Assembly (NCBI RefSeq): GCF_037042905.1
Contig: NC_087250.1
Location: 27,902,001-27,966,000 of the forward strand
Length of the DNA: 64,000 nucleotides
Direction of reading: 5' to 3'
DNA from: Lytechinus pictus
Taxonomy: Eukaryota
The translations under genes were made by a program, and so were the position numbers. How positions within the stretch are numbered: the stretch's first letter is position 1; each line of letters begins with the position of its first letter. A model generated the notes under the pieces. It made no database searches, had not been told where the DNA came from, and saw only the letters and a program-made list of their open reading frames with translations. This document shows, piece by piece, positions 1 through 64,000 of the stretch.

Positions 1-561
1 CTATATTGTAAATAAAAAATAAAGATCAAAATTGAAATAATTGCACATATTTTTGTCACCAAGTCAACATTAATTCTTGATTGAATCGTGTAATGCAGGG
101 GAGACCTGTCAGGGGGGCGTTCCTCTTGTTAATAATTTGTCAACTTGAGGTTGTTTGTTTTTTCATATCAGATCACATCAGTTCACGCGATGGCGCTTTC
201 ATTTATCTGTGAGCATTAGCTTTTGATCTTTAATATGATTCATAGCTTATGTAAACATGGTAAAACAGAGATAACTCATTTCAAGAGGCCTTCACAAAAT
301 GAAGAGGTTGGACATACATACACTATGGAATAGCTCTTTTGTTGATTCATCGCTATCATAAATTGAATCTACACCAGGGGGCCGTTTCATAAAGCTGTTT
401 GTAAGTTAAGAGCGACGTTAAGTACAACTGGTGATCCTTTCTTACGCGCTAAACCATCTCCAATGAATATACCATTTACCACAATAAAGGATCACCAGTC
501 GTAGCAAATAAGATATCTTGAGAGGGGTGGGGCAAAATGAGTGACAATTCTTTCTCTTTAA

Positions 562-1148
562 AGGGGAATGAAACCTTTGGAATAAGTAGGCTTGTGTCGA
601 AACAGAAAAATAAGAGAATAAGAACAAAGAAAGTTTGAGAAAAATCGGACAAATAATGAGAAAGTTATGAGCATTTGAATATTGCAATCAATAATGCTAT
701 GGAGATCCTCCCATTGGCAATGCGACAAGGATGTGTGATGTCACATGTGAACAACTTTCCCTTTGATGGACTATAAAATACCCTCAAAATGTCTCTTTCT
801 GCTTTTTCTTGTGATGATACAAACTCTTTATCCATGATGTATTCTTTAAAAATCTGTATTACATGCCCTCCTATATAAAAAGAACACATGATCTACTGAT
901 AGATGAGATAAAAGAGGCAATTTAAGTGAAATATATACTAAAGTATTGGGGAGAGTTGTTCACAAGTGACATCACACATCTTTGTCGCATTGCCAATTTG
1001 AGGATCTCCATAGCATTAGAGATCGCAATATTCAAATGCTCATAACTTTCTCATTATTTGTCCGATTTTTCTCAAACTTTCGTTGATCTGTTTCTTTGAT
1101 TTGTCTGTTTTCACACAAGCTATCGTGTTCTAAAGATTTCATTCTCCT
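562..1148. mobile_element. Non-autonomous TTAA-target DNA transposon (Kolobok-like MITE) with long TIRs
   Basis: TTAA at 558-561 and 1149-1152; ends aggggaatgaaacctttgg / ctaaagatttcattctcct; ~200-bp imperfect inverted arms; no credible ORF. Confidence 0.8.
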
Positions 1149-1189
1149 TTAATGAATAATATATCTATAGAGTCTAAACCTACCTTCTT

Positions 1190-1360
1190 GTCCGTTTCTT
1201 TTTTTCTTTCTTTCTTTCTCTCTCTCTTTATTTATTTCTTTTGTTCTTTCTTTCCTTCCTTCCTTCTCCTCCTCCTCCCTCTTCTTTTTCTTCTCCTCCT
1301 CCTTCTCCTTCTGTATTCCATTTCCTTACTCCCCCTTTAATTTCTTTATTTCTTTCCCTA
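1190..1360. repeat. Polypyrimidine low-complexity tract
   Basis: (ttc/ctc/tttc)n-rich sequence. Confidence 0.85.
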
Positions 1361-2281
1361 CCTGAAAATCATAAATATTGAAAAATTACAAGAATAAAAT
1401 TATATGCAGTTAAATGATAAACCTCTTAGACTAACAGAGAAGAGGAGGAGACTTGCAAAACATGTCTCAAGAATTATTATGTTCTTAAAAATGCAATATC
1501 CTGGTAACCTAATGGAAGAAGGAAAAGCTCGAGGCTGTCCCAAGCATCCGTGGCAACAGACTTTCTTCAAAGACTTAGAGTTGACCCATATCTTTATACC
1601 AATCTCTTGGAGGTTAAAGCGGTCACAGATAATGATAGCTTGTTACCTATAAATGCACTACACAGGAGGGACTAAGTGGTAAGTAAAAAAAACAGGAGTA
1701 ATTCTGCACCTGATATCCCCTCCCTACCTCCTATTGGCGCCTAATGCGGTCCAAAGTATCACTATTCATATTTAGTAGTTTATTTGATATTCTGATACGA
1801 ATGCTATTTTCTCACCAGCATTATATCATAAAAACAAATATTAAAATTTCTCTGATCAGATAAGGAGAGCTATAAGTGTTGTTAAAATTGTCAGATAGAG
1901 TCATATTCTGTTGCTGATAAATTGTGATCTGAATCAAGTCTAGGTTTACACATTCAGATTTTAAATAATTGTGAACAGGTAATGTAACTTCTAAATTTTC
2001 AAATGATCCATCTTAAAATAGTAATTTGTAATTATAATGGGATGGGAGATGATTATGTTATGCTGAAACACAAGGTACATTAGCTGAAGTAGTTTTTTTT
2101 TCATTATCAAGTTTATCTTTTGCATTAATGTTGACATGTATGAGAAGGTGCATGGGTAAGGTACATAACTTATTTCTTGCCATTGAAGCTTATTTTAATT
2201 TCATTTCTTCTGAAGCTTTTAACCTCACATCTCTTACATTTGTCCTTTTTCCAGAGCTAAACAATCATCAGACATCACATC

Positions 2282-3936
2282 ATGGCATCAAGATTTCCAG
2301 AAGGAAACCAAGTTCAACTCCGACCAAGAAAAGGTCATGACATGAAATGGTCATGTGACAAGCATGGTGAGCCAATCAAATTTTACTGTAAGAAACACAA
2401 AATTCCTATATGTCATCCATGCGCTACCAAAGATCACAGTCAGAAACCATGTGAGCTAGACGACATCGAGGATGTTATCTTCGAAAGGAGGAGACAGCTA
2501 GATGAAAAACGGCCAAAAATACAGGAACTTCAGAAACAAATGGAAGCCCTCAACACGAAAATAAAGACTGTGTCAACGTCTGGAAGTACTCATTTTCGGA
2601 CAATTAACAACAACATTCAAGCTTCATATTACGACAAGATTGAATCTGTTGGAGAGAAGGAGAACAGGATGATTAGGGTTATTAACGAGGATGCAGATGA
2701 GGAAATAAGACTAGTAAATGAGAAGAGAGAAAAACGGATCAAAGATTGCAACATCGAGAGAGAAAATGAGCGGCAAATCATCAAAGACAAAGAAGCAAAA
2801 CTTCTATCACATGCAAAGAAAATCAGCGAAATCGTTTCTAAGAAGATCAAAGATCTTACTATAAAAAAAATCAGCATTTGATAAACACTATTGAGAATAT
2901 CAAATCAACCATCAAACGTATAAATCAACATGATGAAACATTGGTAAATGAAGCTCCGCAAGTACTTGCATCTATTGATGAAGATTTAAGTTTGAATGTT
3001 CATCAAGATGTTAGCGACTGCCTTGACCGAATACAGAGTGAAGTTGAGAGAATGAAGTTTGTAGAGAGGGAAGTAGGTGGAGAATACTATGGTAGAATTG
3101 ATGGGTATATCGGTAATTGGGAACTTGTCAAGTCAATTCACATTCCATCGGTTGTTAATTACCCGTATGTGCGAGGTTTGGTCAGTGATGGTGAGGTATG
3201 TGTTCAGGACGTACACAACAATGACATGTATGTTACAAACATCAACACTCAACACACAGAGAAAGTCATTGATGGAGGTGTGTTGATTACATCATGTGCG
3301 CCCATAGACAGTAACGTAATAGTATGTGGTAAGATGAGAGGTGGTTGCACGGGTGACAGGTTGGATGGATGCATCACTCTCTATGACAGACAATGGAGCG
3401 TGATTAGAGACATCAGCATACCAAGGAATGGATACGATAGTAGTGTGTATGTTGATGTTGACGGGGATGGGATGATCATCGCTGCTCAGTTAGATCAGTC
3501 TAATATCTACGTCATCAATCCTGCTGATGATAAGATAGTAAACACTATTACGATGCAGGGTAAGGTGGTGTGGGGTGAGATACAAGCCTTGTCATCAGGT
3601 GATATCGTTGTGAGGACAGATGATAATAAATACACTGTCATCTCACGATCAGGAGAACGGAAGGCTGTCATACACTGTGATGAGTGGGGCTGGTCAGAGT
3701 GTCGCGTTGACAAACTGACAGACACACTCTACATCGCGTACTGGGATAGAGCGCGTAATACCATCGCAGTTGATCAGGTGTCACGTGATGGTATCATCCA
3801 GGCAAGGAAGATCGTGGAATACGTGAAATCAGATCGCTCTGACTGGGTCAGCCATTGTCTTGTTACTCCTTCTGGTAACCTTGTAGGATGTGATGGGGAC
3901 AAACTTCATCTTTACAAGAAGACATTCATTTTGTAA
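2282..3936 (+). pseudogene. RING-less TRIM-like protein (B-box type 2, coiled coil, beta-propeller/NHL-like repeats), frameshifted in A8 run at 2863-2870 (pseudogene or assembly error)
   Basis: ORF 2282-2881 has CDKHGEPIKFYCKKHKIPICHPCATKDHSQKPC and a long charged helical region. ORF 2878-3936 is beta-rich (VYVDVDGDGMIIAAQ, IYVIN). Together they are colinear with ORF 46902-48542. Acceptor ttttccag ends 2254; ATG context catcATGG. Confidence 0.85.
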
Positions 3937-4734
3937 ATCATCAAGTATTTCAATGAATGATTAAAAATTAATATAAACGATATACTTATTTCAAATTTTA
4001 CTTTCATTTTAATTCACGTCCCCCAACATGAATACATTCATAATGCGCGTGTTGACGGTGTGAATGTTGTATCAATATACATGTGCAACGTATTGGAGTG
4101 TTGTAATAAACTTGCCATCGATTGCAGGTCAATTTTTGTTTTCAAAATTAATTGAAAGTCGTGCATTTCATTGAAAATTTGCAATTGATTGTTGGTCAGC
4201 TTATGTTATAAACAAATATGAAATGATTTGCTTTGGTTAGAATTGATCTATCAATTGCTAAATTTGCATATGAAATTTGCAATTGATCGCAAATATTTTC
4301 TTGTGTCTTACAAAACGCAGTGATTAATATTTAGCCGTCTAGATTTATATTTTTATTGAAATGTATAATTGTACTCGTAATTAAATTTAAAAAAAAATAA
4401 ATAAAGAAAAAATGGTTAACCAATTGCCTACTTTAATCCAGGTAGAAGGTCTATGGGAATGGCTGAACCCAGCACATGACGAGTTCATTACTAACTTGTG
4501 TTAGCTGAACCCGATCATTTACCAAACGCTATTTCGTTCAATGTTATTCCTTTTCAATGCTAACAGTGATCATTTTACCCCGGGATTAAATTTGCTTTTA
4601 ACTTCATTGGGTCTTTAAATCCAAACTATCCATCAGGTTGATTTCGTTTTATATTCTGTTGCAAAAAAGGTGAAGTAATATAAGATTGTATTAAAAGGAG
4701 AGGGGAAAAGTGCTGTGAAGTACAAGTAAGTGTT

Positions 4735-5090
4735 TGAACCGTGGTATAGTGTTTCTGACTATCACCTTGTAAACAGAGGGTCGTGTGATCGAATCCCAAC
4801 GAGGCCTGGCGTCCTTTGGCAAGGTGTTAATCCACACTTTGCCACTCTCGACCCAGGTGCTATATGGGTACCCGGTAGGATGTGAAAGTCATTGCAGCTT
4901 GTCCAGTACTGTGTGCGCCTCACCGGCAACTGACTGGAATACTCCCCAGGGTGTGGATGATGTGCTCACATTGTGTGCGGGAATGACTGATTGATGCGAT
5001 GACCGGGGTAGTAGTATATCTGTAAATTGCTCAGACACACCTTTTCGATGAATTAAGCGTTATATAAAAGCGGATTGTTATCATTATTAT
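4735..5090 (+). mobile_element. tRNA-derived SINE
   Basis: A-box-like tggtatagtg, B-box-like gatcgaatccc, body ctcgacccaggtg...atgggtacc, (tta)n tail; paralogous copy at 50573. Confidence 0.75.
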
Positions 5091-5209
5091 AAGTATTAAA
5101 TGAAATATTCAGTTATGAATCATATTTCAGCTGGCGCTGAGCATTCAGATTATTAGGGAATCGAGGATGCATGAATTTGTGAGCGGGAATGACTGATTAA
5201 ATCCGGTGA

Positions 5210-5382
5210 CCTGGCGACAGTTTCATGAAACTTGTCAGCATTGACAAGTTGTCTTTTTCGACAATTACCATAGCAACATTTAGAGCCTGAGCCTCTGAGC
5301 CAATCAAAACCAAGGATCTCACTGAAATTGTCAGTGCTTACAAATTAATCCGTGCTGAAAACTTTCATGAAACATCCACTGG
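5210..5382. mobile_element. Short MITE, absent from the paralogous flank
   Basis: Inverted ends gtttcatgaaacttgtcagc / gctgaaaactttcatgaaac; region missing at ~51018 in copy 2. Confidence 0.55.
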
Positions 5383-8129
5383 GGTAATGATATATCTGCA
5401 AAGCGCTTTGACACGTCGTTCAGATGTATTAAGAGCTATATAAAAGCGGACTATTATTATTATCATTATAGTTTTTTAGTGTACATAATCCCTCTCATGA
5501 ATGTTAACAGAAAATAAGAGAAAAACTCATTTTGTAATAGAATCCTTGCTCAGTCAACATACATATCACAATGGATATGATGAAGGTAGACAGAAATGAA
5601 TATGTTTCCCCCATAATTCTCTTTACACCAATTGAATATTCTCATTCTGTAGAAACAGGTGACGTCCATCTCAAAATGACTCAGCACACTCCATATTTAA
5701 TATATTCATAAAAGTATTACATCATATCGCTTATTTCAATCAGTTCATTAACTTTCGTCTGTACACCTTTTACTTTATCCTCATATCGGCTTTATATTTT
5801 CAACAAAGATTAATTTAGATTTCTTGTACCACATGTTTAATCTATTATATCATATTACACTTACTACCTGGCTATGGAATCTCAAGCAGCAAGCCTTTGG
5901 ATTGTTGAAAAAAAATTTAGTTGTTTTTTTGTTAACGACTGTAATGATGTGTTGACGCCCGCTACGTTCAGTAACGTTTATCGACATCGTTAATTGATGT
6001 CAAATCAATTTCATCATAAAGATCCCATGGACATATAAACATCTGGTAGTCGAACGTGCCATGCTGTAAATAAATAAAAATAGGGATATGCATGTATTTG
6101 TTGTGTAACAGACAGAGTTAGATAATATGACAAATAACTGTACATATCATAGCTTATGTTCGTGGTTTTATATTAAGGAGGCTGTATTATATTAAATTAA
6201 TTTATATTCTTTATTTCATTTTCATTTAATACTGCGTTAAGTTTGTAAACAGTTTGTACTGTATATGGCATATGTTGCTCCAATGCGTTGTATATAAATC
6301 GGTATTGTCTAAGGTGTGTTGTGTTAATGTAGAAATGTGTCATTTATACAAAAGAATCCTACCGAATTTATACAATAATCAACTTTGTACAGATTGAGTT
6401 TAGGTATATAGGGTTTATAATTTATCTAAAGAATCAATGCAATAGCTTGTTATTGTCTATATCATTGCTTATTAAAAATTCGCTCCCAAAGAGAGAGCGG
6501 GACAGAGTTCTATAAATAAATTTCTCCTAAAACCTAGTCAGATCTTACGCATTATGAAAAATACGAGACATTTGGCTTCCTCCTGCTCGTACGCACGGGC
6601 GTCCGTCGATATAACACATGGTATTTTTATGAAAATATGCACCCTTTTTCTTAAAAGTTGATGGAGAGGGGGAAAAATTAATCGTATCAAGTCGGGGCGT
6701 TCAGTAATGAGGACAGGATAAACTATATTTCACTGATTTTCATGATTCATCCCATTTGATTAACTCATCTATTCGTGTTTTGGGGCTAATCTTTCCCTTA
6801 CGCATTGCTTTTTGGCAGAAGTTCTATGGAAAATGCACCCTTTTTCACACAAACGTTGATACACTCTGTATTCATTTTCCCCATTGCTCGAGAATGAATG
6901 GGCAGTTAACGACGGGGTGAAAGATTTATTGAAGAATGGAATGTATATTTCACCAAAATGAAAGCCATTTCCCCATTGGATGTTAGATCGATTCGTGTTT
7001 TTTAGATGAAGTTAGTTGTCGAATCGGCTCTTCTGGCATTTGAGGTCTCTATCGGTGACGTCACTCAGAATCGTCATGCCTGAACCATCGGCCGGGCAGG
7101 GGTCGCAATGGTAGTATGATTCACACATAATGCACTGGATATATACAATAATCTTGTCCTCTCGTTCAAATGAATGTGAAACTTATATAATTTTCATCGG
7201 AGCATTCAACATGAGTACTGTAGTTAACATTTCTTTGTTATAAGTGAATTCAAGTCCCTCCAGTGAGTTTGATCACCCCTATTGTAAAAATGAATTACTC
7301 CCCAAGTTGTAACGCAGTCAGCTGTTTGCACTCAGGGTCACTCCGTGACCTGTGTGTGCGTTGAAGAGATGGACACGATTTTCTGTCTCATTTAGGCAGA
7401 AATCTTTCATAATGACTTTTATTGATTTTGATTGGCTGAGAAGCGTTGTTACTGTGTTAACTATCCGTCGAAACACCTGAAAATCCCAGTTTTTATTGAT
7501 TTGTTCATTAATTTGTTGTTTTCTCTTATACAGTTGATTACATTCGCTTCATAAAACTAGGAAAACTAATGCACATAATACGCATCTATATTATGATATA
7601 ATGTGATGATATGTTATTTTCAAGTTTATATTGAAAGATGAGTAGGAAGTATTCGTTTAGTTTTTATTATAAAATATGTTCATTATACTTTGTTGTGAAT
7701 TACTGGCACTGTTGAATAGTTTAAAAGGTTAATGTTTTGGGATGTGTAGACTAACTTATTCTCATCTACTTGAGAACTATAATAGTCGTGTAGAAATAAG
7801 AATTTACTATGGGCTGCGGTAAAATCCACAACCAGTTGTATACACATGACTGATCTCAACACCTATTATAAACCGTTCTGAATAAAATATTTTACATTGA
7901 TTGGAATCTTTGCAGTGTGTATTTTGAGGTCATCATCATGGTGATGAGGAGTGTGTTTTAATGCACAAATAATCATGTAATTTTATAATCAAGTATTTTT
8001 GTCAGCGTTAATGAATGAAAACTAAATATAAAACAAAAAAGGCTTTATATGCAGTACATTTTTTTATCTACACAATTATGTAGGGCAAATAGTAATAGTT
8101 GGAAATGATATAGAATGATGTTGACAGAA

Positions 8130-8159
8130 GAAGGGGAGGGGTGTGGAAATTAGTGGGGG

Positions 8160-8204
<45 letters not shown>

Positions 8205-8505
8205 AAAATAAAGACGGAGAAAGAGAGAAATAAAGAAAGATGAACATTGTATATGGGGGAGAGAGGGAAAGGAGAGGGATGGAAAAGATGATAGAGGGGG
8301 GGGGGGGAGAGAAGGGAGAGAAGGGGGTAGACAAACATGGGGAGACAATGCAAATAAAGAATGGGAAAGAGAAAGAGAGAGAAGCGGAGGAGTGAGAAAG
8401 AAATGAACGGAAGAAACGAAACAGAGAGGGGGAGAGAGAAGAGGAGTGAAAGAAATATCAATAGAAAAGGGCGATAAAGACAATAAAGGTAGAGAGAGAT
8501 GGAGG
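8130..8505. repeat. (GA)n microsatellite and polypurine tract
   Basis: (ga)n at ~8164-8200 inside purine-rich sequence; counterpart at 52800-53160. Confidence 0.9.
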
Positions 8506-8527
8506 ATTGAATTGTATTTGTATTGAA

Positions 8528-9050
8528 AGGTCAAGTCCTCCACAGGAAAATGTTTCTCTGAATAAATAGAGAGAAATCACACTAACATAACGCTGAAAAT
8601 TTCATCCAAATCGGATGTAAAATACGAAAGTTATGACACTTTAAAGTTTCGCTTATTTAAAAAAAAGAGTGATATGCACAATTCATTGACATGCAAATGA
8701 GACAGTCGATGATTGTCCCTCACTCACTATTTATTTTGTTTTTTTATTCATTGAATTATACAATATTTCATTATTTACAAATTTGACAATCTGGACCAAC
8801 TTGACTGAACCATACAGTGATAATGATAAAAGCGTATGTTCAGGGAGAAATTATTGTAGTTTCAGTAAACAATGAGGGAAAATTAGAATATTTCATATTT
8901 CACATAATGAAATACAAAGGAAATAGTGAGTGGGTGATGTCGTCAGTCTCCTCATTTGCATATCGACCAGGATGTGCATATAACTGTAAATTGTGAAACC
9001 AAGCAAAACTTTTAAATGTCATAACGTTCTTATTTTTCATACGATTTTGA
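8528..9050. mobile_element. Truncated Kolobok-like MITE (family of 26851-27400)
   Basis: Starts aggtcaagtcctccac; shares aatcggatgtaaaata.gaaagttatgaca and tgtcataac..tcttatttt.cat.cgatt motifs with 26851-27400. Confidence 0.6.
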
Positions 9051-9750
9051 AAAGGAGGGAGAAGAGAGAAGGATAGTGAAGGGGAGGAAGCGAAAGCAAT
9101 CAAGAGGGAGGGGGGGGGGGAGTAAATTGACTTTTGGTGTTCCCAGGGATTGTTAACACTATGACATGTTATATTTCTGATTGGTAAAAAAGATGTTAGG
9201 CATGGAATGACGCCTTTCTCTTTACTAAAATGATGTGGTAAATATTTGGGAAAACCCTTTACGTTCAGTCATTCTACGTCGACAGATGACACTCTCTAAA
9301 TCCTCCATATCACGCACATTGCAGCACTTGAGGAGGATGTTGCTTAGGATATTAATTCAATTAAAGTCAGATGCCATTGGCAGTCTTCATTGAACTAAAA
9401 GGAAAAGTTAACCTTATCCTTAATTTCAAATAATCTAAAATTTTACATACTTTTTTATTTGTATTATAATTTTATAGGAGAAAGCAAAGTGTTCGACCCA
9501 AATTGATCATGAAAGCTGAAAAAAAAAGATTCATTAAGGTTAATGCCCATTACCAATCAAATGAATTTCTTTACGGTTATGAATATTTTAAAAGATTGAA
9601 AAAAAAACGAATCGGGAATTTCATTTAAACAAGCTTCAAGGATTAGCAGATGATTAATGATTAGAGCATAATGATAAAAAAAACAAAATAACCCCCAAAA
9701 TTATTTCATTTATACTCTCAATATCCCCCTTGCGCCCGCTCTCTCTCATT

Positions 9751-10195
9751 CCCACAAAGGAAGGGGGGGGGAGTTGTTGGGCAGTCAAATGTATGGCTGT
9801 ACACTTGCGTGACAAAATTATTTCCAAACGCTCCCTAAAAGAGTTTTATCTGTGCGCAAAATAACATCTCAAAAAGTTTTTTTTTTCGCGGGATTCATTT
9901 ACACGCCCCTAAACAAGTTGTCGCCAGAAGAAGCCTCGGGGAAACGCTTGATTAAAAAAAAACAACTTAAATATATACGTTTGACCCCGCAATTAACCAT
10001 TGACCGTCTTTCAAAACTACACTTTTTCTGAAATCGGCGTTTGGATACCTTAAATAAGTACAAACGCGGCCCGCGTCCAAAACTGGAAAAAACCACCCCT
10101 TTAACCGCGTTGTTGTTGTTGTTGTTTTTTTTTTGGATGGGGGGGGGGGGGTCACGCATGTGTACAGCAATATACATAAATCGACTCCCCTTGGG
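9751..10195. mobile_element. MITE with CCC..GGG ends and subterminal inverted repeat
   Basis: gtcaaatgtatggctgtacacttgcgtgac (~9784) is inverted to gtcacgcatgtgtacagcaatatacataaatcgac (~10151). Confidence 0.55.
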
Positions 10196-10666
10196 TTCAT
10201 TCTCCCTCCCTCTTAGTATTATTTATCTAAAGGTTTATTTCTACCATTTCACTACCTGACCTGTTTAAAATCTTACTTCCCGCCACAAGCGCCCAGTCTA
10301 TCGCCCTCCCAAATAAAGAGAACGAAATCAAAAAGGTAATTAATGGGGAAAAGAAAAGGAAGAAAGGAATATAAAATAAATGGGGAAAAGTGGGATATCA
10401 TATTTTTCGGAATCATGTCAAAGATCTATCGCTGAATTAGAGTTCCATGTAATAAGCTATAGATTTTCGCTAGTTCGTTTAGTTCGCACACGACATATTA
10501 AGGACTTCCCCATCTGTTGTGATATGCAAATCCGCTAATGACTTTTTTTCTCACAACGCCACTGCTCACCATCTAAAATTATTTTTCTTTTAACATCTCC
10601 CTCTCTTTCGTTTGTTGTGGAAACATGCACGTACACATTAAATCAATCTAAATAAATATGATATCT

Positions 10667-13036
10667 ACTTGTTGAATCTTCATAAATGAGTCCAATGTTT
10701 CACTATGAACAAACAAACCATGCACAGCAGTCATCATGGTGATAAAACTGATCTTGTAAATATTAAGTTACTATACCGTATAATCGCACGTAACAATATT
10801 CCCCAGTCACCCAGTCAATGTTCAGAAATAATAAAACACCACATAATTATATCCCTTGCTCAATGATGATCGTTTTAATTGTTCCTCGTTGGTGCGCGAA
10901 TAATCATGATAGTCTACTGCTGATACCTCTGGACTCGTCTGGAGCAGACTTCTTTAGTTTTATTAAATTAATACGAACAAGGGAACTAAGCAATGAACAT
11001 AAGTAAAGCAGAAAATGATATGCCTAAGAAAGAACACAATTATAAAACAATAACAACAACAACAACAAAGTACCGCTCTTGGAATTAACGCGAACTTATA
11101 AATATTATTTTCTAAAGATAAACAAATGATCATTCCTAGCACAACATGCACAATGTGCCATTTCATCCATCTTTCTATCCCTCTTCTATTTTTGTTTTTA
11201 TTTCAATTTCTCATTCTCTCTTCGCAATCTACCCTATCCCAATCGCTCTATCTTTGTCTGCAATCCAATCGCGTCTCAGTGAGATTTAATTGTATATATT
11301 GTGTAATTTTGCATATTTGTTTGTATAAAACTGAACAGGCTACTCTGGACAAAGATTTGAAATAAATAAATAAATAAATAAAATCTCTTTCTATTATTTC
11401 ATTTCTCTTTTTACTCTAAATTAATTTTCTCTACTCCCTCTGGAGTACCATCTTACAACATTGAAATCAACCTTTAAAACTACTTATCCAGTACAGCTTA
11501 TCATATATTTGGATGATATCGTCGCCAATTGAATTCAAAGTGCCACTATTATCGAAATCGTCATAGAATAGATAACACTATAACGATATTGCATAGTCAA
11601 TAATTTACCATGAATGATAATGCAAACATACATAATCATATTACCTTGTCAGTGCATATACCGTGATTGTCTATACCCGTTTGAGTAGTTATACAAAATC
11701 ACAGATCGTTCAGCTTCATTCGCCTTCAGAGAACAAGAATTTGCAAGTGAGTTCTTTTTCGGTTTATTGAATCTGCTAATACATGAGACTGAGGGTGGAT
11801 GGGTGTCAAGTCAGGAGAGATGCCACTTATACATGTATCTTTTGGCTCTTCTTTTAAGATCTAGGAACAATTGAAACATTACAATGCACATGATGCAGGC
11901 CTACATCGTTTGGATGGCAACCAGGGAGGGAACGGGTGAGCTCCGAGGAATGCCATTGGTTGCCTCTCTTATTACGGGTCTATAAGCCTATATTCAATTC
12001 AATAATTGAGCCAGAATGTCAGCTATTTTACTCAATATATTACTGAAATGCAACTCTTAATCGTCTTTGCAGCTCATTTTTTTGGACAAATATGCAAAGT
12101 TGTCATGGCAGTATGCTAAAATGTAGGCTACAGTAAATCCCTGTATACAGACCTTGCTTGGGCGCGTTTTTACAAACTGGTTTAGGTTTAAATCATGACA
12201 TCATAATTCTGGTGCGGATTAAGCTTTTGCTCATAGTGGGGTCCGATTTTTTTTCAACAATATTGTAATGATCAGTCGCACAATATCGATATTTGTTTGT
12301 TTCTTTGAAGGGGTAGTCCTGACAGTCACTACTGCTTATTCATTTTTAAAACAACATACATAATGACCCCATTTACATGACATAAGCCTTATCTATATAG
12401 TGCGCGCACGAAGCTCGAGCTACATTTTTTATTTAATTTATTTTCTCCTGAACATAGTTTCCTATCTTAAGCAAAATGCGTATGTAAATTAATAATTTTT
12501 GCGAGCGCGAAATCTGGGCAATTGGGTATCTTCCTACACACATAATGCAAGCACGAAGAAAATTTCTGATATTCTGATCTGAAACTTGATATTTTAAGCA
12601 CGTTTTGAAGATCAAAAAACAAGCTGCGTATCTCAGTATACATGCTTGCGCGTGCTCTAGCTTTAGATTATTGGTATTTTAAGTACATTTTCTATCATAA
12701 GTATGAATGCGAGCGCGAAGCGCAAGCTGAAAATATAGGATATTCCGATCTGTCAGAGAACAAGAGTTGAAAGTGAGTTAAAATGTTTCGATTTCTTTAA
12801 TGTGCTAATATGTATGTAATAAGGATAATGGGGGGGGGGGGGGGGCAACTAGATCTAGGAACTTAGAATATTTAAATATTACAGAATATAGTTTTGCTTT
12901 TGACAAACGGGTATGCGTGTGGGTGGGGGGTCCACACAACCCTAGTGCCCCTATTATATCGTTTCGACATTAGACCGGCAATCAACTCACTACAGATATC
13001 ATTATTTTTTTATTGTCAGTACCATTCACCTCACCT
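10667..13036 (+). repeat. Compact copy A of the upstream region of the DEATH-TRIM gene; no gene follows
   Basis: Colinear with pieces 14408-14498, 15875-16166, 17205-17694, 28092-28614, 37890-38508 and 44800-45245; both copies end at cattcacctcacctg. Confidence 0.9.
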
Positions 13037-14498
13037 GTAGTCCAGGATAGGCCCCATAGAAAATTGATCAAACCTTGTTTTTTATATACATGTACATACC
13101 ATATTTTTGATGGTTTCTTGTCAATTCGAGGGTGCTGATTACGAATCTGGATGATGCCACTCGTGAAACCTTGAGCATTTTCCGCAAATTGGCAGCCCAG
13201 GAGGTTTATTCAACCGAAAGCCGGACAAGCAAATGACCCCATAGCTGGATGGCATGGACCCTGAAGTTTACAAAAAATGCATTGCTGCCGGGTTCTATCC
13301 GTGGTCTTCCCTCCGAAATGACATAATTTATGACGTCACTACAAAATGGCCCTATTTCACCATTTTTTAGACATTCTACACAAAGCATGAAGTCAAGGGG
13401 CAATATCTCAGCCAAATCATGCTTGTTTGTATGAAACTTTTAAAATAGATTGTTCAAATAGTGCACAAGAGATATGCAAATTTTCACGAACAAAAATTTT
13501 TGTTTACATATGCAAATTACGTAATAAAATTTGCATATCATTAGTTTGGGAGATTTCTTGCATCAAAAATTATCGAAAATCGATTCAGAAATTTATTTTC
13601 CTTTTTAATGTACTTTATTTAATATATTTTCTCTCAAGCATAATATCATTCTCTTCATCTATATATCTACTTTTAGAAAATATATGCCAGTAATTGGAAA
13701 TGACATTATAGACTGTGATTTCAGCCCCTTTTCAATATGATGCGCACATAGAAATCATACGTTTTTTGCCTATGTTTTCATATAGCTGAGGTGTGCGAAC
13801 GATATGCCTGTTTTATTGATGTTTCCTGCATTTTGCATGATATTAAATCTTTCAAACGACATATTTTCATCTTTATTATGTCTCTGCTGATAAATAAATG
13901 ACTTCAGCAAAGATTGATTGCCCACTGGGCAGTCTATAGGCTACGTTTTCAGCCTAGTTTTCAACAATGAACCTATACCATGTATGACTGCATCGTTGTA
14001 GTCGAGTCGGAAAAGGGGGTTCCTGTCTACCATCAAAATATTTTGTACTCAACGTTTTTGTATTTGCCTGAAGTGTCTAAATAATGTATCTTGATGTTCT
14101 TCTTGCAAAATCGTGTCCAACGGGGTTCAAAATTGATATCTTTTGCGGCCCTCCTGGACTTTTTTATGAAAATCAATTATTTGTCAGAGTCTGACAATGG
14201 GACAATCTTAAATGAATACGCATTTCACTATGATTCGGATAGTAGAAATCGATTGAATTCGTTTTCTGGACAGCTAATATATTTTGAAATAAAATTCATC
14301 CCGAAATTGCCATGATTTTGGTCAAAAATTTGCATGTGCATTCAAATCTATCTGTTCAATCATTAACATCAACAACTATTGCACAATATCAGCATTCGAC
14401 ACGAAAGAGTTGTTGAATCTTCATAAATGAGTCCAACGTTTCACTACAAACAAACAAACCAATACCGTCGTCATGGTCATAAAACTGATCTTGTAAAT

Positions 14499-14811
14499 TT
14501 CATTTTCCATTTCATTTCATTTATTTGACCATTTAAAATCAACATAGTACATGAACATCATAAAATAAGTATCATACAAATCAATCATTGACAAACAAGA
14601 TAACAATTCAAAAATGTCCAGGACCCAAAAGAAACAAAACTGCTTGTAAACTGGGCCCTACATTAAAATACCTTTTAAAATATTAGTCTGTACACATACA
14701 CACACCCATACACTCACGTACATACCCATCCTAATACATGTACACACAGCAAACACATAGCTCGAGATCATAGAGAAAAATAGGAAAGGAAAGAGAGTGA
14801 TACAAGCAAGT

Positions 14812-14844
<33 letters not shown>

Positions 14845-15874
14845 CAAAAAACTTTAGAAGATGAAATAGATAAGTATCCTACTCAGCCATGGAAAATATT
14901 TTACTAAATATAAGTTTCTTATACAGACACTTGAATCGATTTATCGTAGTACTGGATCTTATATCGAAATTTAGATTATTCCATTTACGTACCCCAACAG
15001 AAGATAAAGAATTATAGATTAATGTTGAATGGCAAAGAGGAATGTGTAAGTTTTTGCTTTGACGAGGTGGATAATTATGAAATGCAGAATTTGGTTGGAA
15101 CATACCAATAAAAACAGGCGGTAAAAGGTTTCTGTGAAATTTGAACATGAACATGGATGTATTAAGCTTTATTAAGTAAGTTACAGGAAAAATTTTCATT
15201 TTTAAAAACAGTGGTAAACTTGAGGATAAATGATGACTATTTGTAATTAACCGAGCTATGCGTTTCTGTAACTTGTAAATTCTGTCTAGTTTTGTTTTGT
15301 ATGTATTTCCCAAATAACATTGCAATAATTTAAATGTGGAAGGATTGTTGAATTATAAATTTTCATTAATATGTTCCTTGGGAGAATATTTTTTAATTTA
15401 TACAAGACGCCAGTACTACGAGAAATTTTAGAACAGACATAATCAATATGACTATTTCCAATCAAGACACTCCTCGATGTAAATACCCAAGAAAAATATA
15501 TTTTGCTTACGTTCAATAAAAACGTTGTCTATTTTAACAGATTCAATTGAATTAGGTATTTTTTTTCTTGTTATGAAAAATTACATATTTTGTCTTATCA
15601 TTATTTAAAAACAGCTTATTACATTTAAACCAAACATTCAATTTATCTAATTCTTCATTTAAAAGGGAAACCAGTTGTAGTATGTTAGAATGTGAATGAT
15701 ACACGACAGTGTCATCTGCAAATAATGAAAAATTAAGTAATTTAGATGAATTGACAATATCATTGATATAAATGATAAAAAGAAGCGGTCCAAGTACTGA
15801 TCCCTGTGGTACTCCAATGTCAACATTCATATCAGATTCAACACCATCGACCACCACATACTGTTTTCTATTAA
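14499..15874 (-). mobile_element. 5'-truncated, frameshifted L2/CR1-group LINE (reverse transcriptase C-terminal part and 3' UTR)
   Basis: GVPQGSVLGPLLFIIYINDI and LFADDT in ORF 15552-15965; later ORFs carry HLNYCNVIW, LQKRIARLI, KWNNL; (gaaat)n-type tail; flanked by GTAAAT (14493-14498, 15875-15880); absent from copy A. Confidence 0.92.
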
Positions 15875-16166
15875 GTAAATATTTATTTACTTTACCGTAT
15901 AGTCGCACGTAAAAATATTTTCCAGTCAATGTTTTAAAACCAAAACCACACACAATAAACTTCATAAATAATAAAAAAAATCACAGAAATATATCCCCTG
16001 CTCAATGATTATCGCTTTAAAATTTTCTTCGATGGTGTGCGTATAATCTACTGCTTATACCATGTATACCTCTGCAGCAGACTTCCCCCGTTGTATTAAA
16101 GAAAAACGAAAAAAACAAACAAACAAAGAAATGAACAGAAGTAAAGCAGAAAATAATATGCCTAAG

Positions 16167-17204
16167 TGTTACGATACTGCAACAAATAACAATGAAATCT
16201 TTTTGAGTGTTGAAGTTGAATTTCCTTTTTTTATTATAGGAAATAATTACACATTAAGAATCATAAATAAAACAAAATATCTTACAACAATCTCTTGAAA
16301 TCAGTTCTGGCGGTATTCCGAATTAATGATCCAAATGATAGTATCCCAGTTGGCTGACGAAAAATTCACAATGATGGCGATGATGAAACTGATGTTGAAG
16401 CACGATGAATAACAAGAGTCACTGTAACGAGTTGAAATGTCCGTGAAGACGATGTTGATGATGAATAACAGTCAATTTCAGCAATCCATGGGTTGAAAAG
16501 CGTTCATTGAACAGGTTGATGATGTTGATGATCTCGATGAGAACTGAGAATTCCTCTCTCAAAATAACTGCAAACAGTTCATTGATGGCGGGCAAATAAT
16601 TCCACAGAAGATATATATTCCAGGTGGAAATAAACTCCGCTCTGACATAAAGTCTGACGTGAAACTCTGAGTTCTGATCTGATGTGACGAAGTGATCTGA
16701 TCTGATCAAGTGATCTAATATGATGTGATGATGTCCTTGAAGTAACCGCCAGTTATATATACACATTTCATCTATAATTCTAGATTATTCTAGTATTCAC
16801 TGTTCTAGATGTTTCTATATAGTATTGACTATTATTGAAGGTTCTAGTATTGTCTTGACAAAACATTGTACATTTCTAAAACATAAATCCCTCACCTCAG
16901 TGAAATCAACACATAGCTAATCCTATTATGTATTTCCACTACCAATACAAGACTATTATAGAGCAATCCATAATTATTGTTTAGCAGTCTGTATTGTCTC
17001 TCTTCCACTGCCTGAGGAATCTATTGCTAGCTTTTCTCTATTAAAAAATAAAACTCTTTGGCCTTTAAATAGGCATGAGGCCTGCAAACAAAAGCTTTTA
17101 CAAACATGTTCTGGAATATTCTTTATCATTCCAAAATATCCTTAAAGAGGAAATAACTAAATAAATGAATGTAATTGCTTTTACAATTCTTCTTATATTT
17201 AACA
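16167..17204. mobile_element. Solo LTR (1038 bp) with 5-bp TSD
   Basis: TGTTA...TAACA ends; CTAAG at 16162-16166 and 17205-17209; empty site gcctaagaaag in copy A (~11022). Confidence 0.85.
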
Positions 17205-18189
17205 CTAAGAAACTACACAATTCTAAAACAGTAACAACAACAAAGTGCCGCTCATGGAATTAACGTGAACTTATAAATATTATTTTCTAAAGATAAGCAA
17301 ATGATCGTTTTCACTTCACCCCTTTTTCTTTCCCTATTCTATTTTCATTTCTGTTCATTTTCTCATTCTCTCTTCGCAATCTACCCTATCCGAGTCACTC
17401 TCTCTTTTTTTTTCTGCAATCCAATCACGTCTTAGTGAAATCTTTCTATTGTTTTATTTTCTACTCTCGATTAACTTTCTCCACTCCCTTCTGGCGTAAT
17501 ATCTTAAAAAATAAAAAAATCAACCTTCACAACGACTTATCCAGTATAGCTTATTATATATTTGGATGGTATCGTCATTAATTGAATCCAAAGTGCGACT
17601 TTTGTCGAAATTTTCATAGAATAGATAACACAATAAAGATATTGCATAGTCAATAATTTACTATGAATCACAATGCAAACATATAATCGTGTTAAGGCCC
17701 GTTTACACCGCATCCGGCACGGCAATCCGGCACGGCAAAAAAAATCGATCACCACTGAATCCTATGAAACTGTTTCCACTTCAACGGTGCCGTGCCGTGT
17801 TGTACAACACGGCGAAATTTGCCGGATTTGCAGATCGATCAGCAAGCCATTTTCAGAGCACGGCACACGGTTTTTTCACTTTTGGCCAATCATAGTCCAG
17901 ATAAATTACGTCATTGCCCACCTATTTTCTGATCAAGCGACAAATCGCCTGCGGTGAGAGTCTATGGGAATTTACGTGTTAAATGCAAAATCGCACATAC
18001 ACGTAGGTCTACGTGTATTACCTGCTGAAGAGAGGTGAAGGAGGACTTGATCTTGCCATTCTTGGTCTGGTAAACGTAAGCAACTAATTAAGAACAAGTG
18101 TAATTTCGCATACTGCAGAACTGAGCCCCAGAAAGTAGAGCACAAGATAAAAGGCAAATAATACAAGGCCGGAAATGATAATCTGGGAT

Positions 18190-18805
18190 AGGGCCTAACG
18201 TTAGATCTAACTTAGGTTAGTTAGATCTAACGTTAGTCGGTACCGGTACGGTACGTCTGACGTTAGAAATGTTAAAACAAAGTCAGGCCTAACTTAAGAA
18301 AAGATCTAACTTAGATAGGCTAGATATTTATCCTATGAGGCTATGGGCTATCCCGGTGGGCTATAGCCTATGCCCTAAGTCACATCTAACTTAGGTCTAA
18401 CGTTAGGCTTTATGAAGTTTATGTTAGACTCGATAAGGCATTAACTTACTTAACAGTGAGTTAGATTGGCCTAGGCTAATCTAACGTTAGAGAAAGTTAG
18501 ACTTAACGTTAGATCTAACTTAGATTAGACTGGAATCTAACTAACATTAGGCTGAACTAGATCCCAACTTAGATCTAAAATTCCATCTAAGGTTAGACCT
18601 AACTTTAGGCCTATGGGCATGGCTATAGTATAACGTTAACAAAAGTTAGACCTGTACGTTGTTAGGCCTAGTCTAGTCTAGTCTCTAACGTTAGATCTAA
18701 AGTTAGGTCTAAGTTACGTTAGACCTAATTAAGTTAAGTAAGTTAGACCTCAGGCTCAGGCTCTGAACGAATAAGATGAATTTTAGTATATAGACTAGCC
18801 TAGGC
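18190..18805. repeat. Low-complexity tract of short palindromic words
   Basis: Dense agatct, aacgtt, aggcct, ctag, ttaa words with no fixed period. Confidence 0.75.
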
Positions 18806-18970
18806 TTTGAGAGAGGCACTGGGTCGTTTTGTCAGCAGCAAGAGTGGCATGGAGGGTGGCAAGGAATAAGAGGAGTGGTGAAAGTAAAATGAGCGCACTT
18901 TCCTTTCATTAAGGCTTTATCCAGGGGCAGCTCAATCGGGAGCAATGGGAAGGGGTTTGGGTTGGCACTG

Positions 18971-19118
18971 CACTGTAAAAAACGGAGTGCTATTTTAGCT
19001 CTTAAAGTGCTTGTATAGTGACTGCACTACGAGTTTAAATTTGAACTAAAAATCAGCACTAGTGCAGACACTATACAAGTACTTTAAGTGCTGAATTAGC
19101 ACTTCATTTTTTACAGTG
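18971..19118. mobile_element. CACTG-ended (EnSpm/CACTA-like) MITE with 2-bp TSD
   Basis: cactgtaaaaaa...ttttttacagtg; TG on both sides; internally palindromic. Confidence 0.8.
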
Positions 19119-19772
19119 TGGCCTGCCCGAAAAAAAATCCCCCAGAACAAAAGTGACCCTTTTTCAATATGAAATATATTCTTTGTGTGCTGGCATAACT
19201 TATTAATCTGCACATTTCTGTCCCAAAATTTGATTGCTTTATTTGTGTAATATCATTTTTTTTTCATTGGTTTATCTTTTATTAAGTGTTATATATATAT
19301 ATTTTTTGGGGGGTGGGGCTGAAGTGATTGGGTATGTATACCATACAGAGAAGACATAATTTATTGACATTTTATTCAACAAACATTTTATGCCTAAAAA
19401 AACATTATATGGCTTAGCTTATTGGCCCTCATGGAGGCAAAAAATTGTGCTTCTATCTTTTTTCTTAGCATGACTCTATGTTTACATGTACTTTTCAAAT
19501 GATAAAATGTATTATTTCATGCTCTTGAAGAAATTTCTAGACGATCACTTTTCTCTACAACAAAGTCATTTTGATTAGGAGAATTTTTTATTTGTGCATT
19601 AAAAAAATGGGTCCCTGATCAGCAAGCCTGCCAGTTACAATGTAAATGTAAGAAAATGCTGATTGGACACTGGCCATTCCCTAATCGCTTTTGCAATTCT
19701 TCCCTAAAACCTGCATTATTATTATTTGCTAATAAAAGTTATATGGAATGTGTTGCATGACAGATAACCGAC

Positions 19773-21525
19773 ATGGAGGAAGCCCTTATCCTAGAAGTGT
19801 AGGAAAATCCAATCCTGTATGCCAAAAGATTGGAGATGTTCTAGGATACAGAAGTAAAAAACGATGTATGACATGACATTGGGCGTCAGCTTGTAATATC
19901 AGGTTGGTATTGTATAACGTCATATGATTTTTTTTTCAAACTTCACAATTTTTTCACTATCAATTTGAAGAAAAATATTGAACAATGTACATCTTTAGAA
20001 AAGAGTTATATTTGTATGTAGATGTTTGAAAGCAAATCAAGTTTACAATCTAACAACTGTAGATACCTTTCGGTTGTTGTAATTCAATGAATATCAATAT
20101 TAAGTTTTGGTCTTTATGGCCATTTTAAAAATTGTTTCCACATGTATAAGATCTATATTGTTTTAATTAAAAAAAAAACGGAAAGTAAATGAGACATAAG
20201 AGCAAGGGTTTGTAAATGCAGAAAGTGACCTTGTTTTGTGATGTGGACCAGAAACTTATACCAACCCCTCTCAAATACGTAATATAAATATCACGTCACT
20301 TTTACAAGCAAAAAAATGAAGGAGGCAAATTTTTTTACCTTCAAAAGCACGTTGTCCATTTTCCCATTAAATATTTCGGGGAGGGGGTGTGGCTTGAGAT
20401 TAGTCATAAACATATTTTTTTTAAAGGTTGTAGGAATTAGATTTCGTGTTTTTTTTAATCATCTTTAGGTGACGTTGCGAGGTGAGGGACAACTTCCTAA
20501 GAAACGACAGAAAATGGAGAGGAAGAGTGGTGACGGAGCTCCCTCAAACACATCACGTAAATACAAGTACAGTGAGGCAATGGAATTCCTAGCTCCTCAC
20601 ATACATAATCGAGAGTAAGTTATTCAATATTTTGTTTTCTTGTCCCAGGGAAGAGAGAATATGTGTATATCAATTTGAATTCATGCGAAGAAATGTATTT
20701 TGTAAATATGAATTCTGATGTGAATGCTGCACTTGACCCAGGTTTAGTTTCTGGGTTCTGACAGGAATTTCTTGCACCAGAAAACGGTCGGGCAACAGCT
20801 ATGGTATTAATTTGCACTTTGTGCACTCTGCAGGGTGGATATGAGAGCTCTCGTACAAACTATACAAATTAATTTAGATTATACATTGATGGTTGGCTCA
20901 TTCTCTCATGTTTACATCAACCCGTTTTCTGTAATTATTATATACATACACATTTTTATTCAATATGATTGATCATATTTGTACCTGACTACCTGTGCAA
21001 AATAGTACAGGTTATTAAGTGTTGCATTTCCTTGAAGTGAAAGCCATTTGCCTTCTGAAAAGTAACACGCCCCTTAAAAAAATAATATAATAGAATAAAA
21101 CTACAGACGTTAAGAATATTAATGAATTGAAGAACAGACAGACTGTATCGACTTGGTACATGAGAGTTGATTTTACAGTATTCAGTATTCTGAGTAAAAC
21201 ATATGAAATAAATTTGAACATATGATTTTTCTGTTAACAGAACAAGTTCAATCTTGGATCCTCTGCTTGATGTGGACACACCAGGAGAAGCCTGTACCAA
21301 GCGGGAAGAAACTGAGCAGGAGAATGGTGGGTGACATCTGTCCACAACGTGGGTCAGTCTTCCTCGTCATCATCCTCAGGCACGTCCGCAACATCAGTCC
21401 AATCTTCAAGCCCCAACTTCACTTCTAATCGAGGACACAATGTTGCAGTATTTTCAAAGCACCGATAGTCATTGTGACAACATAACTGTAGATCAAATTT
21501 TCTCCAGCTTGTCCCCCATTGTCCA
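19773..21525 (+). pseudogene. Decayed spliced MADF (Myb/SANT-like) DNA-binding gene of the Harbinger element; exons ~19773-19902, 20469-20614, 21241-~21525
   Basis: Manual translation MEEALILEV*ENPILYAKRLEMF*DTEVKNDV*HDIGRQL, then RKSGDGAPSNTSRKYKYSEAMEFLAPHIHNR, resembling the MADF pattern; GT-AG junctions; in-frame stops and a frameshift. Confidence 0.75.
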
Positions 21526-21825
21526 ACACTGTAAAAGTAACATCAATGGCAGCTCAATTGCTATGAGGTTAGATTTCGGTCTTCTGAACATTGAACATAC
21601 TACTATAGGAATTAAAGGTTTCGTGTCATCTAAATCCAAGTCGATTCCTATTGATGTTATAAACATCTCACAATTTAAGAATCCAAATATGTTTCGTAGA
21701 TTAAAAAAAAAGTTAACAGAAAATGTTCTAACTTGCTATGCTCCACCGCTAAAAAAGAGAGCTGATATCTTATTCCCTCTGACCATGGAGCTAATAGCTC
21801 TATGCTCTGACATCACTCAATATAT

Positions 21826-24800
21826 TAGACCGGCCAAAAGTAAAAAAGTGCTCTAGATAAGGATTCGACGGCAAAATTTGTTAATGCTTGGCATCCCAGC
21901 TAAAAGTCTTGCAAAAATACCCAGGAATAGCGTACGGCCGGATGCCAAGCGCAATTTTGCATGAAAGTGTCATTTTAGCGTAAAAACTGAAAGAATGTCG
22001 AAAATCACGCATTTTGATATTTTGACGGATTATCATCATATTTTTAACTATCTTTGATATGAAATTAATTTTATTCAGAGTTACAAATTATAAGTCTCAT
22101 AAATATGCATTTTGAATTTGAATATTACGCACACACATATAGCACAGGGAAACATAAAACCGCGATTTCCTCAAAATAAAAGTTTGTGAAAACTATCAAT
22201 AGTTTGAAGTTTTTTTTTACGCAGCTTAAATTCTTTGATTTAACTGCGTTTATCCATCAAATGTATAGTAAATGTCCTAATGTCACAAATATTAAAAGAA
22301 TTTTCAAGTAAGATGGAAGATATCTCACGTTATGTTATCCGAAAGGAGACAATGTGCATTTTACCAGGCGCGCATTTTGAAAGAAAAATTGAAAATACCG
22401 TACATTATGTACATAATTACATGTATAAGTACATACTAAAGCGAGTTTTTAATTACATGTATAAGTGCATTCTAAACCGAGTTTTTAATTGGATAGCACA
22501 ATTTGTCAATTATTTGCATCCCAGCTAAAAGTCTTGCGAAGTCCTGAGGAATAACGTACGGGCGGATGCCAAGCGCAATTTTGCGTGAAACTGTAATTTT
22601 TTGCGTAAAATCTGAAAGAATGTAGAAAATCACGCATTTTGATATTTTGACGGATTATTTTAATATTTTTTATCATCTTTGATATGCAATTATTTTTATT
22701 CAGAGTTTCATATTGTAAGTCTCATAAATATGCATATCAAATTTGAATATTACACACACACATATGGCACAGGGAAACATAAAACCGCGATTTCCTCCAA
22801 ATAAAAGTTTGTGAAAACTATCAATAGTTTAAAGTTTCTTACGCAACTTAAATTCTTCGATTTAAAAGCGTTTCTCAATCGAATGTTTAGTAAATGTCCT
22901 AATGCCACAAAAATTAAAAGAATTTTCAAGTAAGATGGAAAATATCTCATTTTATGTTATCCGAAAGGAGACAATGTGCATCTTACCAGGCGCGCATTTT
23001 GAAAGAAAAATTGAAAATACCGTACATTATGTACATAATTACATGTATAAGTACATACTAAAGCGAGTTTTTAATTACATGTATAAGTACATACTAAAGC
23101 GAGTTTTTAATTGAAAAGCACAATTTGTCAATTCTTTGCATCCCAGCTCAAATTCTTGAGGAAATACTGAGGAATAACGTACGGGCAGATGCCAAGTGCA
23201 CTTTCGATTGAAAGTATAATTTTTAGCGTATAATCTTAAAGACTGTCGAAATCACGCATTTTGACCTTCTGACGGGATTTGTAAGAAATTGTGATTCCCT
23301 TTGATATGCGATCATTTACATTTGGACTTTCAAATTATAAGTCTACTAAATTTGCATTTCAATTTGGAATATTACACACACGTATATGGCAATATGACAT
23401 TAAAAATAGTGATTTTACTAAAAATATAAGTTTGTGAAAACTATCAATAGTTCTAAGTTTTTTACAATTTAAATTCTTCGATTTAAATTGGTTCATCTAT
23501 TGAATATCGATCGTTTCTAATGTCACAAAATTATATTGAATTTTCAAGTAAGATGGAAGATATATTTTCTGAAAGGGGACATGCAAAATTTATCGGGAAT
23601 GGGGAGGGGGGCATTTTTAATGTAAAATTGAAGATACTGTAATTTATTAACATAATTACATGAATAAGTACATGCATACTTAAAACGAGTTACAAAATTT
23701 CTGGCCGCAACTGCCTCTTCCCCCCCCCCCCCCCCCCCCGCTGCCTAAGGTCATGTATAGTCTCCGAAAGGATTACATGGAGCAGCTGAAAGTGTCCCGT
23801 TTTCAAGATAATATACCACTAGCGTAAAGGGGGGGGGGGGCAGACTGCCCCCCGACGAGTCACAACTCATGCAGGGGATGTACCCCTGCCCCCTGGCTTA
23901 TTTAGTCCTGCTCTGCTATGCATGCAGGCGAGACAAGAATAGGTATTGCCGTGACAACGGCCATATTTTTTTAGACTTTGATAATCCAATAATTGAAGTA
24001 AAATGTAGATTGACAGAGTAGTTTAAAAATGCTAATTCGATCGTTTTATTCATACATGTTTATTTTCTATGCACTAGCGTTCCTACGGGGGGGGGGGGGG
24101 CAGAGGGGGCAGTCTGCCCCCCTGACGAGTCCCAAGCCATGCAAAATACGTATCCATGCCCCCCCCCCCCCCCCCGACGAGCTTGAAGACCTTTTTGGCC
24201 CCCCAACCTGACGAGCTTGAAGACTTTTTTTGCTCGTCAAATTTTTTGGCCGACGGTTTTGCCCCCCCCCCTGTGGAAAATCCTATACGCTACTGTTTCT
24301 ATGATTTTGGATTGATATTACCATGGTAACGGCAAATCAAATATCAGACCTATTTATGAATATCGCCACATGTAGATTTACGTTCAGCACCAATTAATTC
24401 GCGGAAATAGCAAGAAGATCGAACTCTACAAAAGTAAACATAATCCTATATACTATCATGACGAGTATCGCACTGATTAATATTAGTATGTGCAATATAG
24501 ATAGTATTGTGCGCTGTTTGTATTTTATCAGAAATGCGCATCCGATAAATGTACATTGCTATCTTTCGCATATATAACATAAAATGATATATCTTGCATC
24601 TTATTTCAACATTCGTTTTCACTATATGTGCCATGACAACAATTATTATGTATTTATTCGGTTAGCGCTAAAATTGACGAAATTGAGATGCGGAACACAA
24701 ACATTATACTATTGATAGTTTTCACAAACTATTATTTTTAGTAAATCACGATTTTATATTTCATATTGCCATATATGTGTGTGTAATATTCCAAATTGAA

Positions 24801-25712
24801 ATGTATATTTACTAGACTTATAATTAAAAACTCTGAATAAAAATAATGCCATATCAAAGATAATCAAAAATATGATGATAATCCGTCAAAATATCAAAAT
24901 GCGTGATTTTCGACATTCTTTCAGATTTCACGCAAAAAATGATACTTTCACGCAAAAGTGCACTTGGCATCCGCCCGTACTTTATTCCTCAGTATTTCCG
25001 CAAGAATTTGAGCTGGGATGCAAAGAATTGACAAATTGTGCTTTTCAATTAAAAACTCGCTTTAGTATGTACTTATACATGTAATTAAAAACTCGCTTTA
25101 GTATGTACTTATACATGTAATTATGTACATAATGTACGGTATTTTCAATTTTTCTTTCAAAATGCGCGCCTGGTAAAATGCACATTGTCTCCTTTCGGAT
25201 AACATAAAATGAGATATATTCCATCTTACTTGAAAATTCTTTTAATTTTTGTGGCATAAGGACATTTACTATACATTCGATTGAGAAACGCTTTTAAATC
25301 GAAGAATTTAAGTTGCGTAAAAAACTTTAAACTATTGATAGTTTTCACAAACTTTTATTTGGAGGAAATCGCGGTTTTATGTTTCCCTGTGCCATATGTG
25401 TGTGTGTAATATTCAAATTTGAAATGCATATTTATGAGACTTATAATTTGAAACTTTGAATAAAAATAATTGCATATCAAAGATGATAAAAAATATTAAA
25501 ATAATCCGTCAAAATATCAAAATGCGTGATTTTCTACATTCTTTCAGATTTTACGCAAAAAATGACAGTTTCACGCAAAATTGCGCTTGGCATCCGGCCG
25601 TACGCTATTCCTGGGTATTTTTGCAAGACTATTAGCTGGGATGCCAAGCATTAGCAAGCATTAACAAATTTTGCCGTCCAAAGTATAAAAAATCGTTTTG
25701 GCCGGTCTACTA
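21826..25712. mobile_element. TAG-ended non-autonomous DNA transposon (Academ-like ends) with ~625-bp subterminal tandem units in inverted arms
   Basis: tagaccggccaaaa...ttttggccggtcta; left units start at 21891, 22516, 23138; inverted copies at ~24707-25650; possible ATAT TSD (right end 25709 or 25712). Confidence 0.75.
24072..24295. mobile_element. hAT-type MITE with 8-bp TSD
   Basis: cactagcgt...acgctactg; TTTCTATG at 24064-24071 and 24296-24303. Confidence 0.85.
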
Positions 25713-26850
25713 ATATATACTAATCCGATTGTTAGCTAACAAAGGGACAGTGGTTTGTAGTTTGCCAGAGCTAACAACCTGTTAACAGTCTCAACATAAA
25801 AGATGCAATGTCAGACATGCAGCATCATCAACAAATTAAAAGCAGTGTATATATGATTACATCTGAATGACTTATGATAAATCCATATGAAATAAATCAT
25901 TTGCAGGAAATCTACAACTTTAATGACTGATATCGTATTATAAACAACTACACCATAAATGTTTATTATAATTTCCACTTGAATTTTTCAATTTGACATC
26001 TCCCATTGTTACAGTTGCAAGTCAGTCTCAATTTGCAGAAATTACGATTGTGAAGGATTATGATCTTCCTCTTTTGTAGATCTGGAAAATATCATCTGAG
26101 CATGTTCACCATTTATTAAAATATATTTATTTCTTAAATTATACTTGAATTTAAAATCAGGATTTGTTCACAGATAAGAGAAGTTGGACATTTTGCACGT
26201 CACAGACATTTGGTTCATGAAAATACATGTATTAACATGATCACTAGTAATGCACTATCAAATATCAATACATGAAACCAGTTACTGTGAAAAATAAAAA
26301 TGATGGGTACTGGACGGAACGTTTCTGGACTAATGTTTTTTTTTTGGAAACATAGATCTAGGATTAATTGAAATATGACAAAATGTTAGAAACAAAATTT
26401 CATTTCTAAACAGAATGGCAATGACTCTCCTGGGGCCTGGTTCATAGAGAGGTATAACTATCATAACTTTGTCTTTCATATGGCGCAACATCCAATTATA
26501 ATTGTGGTTTCCATGGTAGTTGCCATAATGTTGAAGTACTTTTGAAATGGGCCCCTGGACATGAAGAATACTGACAAAAGAAAATTGATGGTGAAATAAA
26601 AAGAATACATTCATCTTCAAGAAAAATTTTGACGCCCCATGCATTTTATTTCTTTATATATCTCGTATTATTTTTTTCCGTAATAAATTGATGAGCATCA
26701 CTTTTTTTTCAACAACAAATATAATGTAGATTGCTGAAGAACCTACAATATATATGGAGCTGAACTAAACTCAAAATAAAGATGTCGACAAAATGAAGTC
26801 CAGTGTTGCTCTTATTTATGGGGCCAAACCTCACTTGGCATTGCTTTTAA

Positions 26851-27400
26851 AGAACAAATCCACCCCAACAAAAAGTTGATTTGAATAAAAGAGAAATATC
26901 CAACAAGCATAACGCTTAAAATATCATAAAAGTCGGATGTAAAATAAGAAAGTTAGGACATTTTAAAATTTCGCTTAATTTTCACAAAACAGTTATATAC
27001 ACATCCTGATCGGTATGCAAATGAGGAGACTAATAACGTCATTCGCTCACAATTTTTTTTAATTATTTATTATATGAAATATTAAATGTTTTTTTCTTCT
27101 CATTGTCAAGAGAAACAATAACTCCCTGAACATGTAGAATTAGCGTTGGTTTAGTCAAGTTGGTCAATATTGTCAAATAAATGAAATATTGTATTTTTCA
27201 AACAATAAAAAAAGAAATAGTAAGGGACATCACTGTCTCACTTGCATATTACTGAGATGTGCATATCACTCTTTTGTGAAAATATGCGAAACTTTAAAAT
27301 GTCATAACTTTCTTATTTTACATCCGATTCTGCATGAATTATGCTAGTTTGATTTTTTCTATTTATTCAAATCAACAGTTTTCTTGGGTGGATCTTACCT
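26851..27400. mobile_element. Kolobok-like MITE with TTAA TSD
   Basis: TTAA at 26847-26850 and 27401-27404; agaacaaatccaccc...gggtggatcttacct; inverted arms. Confidence 0.8.
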
Positions 27401-29099
27401 TTAAACAAATAATATATATACCATATTCAAATATGTTCGAAAATAACTTTGTATAACCAATTAAACTAATAGAAACAGAGAGAATAGAAGAATCGAGAAA
27501 AGTGGAAGAACTAAGGGTGAAAGGTGAACCAATGAGCAAGAGATCATGAATGAAGAAAAATGTTCTGAATATGAATGAGAAGACAATAGAAACATGGAAT
27601 GGCAATAGAATATGATGTATAAACTAAGGAATGAGATGAACAGGTGACAATGGCATATAAATGGGAAGTGAAGTATGGAAAGCAAAGTGTAAAATAAAAA
27701 GATTAATCATGACAAAATTCAATTACATTTAAATATAACGACCCATTCCCGTATAGATGAGTGAATAACAAAGAATATTTGTGTCTGTCCAATGAGCAGT
27801 CCGTCAGATTGTTGCTTCTTGGACTTGGTGGAATTCAAGACAAGATTAATTTATACATAGGACATAGATGCACGAAAACCCCAAAATTACTTCTTGCCAC
27901 TCCTGAAGCAGGTTTCTTTGCCTTGGGTCTTCATGGGTACATTGGACGGTTTATGCCTGCTGGACGGGATCCGAGCACGGCTTTATTGCCGTGCCGTGGG
28001 GCAGTGGAAACTAGAAAACAGCATGGCGTGCCGTATGCCGTGCCGGAATGCCGTGCACGGTCGCCGTGCCGGATGCGGTGTAAACGGGCCTTTACCCTGT
28101 CAGTGCATATACCTTAACTGTCTATACCCGTTTGAGTAGTTTATACAGAATCACAGAACATTCAGTTTCACTCGTCTTCAGAGAACAAGAAATTAAAAGT
28201 GACTAGTTGATTTTTTTCTTCGGTTTATTAATTTGCTAATGTATGGGAGTGGAGATGGACGAGTGTCAACCCAGGAGGGATGCAACTTATTTAGATATAT
28301 GTATCTTTTCACTCTTCTTTTGAGATCTATAGGAACACTTAAAGCATTACAGTGTAGGCCTACATCGTTTAGATGTCAGGCAACCGGGAAAGAAGGAGGG
28401 GGGGGGGCTCCGCGGAACACCATTGGTTGCCCCCGTATTAAGGGTCTAGGCCTGCATTCAATTCAGAAATTGAGCTAGAATTGCAACTATTTTACTCAAT
28501 ATATTGCTGAAATACAACTCTAACAACTCTTTGCTATTTAAATGTCTTTTTTGACAAATATGCAAAGTTGTATTGGTAGTATGCTAAAATCTAGGCTATA
28601 GGCAATCCCCTAATTAGCCTCTTGTCGAGGCCCTGGCGGTTGCTATGTTCCTGAGCGAAGCGAATTAGGCCTGGCGAGCGCAGCGAGCCGGGGCCTCTGG
28701 GAGCTGAATTATATCTTCATGAGGAACGTCTTCCTAATGAAAATACATGAGTCATGAATATTACCGGTTACCTAGTACAATGAAATGTCAAAGCTGTTTC
28801 GCCCGGGGTTCGGAATGATAGTTGTCCACTATTCCCAGGGACTATGCTGCAGGGGATTCATTTAATTGCTGGACACTAAAGGGGATATAATCAGCAAAAT
28901 GCTACAAGTAGTGGTACTATACTAGTACTAGCCGTAACAGACGCATTACCGCCCCGAAACTTCCCGGGAGATCGGCCTGGTCAGACTCGAGTCAAGGGGA
29001 ATCACTAACTGAACAACTCGACTCCAGCATTCCACGCGGAGATGGATAATTGACGCATAGTGGAATCCGGGGTGTACGGAAGCTTAGACGTGCCCCCAG

Positions 29100-29760
29100 A
29101 AGACAAGATGAGAAGACGAGAAAAAGAGCCAAGATGACAAGAAGACGAGGAAAGAAGACAAGAATACGAGATCCTCAATCTTGTCATGTCGATTTATTTA
29201 GGATGAGAAGGCGAGATGACAAGATCCATTATCTCGACATGTTGACTTATTTTGGATGAGAAGATGAGAAGACAAGATCATCAATCTCGTCAAGTCGACT
29301 TATTTAGGATGAGAAGGCGAGATGACAAGATCCATTATCTCGACATGTCGACTTATTTAGGATGAGAAGGCGAGATGACAAGATCCATTATCTCGACATG
29401 TCGACTTATTTAGGATGAGAAGGCGAGATGACAAGATTCATTATCTCGACATGTGGACTTATTTAGGATGAGAAGATGAGAAGACAAGATCATCAATCTC
29501 GTCAAGTCGACTTCGTCAGGACGAGAAGATAAGAAGACAAGATCCTCAATCTCGTCAAGTCGACTTATTTAGGATGAGAAGACAAGAAGACAAGATCCTC
29601 AATCTCGTCAAGTCGACATGTTTAGGACAAGAAGATAAGAAAACAAGATACAGAATCTCATCAAGTCGACTTATTTAGGATGTGAAGATGAGAAGTCAAG
29701 ATCCTCAATCTCGTCAAGTCAGCTTATTAAGGATGCGAAGATGAGAAGACAAGATCATCG
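29100..29760 (+). repeat. 53-bp subterminal tandem repeat, about 12 copies (left arm)
   Basis: Unit ggatgagaaggcgagatgacaagatccattatctcgacatgtcgacttattta at 29201, 29254 and onward. Confidence 0.9.
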
Positions 29761-31147
29761 CGCTGGAGTTATCGACCAATAACGCCCGACCAATAAGGAT
29801 TTTGAAGATAGCGGACTATAAATCATTATATTTTGCGTACAGTGTCTACAAAAGCACGAACTGAAATTGAAATTATATTAAAAGATATCAATTATCTATT
29901 GAAGTTAAAACTAAAAACTTATAAACATCTATTAACCATTAGTAATAATATAAGAATAATAAAACTCTCAGTGCAGATTGGTGGTTGCGGGAGCGAGCCA
30001 GATTAGGGGCGCGCATGGATGACAACGTAACAAAAAAGGTGATTTTCCTTTTTTTTAATCTTTATATGCCCACAATGCAAAAACAAGGATAAAAAACACA
30101 TAGAACATGGCCCATCAGTTGGAGTAAATAGTGTGTGTGTTTGGATGGGGGATGTGACAGACACAAATTTTGTTCTCTTCAGTGAATGAGGATTTTTTTT
30201 TTTGGGGGGGCTAGTTGTTGTTTTTTTGCAGGCGTAACCGTCAGTAAAAAATAATTATGGGTCACGGAGGGGGGGGGGTGGCAAATATGGCATAAAAGAC
30301 AAATTCTATTAATAAATGCAAGAGAGCAAAAAATTGAAACTACGGGAACATCAGCCTCATCACCCACTTTAGTTTGTTGCACAAGGGCGTAAATACGGGG
30401 GGATTAATGATCCGCCCATGCCGTTCTGTTTGTTTCTGTTTGTTTGGCATATAAATACCCCCCTCACTTTTTAAGACAGGAACGATATTTTTTAATCATA
30501 AACTGATTAATATAGGCTACTGCCGTTAATTCGTGGATTCGTCTGTTAATGCATTTGGAGTGCTTCGGTCGCTAGGCTCATTCGCTTAATCTATATAATA
30601 TATCCCAATGTTAAATTCATGCACTGGCAGATCAAGGGGGGGGGGCACATCCCTATTGTGGAATATTCTTTTAAAAAAGATATTGCCCTTTTCCATGATA
30701 AATTTCACGTGCTGCAACACCGGGTCTAACTCTTATTGTTGCAATTAGAAAACTAAATCTAAGACCCCCTTAATCATGAAAAATAATTAGCGGAAATCTA
30801 CGGCAAAATTCAATATTTTTCTTCAAAATAAAATATCGAGAGACATACCGCCATTTCGCCCAGTGAAGGTCCCATGCTGGAATCAGAGGTAAAAATGGCA
30901 GAGATAAAAATGGCAATTAATGGCCATTATTACCTCTGCCATTTTTACCTTTGCCATCATTACCTTTGCCCGTTTTTACCTCTGCCATTATTAGAAAAAG
31001 ATTAACATTGTTAACACAAGGCGTAACGATCAATAACATTTTATGAACATTTATATTCTTTATCACCAGTTTTATTATGATCATCGTTTTGGATTATCAT
31101 GATCATCATATTTATTTTTATTACCAGCAGAAGCTGACATCCCCTCC

Positions 31148-32643
31148 CAGTGGCGTACCGTGGGTCGCGACATTGGGGGGGGGGGCACCAGCAAAATTCT
31201 TGAGTCACTTAGTGAGCGCGCGAAGCGCGCTCAGTTGTCAGGTATACTGACCTAATAGAGACATTTTAAGGAAGCACTTGTTGTCATTGTAATCATGAAT
31301 AATATTCGCATCTCAGCAATCAAATAATGCGAGCGCGAAGCGCGAGCTGAAAATATTTGATATTCAGACCTAAAAAGGAACTTTATAATCGAATTTTTGT
31401 GATCATGATACGTACCTGTTTCGCTAAACAATGCGAGCGCGATGCGCGAGCCGAAAATTTTTGTATACATTGATCCCAAACAGGGAGATCTTAAGGACTA
31501 TATTTTAGGAATCTCTTAATAGTATACATATCTCACCAAAGTCATCTAATGCGAGTGCCAAGCGCTTGCTGATTTTGTTAGAATTACATTTAAACACATA
31601 TGAAACACTTGTAGTCATTGTAATCATGAATAACATAGGCATCTCACTAATCAAATATTGCGAGCGCGAAGCGCGAGCTAAAAAATCAGGAATTTCAAAC
31701 ACGAAGAGAGGCAATTTAAGGATTGTTTGTAGGAATTCGCAAAACCATACGTATTTCAATAACAAAATGATGCGAGAGCGAAGCACGAGCTGAAATTTGT
31801 GTATATATTGACACAAACAGGATTTTTTTTTTAAAGGAGTATACATATCTCACTATAGTCATGTAATGCGAGTGCCAAGCGCTTGCTGATTTTGTTAAAA
31901 TTACATCTGAACACATGAAGCACTTTTTGTAGTCAAAGTAATCATGATTATCATACGCGTCTCACTAATCAAATATTGCGAGCGCGAAGCGTGAACATTT
32001 AGATAATTCAGACCTGAAGCGGGGCAGTCTAAGGCTTGTTTGTAAGAATTCACTAAGACCATTCGTATTTCACTAACCAAATGATGCGAGCGCGAAGCGC
32101 TAGCTGAATTTTTTTGGATATTTAGATCAGAAAAAGGGACATTTCAAGGACTGATTTTAGGAATTCATGGAGAGCAGACATATCTCACCAATCCACTGAA
32201 GCGAACGTAATCACGGACAGGAAATGTTTTATATTAAGACCTTAACATGGGGCAATCACTTTAAGTAGTCATGAAAAAGAACCACATGTCACTATATAAA
32301 ACAATAATATATTTGGTGTATATTGACTTGAAAACAGGAGGTTTTCGTACAACAGGTTTATATATCTCTTTAAACAGACAATGCGAGCACCAGGAACAAT
32401 GAAGATATGGACCCTGAGCAAATTATGTTTCATAAAGTTATATGATAAAAATGTTTCCTATGTAAAATAACATAACATGACCATAATACAATATACAATT
32501 ATAATGAATAATAATTTCTTCTTTCCCACTACGTTCCTCTTCTTTTCTCCCTCTTTTTCTCCTTTTCCCCGTTTTTTGGGGTCAGCCGATGGGGGGGGGG
32601 GGGGGGGGGCACGTGCCCCCCATGCCCCCCTGTAGTTACGCCG
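31148..32643 (-). mobile_element. hAT-type MITE nested in the left arm (family of 59627-60762)
   Basis: cagtggcgta start; truncated tacgccg end; TSD tcccctcc / tcctctcc; internal gcgagcgcgaagcgcg repeats. Confidence 0.8.
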
Positions 32644-32924
32644 TCCTCTCCAATACAAATCCTATTTTATAGAGGTTACTCGCACGCGACCAACACACTT
32701 AATCCCCTGCATCTTTAAACCATTTGCTTGGGGTGCAATTGCTCAGATAAAATCGAAATTAAGCGTATGCTTGATCCGACCGCTTATTCTTAATGCAATA
32801 CATGTTTGGAAACAAAACAAACATGTCTCATCGTTCGTTATTTTATTATTTCATAATATCGTGTTATCTTGTAAGGACATCACCTTTCTTTTTATCAAAA
32901 TGAATTAATTTCATTTTCGGAAAT

Positions 32925-33120
32925 ACGCACCCTATTTAATTTTCGGATTAACGAACCTTATTTCGTTTTCAGACTAACACACCTTCGGATTAATGAACCT
33001 TATTTCGTTTTTCGACTAACGAACCAACGGAATAGCGAACCTCATTTCGATTTCGGATTAACGAACCTTAGGAATAACGAACCTACGGAATAACGGAGCT
33101 TCGGAATTACGAATGTATGC
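32925..33120. mobile_element. Short element with ttcggattaacgaacc repeats (family of 57809-58505); mirrored at ~33828-34010
   Basis: Ends ttcggaattacgaatgtatgc exactly as at 58484-58504. Confidence 0.6.
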
Positions 33121-34287
33121 AAAATCTATGACCCAATCCTGGAAATAGGCGAAAATCGCAAAATCAAGCCAAAATTAATATTTTTCTTTGATCGAAATAA
33201 AACATACCGAATGACATATATTTGGAATAGTGATTGGCGTTTTCTAAAAGCGCAGATACTGTCCTTTCACTTAGTATAGGTCCCATGCTGGAACACTCAA
33301 TCTAACTCTTATTGTTTACGATTGAATCTACGACACCTTCCAGGAAATAGGCGAAAATCGCAAAATCCCGCCAAAATTTATCTTTTTCTTTGATCGAAAT
33401 AAAACATATCGAATGACATATATTGGGAATAGTGATTGACGTTTTCTGAAAGCCCAGCATGGAACCTACGACAGGTGAAAGGGGAAAATCTGGGCTTTCA
33501 GGAAACGCCAATCACTATTCCCAATATATGTCATTCGATATGTTTTATTTCGATCAAAGAAAAAGATTAATTTTGGCGGGATTTTGCGATTTTCGCCTAT
33601 TTCCTGGAATGGGTCATAGAATCGTTTGTATACATTAAGAGTTAGTTCGAGTGTTCCAGCATGGGACCTACGGCAGGTGAAAGGGGAATATCTGGGCTTT
33701 TAGAAAACGCCAATCACTATTCCCAATATGTGTCATTCGATATGTTTTATTTCGATCAAAGAAAAATATTAATTTTGGCTTGATTTTGCGATTTTCGCCT
33801 ATTTCCAGGATTGGGTCGTAGATTTTGCATACATTCGTAATTCCGAAGCTCCGTTATTCCGAAGGTTCGTTAATCCGAAATTGAAATGAGGTTCGCAATT
33901 CCGTAGGTTCGTTAGTCGAAAAACGAAATAAGGTTCATTAATCCGAAGGTGTGTTAGTCTGAAAACGAAATAAGGTTCGTTAATCCGAAAATTAAATAGG
34001 GTGCGTATTTCCGAAAATGAAATTAATTCATTTTGATAAAAAGAAAGGTGTTGTCCTTACAAGATAACATGATATTATGAAATAATAAAATAACGAACGG
34101 TGAGACATGTTTGTTTTGTTTCCAAACATGTATTGCATTAAGAATAAGCGGTCGGATCAAGCATACGCTTAATTTCGATTTTATCTGAGCAATTGCACCC
34201 CAAGCAAATGGTTTAAAGATGCAGGGGATTAAGTGTGTTGGTCGCGTGTGAGTAACCTCTATAAAATAGGATTTGTATTAGAGGGGA

Positions 34288-35466
34288 CGGCGTAACTACA
34301 GGGGGGCATGGGGGGCACGTGTCCCCCCCCCCCCCCCCCCCATCGGCTGACCCAAAAAAAAAACGGGGAAAAGGAGAAAAAGAGGGAGAAAGGAAGAGGA
34401 ACGTAGTGGGAAAGAAGAAATTATTATTCATTATAATTGTATATTGTATTATGATCATGTTATGTTATTTTACATAGGAAACATTTTTATCATAACGTTA
34501 TGAAACATAATTTGCTCAGGGTCCATATCTTCATTGTTCCTGGTGCTCGCATTGTCTGTTTAAAGAGATATATAAACCTGTTGTACGAAAACCTCCTGTT
34601 TTCAAGTCAATATACACCAAATATATTATTGTTTTATGTAGTGACATATGGTTCTTTTTCATGACTACTTAAAGTGATTGCCCCATGTTAAGGTTTTAAT
34701 ATTAAACATTTCCTGTCCGTGATTACGTTCGCTTCAGTGGATTGGTGAGATATGTCTGCTCTCCATGAATTCCTAAAATCAGTCCTTGAAATGTCCCTTT
34801 TTCTGATCTAAATATCCAAAAAAAATCAGCTAGCGCTTCGCGCTCGCATCATTTGGTTAGTGAAATACGAATGGTCTTAGTGAATTCTTACAAACAAGCC
34901 TTAGACTGCCCCGCTTCAGGTCTGAATTATCTAAATTTTCACGCTTCGCGCTCGCAATATTTGATTAGTGAGATGCGTATGATAATCATGATTACATTGA
35001 CTACAAAAAGTGCTTCATGTGTTCAGATGTAATTCTAACAAAATCAGCAAGCGCTTGGCACTCGCATTAGATGACTTTGGTGCGATATGTATACTATTAA
35101 GAGATTCCTAAAAGATAGTCCTTAAGATCTCCCTGTTTGGGATCAATGTATACAAAAAATTTCGGCTCGCGCATCGCGCTCGCATTGTTTAGCGAAACAG
35201 GTACGTATCATGATCACAAAAAATCGATTATAAAGTCCCTTTTTAGGTCTGAATATCAAAAATTTTCAGCTCGCGCTTCGCGCTCGCATTATTTGATTGC
35301 TGAGATGCAAATATTATTCATGATTACAATGACAACAAGTGCTTCCTTAAAATGTCTCTATTAGGTCAGTATACCTGACAACTGAGCGAGCTTCGCGCGC
35401 TCACTAAGTGACTCAAGAATTTTGCTGGTCCCCCCCCCCCAATGTCGTGACCCACGGTACGTCACT
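34288..35466 (+). mobile_element. Mirror copy of the nested hAT-type MITE in the right arm, ~320 bp shorter
   Basis: Reverse complement of 31148-32643 lacking one internal repeat unit (~31570-31890). Confidence 0.8.
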
Positions 35467-36859
35467 GGGAGGGGATGTCATTTTTAATAAGAGCTTCTGC
35501 TGGTAATAAAAATAAATATGATGATCATGATAATCCAAAACGATGATCATAATAAAACTGGTGATAAAGAATATAAATGTTCATAAAATGTTATTGATCG
35601 TTACGCCTTGTGTTAACAATGTTAATTTTTTTCTAATGCAGAGGTAAAAACGGGCAAAGGTAAAGATGGCAAAGGTAAAAATGGCAGAGGTAATAATGGC
35701 CATTAATTGCCATTTTTACCTCTGATTCCAGCATGGGACCTTCACTGGGCGAAATGGCGGTATGTCTCTCGATATTTTATTTTAAAGAAAAATATTGAAT
35801 TTTGCCGTAGATTTCCGCTAATTAATTTTCATGATTAAGGGGGTCTTAGATTTAGTTTTCTAATTGCAACAATAAGAGTTAGACCCGGTGTTGCAGCACG
35901 TGAAATTTATCAGGGAAAAGGGCAATATCTATTTTTAAAAGAATATTCCAACTATAGGGATGTGCCCCCCTTGATCTGCCAGTGCATGAGCTTAACATTG
36001 GGATTTATCATCGCGAAATCCAATAAGAATATATTATATAGATTAAGCGAATGAGCCTAGCGACCGAAGCACCAAAATGCATTAACATACGAATCCACGA
36101 ATTAACGGCAGTGGCCTATATTAATCAGTTTATGATTAAAAAATATCGTTCCTGTCTTAAAAAGTGAGGGGGGTATTTATATGCCAAACAAACAGAAACA
36201 AACAGAACGGCATGGGCGGATCATGAATCCCCCGTATTTACGCCCTTGTGCAACGAACTAAAGTGGGTGATGAGGCTGATGTTCCCGTAGTTTCAATTTT
36301 TTATTAATAGAATTTGTCTTTTATGCCATATTTGCCACCCCCCCCCCCCCTCCATGACCCATAATTATTTTTGACTAACGGTTACGCCTGCAAAAAAACA
36401 ACAACTAGCCCCCCCAAAAAAAAAATCCTCATTCACCGAAGAGAACAAAATTTGTGTCTGTCACATCCCCCATCCAAACACACACACTATTTACTCCAAC
36501 TGATGGGCCATGTTCTAGGTGTTTTTTATCCTTGTTTTTGCATTGTGGGCATATAAAGATTTAAAAAAAAGGAAAATCACATTTTTTGTTACGTTGTCAT
36601 CCATGCGCGCCCCTAATCTGGCTCGCTCCCGCAACCACCAATCTGCACTGAGAGTTTTATTATTCTTATATTATTACTAATGGTTAATAGATGTTTATAA
36701 GTTTTTTAGTTTTAACTTCAATAGATAATTGATATCTTTTAATATAATTTCAATTTCAGTTCGTGCTTTTGTAGACACTGTACGCAAAATATAATGATTT
36801 ATAGTCCGCTATCTTCAAAATCCTTATTGGTCGGGCGTTATTGGTCGATAACTCCAGCG

Positions 36860-37572
36860 CGATGATCTTGTCTTCTCATCTTCGCATCCTTAATAAGTTG
36901 ACTTGACGAGATTGAGGATCTTGTCTTCTCATCTTCACATCCTAAATAAGTCGACTTGATGAGATTCTGTATCTTGTTTTCTTATCTTCTTGTCCTAAAC
37001 ATGTCGACTTGACGAGATTGAGGATCTTGTCTTCTTGTCTTCTCATCCTAAATAAGTCGACTTGACGAGATTGAGGATCTTGTCTTCTCATCTTCTCGTC
37101 CTAAATAAGTCCACATGTCGAGATAATGGATCTTGTCATCTCGCCTTCTCATCCTAAATAAGTCGACATGTCGAGATAATGGATCTTGTCATCTCGCCTT
37201 CTCATCCTAAATAAGTCCACATGTCGAGATAATGAATCTTGTCATCTCGCCTTCTCATCCTAAATAAGTCGACATGTCGAGATAATGGATCTTGTCATCT
37301 CGCCTTCTCATCCTAAATAAGTCGACATGTCGAGATAATGGATCTTGTCATCTCGCCTTCTCATCCTAAATAAGTCGACTTGACGAGATTGATGATCTTG
37401 TCTTCTCATCTTCTCATCCAAAATAAGTCAACATGTCGAGATAATGGATCTTGTCATCTCGCCTTCTCATCCTAAATAAATCGACATGACAAGATTGAGG
37501 ATCTCGTATTCTTGTCTTCTTTCCTCGTCTTCTTGTCATCTTGGCTCTTTTTCTCGTCTTCTCATCTTGTCT
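36860..37572 (-). repeat. 53-bp subterminal tandem repeat (right arm)
   Basis: Reverse complement of the 29100-29760 array with a different number and order of variant units. Confidence 0.9.
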
Positions 37573-38712
37573 TCTGGGGGCACGTCTAAGCTTCCGTAGG
37601 GGTGGAATCGCATGATATTTCGTCGTCTCTCTTCGCCAAGAATCCACGGGTCGCCATTCAAGATGAGCTCATGAATATTCAACAAGACGTCATAGAAGCC
37701 CGCGCTCTCATTGGATGATTTTCAACGACCAGTTTTTGGTCGGAATATTGGTACAAACAATAAAAAACAAACAAAACAAAGTCGATGAAGTTCGGCTCAG
37801 ATGTCAAGAGGCCCTGTCTCGCTGGCTCTGCTTCGCTATATCCCTCGCTTCTCTCGGGAAGCAGCCGACGGGGGCTCGACAAGAGGCTATCCCCACTTGG
37901 CTTGGGCGCGTTTTTACAAACTGGTCTAGACATGCTAGACTTCATGACATCATAATTCAGGGGCTGATCCAGCTTTCGCCAATAAGGAGCCCGAATTATT
38001 TTCAACTATGTGTTTACGATCAGCCACACAGTATCCATTTTTGTTTATTTCTTTGAAGGGGTAGTCACTAATGCTTATTCATTTTGAAAACAACATACAT
38101 AATAATTCCATTTAAGCCCTATCTAAATAGTGCAAGCGCGAAGCAAGGGCTATTTTGTGGAAATTTCATGCTTTTCGTCCTGAAAATTTAACATTGTTGA
38201 CTGACAATTTTTCTGATCATGGACAAGATGCGTAAGTAACTAAATGATTCCTGCGAGCGCAAAACCTAGACAATCGTGTGTCTTCCTACATACATAATGC
38301 GAGCGCGAAGCACGAACAGAAAATTTTTATAGTCTGATCCGAAACTTTATAAGCACTTTTTGAAGAACAAAAACAAGCTACGTATCTCAAAAAACATGCT
38401 TGCGCGTGTTTTAGCTTTAGACCTATAGAATCTCGGAATTCTAAAAACATTTCTTATCCTGAATATGAATGCGAACGCGAAGAGCAGGCTGAAAATGTAT
38501 GATATTTCGGGGACATCCCGATAGACCGCGGGTCCGATAGTCCGCGGGTCCGATAGTCCGCGGGTCCGTTAGTCCGCGGGTACGATAGACCGCGGGTCCG
38601 ATAGTCCGCAGTGTGTGTAAAATTATGATCAGATATATCAAATGTCATCGAGAGGTCCAAAGGTTAAAGTTTTCCGTGGGGGAACTGCCTCACCTTCCCC
38701 CCACCCCCAGCT

Positions 38713-39505
38713 CAAAAAAGAGGGGGAAGAGGGTAAAAGGGAGAGACTAAAAAGAGAGAGAGAGGAAGATGGGAAAAGATGAGAATAGAAAAGAGAGTAA
38801 GATGCAGAAAGGAAAGAAGAGAAAATAAAGAGAGGAGGGAAAAGGAAAATAAATGAAAAAGGAAAAGGAGGAAAAAGAAGAAAAAAAGGGGAAAGAAGAG
38901 AAGAATATTCAAATAGAGAGGAAGATCGGAAGAAAGATAAGAAAAAAAGAGAGAGAGAGGAAGAGGGGAAACGAAGAGAAAAAAAAAGAGAGAGGGGGGA
39001 AGGAGAGGGAGAGAAGAAAAAAAGATTATAAGAGAAAAGGGGAAAGGAAAAAAAAGAAAAAGGGGAAAGAGAAAAAAGAGAAAGCGTGAAAAGAAAGGAG
39101 AAAGAAAAGGGGGAAAAGAAGAAAAAAAGAGGAAGGAAGAGAATATTTAAAAAGAGAGGAAGATGGGAAGAAAGATAAAAAAAAAAGAGAGGGGAATAGA
39201 GGAAAAGAGAAGAAAAAAGAGAGTAAGGGGAAGGAAAAGAAGAAAAGAGTGGGGAAAAGTAAGAAAGAAAAGACGGATAAAAAGAGAAGAAAAGGGAGAA
39301 AGAACAAATGGGGGAAAAAAAAGAAAAGGGGGAAGGAAGACAAGAGAAAAGAGAAGAAAAGGGGAAAATAAAGAAAATAAAAGAGAGAGAGAGGAGGAAG
39401 GAAAAGAAGAGAAGAAGAAAAGGATAAGAGGGGGAAAGAAAGAGAGAAAGAAAGAGAAAGGAAGGGAAATGAGGATAAGAGAAAGAAAAAAAGAAAGAAA
39501 AGGAG
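38713..39505. repeat. ~800-bp polypurine (A/G) tract
   Basis: Almost only A/G on the + strand; source of the spurious K/E/R and F/L/S ORFs. Confidence 0.92.
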
Positions 39506-39519
39506 ATGTTGACCCGGAC

Positions 39520-39862
39520 GTCGATTTGATGTTCGAACTAGGCGGCGCCAAAATAATGTTCGAACTATGGGGCGCCGAACTGATGTTTGAATAGGGAGGG
39601 GGGCGCCAAATTGATCTTCGAACTATGGGAGCGCCGAATAAATGTTCGATCTAGCGGGGCACCAAATTGATGTTCGAACTAGGACATGTAGGAAGCGCTA
39701 ATTTGAATTTTGACCATAATGCGACAAATACATGTTTCAGAGGGGGGGGGGGCAAAGTTATATTTCACATTGGGGGCGCCAAGTTTATGTTCAACCGAGG
39801 GCGCCAAATTGACCTTGAACTTAAGGGGCTTCATGCAAATTCATTTTCGACCGGGGGCGCAA
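39520..39862 (+). repeat. Degenerate ~28-35-bp minisatellite
   Basis: Recurring gggcgccaaattgatgttcgaacta. Confidence 0.75.
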
Positions 39863-39895
39863 CATTGCTCGTATTGCCTGTTTATAGTGAAATAT

Positions 39896-40817
39896 TGTAG
39901 CCGAACCGACTTTCTCTCCTGACGAGCTGGTTCGTTTCGGCTGCAATATACAACCAGTTGGTGTAAAGTCCGTCTTTTTCACTTCAGACTCTTTGCTCCT
40001 TCTCAGTAACTTAGATTATATAGTAACTTATCTTATATTATGTATTTCAATTCAACATATCCGTTTTCTCAGTTATTCCAGTATATCAATATCTCCGTAA
40101 ATTCAGTATTTCGGTATCTCAGTAATTTCAGTACTTTCGGTATCCTCACTCTCCTCAGTATTAACAGAATCTCGGTAAAGTCGGTATTTTCCGTATTCCG
40201 GTAAAGTCAGTATTTTCCGTAATCACACTTCTTCTGGTCAGTATACGTACTTCAGCTCTTCCGACCATGTAGCTCCGTACATCAGAATAACGACAAGTAA
40301 GCAAGGCATTCAGTTTTTATAATTTTACTGAAGAAATCATGCTCATATCCTGTCGCAGCAGGTTCCATTGAAATTTGAAGAGAGTTTCGGCCAGAAACCT
40401 ACAGTATTACTGCCAAGCGTAACGCATGGCTCATAAACGAGCATAGAGCTCGATTTTGCTCCCTCATTTAGGAGGGAGATTGCCATGCGGTAGAATTTAA
40501 TCATCTTTTAAAACTAGTTAGAGTTATGAAATAAATCTATTCAACTACATAAAATGGTAATTGTCACTACTAATTATACCCGAACAGTGTTAAACAAATA
40601 AATATAAACATCTAACTTAATCAAACAGTTGTAAACATCGTTATTTCTCAGCAAATACTGCTTTCATATATTATTTTAGAGAAAATATCTACATAATCGA
40701 TTAAAAACAATTACTGAATTTCCCTTTGCAACTATATACATGGATTAAGAATTATTCTACGCTCTTGACCGTTCCAAAACCATGATGTACTTTAAATAAA
40801 CCTTTTATTTCGTTACA
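39896..40817. mobile_element. Probable solo LTR (922 bp) with 4-bp TSD (Gypsy-like)
   Basis: TGTA...TACA ends; ATAT at 39892-39895 and 40818-40821; no empty site available for confirmation. Confidence 0.6.
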
Positions 40818-40821
40818 ATAT

Positions 40822-41070
40822 ATTCAATTCAATTCAATTCAAATAAACATTTATTTTTTTCCATTTCAAACATTTTTCATATACATTAGTTCATACAAAA
40901 ATCAATTTGTTATAAAGAATATAAATATGTACATGTTTGATATAAAGAAGAAGGCGTATATGCCCTAAAAGCCGAGGCTTGTGGCGGGATATGCCTATAG
41001 ACAGAAATACAATTAAAAAAAACAATGCAAAAGAAAGGGCAGAGAAAAGAGAAGGAAAGGGAACTAGAGC
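40822..41070 (-). mobile_element. LINE 3'-UTR fragment with (ttgaa)n tail
   Basis: (attca)n followed by tttatt and a hairpin ggcgtat...atgcc, laid out like the LINE tails at 14499 and 54222. Confidence 0.5.
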
Positions 41071-41204
41071 TTAAATTGATGCGGGTGAATTAAAATACCC
41101 CGTTTTTACGATAATAGACAAAAACAATGTTTTCGAGTCTTAAGTCTGGTTAGCGAGATACATGTAGATATCCTGTTCAGGGTCACAAAAAGGGGTAATT
41201 ATCA

Positions 41205-43370
41205 AATTCAGCTCGCGCTACGCGCTCGCAATATTTCATCAATGAGGTATGCATCTTCTTCATCAATCCCAAATGTAAGTGTTAGTGTTTTTCAAGTCAG
41301 CATACATAGGCCGATCCAAGGGGCAAAAAAGGGATAAGAAACAGAAAAAAGAAGAGAAAAGGACAATCAATTATAATAGGAATTATACCTTAGTCCTTCT
41401 TAAGTCAGTATATAAAAAGTTGAGCTTGCGCTTCGCGCTGGCATCAATAAATTGTTAATTTACATACGCATCCCGACCTCACAGTTTTTTTATGCGAACG
41501 AGAAGCACAAGCTGAAAATATTTGATATTCTAACCTGACAACTGAAAATGTATTTCTCGTTTCATCATTATAAAAGTTTTCAGCTAGCGCTTCGCGCTCG
41601 CATTCATTTCTTAATATAAATGCATCGTGTTCATCATAACAACTATACTAACCTAGGCGGATCCAGGGGCCCCGAGGCCCCCTCCCCCTATTGGCGGAGC
41701 AAATAAATTGGGAGAACGGGGAAAGAAAGAAAAAAAGAAGACGAAACATAAAAGGAGGAAGACGAGTATATAAGATTATTTAAATATATCTTTTCAGGTG
41801 TCTCAATTCTAAAAAAAAATAAAGGTCAATGCTAACACTGTGCTCTCGCATTTTGGTGAGTTATGTACACCTTATATATTAATTCTATAACAAACTACTT
41901 AAATCCCCACCCCCCCCCCCATTTCAAATTTTCGGATCGCGATTTGCTGTCGCGTTATTTGCTAAAAATATATCAACCAATGAATCATATTCATGATCAC
42001 AAAAATACTTAAAATTTCCAGTTTCCAGGCGTCATACACTGTCAACAAATTTCACACATTCATTAGGCTTATTAGATTAATAAATATGAAATAAAATTGT
42101 TATGAATTCATAACTAAGTTGTCCCTTTTTCATAAATAAATATCGACACGTTTTAGGAAAATAATTGAAGATAGTCATCATTCTTTTATGATGACAAAAT
42201 ATCATCAGGCCTAAAACGTCTCGATCCGGGTTAAAATAATAATAAAATATCAGCTCACGCTTCGCGCTCGCATCATTCATTTAGTGCTATCCACATAGTT
42301 CTTAAATTGACTCATTTCATATCGGAATTTCAAATATTATTTTCAGCTCGCGCTTTGCACTCGCATTATTGATTTTCATGATGAAAAATGAAATGTATTC
42401 AGTATGCAGGTTCTGAGATACACAGCTTGATCTTATTCAAAACGTACTAAAATTATCAAGTTTCAGATCAGAATATCACAAATTTTCTGCTCGCGCTTTG
42501 CGCTCGCATTATGAAGATACCAAAATTACCCATCCTTTTTCATGATTTACAAAACATGATTCGAGTGTCCCGTTGGGGGTTTAAAATCTCATCTTTTTAG
42601 GTTGAAATATCAAATATGTTCAGCTCGCGCTTCGCGCTCGCATTATGTAATCGTTGAAATATGTATCGTCTAAATGGCTAACTGCAAAACGTCCTTAACA
42701 GGTCCCTTTTCGACTAGGCCAGGATGCATATTTAACACTTCTGGTCGCGCTTTGCGTTCATGGCAATTATCTAGTTACATAACGCGTTCTGTTCAGGTAC
42801 ACAAATATTGCCAAGAATTTTTCAATTTTCAGGACAAAATACATGAAATTTCCTTTTTTTAGCTTGCATAGGGCTTATAGATTATTACACATTTATGTTG
42901 TTTACATAGTAAAGCGAGGAAATGACTGTTAGGACATGGAGGTTTTGCCCCCCCCAAAAAAAAAAAAAAAAGAATCACGACCAAGAAAAAAAAGGGAGAA
43001 AGGTAAAGGGATTAGGATGAAATATATTATTTTCCAAATATTATGTCAAAATCTATCAAAACCTTGTATTTTTGTAATAAAAATGTCAGCAAATTTGTTT
43101 GCTCACTTCGCTCACTGGAAACTTCTTATTACTTTTATGCGATACGCCATATCGAGCCCCCTCAAAATTGTTGGCTCATTACGCCAATGGAACAACCCCT
43201 TCAAAGAAACCAAACAAAAAAGTCAACATTGAGCGGCCGATCGGGGAAAATATGGGTGAAAAAATCGCCCCCCCTCCTTATTTGCGGAAGCTGGGTCCGC
43301 CCCCGGAATTAGGTTTTCAGGATAAAATACATGAAAAATAAAAAAAATTAGATCGCGCTTCGCGTTCTCA
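41205..43370 (+). repeat. Dispersed CpG-rich motif cluster / degraded MITE fragments
   Basis: More than ten copies of cagctcgcgcttcgcgctcgcatt, the motif also found inside the hAT-type MITEs. Confidence 0.7.
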
Positions 43371-43987
43371 TTATTTATTTAGGCCTTGTGAAATACCTCA
43401 ATGTATTTTTAAAAATAAAATCTCAGATATTCTTTAACTTCTACCGCCCCCCTCATTTTATTTATTTTTTAATCTTGGTGCCCTCTACAAAAGTTCAACA
43501 AGACCACCCCCACCTCCCGTGCACCCATGCTGAATAAATACGCCATAAATGAGGAGTATGATTCGATTGCTTCGAGATTGCATTATTCCCAAGAAGTTAT
43601 CATGAATATTATTGAAGGCTATTCTAAAACAACTAGTAAAGAAATTACAGCTCCAGTTCACACAATATTCTAGTAGGGCCTACTCTGGTGAGAAGTTTAA
43701 CCAAATTGAACCCCCCCCAAAAAAAATCGCTGACGCTTCGCGCTCCCACTGATATTTCATTATACATGTATATTCATGGATTTTTTTTTTCAAGAACACA
43801 TGAAAAGAGTGGTCTTTAATTGCCTTTTTAATGTGATTATAAGATAATTCTGAATCCATTTAAGGTACTTAAGTTAGCCTGGCTGGGAGGGAATGGGCGC
43901 CATTTTTCGAAAAGTACACATGGGCGCCAAGAATCAGGTCAAATCTGCCCCCCCCCCCCTTCTCACGAAATCCTGGATCCGCGTCTT

Positions 43988-44615
43988 GGTTCTATAACAA
44001 CCCAATTAGGGCAATCATCCCCTGACAACTACTTGAAGGAAAATACCACCCACGGAAATTTACCCTCCAGACAATTACCCCGGATTATTACCCTTAGTAC
44101 GGAGCCTTTGAAATACCATCGAGGTGACGACATGGCGTGATACTTTATCTTGCCATGTATAATTAATAAGCTTATTATTTCGACATGGCGATATATTCTA
44201 TCTTGTCAAGTCGATATATCGACATGGCGAGATATGAAGTGTACAAGTCCCGGCGAGAATCCCGATATATTGCCATGTTGACATATAACTTGTTACAAGT
44301 CGACTTGGCAAGATAAAATATCTCACCATGTTGACGTATAACTTTTTATATGTGGACTTGGCAGGATAACATATCTTGCCATGCGGAAATAATAAGCTTA
44401 TTTAGTCGACATGGCAAGATAAAGTATCTCGCCATGTCGTCAAGTCAATGGCATTTGAAAGGCTCCGTACTAGGGGTAATTGGCGTCTAGAGGATAAATT
44501 TTCGGGGGGGGGGGGGGTAACAGTCCCCGATGTTAGAAATATGGGGATAATATTTTCCTTGAAGTCCATGTAGTTGTCAGGAGGCGATTGTCCTTTGGGT
44601 CATCGTTATAGAACC
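43988..44615. mobile_element. Small foldback MITE hosting the 44098-44469 element
   Basis: ggttctataac...gttatagaacc ends; cctgacaactac / gtagttgtcagg inverted. Confidence 0.65.
44098..44469. mobile_element. TAC..GTA-ended MITE resembling the ends of the giant palindrome
   Basis: tacggagccttt...aaaggctccgta; internal gtcgac and atggcgagata motifs like the 53-bp units; no clean TSD. Confidence 0.7.
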
Positions 44616-45497
44616 CCATGGACTCGTATCATTTACCTTTTGACCCGTCTTGATGACATTGGATCTCACTATATCCTGATCATAATTTTACACACACCGC
44701 GGACTATCGGACCCGCGGACAATCGGACCCGCGGTCTATCGGACCCGCGGTCTATCGGACCCGCGGACTATCGGACCCGCGGTCTATCGGGCTGTAACCG
44801 ATATTTCGATCTGTCAGAGAACAAAAGTCGATTTCTTGATATGGTTTTTAATTGATTTCTTAATATAGTTTACTTCTGGCAAATGGAGATATGTGTGTGT
44901 GGGGGGTCCACAGAACCGTAGTGCCCCCTCTTATATCGTTTCGACCTTAGGCCGGCAATCAACTCACTACAGATACCAGGATTTCATTTATTTGTTTACT
45001 CAGTACTCTGCTGAAGTAAAATCAAATAATATAATGTCTTTTGTGGCCAAGCATGCAAAAATCTGATTCGGCCCTATGGCTGGTTTTTGTGCAGTTACAA
45101 GACGCATAAAAGCTCGAAACTTGATAGCCTGGAGCGAAGAGACCGATCGCTCGTGGGGCCCTCTTGTATTTTAGGGAGAGATTGAGGATTTAGGGCAAAT
45201 TATTGGGCCTTTATTTAATTTTCAGCAGCATTCACCTCACCTGAGTTGATCGAGTTCAGCACAGTGCGGGTAAATTTCTTGCTGAAAAAACAAAGAGGGC
45301 ATCAGGTTGTTCGTGGACCCACATCCCCGTTTGCCAACACCAAAAATGTACTTTGTAATGTTTGTATAATGCTACAACAATCTAAGCCATGTACGGCCAT
45401 GCTTAACTATAGTTGGTCTGGATTGGTTTTGACTGAAGCAATATGTTTTGGTTTTGATTTGTTTCTTTCTACAAGTAACCCAGATTAACAGGAAGAC

Positions 45498-45774
45498 ATG
45501 GATGATTTTGATGAACTTTTGATCAAAGTTGCCAAACGAGTCCAACAAAACTCGGAAATCGAAAGATTAGGAAAAAAACTTGAATTCCCTCCAGAAGATG
45601 TTCAACGTTACATAGCAACTAATCACAAAACACATATCATTACTTGGGATGGAACTCTTCAGATGCTCCGGGATTGGCGTAAAGGTCAAGAAATTGCTAA
45701 AGAGAGAGATAATTTGAAGACTGCTCTGAAGAAAGCAGATCAAACTCGTCTTGCTGAGGAACTCTTTCCTTCAA
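45498..45774 (+). CDS. Coding exon 1: DEATH-fold domain of a DEATH-B-box-coiled-coil-propeller protein
   Basis: MDDFDELLIKVAKRV...IERLGKKLEF...DVQRY...GTLQMLRDWR...LKTALKKADQTRLAEELF fits a six-helix death-domain pattern; gacATGG start; donor A|GTAAGA after 45774 (phase 1). Confidence 0.8.
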
Positions 45775-46893
45775 GTAAGATAAAGAAAGAAATATTGAAA
45801 CTGTTAAAAATCTCATTTATTAGGAAGAAGCATCAAGGTTTTTTTCTTCTGACAATGCATTACATGTTTCATACTATTACACCATGCTTATTATTTTGTT
45901 GTTTTTGATACTTTAGTAATTGTCTCTCTTTACTACTCAATAACGATAATGATGAAAATAATAATAACAGTCAAAGTACTAATAATAAAAAAATAATGAT
46001 AATAATATAAATGATAATATCGAAAATAATAATAAAAGTACTGATGATAATAATAATAATAACAATACACAAAATAGTCATAACAATAATAATAATAAAA
46101 GTAATACAACTAAAAACCATATTTTTTAGATAGTGAAATACATTACGAATGCAGTTGTTTTTTTTAAAGCAGTTTCCCCACAATACTTTTTGAAGGGTGC
46201 TCAGGAGGAAAATAATCATATTTATATCAAAAGAATAAAATTACCGAGCATACGGTTGGAAATTACATTCGAGTCTGAGATCAAATAACGACATTATTGA
46301 ATTTTGAAATTTAGCAATATTTTATTTGGGGGGGAACAGATTAATGCACGTGTAAATGAAGATTATCTTTTAAATTCAATAAGTTTTGTTAACCCAATTA
46401 CTTTTAATTTTGGTGGATAATGGAGAAAAATATTATGGCTTATGAAAAAAAATAATAAGTGGGATATACGATTCCTGATTATGCACATGATTCATGAAGA
46501 CATGCTGATATCACTGTTTCACTGAAATCATGTAGATTTTAAAAATATCATAACTTTGAGGATTTTTTTAAATGTAATTCTGCATATGTTTTATGCCTGG
46601 GACACCCTTCAGGAAAAAAAGCACCAATACTCCCAGGTAACGAGGACCATTTTTTAAACACATGTCGTTTAATAGTCCTTGTCAATTTGGTTCCCATTAA
46701 AAAGAAAATGTGAATATATCTTTCCTGAATCCGAGGGAATTTACATTGACAGGAATCCTGCAGTGAATGTTAATCATATGAAATTATTTAGAGTAAACAT
46801 TTTGCAATCAAACACCATTAGTAATAGCGTATAGCGATAAAATAGAGGAAAGTCGTCCATCATTTCGTTGTCATTATCTCATACACGATGCAG

Positions 46894-48542
46894 GTTGCTC
46901 TTTGCCGGCTTCCCAACCTGAAAGAGATGACGAACTCGAGGTCAAAGGTGACAGCGTGAATTTATCATGTGATCAGGACAATGAGCCAATAGAATTCTTT
47001 TGCAATACACATCACATTCCCATTTGTCGTCAATGCAATGCCAAAGATCACCTGAAAGCGTGTCAGATTGAAAGCATCAATGATGTCATCCGTGAGAGAA
47101 GACACAAAGTTGATGAGAAAAGGCAGAAAATACAAGAACTTAAGAATCAATGGGAAACACTCGACGCGAAAAAGTTCGCCATAACGTCGGAAAATACAAA
47201 GTTTCAGACAATTTATGACAATATTAAAGCATCATATCGCAACAATATCAAATGTGTTGATGAAAAGGAGAACAGGATGATTAGGGTTATTAACGAGGAG
47301 GCAGATGAGGAAATAAGACTAGTAAATGAGATGAGAGAAAAACGGATTAAGGATTGCAACACCGACAGAGAAAATGAGCGAAAAATCATCAAAGACAAAG
47401 AAGCAGAACTTTTATCAGATGTAAATAAAATCAGCGAAGTCGTTTCTAGGAAGATCAAAGACATTACAAATAAGATTAATCAAGCAATGAACGCTATTAA
47501 GATTATCGAATCGACCATCGCGTGTATAAACCAAGATGATAAAAAATTGGTGAATGAATCTCCTAAAGTACTTGCATCTATTGATGAAAATTTAAGTTTG
47601 AATGTTCATCAAGATGTTAGCGACTGTCTTGACCGAATACAGAATGAAGTTGAGAGAATGAAGTTTGTAGAGGGGGAAGTAGGTGGAGAATACTATGGTA
47701 GAATTGAAGGGTATATCGGTAAATGGGAATTTGTCAAGACAATCCACATTCCATCGGTTGTTAATAACCCGTGTGTGCGTGGTTTAGTAAGTGATGATGA
47801 GATATGTGTTCAGGGCGCAGATAACAAAGACATGTATATTACAAACATCAACACTCTACACACAGAGAAAGTCATTGATGGAGGTGTGTGGATTACATCA
47901 TGTGCGCCCATAGACAGTAACGTAATAGTATGTGGTAAGATGAGATTGGATTGCATTGGTGACATGCTTGGATGCATCACTCTCTATGACAGACAATGGA
48001 AGGTGATTAGAGACATCGGCATACCAAGGAATAGATACGATACTGATAGTGTGTATGTTGATGTTGACAGGGATGGGATGATCCTCGCTGCTCAGTACTA
48101 TCAGTCTAATATCTACGTCATCAATCCTGCTGATGATAAGATAGTAAACACTATTACGATGCAGGGTAAGAAGGTGATGGATGAGATACAAGCCTTGTCA
48201 TCAGGTGATATCGTTGTGAAGACAGATATTAATGAATTCACTGTTATCTCACGATCAGGAGAAGAGAAGGCTGTCATACACAGTGATGAGTGTTACAGGT
48301 CAGAGTGTCGCGTTGACAAACTGACAGACACACTCTACATCACGTACTGGGATGGAGCGCGTAAGACCTACGCAGTTGATCAGGTGTCACGTGATGGTAT
48401 TATCCAGGCAAGGAAGATCGTGAAATACGTGAAGTCAGGTCGCTCTCTGTCCACGCGCCCTTGTCATGTTTCTCCTTCTGGTAACCTCGTAAGATGTGAT
48501 GGAAACAAACTTCATCTTTACAAGAAGACATTCATCATGTAA
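46894..48542 (+). CDS. Coding exon 2: B-box-like zinc finger, coiled coil and beta-propeller-like domain (RING-less TRIM-like)
   Basis: Acceptor tgcag| at 46893; a phase-1 join puts it in frame with ORF 46902-48542; open to TAA; colinear with 2282-3936. Confidence 0.88.
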
Positions 48543-48601
48543 ATCATCAAGTATGATTCAAAAAAATATATATTGATGAGATACCTATTTTCAGCTTCAA
48601 T

Positions 48602-49155
48602 CCCGGAGGGGCCACTTACATTGACGAGTGGATACCATGCGCGACCCAAAAAACACGTAAAAAGGATGTCTTTTTCACGATACGGCACGTTACGTACGTA
48701 ACGTGATAAGGGTGTCAAAACCCCCAAAATAATGAAAAAAGGGTATCTATTTCGCTAGAAAAATAACGTGTTTAGGGTCAAATTTGCAAGTATGATAAAA
48801 CAAAATTAAAATGTTTTATAAAGGATGTCTTTTTTGCCCCAACACTTCGTGTTTAGGGTCCGATTTGCCCGAGGTGTAGAAGGTGGGGTCGTACTATACC
48901 AAAAGCCGACGACCGAAGGACCCGTAAAAATAAAATATTCCTGTACTTGTTTAGGGTAACGTTCATTTCAGGGAATATTTGCCAAGAGTATAGTTTTGTT
49001 TCCAATACTTGTGAAGGGTAGGGTTTCACACGCCAATACTTGTTAAGGGGTGCATTTTCAGAATATGGAAATTACGTGTTTAGGGTGCTTTTCGAGACCC
49101 CATGGTCGCGCATGGTATCCACTCGTGAATGGAAGTGCCCCCCCCCCCCCCCGGG
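48602..49155. mobile_element. CCCGG..CCGGG-ended MITE just 3' of gene copy 2, absent from copy 1
   Basis: cccggaggggccactt..acgagtggataccatgcgcgacc inverted to ggtcgcgcatggtatccactcgt..aagtgccccc..ccggg; flanked by CTTCAAT direct repeat. Confidence 0.8.
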
Positions 49156-49513
49156 CTTCAATGTCATTTTAATTGACGTCCCCCAACATGATTACATTCA
49201 TAATGCGCGTGTTGACGGTGTGAATGTTGTATCAATATACAGGTGCAATGTATTGCGGTGTTGCAAGAAACTTGCCATCGATTGCAGGTCAGTTTTAGGT
49301 TCCAAAACTGAAAATCGTGCATTTCATTGAAAATTTGCAACTGATTGATGGTCAGCTTATGTTATAAACAAATATACATGTAAATGATTTGGTTTAGTTA
49401 AAATTGATCTATCAATTGCTAAATTTGCAATTGATCGCAAATATTTTATTGTGTCTTACAAAATGCAGTGAATAATATTTAGCCGTCTAGATTAATATTT
49501 TTATTCAAATGTA

Positions 49514-50230
49514 TCCCAGCCATGGCGTTATTTCCTTCAGCAAGAAACTGATCCACAATGTGCTGCACTCAACCCAGGTGAGGTAAATGGGTACCGGTAG
49601 GAACTAATTCCTTAAAAAAGCTGTGTGCGCTATGAACGCCTAGCTTAGTCGGGTAATATAGGAGCGCCTTGAGCACCTACCAAGGTGGATATAATGATAA
49701 TAATAATAATGGCTATTTATCTGCGCTATACACAAAAGTATCACAACGCTTACAATCAGAAATAAAGTATAAATGTTAAGTAACAAAAAAATAAAAAAAG
49801 AGTGTAGAATTATATACATTAAATTGCATCAACTATCGGTGTTCTCAACTGTGCCAGATAAGGCCTGGTGGCCTCTTGCTTGCTGCTTCGTTCCCCAACA
49901 ATTTAAGGGACAAGCCCGGTCAGCACATCATTCACAGAAGCTCTATAGTATAGCACTTGAGGCCACCAGGCCCCAGATGGGTTAGCCAAGTCAAACCAAA
50001 TAGTGATAGCAAAAATCATCAAAACAAATATACATTAAATAAATGAAAATATAAAACTAGATATTTGGAAAAAGATATGACTTGAGTTGTCGTTTGAAAG
50101 ATGATATGGTCGGTGTTGTTCGGATAGAAGAGGGGAGTGTATTCCAAAGTCTAGATCCAGCTACACTAAAACGTTTATCTGATATGTGCGCAATATAAAT
50201 ACCCTATATTATTATTATTATTATTATTAT
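49514..50230 (+). mobile_element. 5'-truncated tRNA-derived SINE interrupted by an L2 fragment
   Basis: Body matches SINE 56114 (gccatggc..ttccttca.caagaaa..gcactc.acccaggtgag); resumes after 50185 and ends in (tta)n; absent from copy 1. Confidence 0.7.
49693..50180 (-). mobile_element. L2-type LINE 3' fragment with GATAT TSD
   Basis: Minus-strand translation DKRFSVAGSRLWNTLPSSIRTTPTISSFKRQLKSYLF; (att)n tail; GATAT at 49688-49692 and 50181-50185. Confidence 0.8.
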
Positions 50231-50572
50231 AGTGTACTCGTAATAATAAAATGGTTAACCAATTGCCTACTTTAATCCCTGTAGACGGTCTATGGGAATG
50301 GCTGAACCCAGCATATGACGAGTTAATTACCAACTTGTGTTAGCTGAACCCGATCATTTACCAAACGCTATTTCGTTCAATGTTATTCGTTGTTATGCTA
50401 ACAGTGATCATTTTATACCGGGATTAAATTTGCTTTTAACTTCATTGGGTCTTTAAATCCAATTTATCCATCAGGTTGATTTTATTTTTCATTCTGTTGC
50501 AAAAAAGGTGAAGTAATATAAGATTGTATTAAAAGGAGAGGGGAAAAGTGATGTGAAGTACAAGTAAGTGTA

Positions 50573-50912
50573 GGAACCGTGGCATAGTGGTTCTGACTAT
50601 CACCTTGTAAACAGAGGGTCGTGTGATCGAATCCCAACGAGGTCTGGCGTCATAAAGGCGTTAATCCACACTTTGCCACTCTCGACCCAGGTGACCCGGT
50701 AGGATGTGAAAGTCATTGCAGCTTGTCCACTACTGTGTGCGCCTCACCGGCAACTGACTGGAATACTCCCCAGGGAGTGGATGATGTGCTCACATTGTGT
50801 GCGGGAATGACTGATTGAATGCGATGACCGGGGTAGTATTATATCTGTAAATTGCTCAGACACACCGTTCTAATGAATTAAGCGTTATATAAAAGCGGAT
50901 TATCATCATTAT
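50573..50912 (+). mobile_element. tRNA-derived SINE (paralog of 4735-5090)
   Basis: tggcatagtgg A box, gatcgaatccc B-box-like motif; same position within the duplicated flank. Confidence 0.75.
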
Positions 50913-53900
50913 TAGTGGTATCAAATCAAATATTCAGTTATGAATCATATTTCAGCTGGCGCTGAGCATTCAGATTATTAGGGAATCGAGGATGCATGAA
51001 TTTATGAGCGGGAATGACACGTCGTTCAAATGTATTAAGAGCTATATAAAAGCGGACTATTATTATGATCATTATAGTTTTTTAGTGTACGTAATTCCCT
51101 CTCATGAATGTTAACAGAAAATAAGAGAAAAACTCATTTTGTGTAATGGAATCCTTGCTCATTCAACATACATATCACAATGGATATGATGAAGATAGAC
51201 AGAAATGAATATGTTTCCCCCATAATTCTCTTTACACCAATTGAATATTCTCATTTTGTAGAAACCGGTGACGCCAATCTCAAAATGATTCAGCACGCTC
51301 CATATTTATCATATTCATGAAAGTATTACATCATATCGCTTATTTCAATCAGTTAATTTACTTTCAATAGTCTGTACACCTTTTAATATTTTCAACAAAG
51401 ATTAATTAAGATATATTTTTCCATGTGTTTAACCTATTATTTCATATTACACTTACTACCTGGCTATGGAATCTCAAGTAGGAAGTCTTTGGATTGTTGA
51501 AAGATTTTTTTAGTTGTTTTTTGTTAACGACTGTAATGATGTGTTGACCCCCGCTACGTTCAGTAACGTTTATCGACATCGTTAATTGATGTCAAATTAC
51601 TTTCATCATAAAGATCCCATGGACATATAAACATCTGGTAGTCGAACGTGCCATGCTGTAAATAAATAAGAATAGGGATATACATGTATTTGTTGTGTAA
51701 CAGACAGAGTTAGATAATATGACAAATAACTGTACATATCATAGCTTATGTTGGTGGTTTTATATTAAGGAGGCTGTATTATATTAAATTCATTTATATT
51801 CTTTATTTCATTTTCATTTAATACTGCGTTAAGTTTGTAAACAGTTTGTACTGTATAAAGTATATGTTGCTCCAATGCATTGTTTATAAATCGGTATTGT
51901 CTAAGGTGTGTTGTGTTAATGTAGAAATGTGTCATTTATACAAAAGAATCCGGCCACCGAATTTATACAATAATCAACTCTGTACAGATTGAGTTTAGCT
52001 ATATAGGGTTTATGTTTTACTTAAAGTATCAATTCAATCGCTCGTTATTGTCTATAGCATTACTATATGATAACTAACCCTAAAGAGAGCGCGGGAGAAA
52101 GTTCCATATAAATTTATTTCGATTATTTGTCAGATCTTACAACTTTTCCTTGATTTTGATTGGCTGAGAAGCGCTGTTATCATGAAACGCTAGACAATCC
52201 TAGCTTTGTTTGATTTGCTCAATATGTGATAATTTATAATGATGTCACGATCTATCATTTCTAAGGGTATACTGCAAGATGAGTAGAAAGTATACGTTTT
52301 GTTTTTAATATAATATATTTTCATTATGCTTTGGTGTGGAGTATTTAAGAACACTGTTGAATAGAAAAAAAACATGTTTTTATTATAGACTTTAATCAAG
52401 GCGAAATAATTCTAACCTACTAGAGGGCAGAAAATAGTCATGTGAAAATCGAAAAGAAATATCTTTACCATTGTCAATCCTGTATTAGTTTTATACACAT
52501 TACTGATCTAAACATCAATTGTCGAATGATCTGGAAAACAATTTGTTCATATTTTAAATTGATCGGAATCTTTTTAGGGTGTATTTTGAGGTCATTATTA
52601 TGGTGATGGGGAGGGTGTTTTTAATGCATAATTATTCATGTCATTTTATAATCAAGTAATTGAAAGTAAAATGAAAAAAATGTCAAACAAAATACCGACT
52701 TTACGTGCAGTTCATATTTCTAATTTACAAATGAGTACATTAGACGTGTAGGAATGGTTGAAATAAAATATATTTATATATATATAACGTTGTTGACAGA
52801 CGAAGGGTGATATAAAGAGGGAGAGGGTGGGAAAAAGTGGTGTAGAGTGAGAGAAAAATGAGAGATGATAAGGAGAGAGAGAAAAAAAATGAAAATAAAA
52901 GAATAAAAAGATGGGAAGGAGAAGGATAGAAAAGATGAGAGAGAGAGAGAGAGAGAAAGAGATAGATAGAAAGAGAGGAAAAGAAAGATAGAAGAAGGAG
53001 AGAAAATGTAGAGACAGTAAGAATAGAGACTGGGAAAGAGAGAGAGTGTGTGAGGAGTGAGAGAAATGGAGAGACAATGAGAATAAAGATGGAATAAGAG
53101 AGGGACAAGGAGGAGAAGAAGAACTACCGAGAGAGAAGGAATGGTAAAGAGAGATGGGTGTGAATTTGTAATTGAGTTTGTATTTGTATTTTCCATTTTC
53201 ATGAAACAAAGTAACATTACATTACGAAAATAAATATATCACAAACCGTGTCAATCATAGTAATTCATAACGAAAGTGAAGAAAGGGTGAATTTGAACTA
53301 CGTAGATAATACTGACTTCGTCGAAATTAAGTAAACGAAAACATAACGGAGGGAATTGCCAAGAAAGATTGAATTTAAGAGATAGAAAAAGGAAGGGAGA
53401 GAAAAAAAAGAACGAGAGAGAGAGAGAGAGAGATAGGAAGAGAACGATCCCAACGCTTCTTACATTTTGTATAACCAGGAGAAAAAAGTACGATTACATA
53501 ATATTAAATTATATTAGGCTACTTTACTTCAATGTATTCAAAGAACTACACCACTGTCATGACTGTCATATTGAATTTATGTTCAATGCTTAAAAAAAAT
53601 AATATATCAAAACATAATATCACTATACAACAAATACATTTTGATATACAGAATACAGAAGATTATGACAATGTCAAGAAATGAAAGTGAAATATGTAAA
53701 ATAACCTGCATAAAAAGCTTAGCTTGTAACGTCTGAAGGTTCCTAAATATGGTATGGATGCTGTCTCTGTTTTCATGGTACTTCCTCAAGGGGGAAGGGG
53801 GCTTCAAATATATCTAACAAAAGATAATATATGCATAGACATACTGAGCAACTCATCTGGCGTATTAAATCACCCATTGAATGTGATTTTCTTCTTCATT

Positions 53901-54221
53901 AGAAGCCCCAGTATTTTTGGCCTCCATAAAGTGGTAAAGACCTGAAGTCGGCTATCATCTATTGGGGAAATTCCCCTCGTATGCTCTTCCAGTCTATCTA
54001 AAAAGATGGCGCTCTTTCAAGCCTACATTACACTCACATTGAATCACTTGATGAAGTTGTGGTTTTGGATATTAAATCAGTTAAAATCAGAAGCTATATG
54101 CAATCTACATTTGAAATGAAATTAAACGATTAATTTTAAAATAGAGCGGGAGGGTGAGAGCTGGCGATGTATTTTTTTGGAAAGGAAGTAAATGATCGAT
54201 TAAGATATTAATTGATAATAG

Positions 54222-55646
54222 TTCAATTCAAATTCAATTCATATTTATTTATTTCACTTCCATCAAACAAAAACAAATTGTATGCCATATATAAACATAA
54301 ATATTTGTATCCGTTGCAAACAAAATTAATGATACATATGTTGTGAAAAAAAACACTTAGACAATTTGGGTAACACGTTGTAGGTTTTTAATATGTATAC
54401 TATTTTCAATAGAAATTAAATTAAGGTGGAAATAGAGGGACCCACTAAAAAGCAATGTTTGTACAATGTGGGCCCCTCAAAAAATAGATAACACAATAAA
54501 TAACAATATAAGTATAAATACAGATAATCAAATGAGAAAAAAAATGAGAGGAAAATACTCACAAAATAAATACAAAGTTATCAAAAATATATAGTTTGAT
54601 AAAGGACAATACAACCCGTCCTAAAAATATCCACCCCCCAGAAAAAGAGAAGAAAAAAGAAGAGAATGTCCTGAGAAGATGGATGGGTGCTGCTGTACGT
54701 AGATAGAACACATGCCGTCGTGGACTCAAGGAAACTGGATTCAATGATGTATATAAAAGAAGAAAAAATATATAAAATAACCTGGAAAGAATATAATGCA
54801 CGAAAAATGTGATTGATGCCGTAAAAAAATAACCGGTGGGAAGGCGGATAAGCGGACAAGAGAGGAGAAAATAGAGGAGAGGATAGACACAATAATGAGC
54901 ACATCTGAGAAGGACTTGTGTCAGATTTTTTTTTTAAATAAAAAAAGGATAATAATCATTTTATGTTTTAATTGTAGTCTTTAAAGTAATAATGACGACT
55001 TGACAGAGATGATGAATTAAACTTAATTTGGGAGTATATTATAAGGTTTTAATAGAGATAAATTGAATTTAGTCTTAAAAGTCTTAAAAGAATTCAAAGA
55101 TTTTGCATTTGTTATATGATTATGAAGTGAGTTCCATAACTTCGGTCCATCATATATAAATGTGTTCTGAGCCCGCAAAGTTCTTAAAAGTGGTAAATGA
55201 AATTTACCCAATCGCCTTGTTGGATAGTTGTGAATGGATTGATTTTTTGGAAACATTGAATTAAATACATTTGGGAGGTTGTTGTTGTTATAGTTATACA
55301 TAAACTGACCGAGATTAAACAAATATAAGTCCTTAATTTTCAATATTTTATGTTAAAAAAATAATGGGTCAGTATGAGACAAATATGCCGTGTGACATAT
55401 AATACGTAGAGACTTCTTTTGTAATAGGAGTAATTTGTCTAAGAGTGTTTGTTGTGTATTACCCCATGCTAAAATTACATAATTTAAATAAAGCAATATA
55501 AGGGATGAATATAATGTAAGCAGGGACGATAATGGTAAACAAAATTTAAGCTTGTTAATTATACCAATGTTGCGTGAAATAGTTTTACATATGTTATCTA
55601 TGTGAAATTTCCATGAGAACTTATTATCGACTGTTATTCCAAGAAA
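54222..55646 (-). mobile_element. 5'-truncated L2/CR1-group LINE fragment
   Basis: Minus-strand translation FLGITVDNKFSWKFHIDNICKTISRNIGII...AWGNT...LQKKSLRII, then ORF 55023-55343 (HNYPTR, GPKLWNSL); (ttgaa)n tail. Confidence 0.88.
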
Positions 55647-56113
55647 CTAAATACTTACTTACTAAACTAGTAAGTAAATGCATGGGTGCATTACAAAGAA
55701 ATCTGATTTCATTCAGTCAGCATTAATCACCTAAAATTGCATTTAAAAATTAAAACGATCATAATTAAAGTGAAAACCCGAGGGATTATAATACGCAAAA
55801 CAGTCCTAGAATTATAATTAATATACATGTAAAACACGCTACATGTATAATATATTATCTGTCTTTCCCAAAACCATGCCAACACGGCTTATAATAATCG
55901 TGATGTGTATATCGTTTTCAATTTTGACAGAATGATTACTAAGATGTGTAAATAAAAATGCAAGCCACTGAGGCTGGAATTTTTCATTTTTACAACATTG
56001 TTTGCTGTAGGAACATTAACAGGTTACGAATAGTCGTTTAACAGTTCAAACACGTTTTTACAGTTTTGAACAACAAAGTTGGATTTTTAAAAATAAATTG
56101 AATATGCAATATA

Positions 56114-56410
56114 GGCGCATTGTGGTCTGGTGGTTCTGACTCTCGCCTTTCAAACAGAGGGTTGTGAGTTCGAATCCTAGCCATGGCATGTTTTCCTTCA
56201 ACAAGAAATTTATCCACACAGTGACGCACTCGACCCAGGTGAGAAATGGTTACCCGGCATGGTTGATTCCTTAAATGCTTGAACGCTGAAAGGCACCTTA
56301 AACTAAAGCCTCGAAATAAATTGTTTCTAGATAGATGGCGCTTTATGACGGACTATTTTATCATTATTATTATTAATTTTATTGTTATTATCATTATCAT
56401 TATTATTATT
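56114..56410 (+). mobile_element. tRNA-derived SINE
   Basis: A box tggtctggtgg, B box gttcgaatcc, body gcactcgacccaggtgag, (tta)n tail. Confidence 0.8.
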
Positions 56411-57574
56411 GTTATCATAATTTCAATAGTTTAAGAATGATGGTTGTTTAAAAGGTACTGTAAAGACAATTAGTAAATATCGTTGTATAAAAAATAAACA
56501 GCGCTTCATTATGGTTATAAAGTGTTTTTCTTGAACAAGAAATATTAATTAGATCTGGAACATTCCTTATGATTTAATACCGAACGAGAGTTACATAAAT
56601 CAAACAGAAATGATTACCGAAAGAGTTCATGATGCACGGTTTATATGCAAATAAATTGTCTAAGAAAATATGAGGAGAGGGGTTGGAGGGAAAAGTTCCA
56701 CCCCTCTCTTTGACAAGAATGCTTAACTGTATGTTTTGTGCTCTAGACAAAAACATAAGATCTTTATTAGCGAAACTTCATAAATTTTCTTCTTTATGAT
56801 TTTTCGATAAATTTCTTAGGAATTCACCCCAAAAGAACAATAAAATCTTAACACAGTTCGCCTGTATATTATGTTTATAATATTCCATTGCGTGTCAACA
56901 AACACCGTTCTATTACGTTGATAATATGTTTCTGCGTGTCAACAGAGACGGTATGTGTTGATAATAATGTATCGGCATCCACTGGAACGGTAACAAAAAA
57001 GCGAAACAATAATAAAAGAGGGAAAATTCGATTTGGGTGTTTTATAAAGTTGTTCTAAGGTACGAATGATTTTACTCAAGACTGGTACATGTTCTCATGT
57101 GATAAAGTCAGCTACACATTGGCAACCAAAGAAAGGTTCACTAAAATTATTACGTCATTCGTCATAACTCATGGGCAGCTTTATGAAAAACCCAGCAGAG
57201 AGATTTTCACTAGACTTCTAACAAAGCATTGTCAAAACCTTTGAATTCCATTATTTAAAGCTATTCGGTTTAAAGTATGTACGTTTAACATGTACGGTTT
57301 GAGGGTGATAATATTCTAACCTCCGTTAATGAGAGCCGCAGAAAATTATATCAAGGCAATCATAGACGATAGTAGACATGAATATGCGCTTTGAACACTC
57401 CACAAGTGTATTTTGTGCTTTTTTAAACATTAATTTTACTAATATTATTATCATCATGTATTTATATACGTTGAGAAAATGTTAATTTTCCCATGTTTCT
57501 CAAATGTATGACGGACGTGAAATAGACGTGAAAATTTGCTTTTTCTCAAATTGCTTAATATAAATTATTTATTC

Positions 57575-57775
57575 AACTTCCTACAGGGGATCCATGCTCT
57601 TCAAGCAATGCTTTTTAGTGGATCCCCTCATTTCCATATACGCTTTTTTGCTATTTATACAAGCCTTTGTTATATAATTATGCTAAGTTAAAATGATTTT
57701 GTACTCATACTTTGATTTCTATCTGTATTTGATTTATATTTGTTATGGAAATGAAATAAACTTCTTGAATCTTGA
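57575..57775 (+). mobile_element. LINE 3'-UTR remnant
   Basis: caagcaatgctttttagtggatcccctc matches the reverse complement of 54436-54462; ends aaataaacttcttgaatcttga. Confidence 0.6.
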
Positions 57776-57808
57776 AAAAAAAATAGAGCAGAGGGGGTTG
57801 GAGATGAC

Positions 57809-58505
57809 GGTTACACTTCGTAATTCTGAAGGTTCTTTATTCAGAAGGTTCGTAATTCCGAAGGTTCTTTATTCAGAAGGTTCGTAAATTCGAAGGTTCG
57901 TAATTCTGAAGGTTCGTAATTCCGAAGGTTCGTAATTCTCAAGGTTCGTAATTCTGAAGGTTCGTAATTCCGAAGGTTCTTTATTCCGAATGTTCTTTAT
58001 TCCGAAGGTTCGTAATTCCGAAGGTTCGTAATTCCGAAGGTTCTTTATTCCGAAGGTTCGTAATTCCTAAACACGTAAATTGCCTATACCTCGATGTTCG
58101 TTAATCCGAAAACGTAAAAGGGTTCGTTAATCCGAACATTTGTGGCGTTATTCCGAAGGTTCGTTTTTCCGAAGGTTCGACAATCTGAAAACAAAATAAG
58201 GTTCGATGTTCCGAAGGTTCGTTAATCCGAAAACGAAATAAGTTCGTTGTTCCGACGGTTCGTTAATCCGTAAACGAAATAAGGTTCATTGTTCCGGAGG
58301 TTCGTTAGTCCGAAAACGAAATGAGGTTAGTTGATCATTTAGTTTTCGGACTAACAAACCTTCGGAATTACGAACCTCATTTCGTTTTCGGACGAACGAA
58401 CCTTCGGAATTACGAACCTTCGGAAATACGATCCTTCGGAATAACGAACCTTCGGAATATCCGAACCTTCGGAATAACGAAGCTTCGGAATTACGAATGT
58501 ATGCG
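57809..58505. mobile_element. MITE made of 16-bp tandem repeats in inverted arms
   Basis: (ttcgtaattccgaagg)n on the left, reverse complement on the right; flanks ggagatgac / ggatatgac. Confidence 0.8.
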
Positions 58506-59626
58506 GGATATGACATATAATGGTAATTTATTCATTACAAAACTACAAGACTAAGACCAGACTTTCTTTAAATCTTTTTAGCCGAGTCCGTTAGGTATTA
58601 TTGATCATTTTCAAGCAAACTATTACTCTTGTATTTGTGTTATTAAATGGATTTTAATTTTTGGCTTGCACATGGTCGTGGTAATCATTTTGGAAGAAAG
58701 GGCAGTTTACTTTAAACAGCATTTGTATAGAAAGTGACAGGAACTTAATGTAGGATTCTCGACCAAACTTGAAAAGTGTTTTAGTTACTTAATAAATCTT
58801 ATTTTATATGGTAGTTTTTATTTGCATTTTTTGGTGTACTGTAAGCCTCTGCTATTTTGTCAGGTTCCCAATGTTTGTTATACACTCTAGTATACCCTAC
58901 AATAAATACTTAATTTGATCTTAGAATGCTATGTTTAAGAACATATTTCAGATATTCCCATTGGCCATGTCTCATTTATTGTAAAAGTGTAACAAATAAA
59001 TTCTGATTCAATTCAATACAACCTGTACTATTTCTTCCGTTTCAGTTATTACTAAACCAACCATTACTGTATGTCATTGCTATACTGTAAGCCACATTAA
59101 ACTTGTAGTTGTATAAAATTGGATCGTAATGATATCTAACATTGGGTATTTTATTTGATTTGTGCACTGACACAGGGTGTGGAAAATCCCCAATATGTTT
59201 TAATACACATTGCAGGTCTACGCAGTTGCACATTAAACTCGTATTCATTCACACAGTGTGCAGAGATTGTTAGCTGAAAGAGTATACTTGAACTTATCGG
59301 TGAGTATGTAGCTTTGGAAATATATGAAAATAGTAAAGAACATGACTGATAACTTACATTAAATAAATTTGATCTACTTTACTATAACTTAGCTATTGTT
59401 TTGGACATGACTGTGCTTAAAAAAAATGTCATACCAAGTCTTTCTGATAAAATCCCTTTTAATGACGTCATCCCTACAATACATGTAGCTCGGCTAATTT
59501 CCTATTAGCACTGACAAGGACAAAGGTTGCAAAAAAGCAAAGATCCCATGCTTGGGGGATATTTTTTTTTTACTGATAATGAATGAAATATCATATCACA
59601 TTGTACCTTTTTTCCTTAACCCCGGG

Positions 59627-60762
59627 CAGTGGCGTAACTACGGGGGGGGGGGGGCATGGGGGGCATGTGCCCCCCCCCCCAATCGGCTGGCCGAAAAAAA
59701 AAACAGAACGGGGAAAATGAGAAAAGGAGGGGAAAGAAAGAGAAACGTAGTGGGGAAAGAAGAAATTATTGTTCATTAAAATGTTATATTATATTGTGTT
59801 ATGTTATATTTCATAATTTTATGAAACATTTTTTGCTCAGGGCCTATGTCTTCATTGTTCCTGGTGCTCGCATAGACTGTTTAACGGGATATATGATCCT
59901 GTTGTACTAAAACATCCCGTTTTCAAATCAATACACCACATATATTTCCTCGCAATTCGAGTTATTATTGTTTTATGTAGTTACATTTGCTTCTTTTTCA
60001 TGACTACCTAAAGTGATTGCCCTATTTTAAGGTATGAATATAAAACATTTCCTGTCCGTGCTTACATGTATGTCCGCATGTCTGCTCCTCATGAATTCCT
60101 AAAATCTGTCCTTAAAATGTCATTTTTTCTGATCTGAATATAATTTTTTTTCAGCTCGCGCTTCGCGCTCGCATTATTTGGTTAGTGAAATACGTAAGGT
60201 CTTAGTGAATTCCTACAAAACAAGCTTTAGAATGCCCCTCTTCAGGTGTGAATTTAAAAAAATTTCAGTTCGCGCTTCGCGCTCGCAGTATTTAATTAGT
60301 GAGATGCGTATGATAATCATGATTACAAAGACTACAAAAAGTGTTTCATGTGTTAAAATGTAATTCTAACAAAATCAGCAAAGGATGGCACTAGCATTAG
60401 ATGACTATGATGAGATATTTATACCCTAAATGGATTCCTAAAATACAGTCCTTAAAATGTCCCTGTTCGGGTCAATAAATACAAAAAATTCAGCTCGCAC
60501 TCGCATTGTTTGTTTAGCGAGACAGATCATGATTACAAAAATTTGCTTATAATGCCCTTTTTTAGGTCTGAATATCAACAATTTTCAGCTCGCGCTTCGC
60601 GCTCGCATTATATAATCAGTGAGATACATATTTGTTTAATGGCACTACATGTCCTTAAAATGTCTCTATTAGGTCAGTATACATGGCAACTGAGCACGCT
60701 TCCAAAGTGACTCGAAATTTTTGCTGGTGCCCCCCACTGCCGTGACCCACGGTACGCCACTG
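59627..60762 (+). mobile_element. hAT-type MITE (1136 bp) with perfect 8-bp TSD
   Basis: cagtggcgta...tacgccactg; ACCCCGGG at 59619-59626 and 60763-60770; homologous to 34288-35466. Confidence 0.92.
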
Positions 60763-61079
60763 ACCCCGGGAAATTGGTGGGGCTAAGGGGGGGGGGGGGG
60801 GTCTTAGCCCCACCAATTTCCCGGAGTTAAGCTTAGCCCGCTTCGTTTTCACACTACGTTTTAGCAAAGTGGGCTGGCACGGCAAATAATGAGGTACTAT
60901 CTGGCCCTGCCAAAATATCAGGGTTAGCCGGTGCTAATTGCGGTGCTAATAGTCGATTTGACAGTCCCATAGGCTCAATACACCAACCTAGAAATATTCT
61001 TTCCGATGAAGTTTTTTTCTTGATTCGTGTTCCTATGGGGTCCTAGAACAAATTCAGCTTGGTTGCCCAAAGTTGCCGT

Positions 61080-61830
61080 TTGGGCAATTTTGCTAATTTG
61101 CATAAATCCAAAATGGCCGCCAGATGCCATCTTGAAAACCTCACTTTTGAACCCCTTTCCACAAAATGATGAGTAATGACTCGTTTTAGGGGTTTAGATG
61201 TGTGTAGAACCGATTTCTGGAATCATTTTTGCAATATAAGATCATCTTCAGGTCAAATCCAAGATGGCGCCAGAAGCCATCTCAACAAATTGACTTTTGA
61301 TCCCCTTGCCCCAGAATGACGAGTAATACCTCTGTTAAGGGTTTTGGGGTGTGTAGAATCCATTTCTACTTTCTATTTTGCAATATAATGTTATCTTCGG
61401 GTCAAATCCAAGATGGCCGCCATATGACGCCATCTTGAAATATCAACTTTTGAACCCTTTGCCCCAGAATCATGAATAATAACTCTATTCGTGAGTCATT
61501 TTGGTATGTTGATTCAATTCATACTGTAATTTTCCATAAAGGATAATCTTCAGATCAAATCCAATATGGCCGCCAACCGCCATCTTGAAAAATTACTTTC
61601 CGTGGCTTATACGTGTGAGAGCTATAATGCAAAGGGATTTCAGTATAAGAATACTCTTTTCTTTTATTAATTTTCACGTTTTTGTCCCAGAATCATGAAT
61701 CATCCCTCTTTTTGCGAGTTCTTTGGTATGTTGATTCCATTTCTGTAAATAATTTTACAATATATGATCATCTCCAGGTCAAAATAATCGAACATGTCCG
61801 CTAAACGCCATATTAAGAAAAAATATATAT
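61080..61830 (+). repeat. Degenerate ~150-230-bp tandem units carrying caagatggc(c)gcc / gccatctt motifs
   Basis: aaatccaagatggccgcc...gccatcttgaaa-like motif at ~61105, 61255, 61405, 61557 and, decayed, ~61790. Confidence 0.75.
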
Positions 61831-64000
61831 TTCCCGAGACTATCGAACCTTGAAGAAGTACTCTCCCTAATAAGGTTGCTATTATGTAAGGGAGCTGATG
61901 TAAGGGGATTTCAGTGAGAATGATTCATGTCTTTTAATCACTCCATTTTTTAGTTTAACCGCGTACTTTAGAATGAAACTATTCAAGGTTTGGGCTATGA
62001 TTTCGGAAGTTCTAATCCCTTTTTTTCTGTCCAACCATACTTTTCCAGTGAAAGGACTTTAAAGTATTATTTGAATTAAAAAGTGATTTCTCCGTATTTT
62101 TTTTCAAAAAATTAGTTAACTTATTAACTTTCTTTATAATTATCATTGAACTTTTCCTCCTGATAAGAGCCATTGATTTGATCAGCAGGAGTGCACTATT
62201 TAGCCTCCTGCAGAAGATATAGGCTCCCCCAAGACTGTTCCATGGTCATGATGGATCTCACTCAAGAAATGTTGTACGGAAACGATGTCGCCCCTGTGTC
62301 ACGTGGGAATTGACTTTTTTTAATTATTTATCTACTGCTGCTTGACGCCAAATAAGGAATACGTAAAACTGATGTATACAGTTAGTAAAAGATTTAATCA
62401 AAGCTCTTAAATCATAGTGTGGTTTCCTTTGATATCTTTTACAATGATTTACATGGGAATATACATGGATATAACAATATAACTTAACTTAAACAATAGT
62501 TGAATAGAGCCCACATCATCTGTTCTGGCTTGACATGCCCCACTCGGCCCTGGTGGTCGGTCCAGTTCCTGGCCTCCGCAGCTTGCGATGTCTCTTCCAC
62601 TCGGCCTCGGCCTCCGCAGACAGTTGCCCCCTGATGAGTAGCCCTCAGATCAGAGATGTGGCTTCAACGAATTATTGGACGAGATCGAGCCCCCATCGAT
62701 GACATGCATTTTGATCAATCATGTCGGTGGAGAACCGGTGGCAGCTGGGGTCGTTATCTCGTCACCGATGTAGTCCCTCAGTTCTAACTTCGACTGCCTA
62801 GAGTAACATCTGTAGTCTGTTCTAGCTTAGGTGGTTCTCTCTGAATTACTGAAATTAACCTCCTAATATACCCTACCGTTACTAGGACTAACTGTAAGAT
62901 TTCTATAAAGTAATTCAAAGAATTTCAATAACAGATGAGTGCATAAAGCAACACATTCCTATTATGTTATGTAATAAAAGCCATAAAAGACACTTCCTGT
63001 GTATCTATACATCTACACTCATCAATGCTAGATCACTTTTGGTTATTTACAACACCTGTATGAAAATGCTTCTCCTAAAGAAATATTTCGAACACCTGTA
63101 TAAAATATGACATAAACCTGGTACACTTGTACTCTAAGGGGGGGGGGGGGGGTATCAAGCGTTCCCAATGCTTGCTTTCAAAGTATTCAAAACATATAGA
63201 TACATGCTTGTCTACATGCCTACCCTAACCTGGACCAAATAACTCAACTGAAATACATCTGTAATTAAATTTCTATCCTGACAATATCCCCCACCTTAAG
63301 ATAAAATTAAGGGAACCTGAATTATATCCAATAAAGAAATTTATAACAGAGTCTCCTTTAACAAGGTATTACTCAAATCTCTATCATAATGAAAAAGTTA
63401 ACTATCCATACTATTACGAATAATTCATTATCTATATTCAGTGATACATATAAAGATATATAAACATCCAAATATACATTTCAAGAGCTTATTCCAAATA
63501 AGTCATCTGTATTAAAGTTTTAAAACATATCGTCTTTTAAAGATGACAGTCTAAATGTCAATGTGTTTTGCAAAAGCTGTTTTGAATTAATTTTTACAAT
63601 CAAGTTAAAACTTGTTTAAGATAAAATAAAGAGAATTATCAAATTCAGTAAACTTTTTAACTTTTTTTTATAAAGTACAGTGCTTAAAAACTGCATGGTT
63701 TTAAACCAAAATCATTAAACTGTCTTAAAATTGTATTTTCTTAACAAAGTGAAATGATTTTTATATTGTGGTTTAAAATTCTACACAGAAATTTTTACAT
63801 CTTTTACAACTTTTAGACATTGCTTTGCTAAATCAAAATCAGTCTTTTTCCAAAATAAGTAGATCACTTTTCTTTAACATTTGAAAATTCAAAATGACAT
63901 TTCATATATAAAAACAAGATGTCTCATATCTGAGAGACAATATCTTTGACACAGGTATGTATATATGACATGCAAGATACGAGTTTTATTTTTCATTCAA

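Follow-up and report, generated by a model that had tools for sequence, protein, structure and literature searches.

The TU elements of sea urchins are of the foldback type: they are non-autonomous, and their long inverted arms are modular, tandem repeats forming the outer domain and non-repeating sequence the inner one. The Foldback elements FB and Tetris are non-autonomous and built in the same way, the repeats of Tetris being at most 1.7 kb long on either side of a middle domain and its target duplications 8-10 bp (sections of PMC4079207). Longer repeats are known from Galileo, of the P superfamily, which makes 7-8-bp duplications. Passages on its two-TIR elements describe sizes up to 9021 bp, with 4246- and 4680-bp repeats; copy 112 of Drosophila willistoni (~9 kb) consists of two such repeats only, 4.2 and 4.7 kb long (PMC3573991, PMC4168063). 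According to the same passages, tandem repeats and other elements are nested in both repeats, the target duplications are identical, and a transposase is missing. In maize, Mu killer and Ac killer consist of two inverted copies of one end, with kilobase arms and a flanking target duplication; their arms hold transposase sequence and make dsRNA and siRNA, and related composite insertions have microhomology at the junctions (parts of PMC3440606, bioRxiv 10.1101/2020.01.07.897926 and 10.1101/2020.08.10.245175). IS3EU and GingerRoot transposons are defined, in parts of three papers, by TA..TA ends and 6-bp GC-rich duplications; their terminal repeats are >30 bp in fungal IS3EU and 100-150 bp in GingerRoot (PMC10045372, PMC12730594, PMC6839031). 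The best 2 of 34 occurrences in the supplement of PMC10045372 held nothing informative on urchin families.

The window (the whole 64,000-nt stretch of Lytechinus pictus DNA analysed here) contains an 8.5-kb mobile element without genes, in which the right half is a mirror image of the left, and this element is real. The palindrome spans 29075-37598 (8524 bp). Its left arm (29075..33457, plus strand, 4383 bp) and its right arm, the mirror of the left (33490..37598, minus strand, 4109 bp), make up 99.6% of that length, as is typical of the foldback class, where long inverted arms form most of the element. Between CCAG and CTGG lies a 32-nt spacer (33458..33489, plus strand), the start of an inner 202-bp unit. 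With the spacer left out, the arms mismatched in 90 of 4007 aligned columns (97.8% identity). They were further separated by 22 gap runs, eight of them at least 8 nt and the longest 317 nt; two runs of 45 and 8 nt together equal one 53-bp unit. No coding capacity was seen in the element, the longest stop-to-stop frames being 94 and 114 aa. None of the three element ORFs tested matched Pfam, and there was no Rfam match across 28000-38600. It ranks as selfish DNA that serves no demonstrated host function. A sequence-only reading of the locus had listed ~4.4- and ~4.1-kb arms, the 32-nt spacer, TACGG..CCGTA ends, 53-bp arrays and a GGGGTG duplication, and all were present where it had placed them. 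Its classification as a non-coding foldback element is supported; the nested host repeats, the origin of the spacer in a 202-bp unit and the uneven identity of the arms had been overlooked.

Fruit flies and maize have already yielded elements of the same design, and the 8.5-kb element is an unusually clean example, not a new kind. It differs from Galileo in its TACGG..CCGTA termini, 6-bp duplication, 32-nt spacer and readable microhomology junction, and from Tetris in having practically no middle domain and, again, 6 bp. Where the maize killers carry transposase sequence, the arms here carry non-coding host repeats, with no RNA shown. Compared with IS3EU/GingerRoot, the family repeat is long (~650 bp), the arms reach 4.1-4.4 kb, and neither a transposase nor a second gene is present. 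A foldback design with IS3EU/GingerRoot ends was not found in the literature listings and named passages covered, which were without most subscription journals and Repbase reports; the 8.5-kb element extends the design to such ends.

GGGGTG stands directly outside the left end (29069..29074, plus strand) and directly outside the right end (37599..37604, plus strand). Two random 6-mers from the window match by chance with a probability of 4-5 × 10^-4. The termini, TACGG..CCGTA, have the TA..TA form of IS3EU/GingerRoot and fit exactly the TAYGG..CCRTA of fungal families such as rust-fungus IS3EU, and the 6-bp duplication is of the length expected for this group, unlike the 7-10 bp of Galileo- or Mutator-type foldback elements. 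Judged by these sequence features, the ends and duplication of the 8.5-kb element fit IS3EU/GingerRoot, an assignment that had been proposed before and that agrees with the parts of PMC10045372, PMC12730594 and PMC6839031 describing such ends. A 2-bp TA-type or a 4-bp duplication was rejected as an alternative, because the flanks are GGTG and GGGG and the ends would be non-complementary. Each arm starts with a 78-bp terminal cap (29075..29152, plus strand, beginning with TACGG; mirror 37521..37598, minus strand), and the arms are identical over their first 400 nt. The cap is followed by a 53-bp subterminal array, the outer tandem-repeat domain of a modular foldback arm, with 11.4 units on the left (29153..29756, plus strand) and 12.4 on the right (36864..37520, minus strand). 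These units may be transposase-binding sites. Relative to the left array, the right one has gained one unit and had units replaced; the left retains a unit type found also in the public contig L001.

L001 matches the element end at 566 of 653 nt. Its homology begins exactly at 29075, the start of the cap, and both its flank and its interior are different; because it begins there with another flank, the terminus is independently defined. No long ORF was present in the L001 interior. The family shares a terminal repeat of ~650 bp, made up of the cap and the 53-bp array, behind which at least two different interiors occur. All 17 differences from L001 within the first 250 nt are common to both arms. 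Among the best 40 of 540 rows, 26 of 30 left-arm sites that differ from other copies recur in the right arm; at three of the other four sites the right arm agrees with the other copies, and one site falls in a gap. Because these variants are common to both, the arms stem from one ancestral arm; each consists of a single transposon end together with nested host repeats. Two inverted copies of one end thus lie inside one target duplication, as in the killer-type elements, and share their variants and an interior unlike that of L001. The right arm also holds a 12-bp stretch known from other copies, which the left arm lacks.

The element end is multi-copy, with 16 contigs at 29129 in run X1 in addition to L001, which has one end only. 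The 22-nt terminal word had one match in metagenome contigs and none in viral contigs or prokaryote genomes. Four runs were compared with 27400-33900, from the left flank through the left arm and the centre to 410 bp into the right arm, and their matches were at the family level. No piece bridging the left junction or the centre was among the matches listed for these runs, and no second complete palindrome copy was seen among their contigs and reads or in L001. None of 24 sequencing runs listed held half of the words (best share 0.14), and no RNA run holding them was among the matches listed.

The insertion target was an older element with ~84-bp inverted ends (28615..37889; 28615-28698 versus 37889-37807, 74% identity). 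Outermost is a host repeat (28092..38509, plus strand), split into 28092-28609 and 37900-38509, of which an uninterrupted copy lies at 11641-12747. Both host repeats continue in order beyond the palindrome. The mirror ends exactly at the termini, the right flank matching the mirrored left flank at only 13 of 40 positions.

Most of each arm consists of nested host repeats. Adjoining the array is an interior (29757..30034, plus strand) that is common to other family copies, in records 3 and 18 and in 9 contigs of run X1 at 29841, and absent from L001. By alignment, 30690..30882 (plus strand) represents the central 202-bp unit in diverged form, with its mirror at ~35726-35918. It is followed by a very high-copy small palindromic repeat of 15-bp units (30884..30993, mirror ~35638-35724). 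A nested CAGTGGCG-ended element with three ~320-bp units occupies 31148..32643 (plus strand), between 8-bp duplications (31140-31147/32644-32651), and its inner end is short by 3 nt. Its empty site, joining 31136 to 32644, was found in three of the four runs (X3, X7 and X19). The mirror copy (34288..35467, minus strand) has two units, and its insertion site and 3-nt loss are identical to those of the left copy. A 317-bp unit (31582..31898, plus strand) is present in the left arm only; a recent duplication was rejected as its origin, as it is only ~75% like the neighbouring units. Further inwards, a 16/42-bp tandem-repeat element is partly present at 32899..33120 (plus strand) and in the mirror at ~33827-34032; a free copy lies at 57812-58504. 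A free copy of the CAGTGGCG-ended element was also observed, at 59628-60762.

The centre is flanked by 202-bp units. Repeat comparison placed one whole and one truncated unit to its left (33112..33457, minus strand) and two units to its right (33454..33835, plus strand), the inner of which continues through the spacer. In the intact outer unit the corresponding stretch agrees with the spacer at 29 of 32 bases and has the same CCAG/CTGG pair. Left of CCAG stands mirrored arm sequence in place of the unit's natural neighbour, which it matches at 4 of 20 bases. Read from these matches, the palindrome centre is a junction at the 4-bp CCAG/CTGG word. Perfect pairing next to the spacer extends over 12 bp only. 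Cruciform extrusion, which had been suggested for the locus, is weakly contradicted, since a 32-nt spacer and 12 perfect bp are unfavourable in light of parts of PMC7999016. The spacer and the scattered mismatches would lower the likelihood of a cruciform or hairpin, and the element may persist for that reason.

Divergence between the arms is uneven. The inner arms differ in 59 of 2973 columns (2.0%), evenly spread, and six segments showed no difference (chi-square 4.7, df 5, p 0.46). The outer 0.6-1 kb differs in 2 of 890 columns (0.2%); both counts leave out a 78-nt mismatch cluster and 29475-29540, where 11 mismatches were ascribed to array turnover. When the change-point was left free, none of 1000 permutations reached the observed contrast, with support for a change at 29615-30055. 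The mismatch cluster (33258..33335) holds 18 mismatches in 78 nt (binomial 2 × 10^-14 against the 2% background, for a stretch chosen by eye). The pattern of even inner and near-identical outer arms suggests one fold-back duplication, followed by conversion of the ends.

We see about an even chance that the element is a non-autonomous cut-and-paste transposon with IS3EU/GingerRoot-type ends, in which two copies of one family end arose by fold-back. Host repeats gathered in one ancestral arm of a family that has the ~650-bp terminal repeat and alternative interiors. Near the 202-bp unit, a break or a stall in copying may then have let the strand fold on CCAG/CTGG, with a 32-nt loop, and synthesis from the fold-back would have copied the entire arm out to the terminus in a single event. 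Later, the inner 3.4 kb would have drifted to 2%, and conversion between the ends would have kept the outer 0.6-1 kb near-identical. Both ends inserted here with a 6-bp duplication, probably through a transposase acting in trans. In favour of this reading are the independently defined terminus, the variants common to both arms, the nested element in both arms, at the same site and with the same 3-nt loss, and its empty site in three of the four runs, the central junction, the even inner and near-identical outer divergence, the maize killers as a precedent for two copies of one end, and the 3-19-bp microhomology at junctions of maize composite insertions (parts of PMC3440606, bioRxiv 10.1101/2020.01.07.897926 and 10.1101/2020.08.10.245175). 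A further precedent is fold-back priming in yeast mutants, on 5-9-bp repeats with 3-12-bp spacers (a portion of PMC7999016), although the 4-bp stem and 32-nt loop proposed here are weaker. Also against fold-back, the intact 202-bp unit is not predicted to fold on CCAG/CTGG, the 18/78 cluster and the left-only 317-bp unit require extra later events, and a 372-bp relative lacks a 6-bp duplication. The sequence-only reading had the whole palindrome inserted as one unit. The GGGGTG duplication upholds this for the two ends, which inserted together; movement of the palindrome as a palindrome is unproven, and the mirror could have formed in place afterwards.

A deletion at the CCAG microhomology would yield a junction identical to that of fold-back. 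It would be the last step of a growth as in Galileo, in which ~0.7-kb repeats were lengthened by recombination and conversion between the ends, interior sequence and nested elements being copied across from one side, before the deletion removed the middle. In Galileo, interior sequence and nested elements were recruited into both repeats (passages in PMC3573991, PMC4168063), and the near-identical outer ends here indicate that exchange between the arms occurs. However, such growth predicts that the innermost parts are most alike or form a patchwork, whereas here divergence is even at 2% over the inner 3.4 kb and lowest in the outer parts. We consider it rather unlikely, bearing in mind the low power of an evenness test on 59 mismatches. 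If copies or alleles of one end that already differed slightly, from sister-family copies or homologous chromosomes, were joined tail to tail by aberrant transposition, the 2% and the indels would predate the palindrome. The 12-26-bp indels, the 317-bp unit and the diverged 78-nt patch do resemble allele differences, and the near-identical zone roughly coincides with the transposon-derived part. Yet nearly all diagnostic variants among the rows listed are common to the arms, which would require the two sources to be very closely related, and neither a central duplication nor a second pair of ends is present; such a fusion seems distinctly improbable. An assembly or read artefact, a fold-back chimera, would explain why no piece across the junction or centre was among the matches for the four runs. 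It is nevertheless extremely unlikely, as the mirror stops exactly at the termini, the two split host repeats resume in order, the 12-bp right-arm stretch occurs in other copies, and L001 has the same end with another flank. Substitutions and long indels also separate the arms, an argument that had been made before and that these further observations strengthen.

Between the arms, 50 perfect duplex runs are at least 21 bp long, and 3230 bp lie in runs of at least 30 bp. With the maize precedents Mu killer and Ac killer, this would suit an element retained because its transcribed hairpin RNA silences its own and the nested repeat families. RNA run X19 (~25 in 100 read), one sample that is possibly from another species and does not cover small RNA, placed no read on 28919-30003, 30438-30871 or 33259-33475, which are the low-copy parts. 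Its reads fell on high-copy repeats, both strands alike, and 88% continued into unlike sequence. This run therefore lends no support to the ~4-kb dsRNA of the sequence-only reading, and retention through hairpin RNA is, in our estimate, very unlikely. We give hardly more credence to the broader idea that IS3EU-type elements here routinely become palindromes by one-step fold-back, stay mobile and, wherever they move, supply hairpin RNA that acts on several families at once. If true, they would be a mobile animal counterpart of Mu killer, with arms carrying pieces of several high-copy repeat families and conversion keeping the ends identical.

The origin of very long foldback repeats has usually been argued from fragments. 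In the 8.5-kb copy the record can still be read, with a 4-bp word at the junction, insertions nested before the mirror arose, even divergence inside and near-identical ends. If the divergence arose after the duplication, a palindrome with 4-kb arms lasted in the germ line up to 2% divergence. An effect on the gene 8 kb downstream found no support, as nothing tested linked the two. A weak death-domain match (45489-45905, E 8e-4, below the Pfam cut-off) lies 7.9 kb from the element, and a B-box match (46797-48539, E 2e-5) lies downstream. A 372-bp relative with TACGG..CCGTA ends and common subterminal words was detected at 44098..44469 (local score 116-132, versus 26 ± 4 in 100 shuffles). It has no 6-bp duplication; its flanks, TTAG/CTAG, allow three readings (4 bp, TA or a symmetrised flank), and it sits at the centre of another palindrome.

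Self-comparison of the window recovered a single dominant inverted repeat at 29075-37598, far exceeding every other one there. The left arm (29075-33457) and the right arm (33490-37598) were separated by a 32-nt spacer. With the spacer excluded, 90 of 4007 aligned columns were mismatched between the arms, and 22 gap runs were present, 8 of them at least 8 nt long. The termini were TACGG..CCGTA, with GGGGTG immediately outside each; the chance of two 6-mers agreeing in the window is 4-5 × 10−4. Arrays of a 53-bp unit were located at 29153-29756 and 36864-37520. All these features had been claimed from the sequence-only reading, and all were found at their places. The claimed non-coding nature also held: the longest open frames were 94 and 114 aa, none of the three ORFs tested had a Pfam match, and Rfam gave no match for the element.

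A fold-back chimera, arising in the reads or the assembly, would continue its mirroring beyond the element, and thus the flanks speak against it: the mirrored left flank agreed with the right flank at only 13 of 40 bases. Two older repeats pick up again in order on either side. The stretch 28615-28698 pairs with 37889-37807, as two ends of one older host element, and 28092-28609 plus 37900-38509 together match an uninterrupted copy at 11641-12747. A 12-bp stretch kept in the right arm, and missing from the left, was present in other copies. Furthermore, homology to the public metagenome contig L001 began exactly at 29075 (566 of 653 nt), with a flank unlike that of the window. Among the pieces listed from the public sequencing runs, the best of which contained 0.14 of the words, none crossed the left junction or the centre. 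An artefact is very improbable, in agreement with the original claim. Speculatively, the older host element may itself have been bounded by TA..TA ends and an ATCCCC duplication (28611-28620 and 37885-37894), provided that a few bases went missing at its right end.

We conclude that the element is real: a foldback transposon that lacks genes and has ends of the IS3EU/GingerRoot type. In the sections cited, IS3EU/GingerRoot elements are defined by TA..TA ends and usually 6-bp duplications, and fungal families end in TAYGG..CCRTA (PMC10045372, PMC12730594, PMC6839031). The TA..TA-type termini and the 6-bp duplication are shared by our element, and the proposed IS3EU signature fits, giving a putative assignment; membership itself would be settled by the transposase. 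The design repeats one already in print: excerpts of PMC4168063 describe a Galileo copy of 9021 bp that consists of two repeats, 4246 and 4680 bp long, each of which contains tandem repeats and nested elements. Mechanisms of Galileo repeat growth appear in part of PMC3573991, and sea urchin foldbacks are cited in a passage of PMC4079207. Among the papers in the literature listings, none described a foldback bearing IS3EU ends. The foldback design is known; the new parts are the type of its ends and a history that can be read from the sequence.

The terminal repeat of the family is ~650 bp long. The L001 match ended at 29727, with an unrelated interior beyond, and the window interior to about 30034 recurred in several contigs, which came from other individuals or from relatives. 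Because the two interiors differ, the family has at least two behind one terminal repeat; the element carries one and the same interior twice, once per arm. We infer that the two interiors are the opposite ends of one parent element. The L001 interior had the word CAAAATGGC at 1540-1570, presumably promoter-like, and, where the contig ends (1944-2123), a 47-bp tandem repeat. Inward of about 30034, host repeats make up most of the arm. The depth of matching contigs, which is not a copy number, lay between tens and about 1600 across 29136-30871 and climbed to more than 10^5 over most of 30872-33258. A nested element with CAGTGGCG ends occupied 31148-32643 in the left arm and 34288-35467 in the right; both copies showed an identical 8-bp duplication and had lost the same 3 nt from one end. 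Its empty site was seen as a joint in three of the four runs, and a free copy with a perfect 8-bp duplication, ACCCCGGG, was located at 59628-60762. From the duplication length, we take it to be hAT-like. The nested copies in the two arms go back to a single insertion, predating the mirroring of the arms.

Shared variants indicate that both arms descend from a single ancestor. Over the first 250 nt, all 17 differences from L001 were common to both arms. The comparison with other copies covered 40 of 540 table rows, 30 of them inside the left arm; the window base was common to both arms at 26 of these 30 sites, the right arm had the other copies' base at 3, and 1 fell in a gap.

Two stretches were excluded from the divergence counts: 29475-29540 (11 mismatches; array units gained and replaced) and 33258-33335 (18 mismatches clustered in 78 nt). 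Outside 30030, 2 of 890 columns differed, compared with 59 of 2973 inside (Fisher p = 4 × 10−5, boundary picked after inspection). In a free change-point test, 0 of 1000 permutations were equally extreme, with support for 29615-30055, and the six inner segments were alike in divergence (p = 0.46). The simplest account of this profile is that a single end was duplicated once and that conversion acted on the ends afterwards. Gradual inward growth of the terminal repeats predicts a gradient opposite to the observed one, although this is a weak test. A fusion that joined two closely related alleles or copies is likewise compatible with the profile. A one-step duplication of a single end is the most likely origin of the foldback. 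In the 33258-33335 cluster, the left arm had 16 consecutive bases in common with a distant copy of the central 202-bp repeat unit (~30726-30741), the right arm differing there, a hint that a different variant of the unit converted this stretch or gave rise to it.

The spacer is not foreign DNA: 29 of its 32 bases equalled the intact outer 202-bp unit, and CCAG and CTGG framed both the spacer and the matching stretch. Left of CCAG lies mirror sequence, and the unit's own neighbour agreed at just 4 of 20 positions. Both fold-back priming at a short inverted word and deletion at microhomology would leave such a shape, and the sequence by itself fits either. Part of PMC7999016 describes such priming in yeast mutants, on 5-9-bp repeats with 3-12-bp spacers, and part of bioRxiv 2020.08.10.245175 describes deletion at microhomology in maize composite-insertion junctions. 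Folding prediction of the intact unit gave no fold on the CCAG/CTGG word.

The suggested insertion of the palindrome as one unit holds for its two ends. The GGGGTG duplication shows that the two ends went in together, but the mirroring could be a later event at this site, in which the terminal repeat gave the copying strand a way back to the chromosome. Identical ends together with 2% inner divergence are what either a recent move by an older palindrome or ongoing conversion would leave. The 22-nt end word had 1, 0 and 0 matches in metagenome contigs, viral contigs and prokaryote genomes, where no second complete copy was found. A 372-bp palindromic relative at 44098-44469 had the same TACGG..CCGTA ends and subterminal words (score 116-132 versus 26 ± 4 for 100 shuffles). 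Its flanks were TTAG/CTAG, without a 6-bp duplication, a reading made ambiguous because the relative sits exactly midway in an older palindromic element (about 43988-44615).

Cruciform extrusion, also suggested previously, is disfavoured by the 32-nt loop, adjoined by only 12 perfect pairs. According to a section of PMC7999016, forks in eukaryotic cells are stalled by inverted Alu pairs whose spacer is 12 bp, but not by those with a 52-bp spacer; such limits lapse in long single-stranded DNA, as stated in part of PMC10164571. Between the arms, 50 runs of at least 21 bp could pair as perfect duplexes. The proposed ~4-kb dsRNA found no support in the RNA run (one sample, species may differ), with 0 reads on low-copy parts. 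Reads on high-copy repeats came from both strands equally, 88% continued into dissimilar sequence, and 92 of 3558 were at least 99% alike.

No link was found between the element and the downstream B-box gene, the putative immune gene of the original claim. Two B-box genes lie in a duplicated region (2261-8405 and 46797-53068) whose pieces are 67-93% alike. In the first copy the gene is broken between two frames near 2842-2881; in the second it forms a single frame of 581 aa, preceded by an ORF with a weak death-domain match (45489-45908). The window is dense in short palindromic elements, including repeats at 555-1155, 26846-27405 and 57812-58504 (68-77% arm identity). A foldback-like element of ~3.9 kb at 21827-25707 had ACCGGCC ends, flanks mirroring each other, and arms built from tandem units of ~620 bp that are 74-91% identical. 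Non-LTR retrotransposon ORF fragments were found at 14879-15980 and 55023-55646, with a reverse-transcriptase match at 15555-15980 (E 6e-14).

Follow-up and report, generated by a model that had tools for sequence, protein, structure and literature searches.

A stretch of 64,000 nucleotides from Lytechinus pictus (the window) carries, at 45498..48542 of its forward strand, a predicted gene for a TRIM-like NHL protein that lacks a RING and bears a death-domain (DEATH) head in a pyrin-like layout; it is not a canonical TRIM, pyrin or NLR. Our preferred reading is that this is a real spliced gene whose product would serve as a cytosolic DEATH-B-box2-coiled coil-NHL sensor, pyrin-like by convergence. 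We regard the chances for and against this reading as about equal. A role as an intracellular immune sensor is plausible.

Gene structure

The gene comprises 277 nt of coding sequence (45498-45774) and 1649 nt (46894-48542), joined in phase 1 into a frame of 641 aa with one stop, which is terminal; all gene features given here and below lie on the forward strand. The coding part of the DEATH exon (45498..45774) runs for 92 codons plus 1 nt from the ATG at 45498 to a phase-1 donor (A/gtaag at 45774/45775), and the acceptor reads gatgcag/G at 46893/46894. The phase-1 donor, the acceptor at 46893 and the in-frame product of 641 aa had all been put forward in a sequence-only reading of this DNA, and both coordinates and arithmetic were correct when checked against the sequence, the splice itself being predicted. 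The predicted GT-AG intron (45775..46893; 1119 nt) holds no TIR exon or TIR remnant. Upstream of the DEATH exon lies an acceptor region with a short 5' UTR (45455..45497; in-frame TAA at 45486-45488), where the CAG acceptor of paralogs L033-L035 is CAA in the window gene and further AGs occur at 45475, 45483 and 45491. A pair of contigs whose source runs are RNA only by guess align with the DEATH exon at ~86-90% and diverge from the window at 45473-45475, the pattern that an upstream splice should produce; they may represent paralogues or another species.

The long terminal exon (46894..48542) encodes a linker, the B-box2, the coiled coil and the NHL propeller. Its first in-frame Met is at 47277, beyond the B-box, so that an upstream exon is required, and its codons 17-110 are constrained (dN 0.33 vs dS 1.15 against the nearest paralog). 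Frame match alone is weak evidence for the join, since of the 54 AGs that lie in the interval from donor to B-box, 6 would allow a full in-frame join. The acceptor at 46893 is singled out by homology, as it and the linker have homologous counterparts in the DEATH- or TIR-headed paralogs L023, L024, L027 and L034. A deletion over the start region of the head-less genes is common to the window gene, L023, L024 and L027, with PASQPERDD aligning to MASKFPxERDD. In the RefSeq models of two sister genes this homologous acceptor is joined to DEATH, directly in one (P0098) and via a TIR-like exon in the other (P0074).

Contigs (85% likeness) from four of ten candidate runs, none of the ten on record as RNA or containing more than 0.07 of the query words, showed no 45774/46894 joint and left 46940-47171 uncovered, and are uninformative either way; one contig with a short joint from 46937 to 47567, whose shorter side spans 27 letters, may stem from a headed paralog and is too weak to serve as evidence. 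Database searches returned no near-identical protein for the window gene (best named matches 72-74%), and the exact exon was absent from the protein collection searched. Judged from the sequence, the structure, with the DEATH exon spliced to the long exon by the predicted join, is quite probably real. It is very improbable that the exons are not joined in this way, with the DEATH exon splicing elsewhere or reading through (136 aa) and the long exon taking another upstream exon. The missing junction evidence, a weak pyrimidine tract and the five other in-frame AGs speak for such an arrangement; against it, homologous donors and acceptors are paired in paralogs, the window has no TIR exon, and no upstream coding exon closer than the DEATH exon was found.

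The DEATH exon

By profile comparison the first exon is a death domain. It matches Pfam Death (PF00531) at E=4e-4 and 21 bits, slightly below the cut-off of 22.6, while a profile built from the exon and 30 relatives finds the FAS death domain at E=5.5e-6, followed by the ankyrin and FADD death domains, in agreement with the death-fold call made earlier. No PYD match was obtained for this exon by Pfam or profile search. The same ATG position and A/gtaag donor recur in all five intact copies of the cluster (L031-L035), which form one clade (98/95) adjoining tandem-DEATH proteins and terminal DEATH exons; one long-branch ZU5 domain that fell inside this clade in a first tree was left out of the second.

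The DEATH domain had previously been linked to those of sea urchin NLRs. Its nearest kin are instead tandem-DEATH and C-terminal DEATH domains, the clade sitting on tandem-DEATH and ZU5 proteins. Constraining the copies to group with the DEATH domains of six sampled NLRs, or with only the closest of these, was marginally rejected (AU p=0.049 and 0.037) in tests on an unrooted tree and a small sample that were made after a tree had been seen. An NLR origin as the default reading was rejected; the exon is not nested among the six NLR domains sampled. The closest DEATH exon outside the cluster (L038) is internal and phase 1-1, with an ATG at the same place, and on this sequence likeness an exon of its type is a plausible candidate source. 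A further DEATH-profile search gave 10 matches, adding eight ZU5-DEATH proteins. A large array of terminal DEATH exons (L045-L060; G000:C8 ~23-42 Mb, C37, C62) groups with ZU5-DEATH proteins, and these are candidate partners of the headed genes. Compared with its closest copy, the DEATH exon carries 11 nonsynonymous and 0 synonymous changes (P ~0.07 if neutral); it thus gives no hint of purifying selection after the duplication, and either relaxed or diversifying selection could account for the pattern.

B-box and coiled coil

A B-box type 2 at 46968..47063 scores 25.2 bits against zf-B_box (Pfam cut-off 24.1). Seven of the eight zinc-ligand columns are kept; the eighth, His to Asp at exon residue 29, is His in 115/115 relatives, which were selected for having a B-box. 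The TRIM-type coiled coil or helical scaffold that follows (47076..47657) is a predicted antiparallel homodimer, and a profile of the B-box/coiled-coil family matches TRIM28, TRIM5 and TRIM3. Pfam found no RING in either exon, and neither Pfam nor the structure model contained a NACHT/STAND NTPase in the gene.

The model of the long exon (116 aligned sequences; pLDDT 85.8, pTM 0.73) contains a B-box, long helices and a propeller. When residues 20-272 were modelled in two copies, the dimer score was 0.60 versus 0.01 for the best control, with contact agreement of at least 94% between runs and pLDDT of at least 83, the predicted dimer being antiparallel about residue 141. The mark for this score was reached by 21 of 30 solved pairs and none of 23 single chains (17/29 and 0/30 among eukaryotes). 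The coiled coil is thus predicted to pair with itself as an antiparallel dimer, where the score may reflect likeness to solved TRIM dimers. Together with the TRIM28 and TRIM5 profile matches, the score supports, as a prediction, the oligomerizing role proposed in the sequence-only reading, whose calls of B-box, coiled coil and propeller likewise hold up: the zf-B_box match lies above its cut-off, the coiled coil is of TRIM type and the propeller of NHL type.

NHL propeller

Modelling and structural alignment place a six-bladed NHL beta-propeller with hypervariable top-face loops at 47715..48533. The best structural match is the Mei-P26 NHL domain (Z 23.6, rmsd 3.2, 257 aligned), followed by Brat (23.2), Thin (23.1) and TRIM2/3 (22.3), and a profile search finds the TRIM2/3 NHL domain at E~1e-6. 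WD40 propellers ranked first by Foldseek E-value, and six-bladed NHL domains came out on top after structural re-alignment.

The top face, on which NHL domains bind their ligand, was defined after PMC4015489 as the b-c plus d-a loops. Selection was assessed on 23 paralogs: of 30 loci, 26 have an open frame of at least 520 aa, and three distant ones among these were left out. Pairwise pN/pS was 1.42 (bootstrap 1.10-1.86) for the top-face loops, 0.50 (0.29-0.85) for the bottom loops, 0.80 for the propeller core and 1.07 (0.87-1.32) for the whole propeller, in a comparison whose pairs are non-independent, in which gene conversion is frequent and for which the variable sites were seen before the faces were defined. 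Columns with at least six residue types numbered 23/97 on the top face versus 0/73 on the bottom. The top face of the window gene itself is as divergent as those of its paralogs (pN/pS 1.51; 1.07-2.22), and its propeller has a single private change at otherwise invariant columns, which indicates no decay of the domain. From these sequence comparisons, the ligand face of the propeller is diversifying; the contrast between top and opposite face supports the sensor-like reading of the propeller suggested earlier.

Since the closest folds are RNA-binding NHL domains, and Brat binds RNA with this same top face (PMC4015489), the protein might be a Brat- or Mei-P26-like regulator of endogenous mRNAs that carries a DEATH adaptor and is not immune in function. 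We consider this quite improbable. RNA-binding TRIM-NHLs have a positive top surface (PMC4015489), whereas the balance of K+R minus D+E on the top face (a residue count, not electrostatics) spans roughly -15 to +9 across 26 paralogs and equals 0 for the window gene; the hypervariable face and the tandem arrays also argue against it.

Family context and mosaic origin

The long exon has at least 80 genome matches, ~20 of those listed falling within ~1 Mb upstream, and the window gene stands at the end of a ~1-Mb tandem cluster whose paralogs are mostly head-less. Most paralogs have their own ATG after a 5'-UTR acceptor, head-less being the common state of the family. Of the 107 DEATH matches listed, eight are followed on the same strand, after 0.7-16 kb, by a long-exon match. 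Five of these eight are intact (shared ATG and phase-1 donor), one is partial and two are broken. A TIR-like exon (Pfam TIR_2 only E=0.005) stands between DEATH and long exon in three of the eight, and the one such cassette examined in the sister genes is symmetric, phase 1-1. The TIR-like family has eight matches, including G000:C6:27207478, 27034521 and 27859697, C6:23836883, C6:23816724, C1 and C12. One protein (P0165) combines a TIR-like domain with a C-terminal DEATH, this TIR type also pairing with DEATH outside propeller genes. The exon shuffling envisaged in the earlier account is borne out by the phase-1 DEATH exon, the symmetric TIR-like cassette of the sisters and the loss of the long exon's own ATG.

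RefSeq models two of the sister genes, both as 'uncharacterized': XP_063957348.1 (P0098), with DEATH-CC-NHL, and XP_063956665.1 (P0074, locus L032), with DEATH-TIR-CC-NHL. Matches for P0098 in the ESM Atlas were all <0.9 and serve as leads only. The B-box ligands are lost in the aligned headed relatives (P0074, P0064, P0067, P0098 and P0114). Among 258 fetched proteins, DEATH and B-box were combined in none (the searches being weak for long proteins), and DEATH and propeller in two, both from the window's cluster; by sequence, the window gene is the only DEATH-B-box-CC-NHL form found. Several other family members were noted. Two near-identical DEATH-CC-NHL genes, L035/L027 (G000:C6:27143188-27145617) and L034 (C6:26151344-26153799), lie ~1 Mb apart on opposite strands, the former copy with an in-frame TAA. 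An L. variegatus model (P0005) has a C-terminal ZU5 after the propeller and may be a fused gene model.

The window also holds a head-less paralog at 2282..3936 (own ATG, B-box, coiled coil, NHL). The in-frame TAA described earlier between its acceptor and its ATG is present. Near 2860-2870 it also has 2 inserted nt, which divide it into two ORFs, and this copy, frameshifted as assembled, is a pseudogene or an assembly error. The proposal that it might be a decoy or partner of the headed gene fares poorly, as it is frameshifted as assembled and one of dozens of head-less copies; the reading of it as an intact dedicated decoy was rejected.

The window gene is a mosaic. A segment at 44048..46191 shares 94% identity with the 5' part of the DEATH-TIR-CC-NHL gene (L032, P0074). 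Codons 1-110 of the long exon have no close copy (best 52% among 50 genome matches). An approximate recombination or conversion breakpoint lies at 47250..47275, where DNA identity to neighbors is 60-80% before and 87-100% just after, the head-less neighbors matching at 87-100% from ~47250-47275 onward. Past it, the coiled coil is 72-79% identical to the two head-less neighbors compared and 37-40% (residues 111-180) to other headed genes. The window's two genes and their 3' flanks form a segmental duplication (2330-6548 vs 46944-52140, 85-93% identical). In trees, residues 120-260 group with head-less cluster genes (92/84) while residues 1-112 sit on a long branch, whose grouping with the headed genes is neither rejected nor supported (AU p=0.22). 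These sequence data are most simply read as recombination of a headed with a head-less gene. The window gene probably preserves an intermediate stage of a headed sub-lineage, with head gained, ATG lost and B-box not yet eroded, and its 3' part would later have been replaced by recombination with a head-less neighbor.

A mosaic of three parts with no matching protein record could also be a recent by-product of birth-and-death evolution, an open recombinant copy with little or no expression that is turning into a pseudogene. The mutated upstream acceptor, the B-box His to Asp change, the 11N/0S record of the DEATH exon and the many broken neighbors, including the 2282 paralog, fit this account. 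We nonetheless think it rather unlikely, given the open frame of 641 aa, the constrained B-box segment without a close copy among the 50 genome matches and the nearly unblemished invariant columns of the propeller.

The likeness of the coiled coil past the breakpoint to head-less neighbors, and the position of the DEATH clade on tandem-DEATH and ZU5 proteins, would also suit a functional regulator or decoy, in which the DEATH head dampens or rewires a ZU5-DEATH/tandem-DEATH network or is lent to head-less paralogs via mixed coiled-coil dimers. This we hold to be unlikely, as the gene's own top face is as divergent as its paralogs', which fits ligand binding.

Other elements were seen in the window. 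A large inverted duplication at 29075-37598 (arms ~91-92% identical), possibly a foldback-type element, contains 53-bp tandem arrays at 29153-29756 and 36864-37520, and ~625-bp units, direct and inverted and 79-91% identical, occupy 21863-25699. A palindromic element at 44087-44480, upstream of the DEATH exon and also present in L032, is followed by a 16-bp tandem array (44697-44790). A broken retroelement fragment lies at 14879-15980 on the reverse strand (RVT_1 E=5.6e-14 in 15555-15980); frames resembling it at 55023-55646 gave no Pfam match.

Expression of relatives

In Strongylocentrotus purpuratus, 8 of the 10 family genes checked, all head-less, occur in a coelomocyte cluster-marker table that is permissive, falling in phagocyte or colourless spherule clusters (PMC13043383). 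Bulk counts from the same source, which are for coelomocytes only, were 0-11 reads for four of the five family genes found. These data lend weak support to immune-cell expression of the head-less relatives.

Comparison with known systems

Canonical TRIM (RBCC) proteins have an N-terminal RING finger, a B-box and a coiled coil. The window gene shares with them the B-box2 and the predicted antiparallel coiled coil, but lacks the RING and has a death domain as its first exon. With pyrin (TRIM20) it shares the absence of a RING, a death-fold domain ahead of B-box and coiled coil, and a C-terminal binding domain. TRIM20 forms an antiparallel dimer with the B-boxes far apart (PMC4455283), and the dimer modelled for the window gene is likewise antiparallel. 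It differs in having DEATH rather than PYD, an NHL propeller rather than B30.2 (PRY/SPRY), and a linker of ~25 aa instead of 60 or 280 aa; moreover, it belongs to a multigene array, and nothing points to common descent of the fusion. The layout has a vertebrate precedent in pyrin and, on our preferred reading, was built separately, by convergence.

RING-less TRIM-like members such as Brat are recognized (PMC3503706). Like the TRIM-NHL and subfamily C TRIM-like proteins (Brat, Mei-P26, Thin, TRIM2/3/71, NHL-2), the window gene has a B-box2, a coiled coil and a six-bladed NHL domain. Its propeller, however, is only 11-15% identical to theirs, its model has no filamin domain, and it carries a DEATH head; its family has a hypervariable top face of variable charge and dozens of tandem copies. 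The sister genes XP_063957348.1 and XP_063956665.1 share its DEATH clade (98/95), donor and homologous acceptor, but their B-box has lost Cys/His ligands, whereas the window gene keeps its B-box along with a coiled coil of the head-less type.

Sea urchin DEATH-NACHT-LRR NLRs combine an N-terminal DEATH with a variable C-terminal sensor and lineage-specific expansion (PMC2858798). An N-terminal DEATH, a variable, putative sensor at the C-terminus and such expansion are common to both, but the window gene has neither NACHT nor LRR and would oligomerize through its predicted coiled coil. Tandem expansion and positive selection on the C-terminal binding domain are shared with fish finTRIMs and TRIM5 (PMC2657112), which differ in having RING and B30.2 and no death fold. 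We found no description of this architecture in the open-access literature searched, including passages of PMC3137616, PMC3503706 and PMC2858798. The main text of PMC2575513 and PMC13228809 contains no B-box, NHL or TRIM terms, and their supplementary domain-combination tables could bear on novelty.

Proposed function and significance

If the product is the cytosolic sensor that we favor, the coiled coil would form an antiparallel dimer, with the propellers probably near its middle and a B-box and DEATH at each end, as in TRIM20 and TRIM5. The variable top face would bind a foreign or altered-self ligand. Because TRIM20-like dimer geometry (PMC4455283) would hold the two DEATH domains apart, one at either end, they could meet only if dimers cluster; a repetitive ligand, aided by B-box contacts, could bring about such clustering. 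The assembled DEATH domains would then recruit DEATH-bearing adaptors, most likely tandem-DEATH or ZU5-DEATH proteins, the closest kin of the gene's own DEATH. The B-box ligand change, the mutated upstream CAG acceptor and the 11N/0S record weigh against such a sensor.

A broader proposal, tentative and well short of an even chance, is that sea urchins possess an undescribed, NTPase-free class of cytosolic immune receptors, namely TRIM-like dimers with a hypervariable NHL face that are coupled to signalling through swappable phase-1 DEATH and TIR exons. The window gene would be the full pyrin-like form and, via its recombined coiled coil, a possible shared signalling subunit for combinatorial head-less sensors.

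The cluster displays the steps side by side: head-less genes, DEATH with B-box (the window gene), DEATH with an eroded B-box, and DEATH-TIR. The variable top-face residues are direct targets for tests of ligand and specificity. If the gene is functional, the pyrin design of death fold, B-box, coiled coil and binding domain would have arisen twice, here in an invertebrate and on an NHL propeller, and sea urchins would have a further diversified family of intracellular receptors besides the NLRs.
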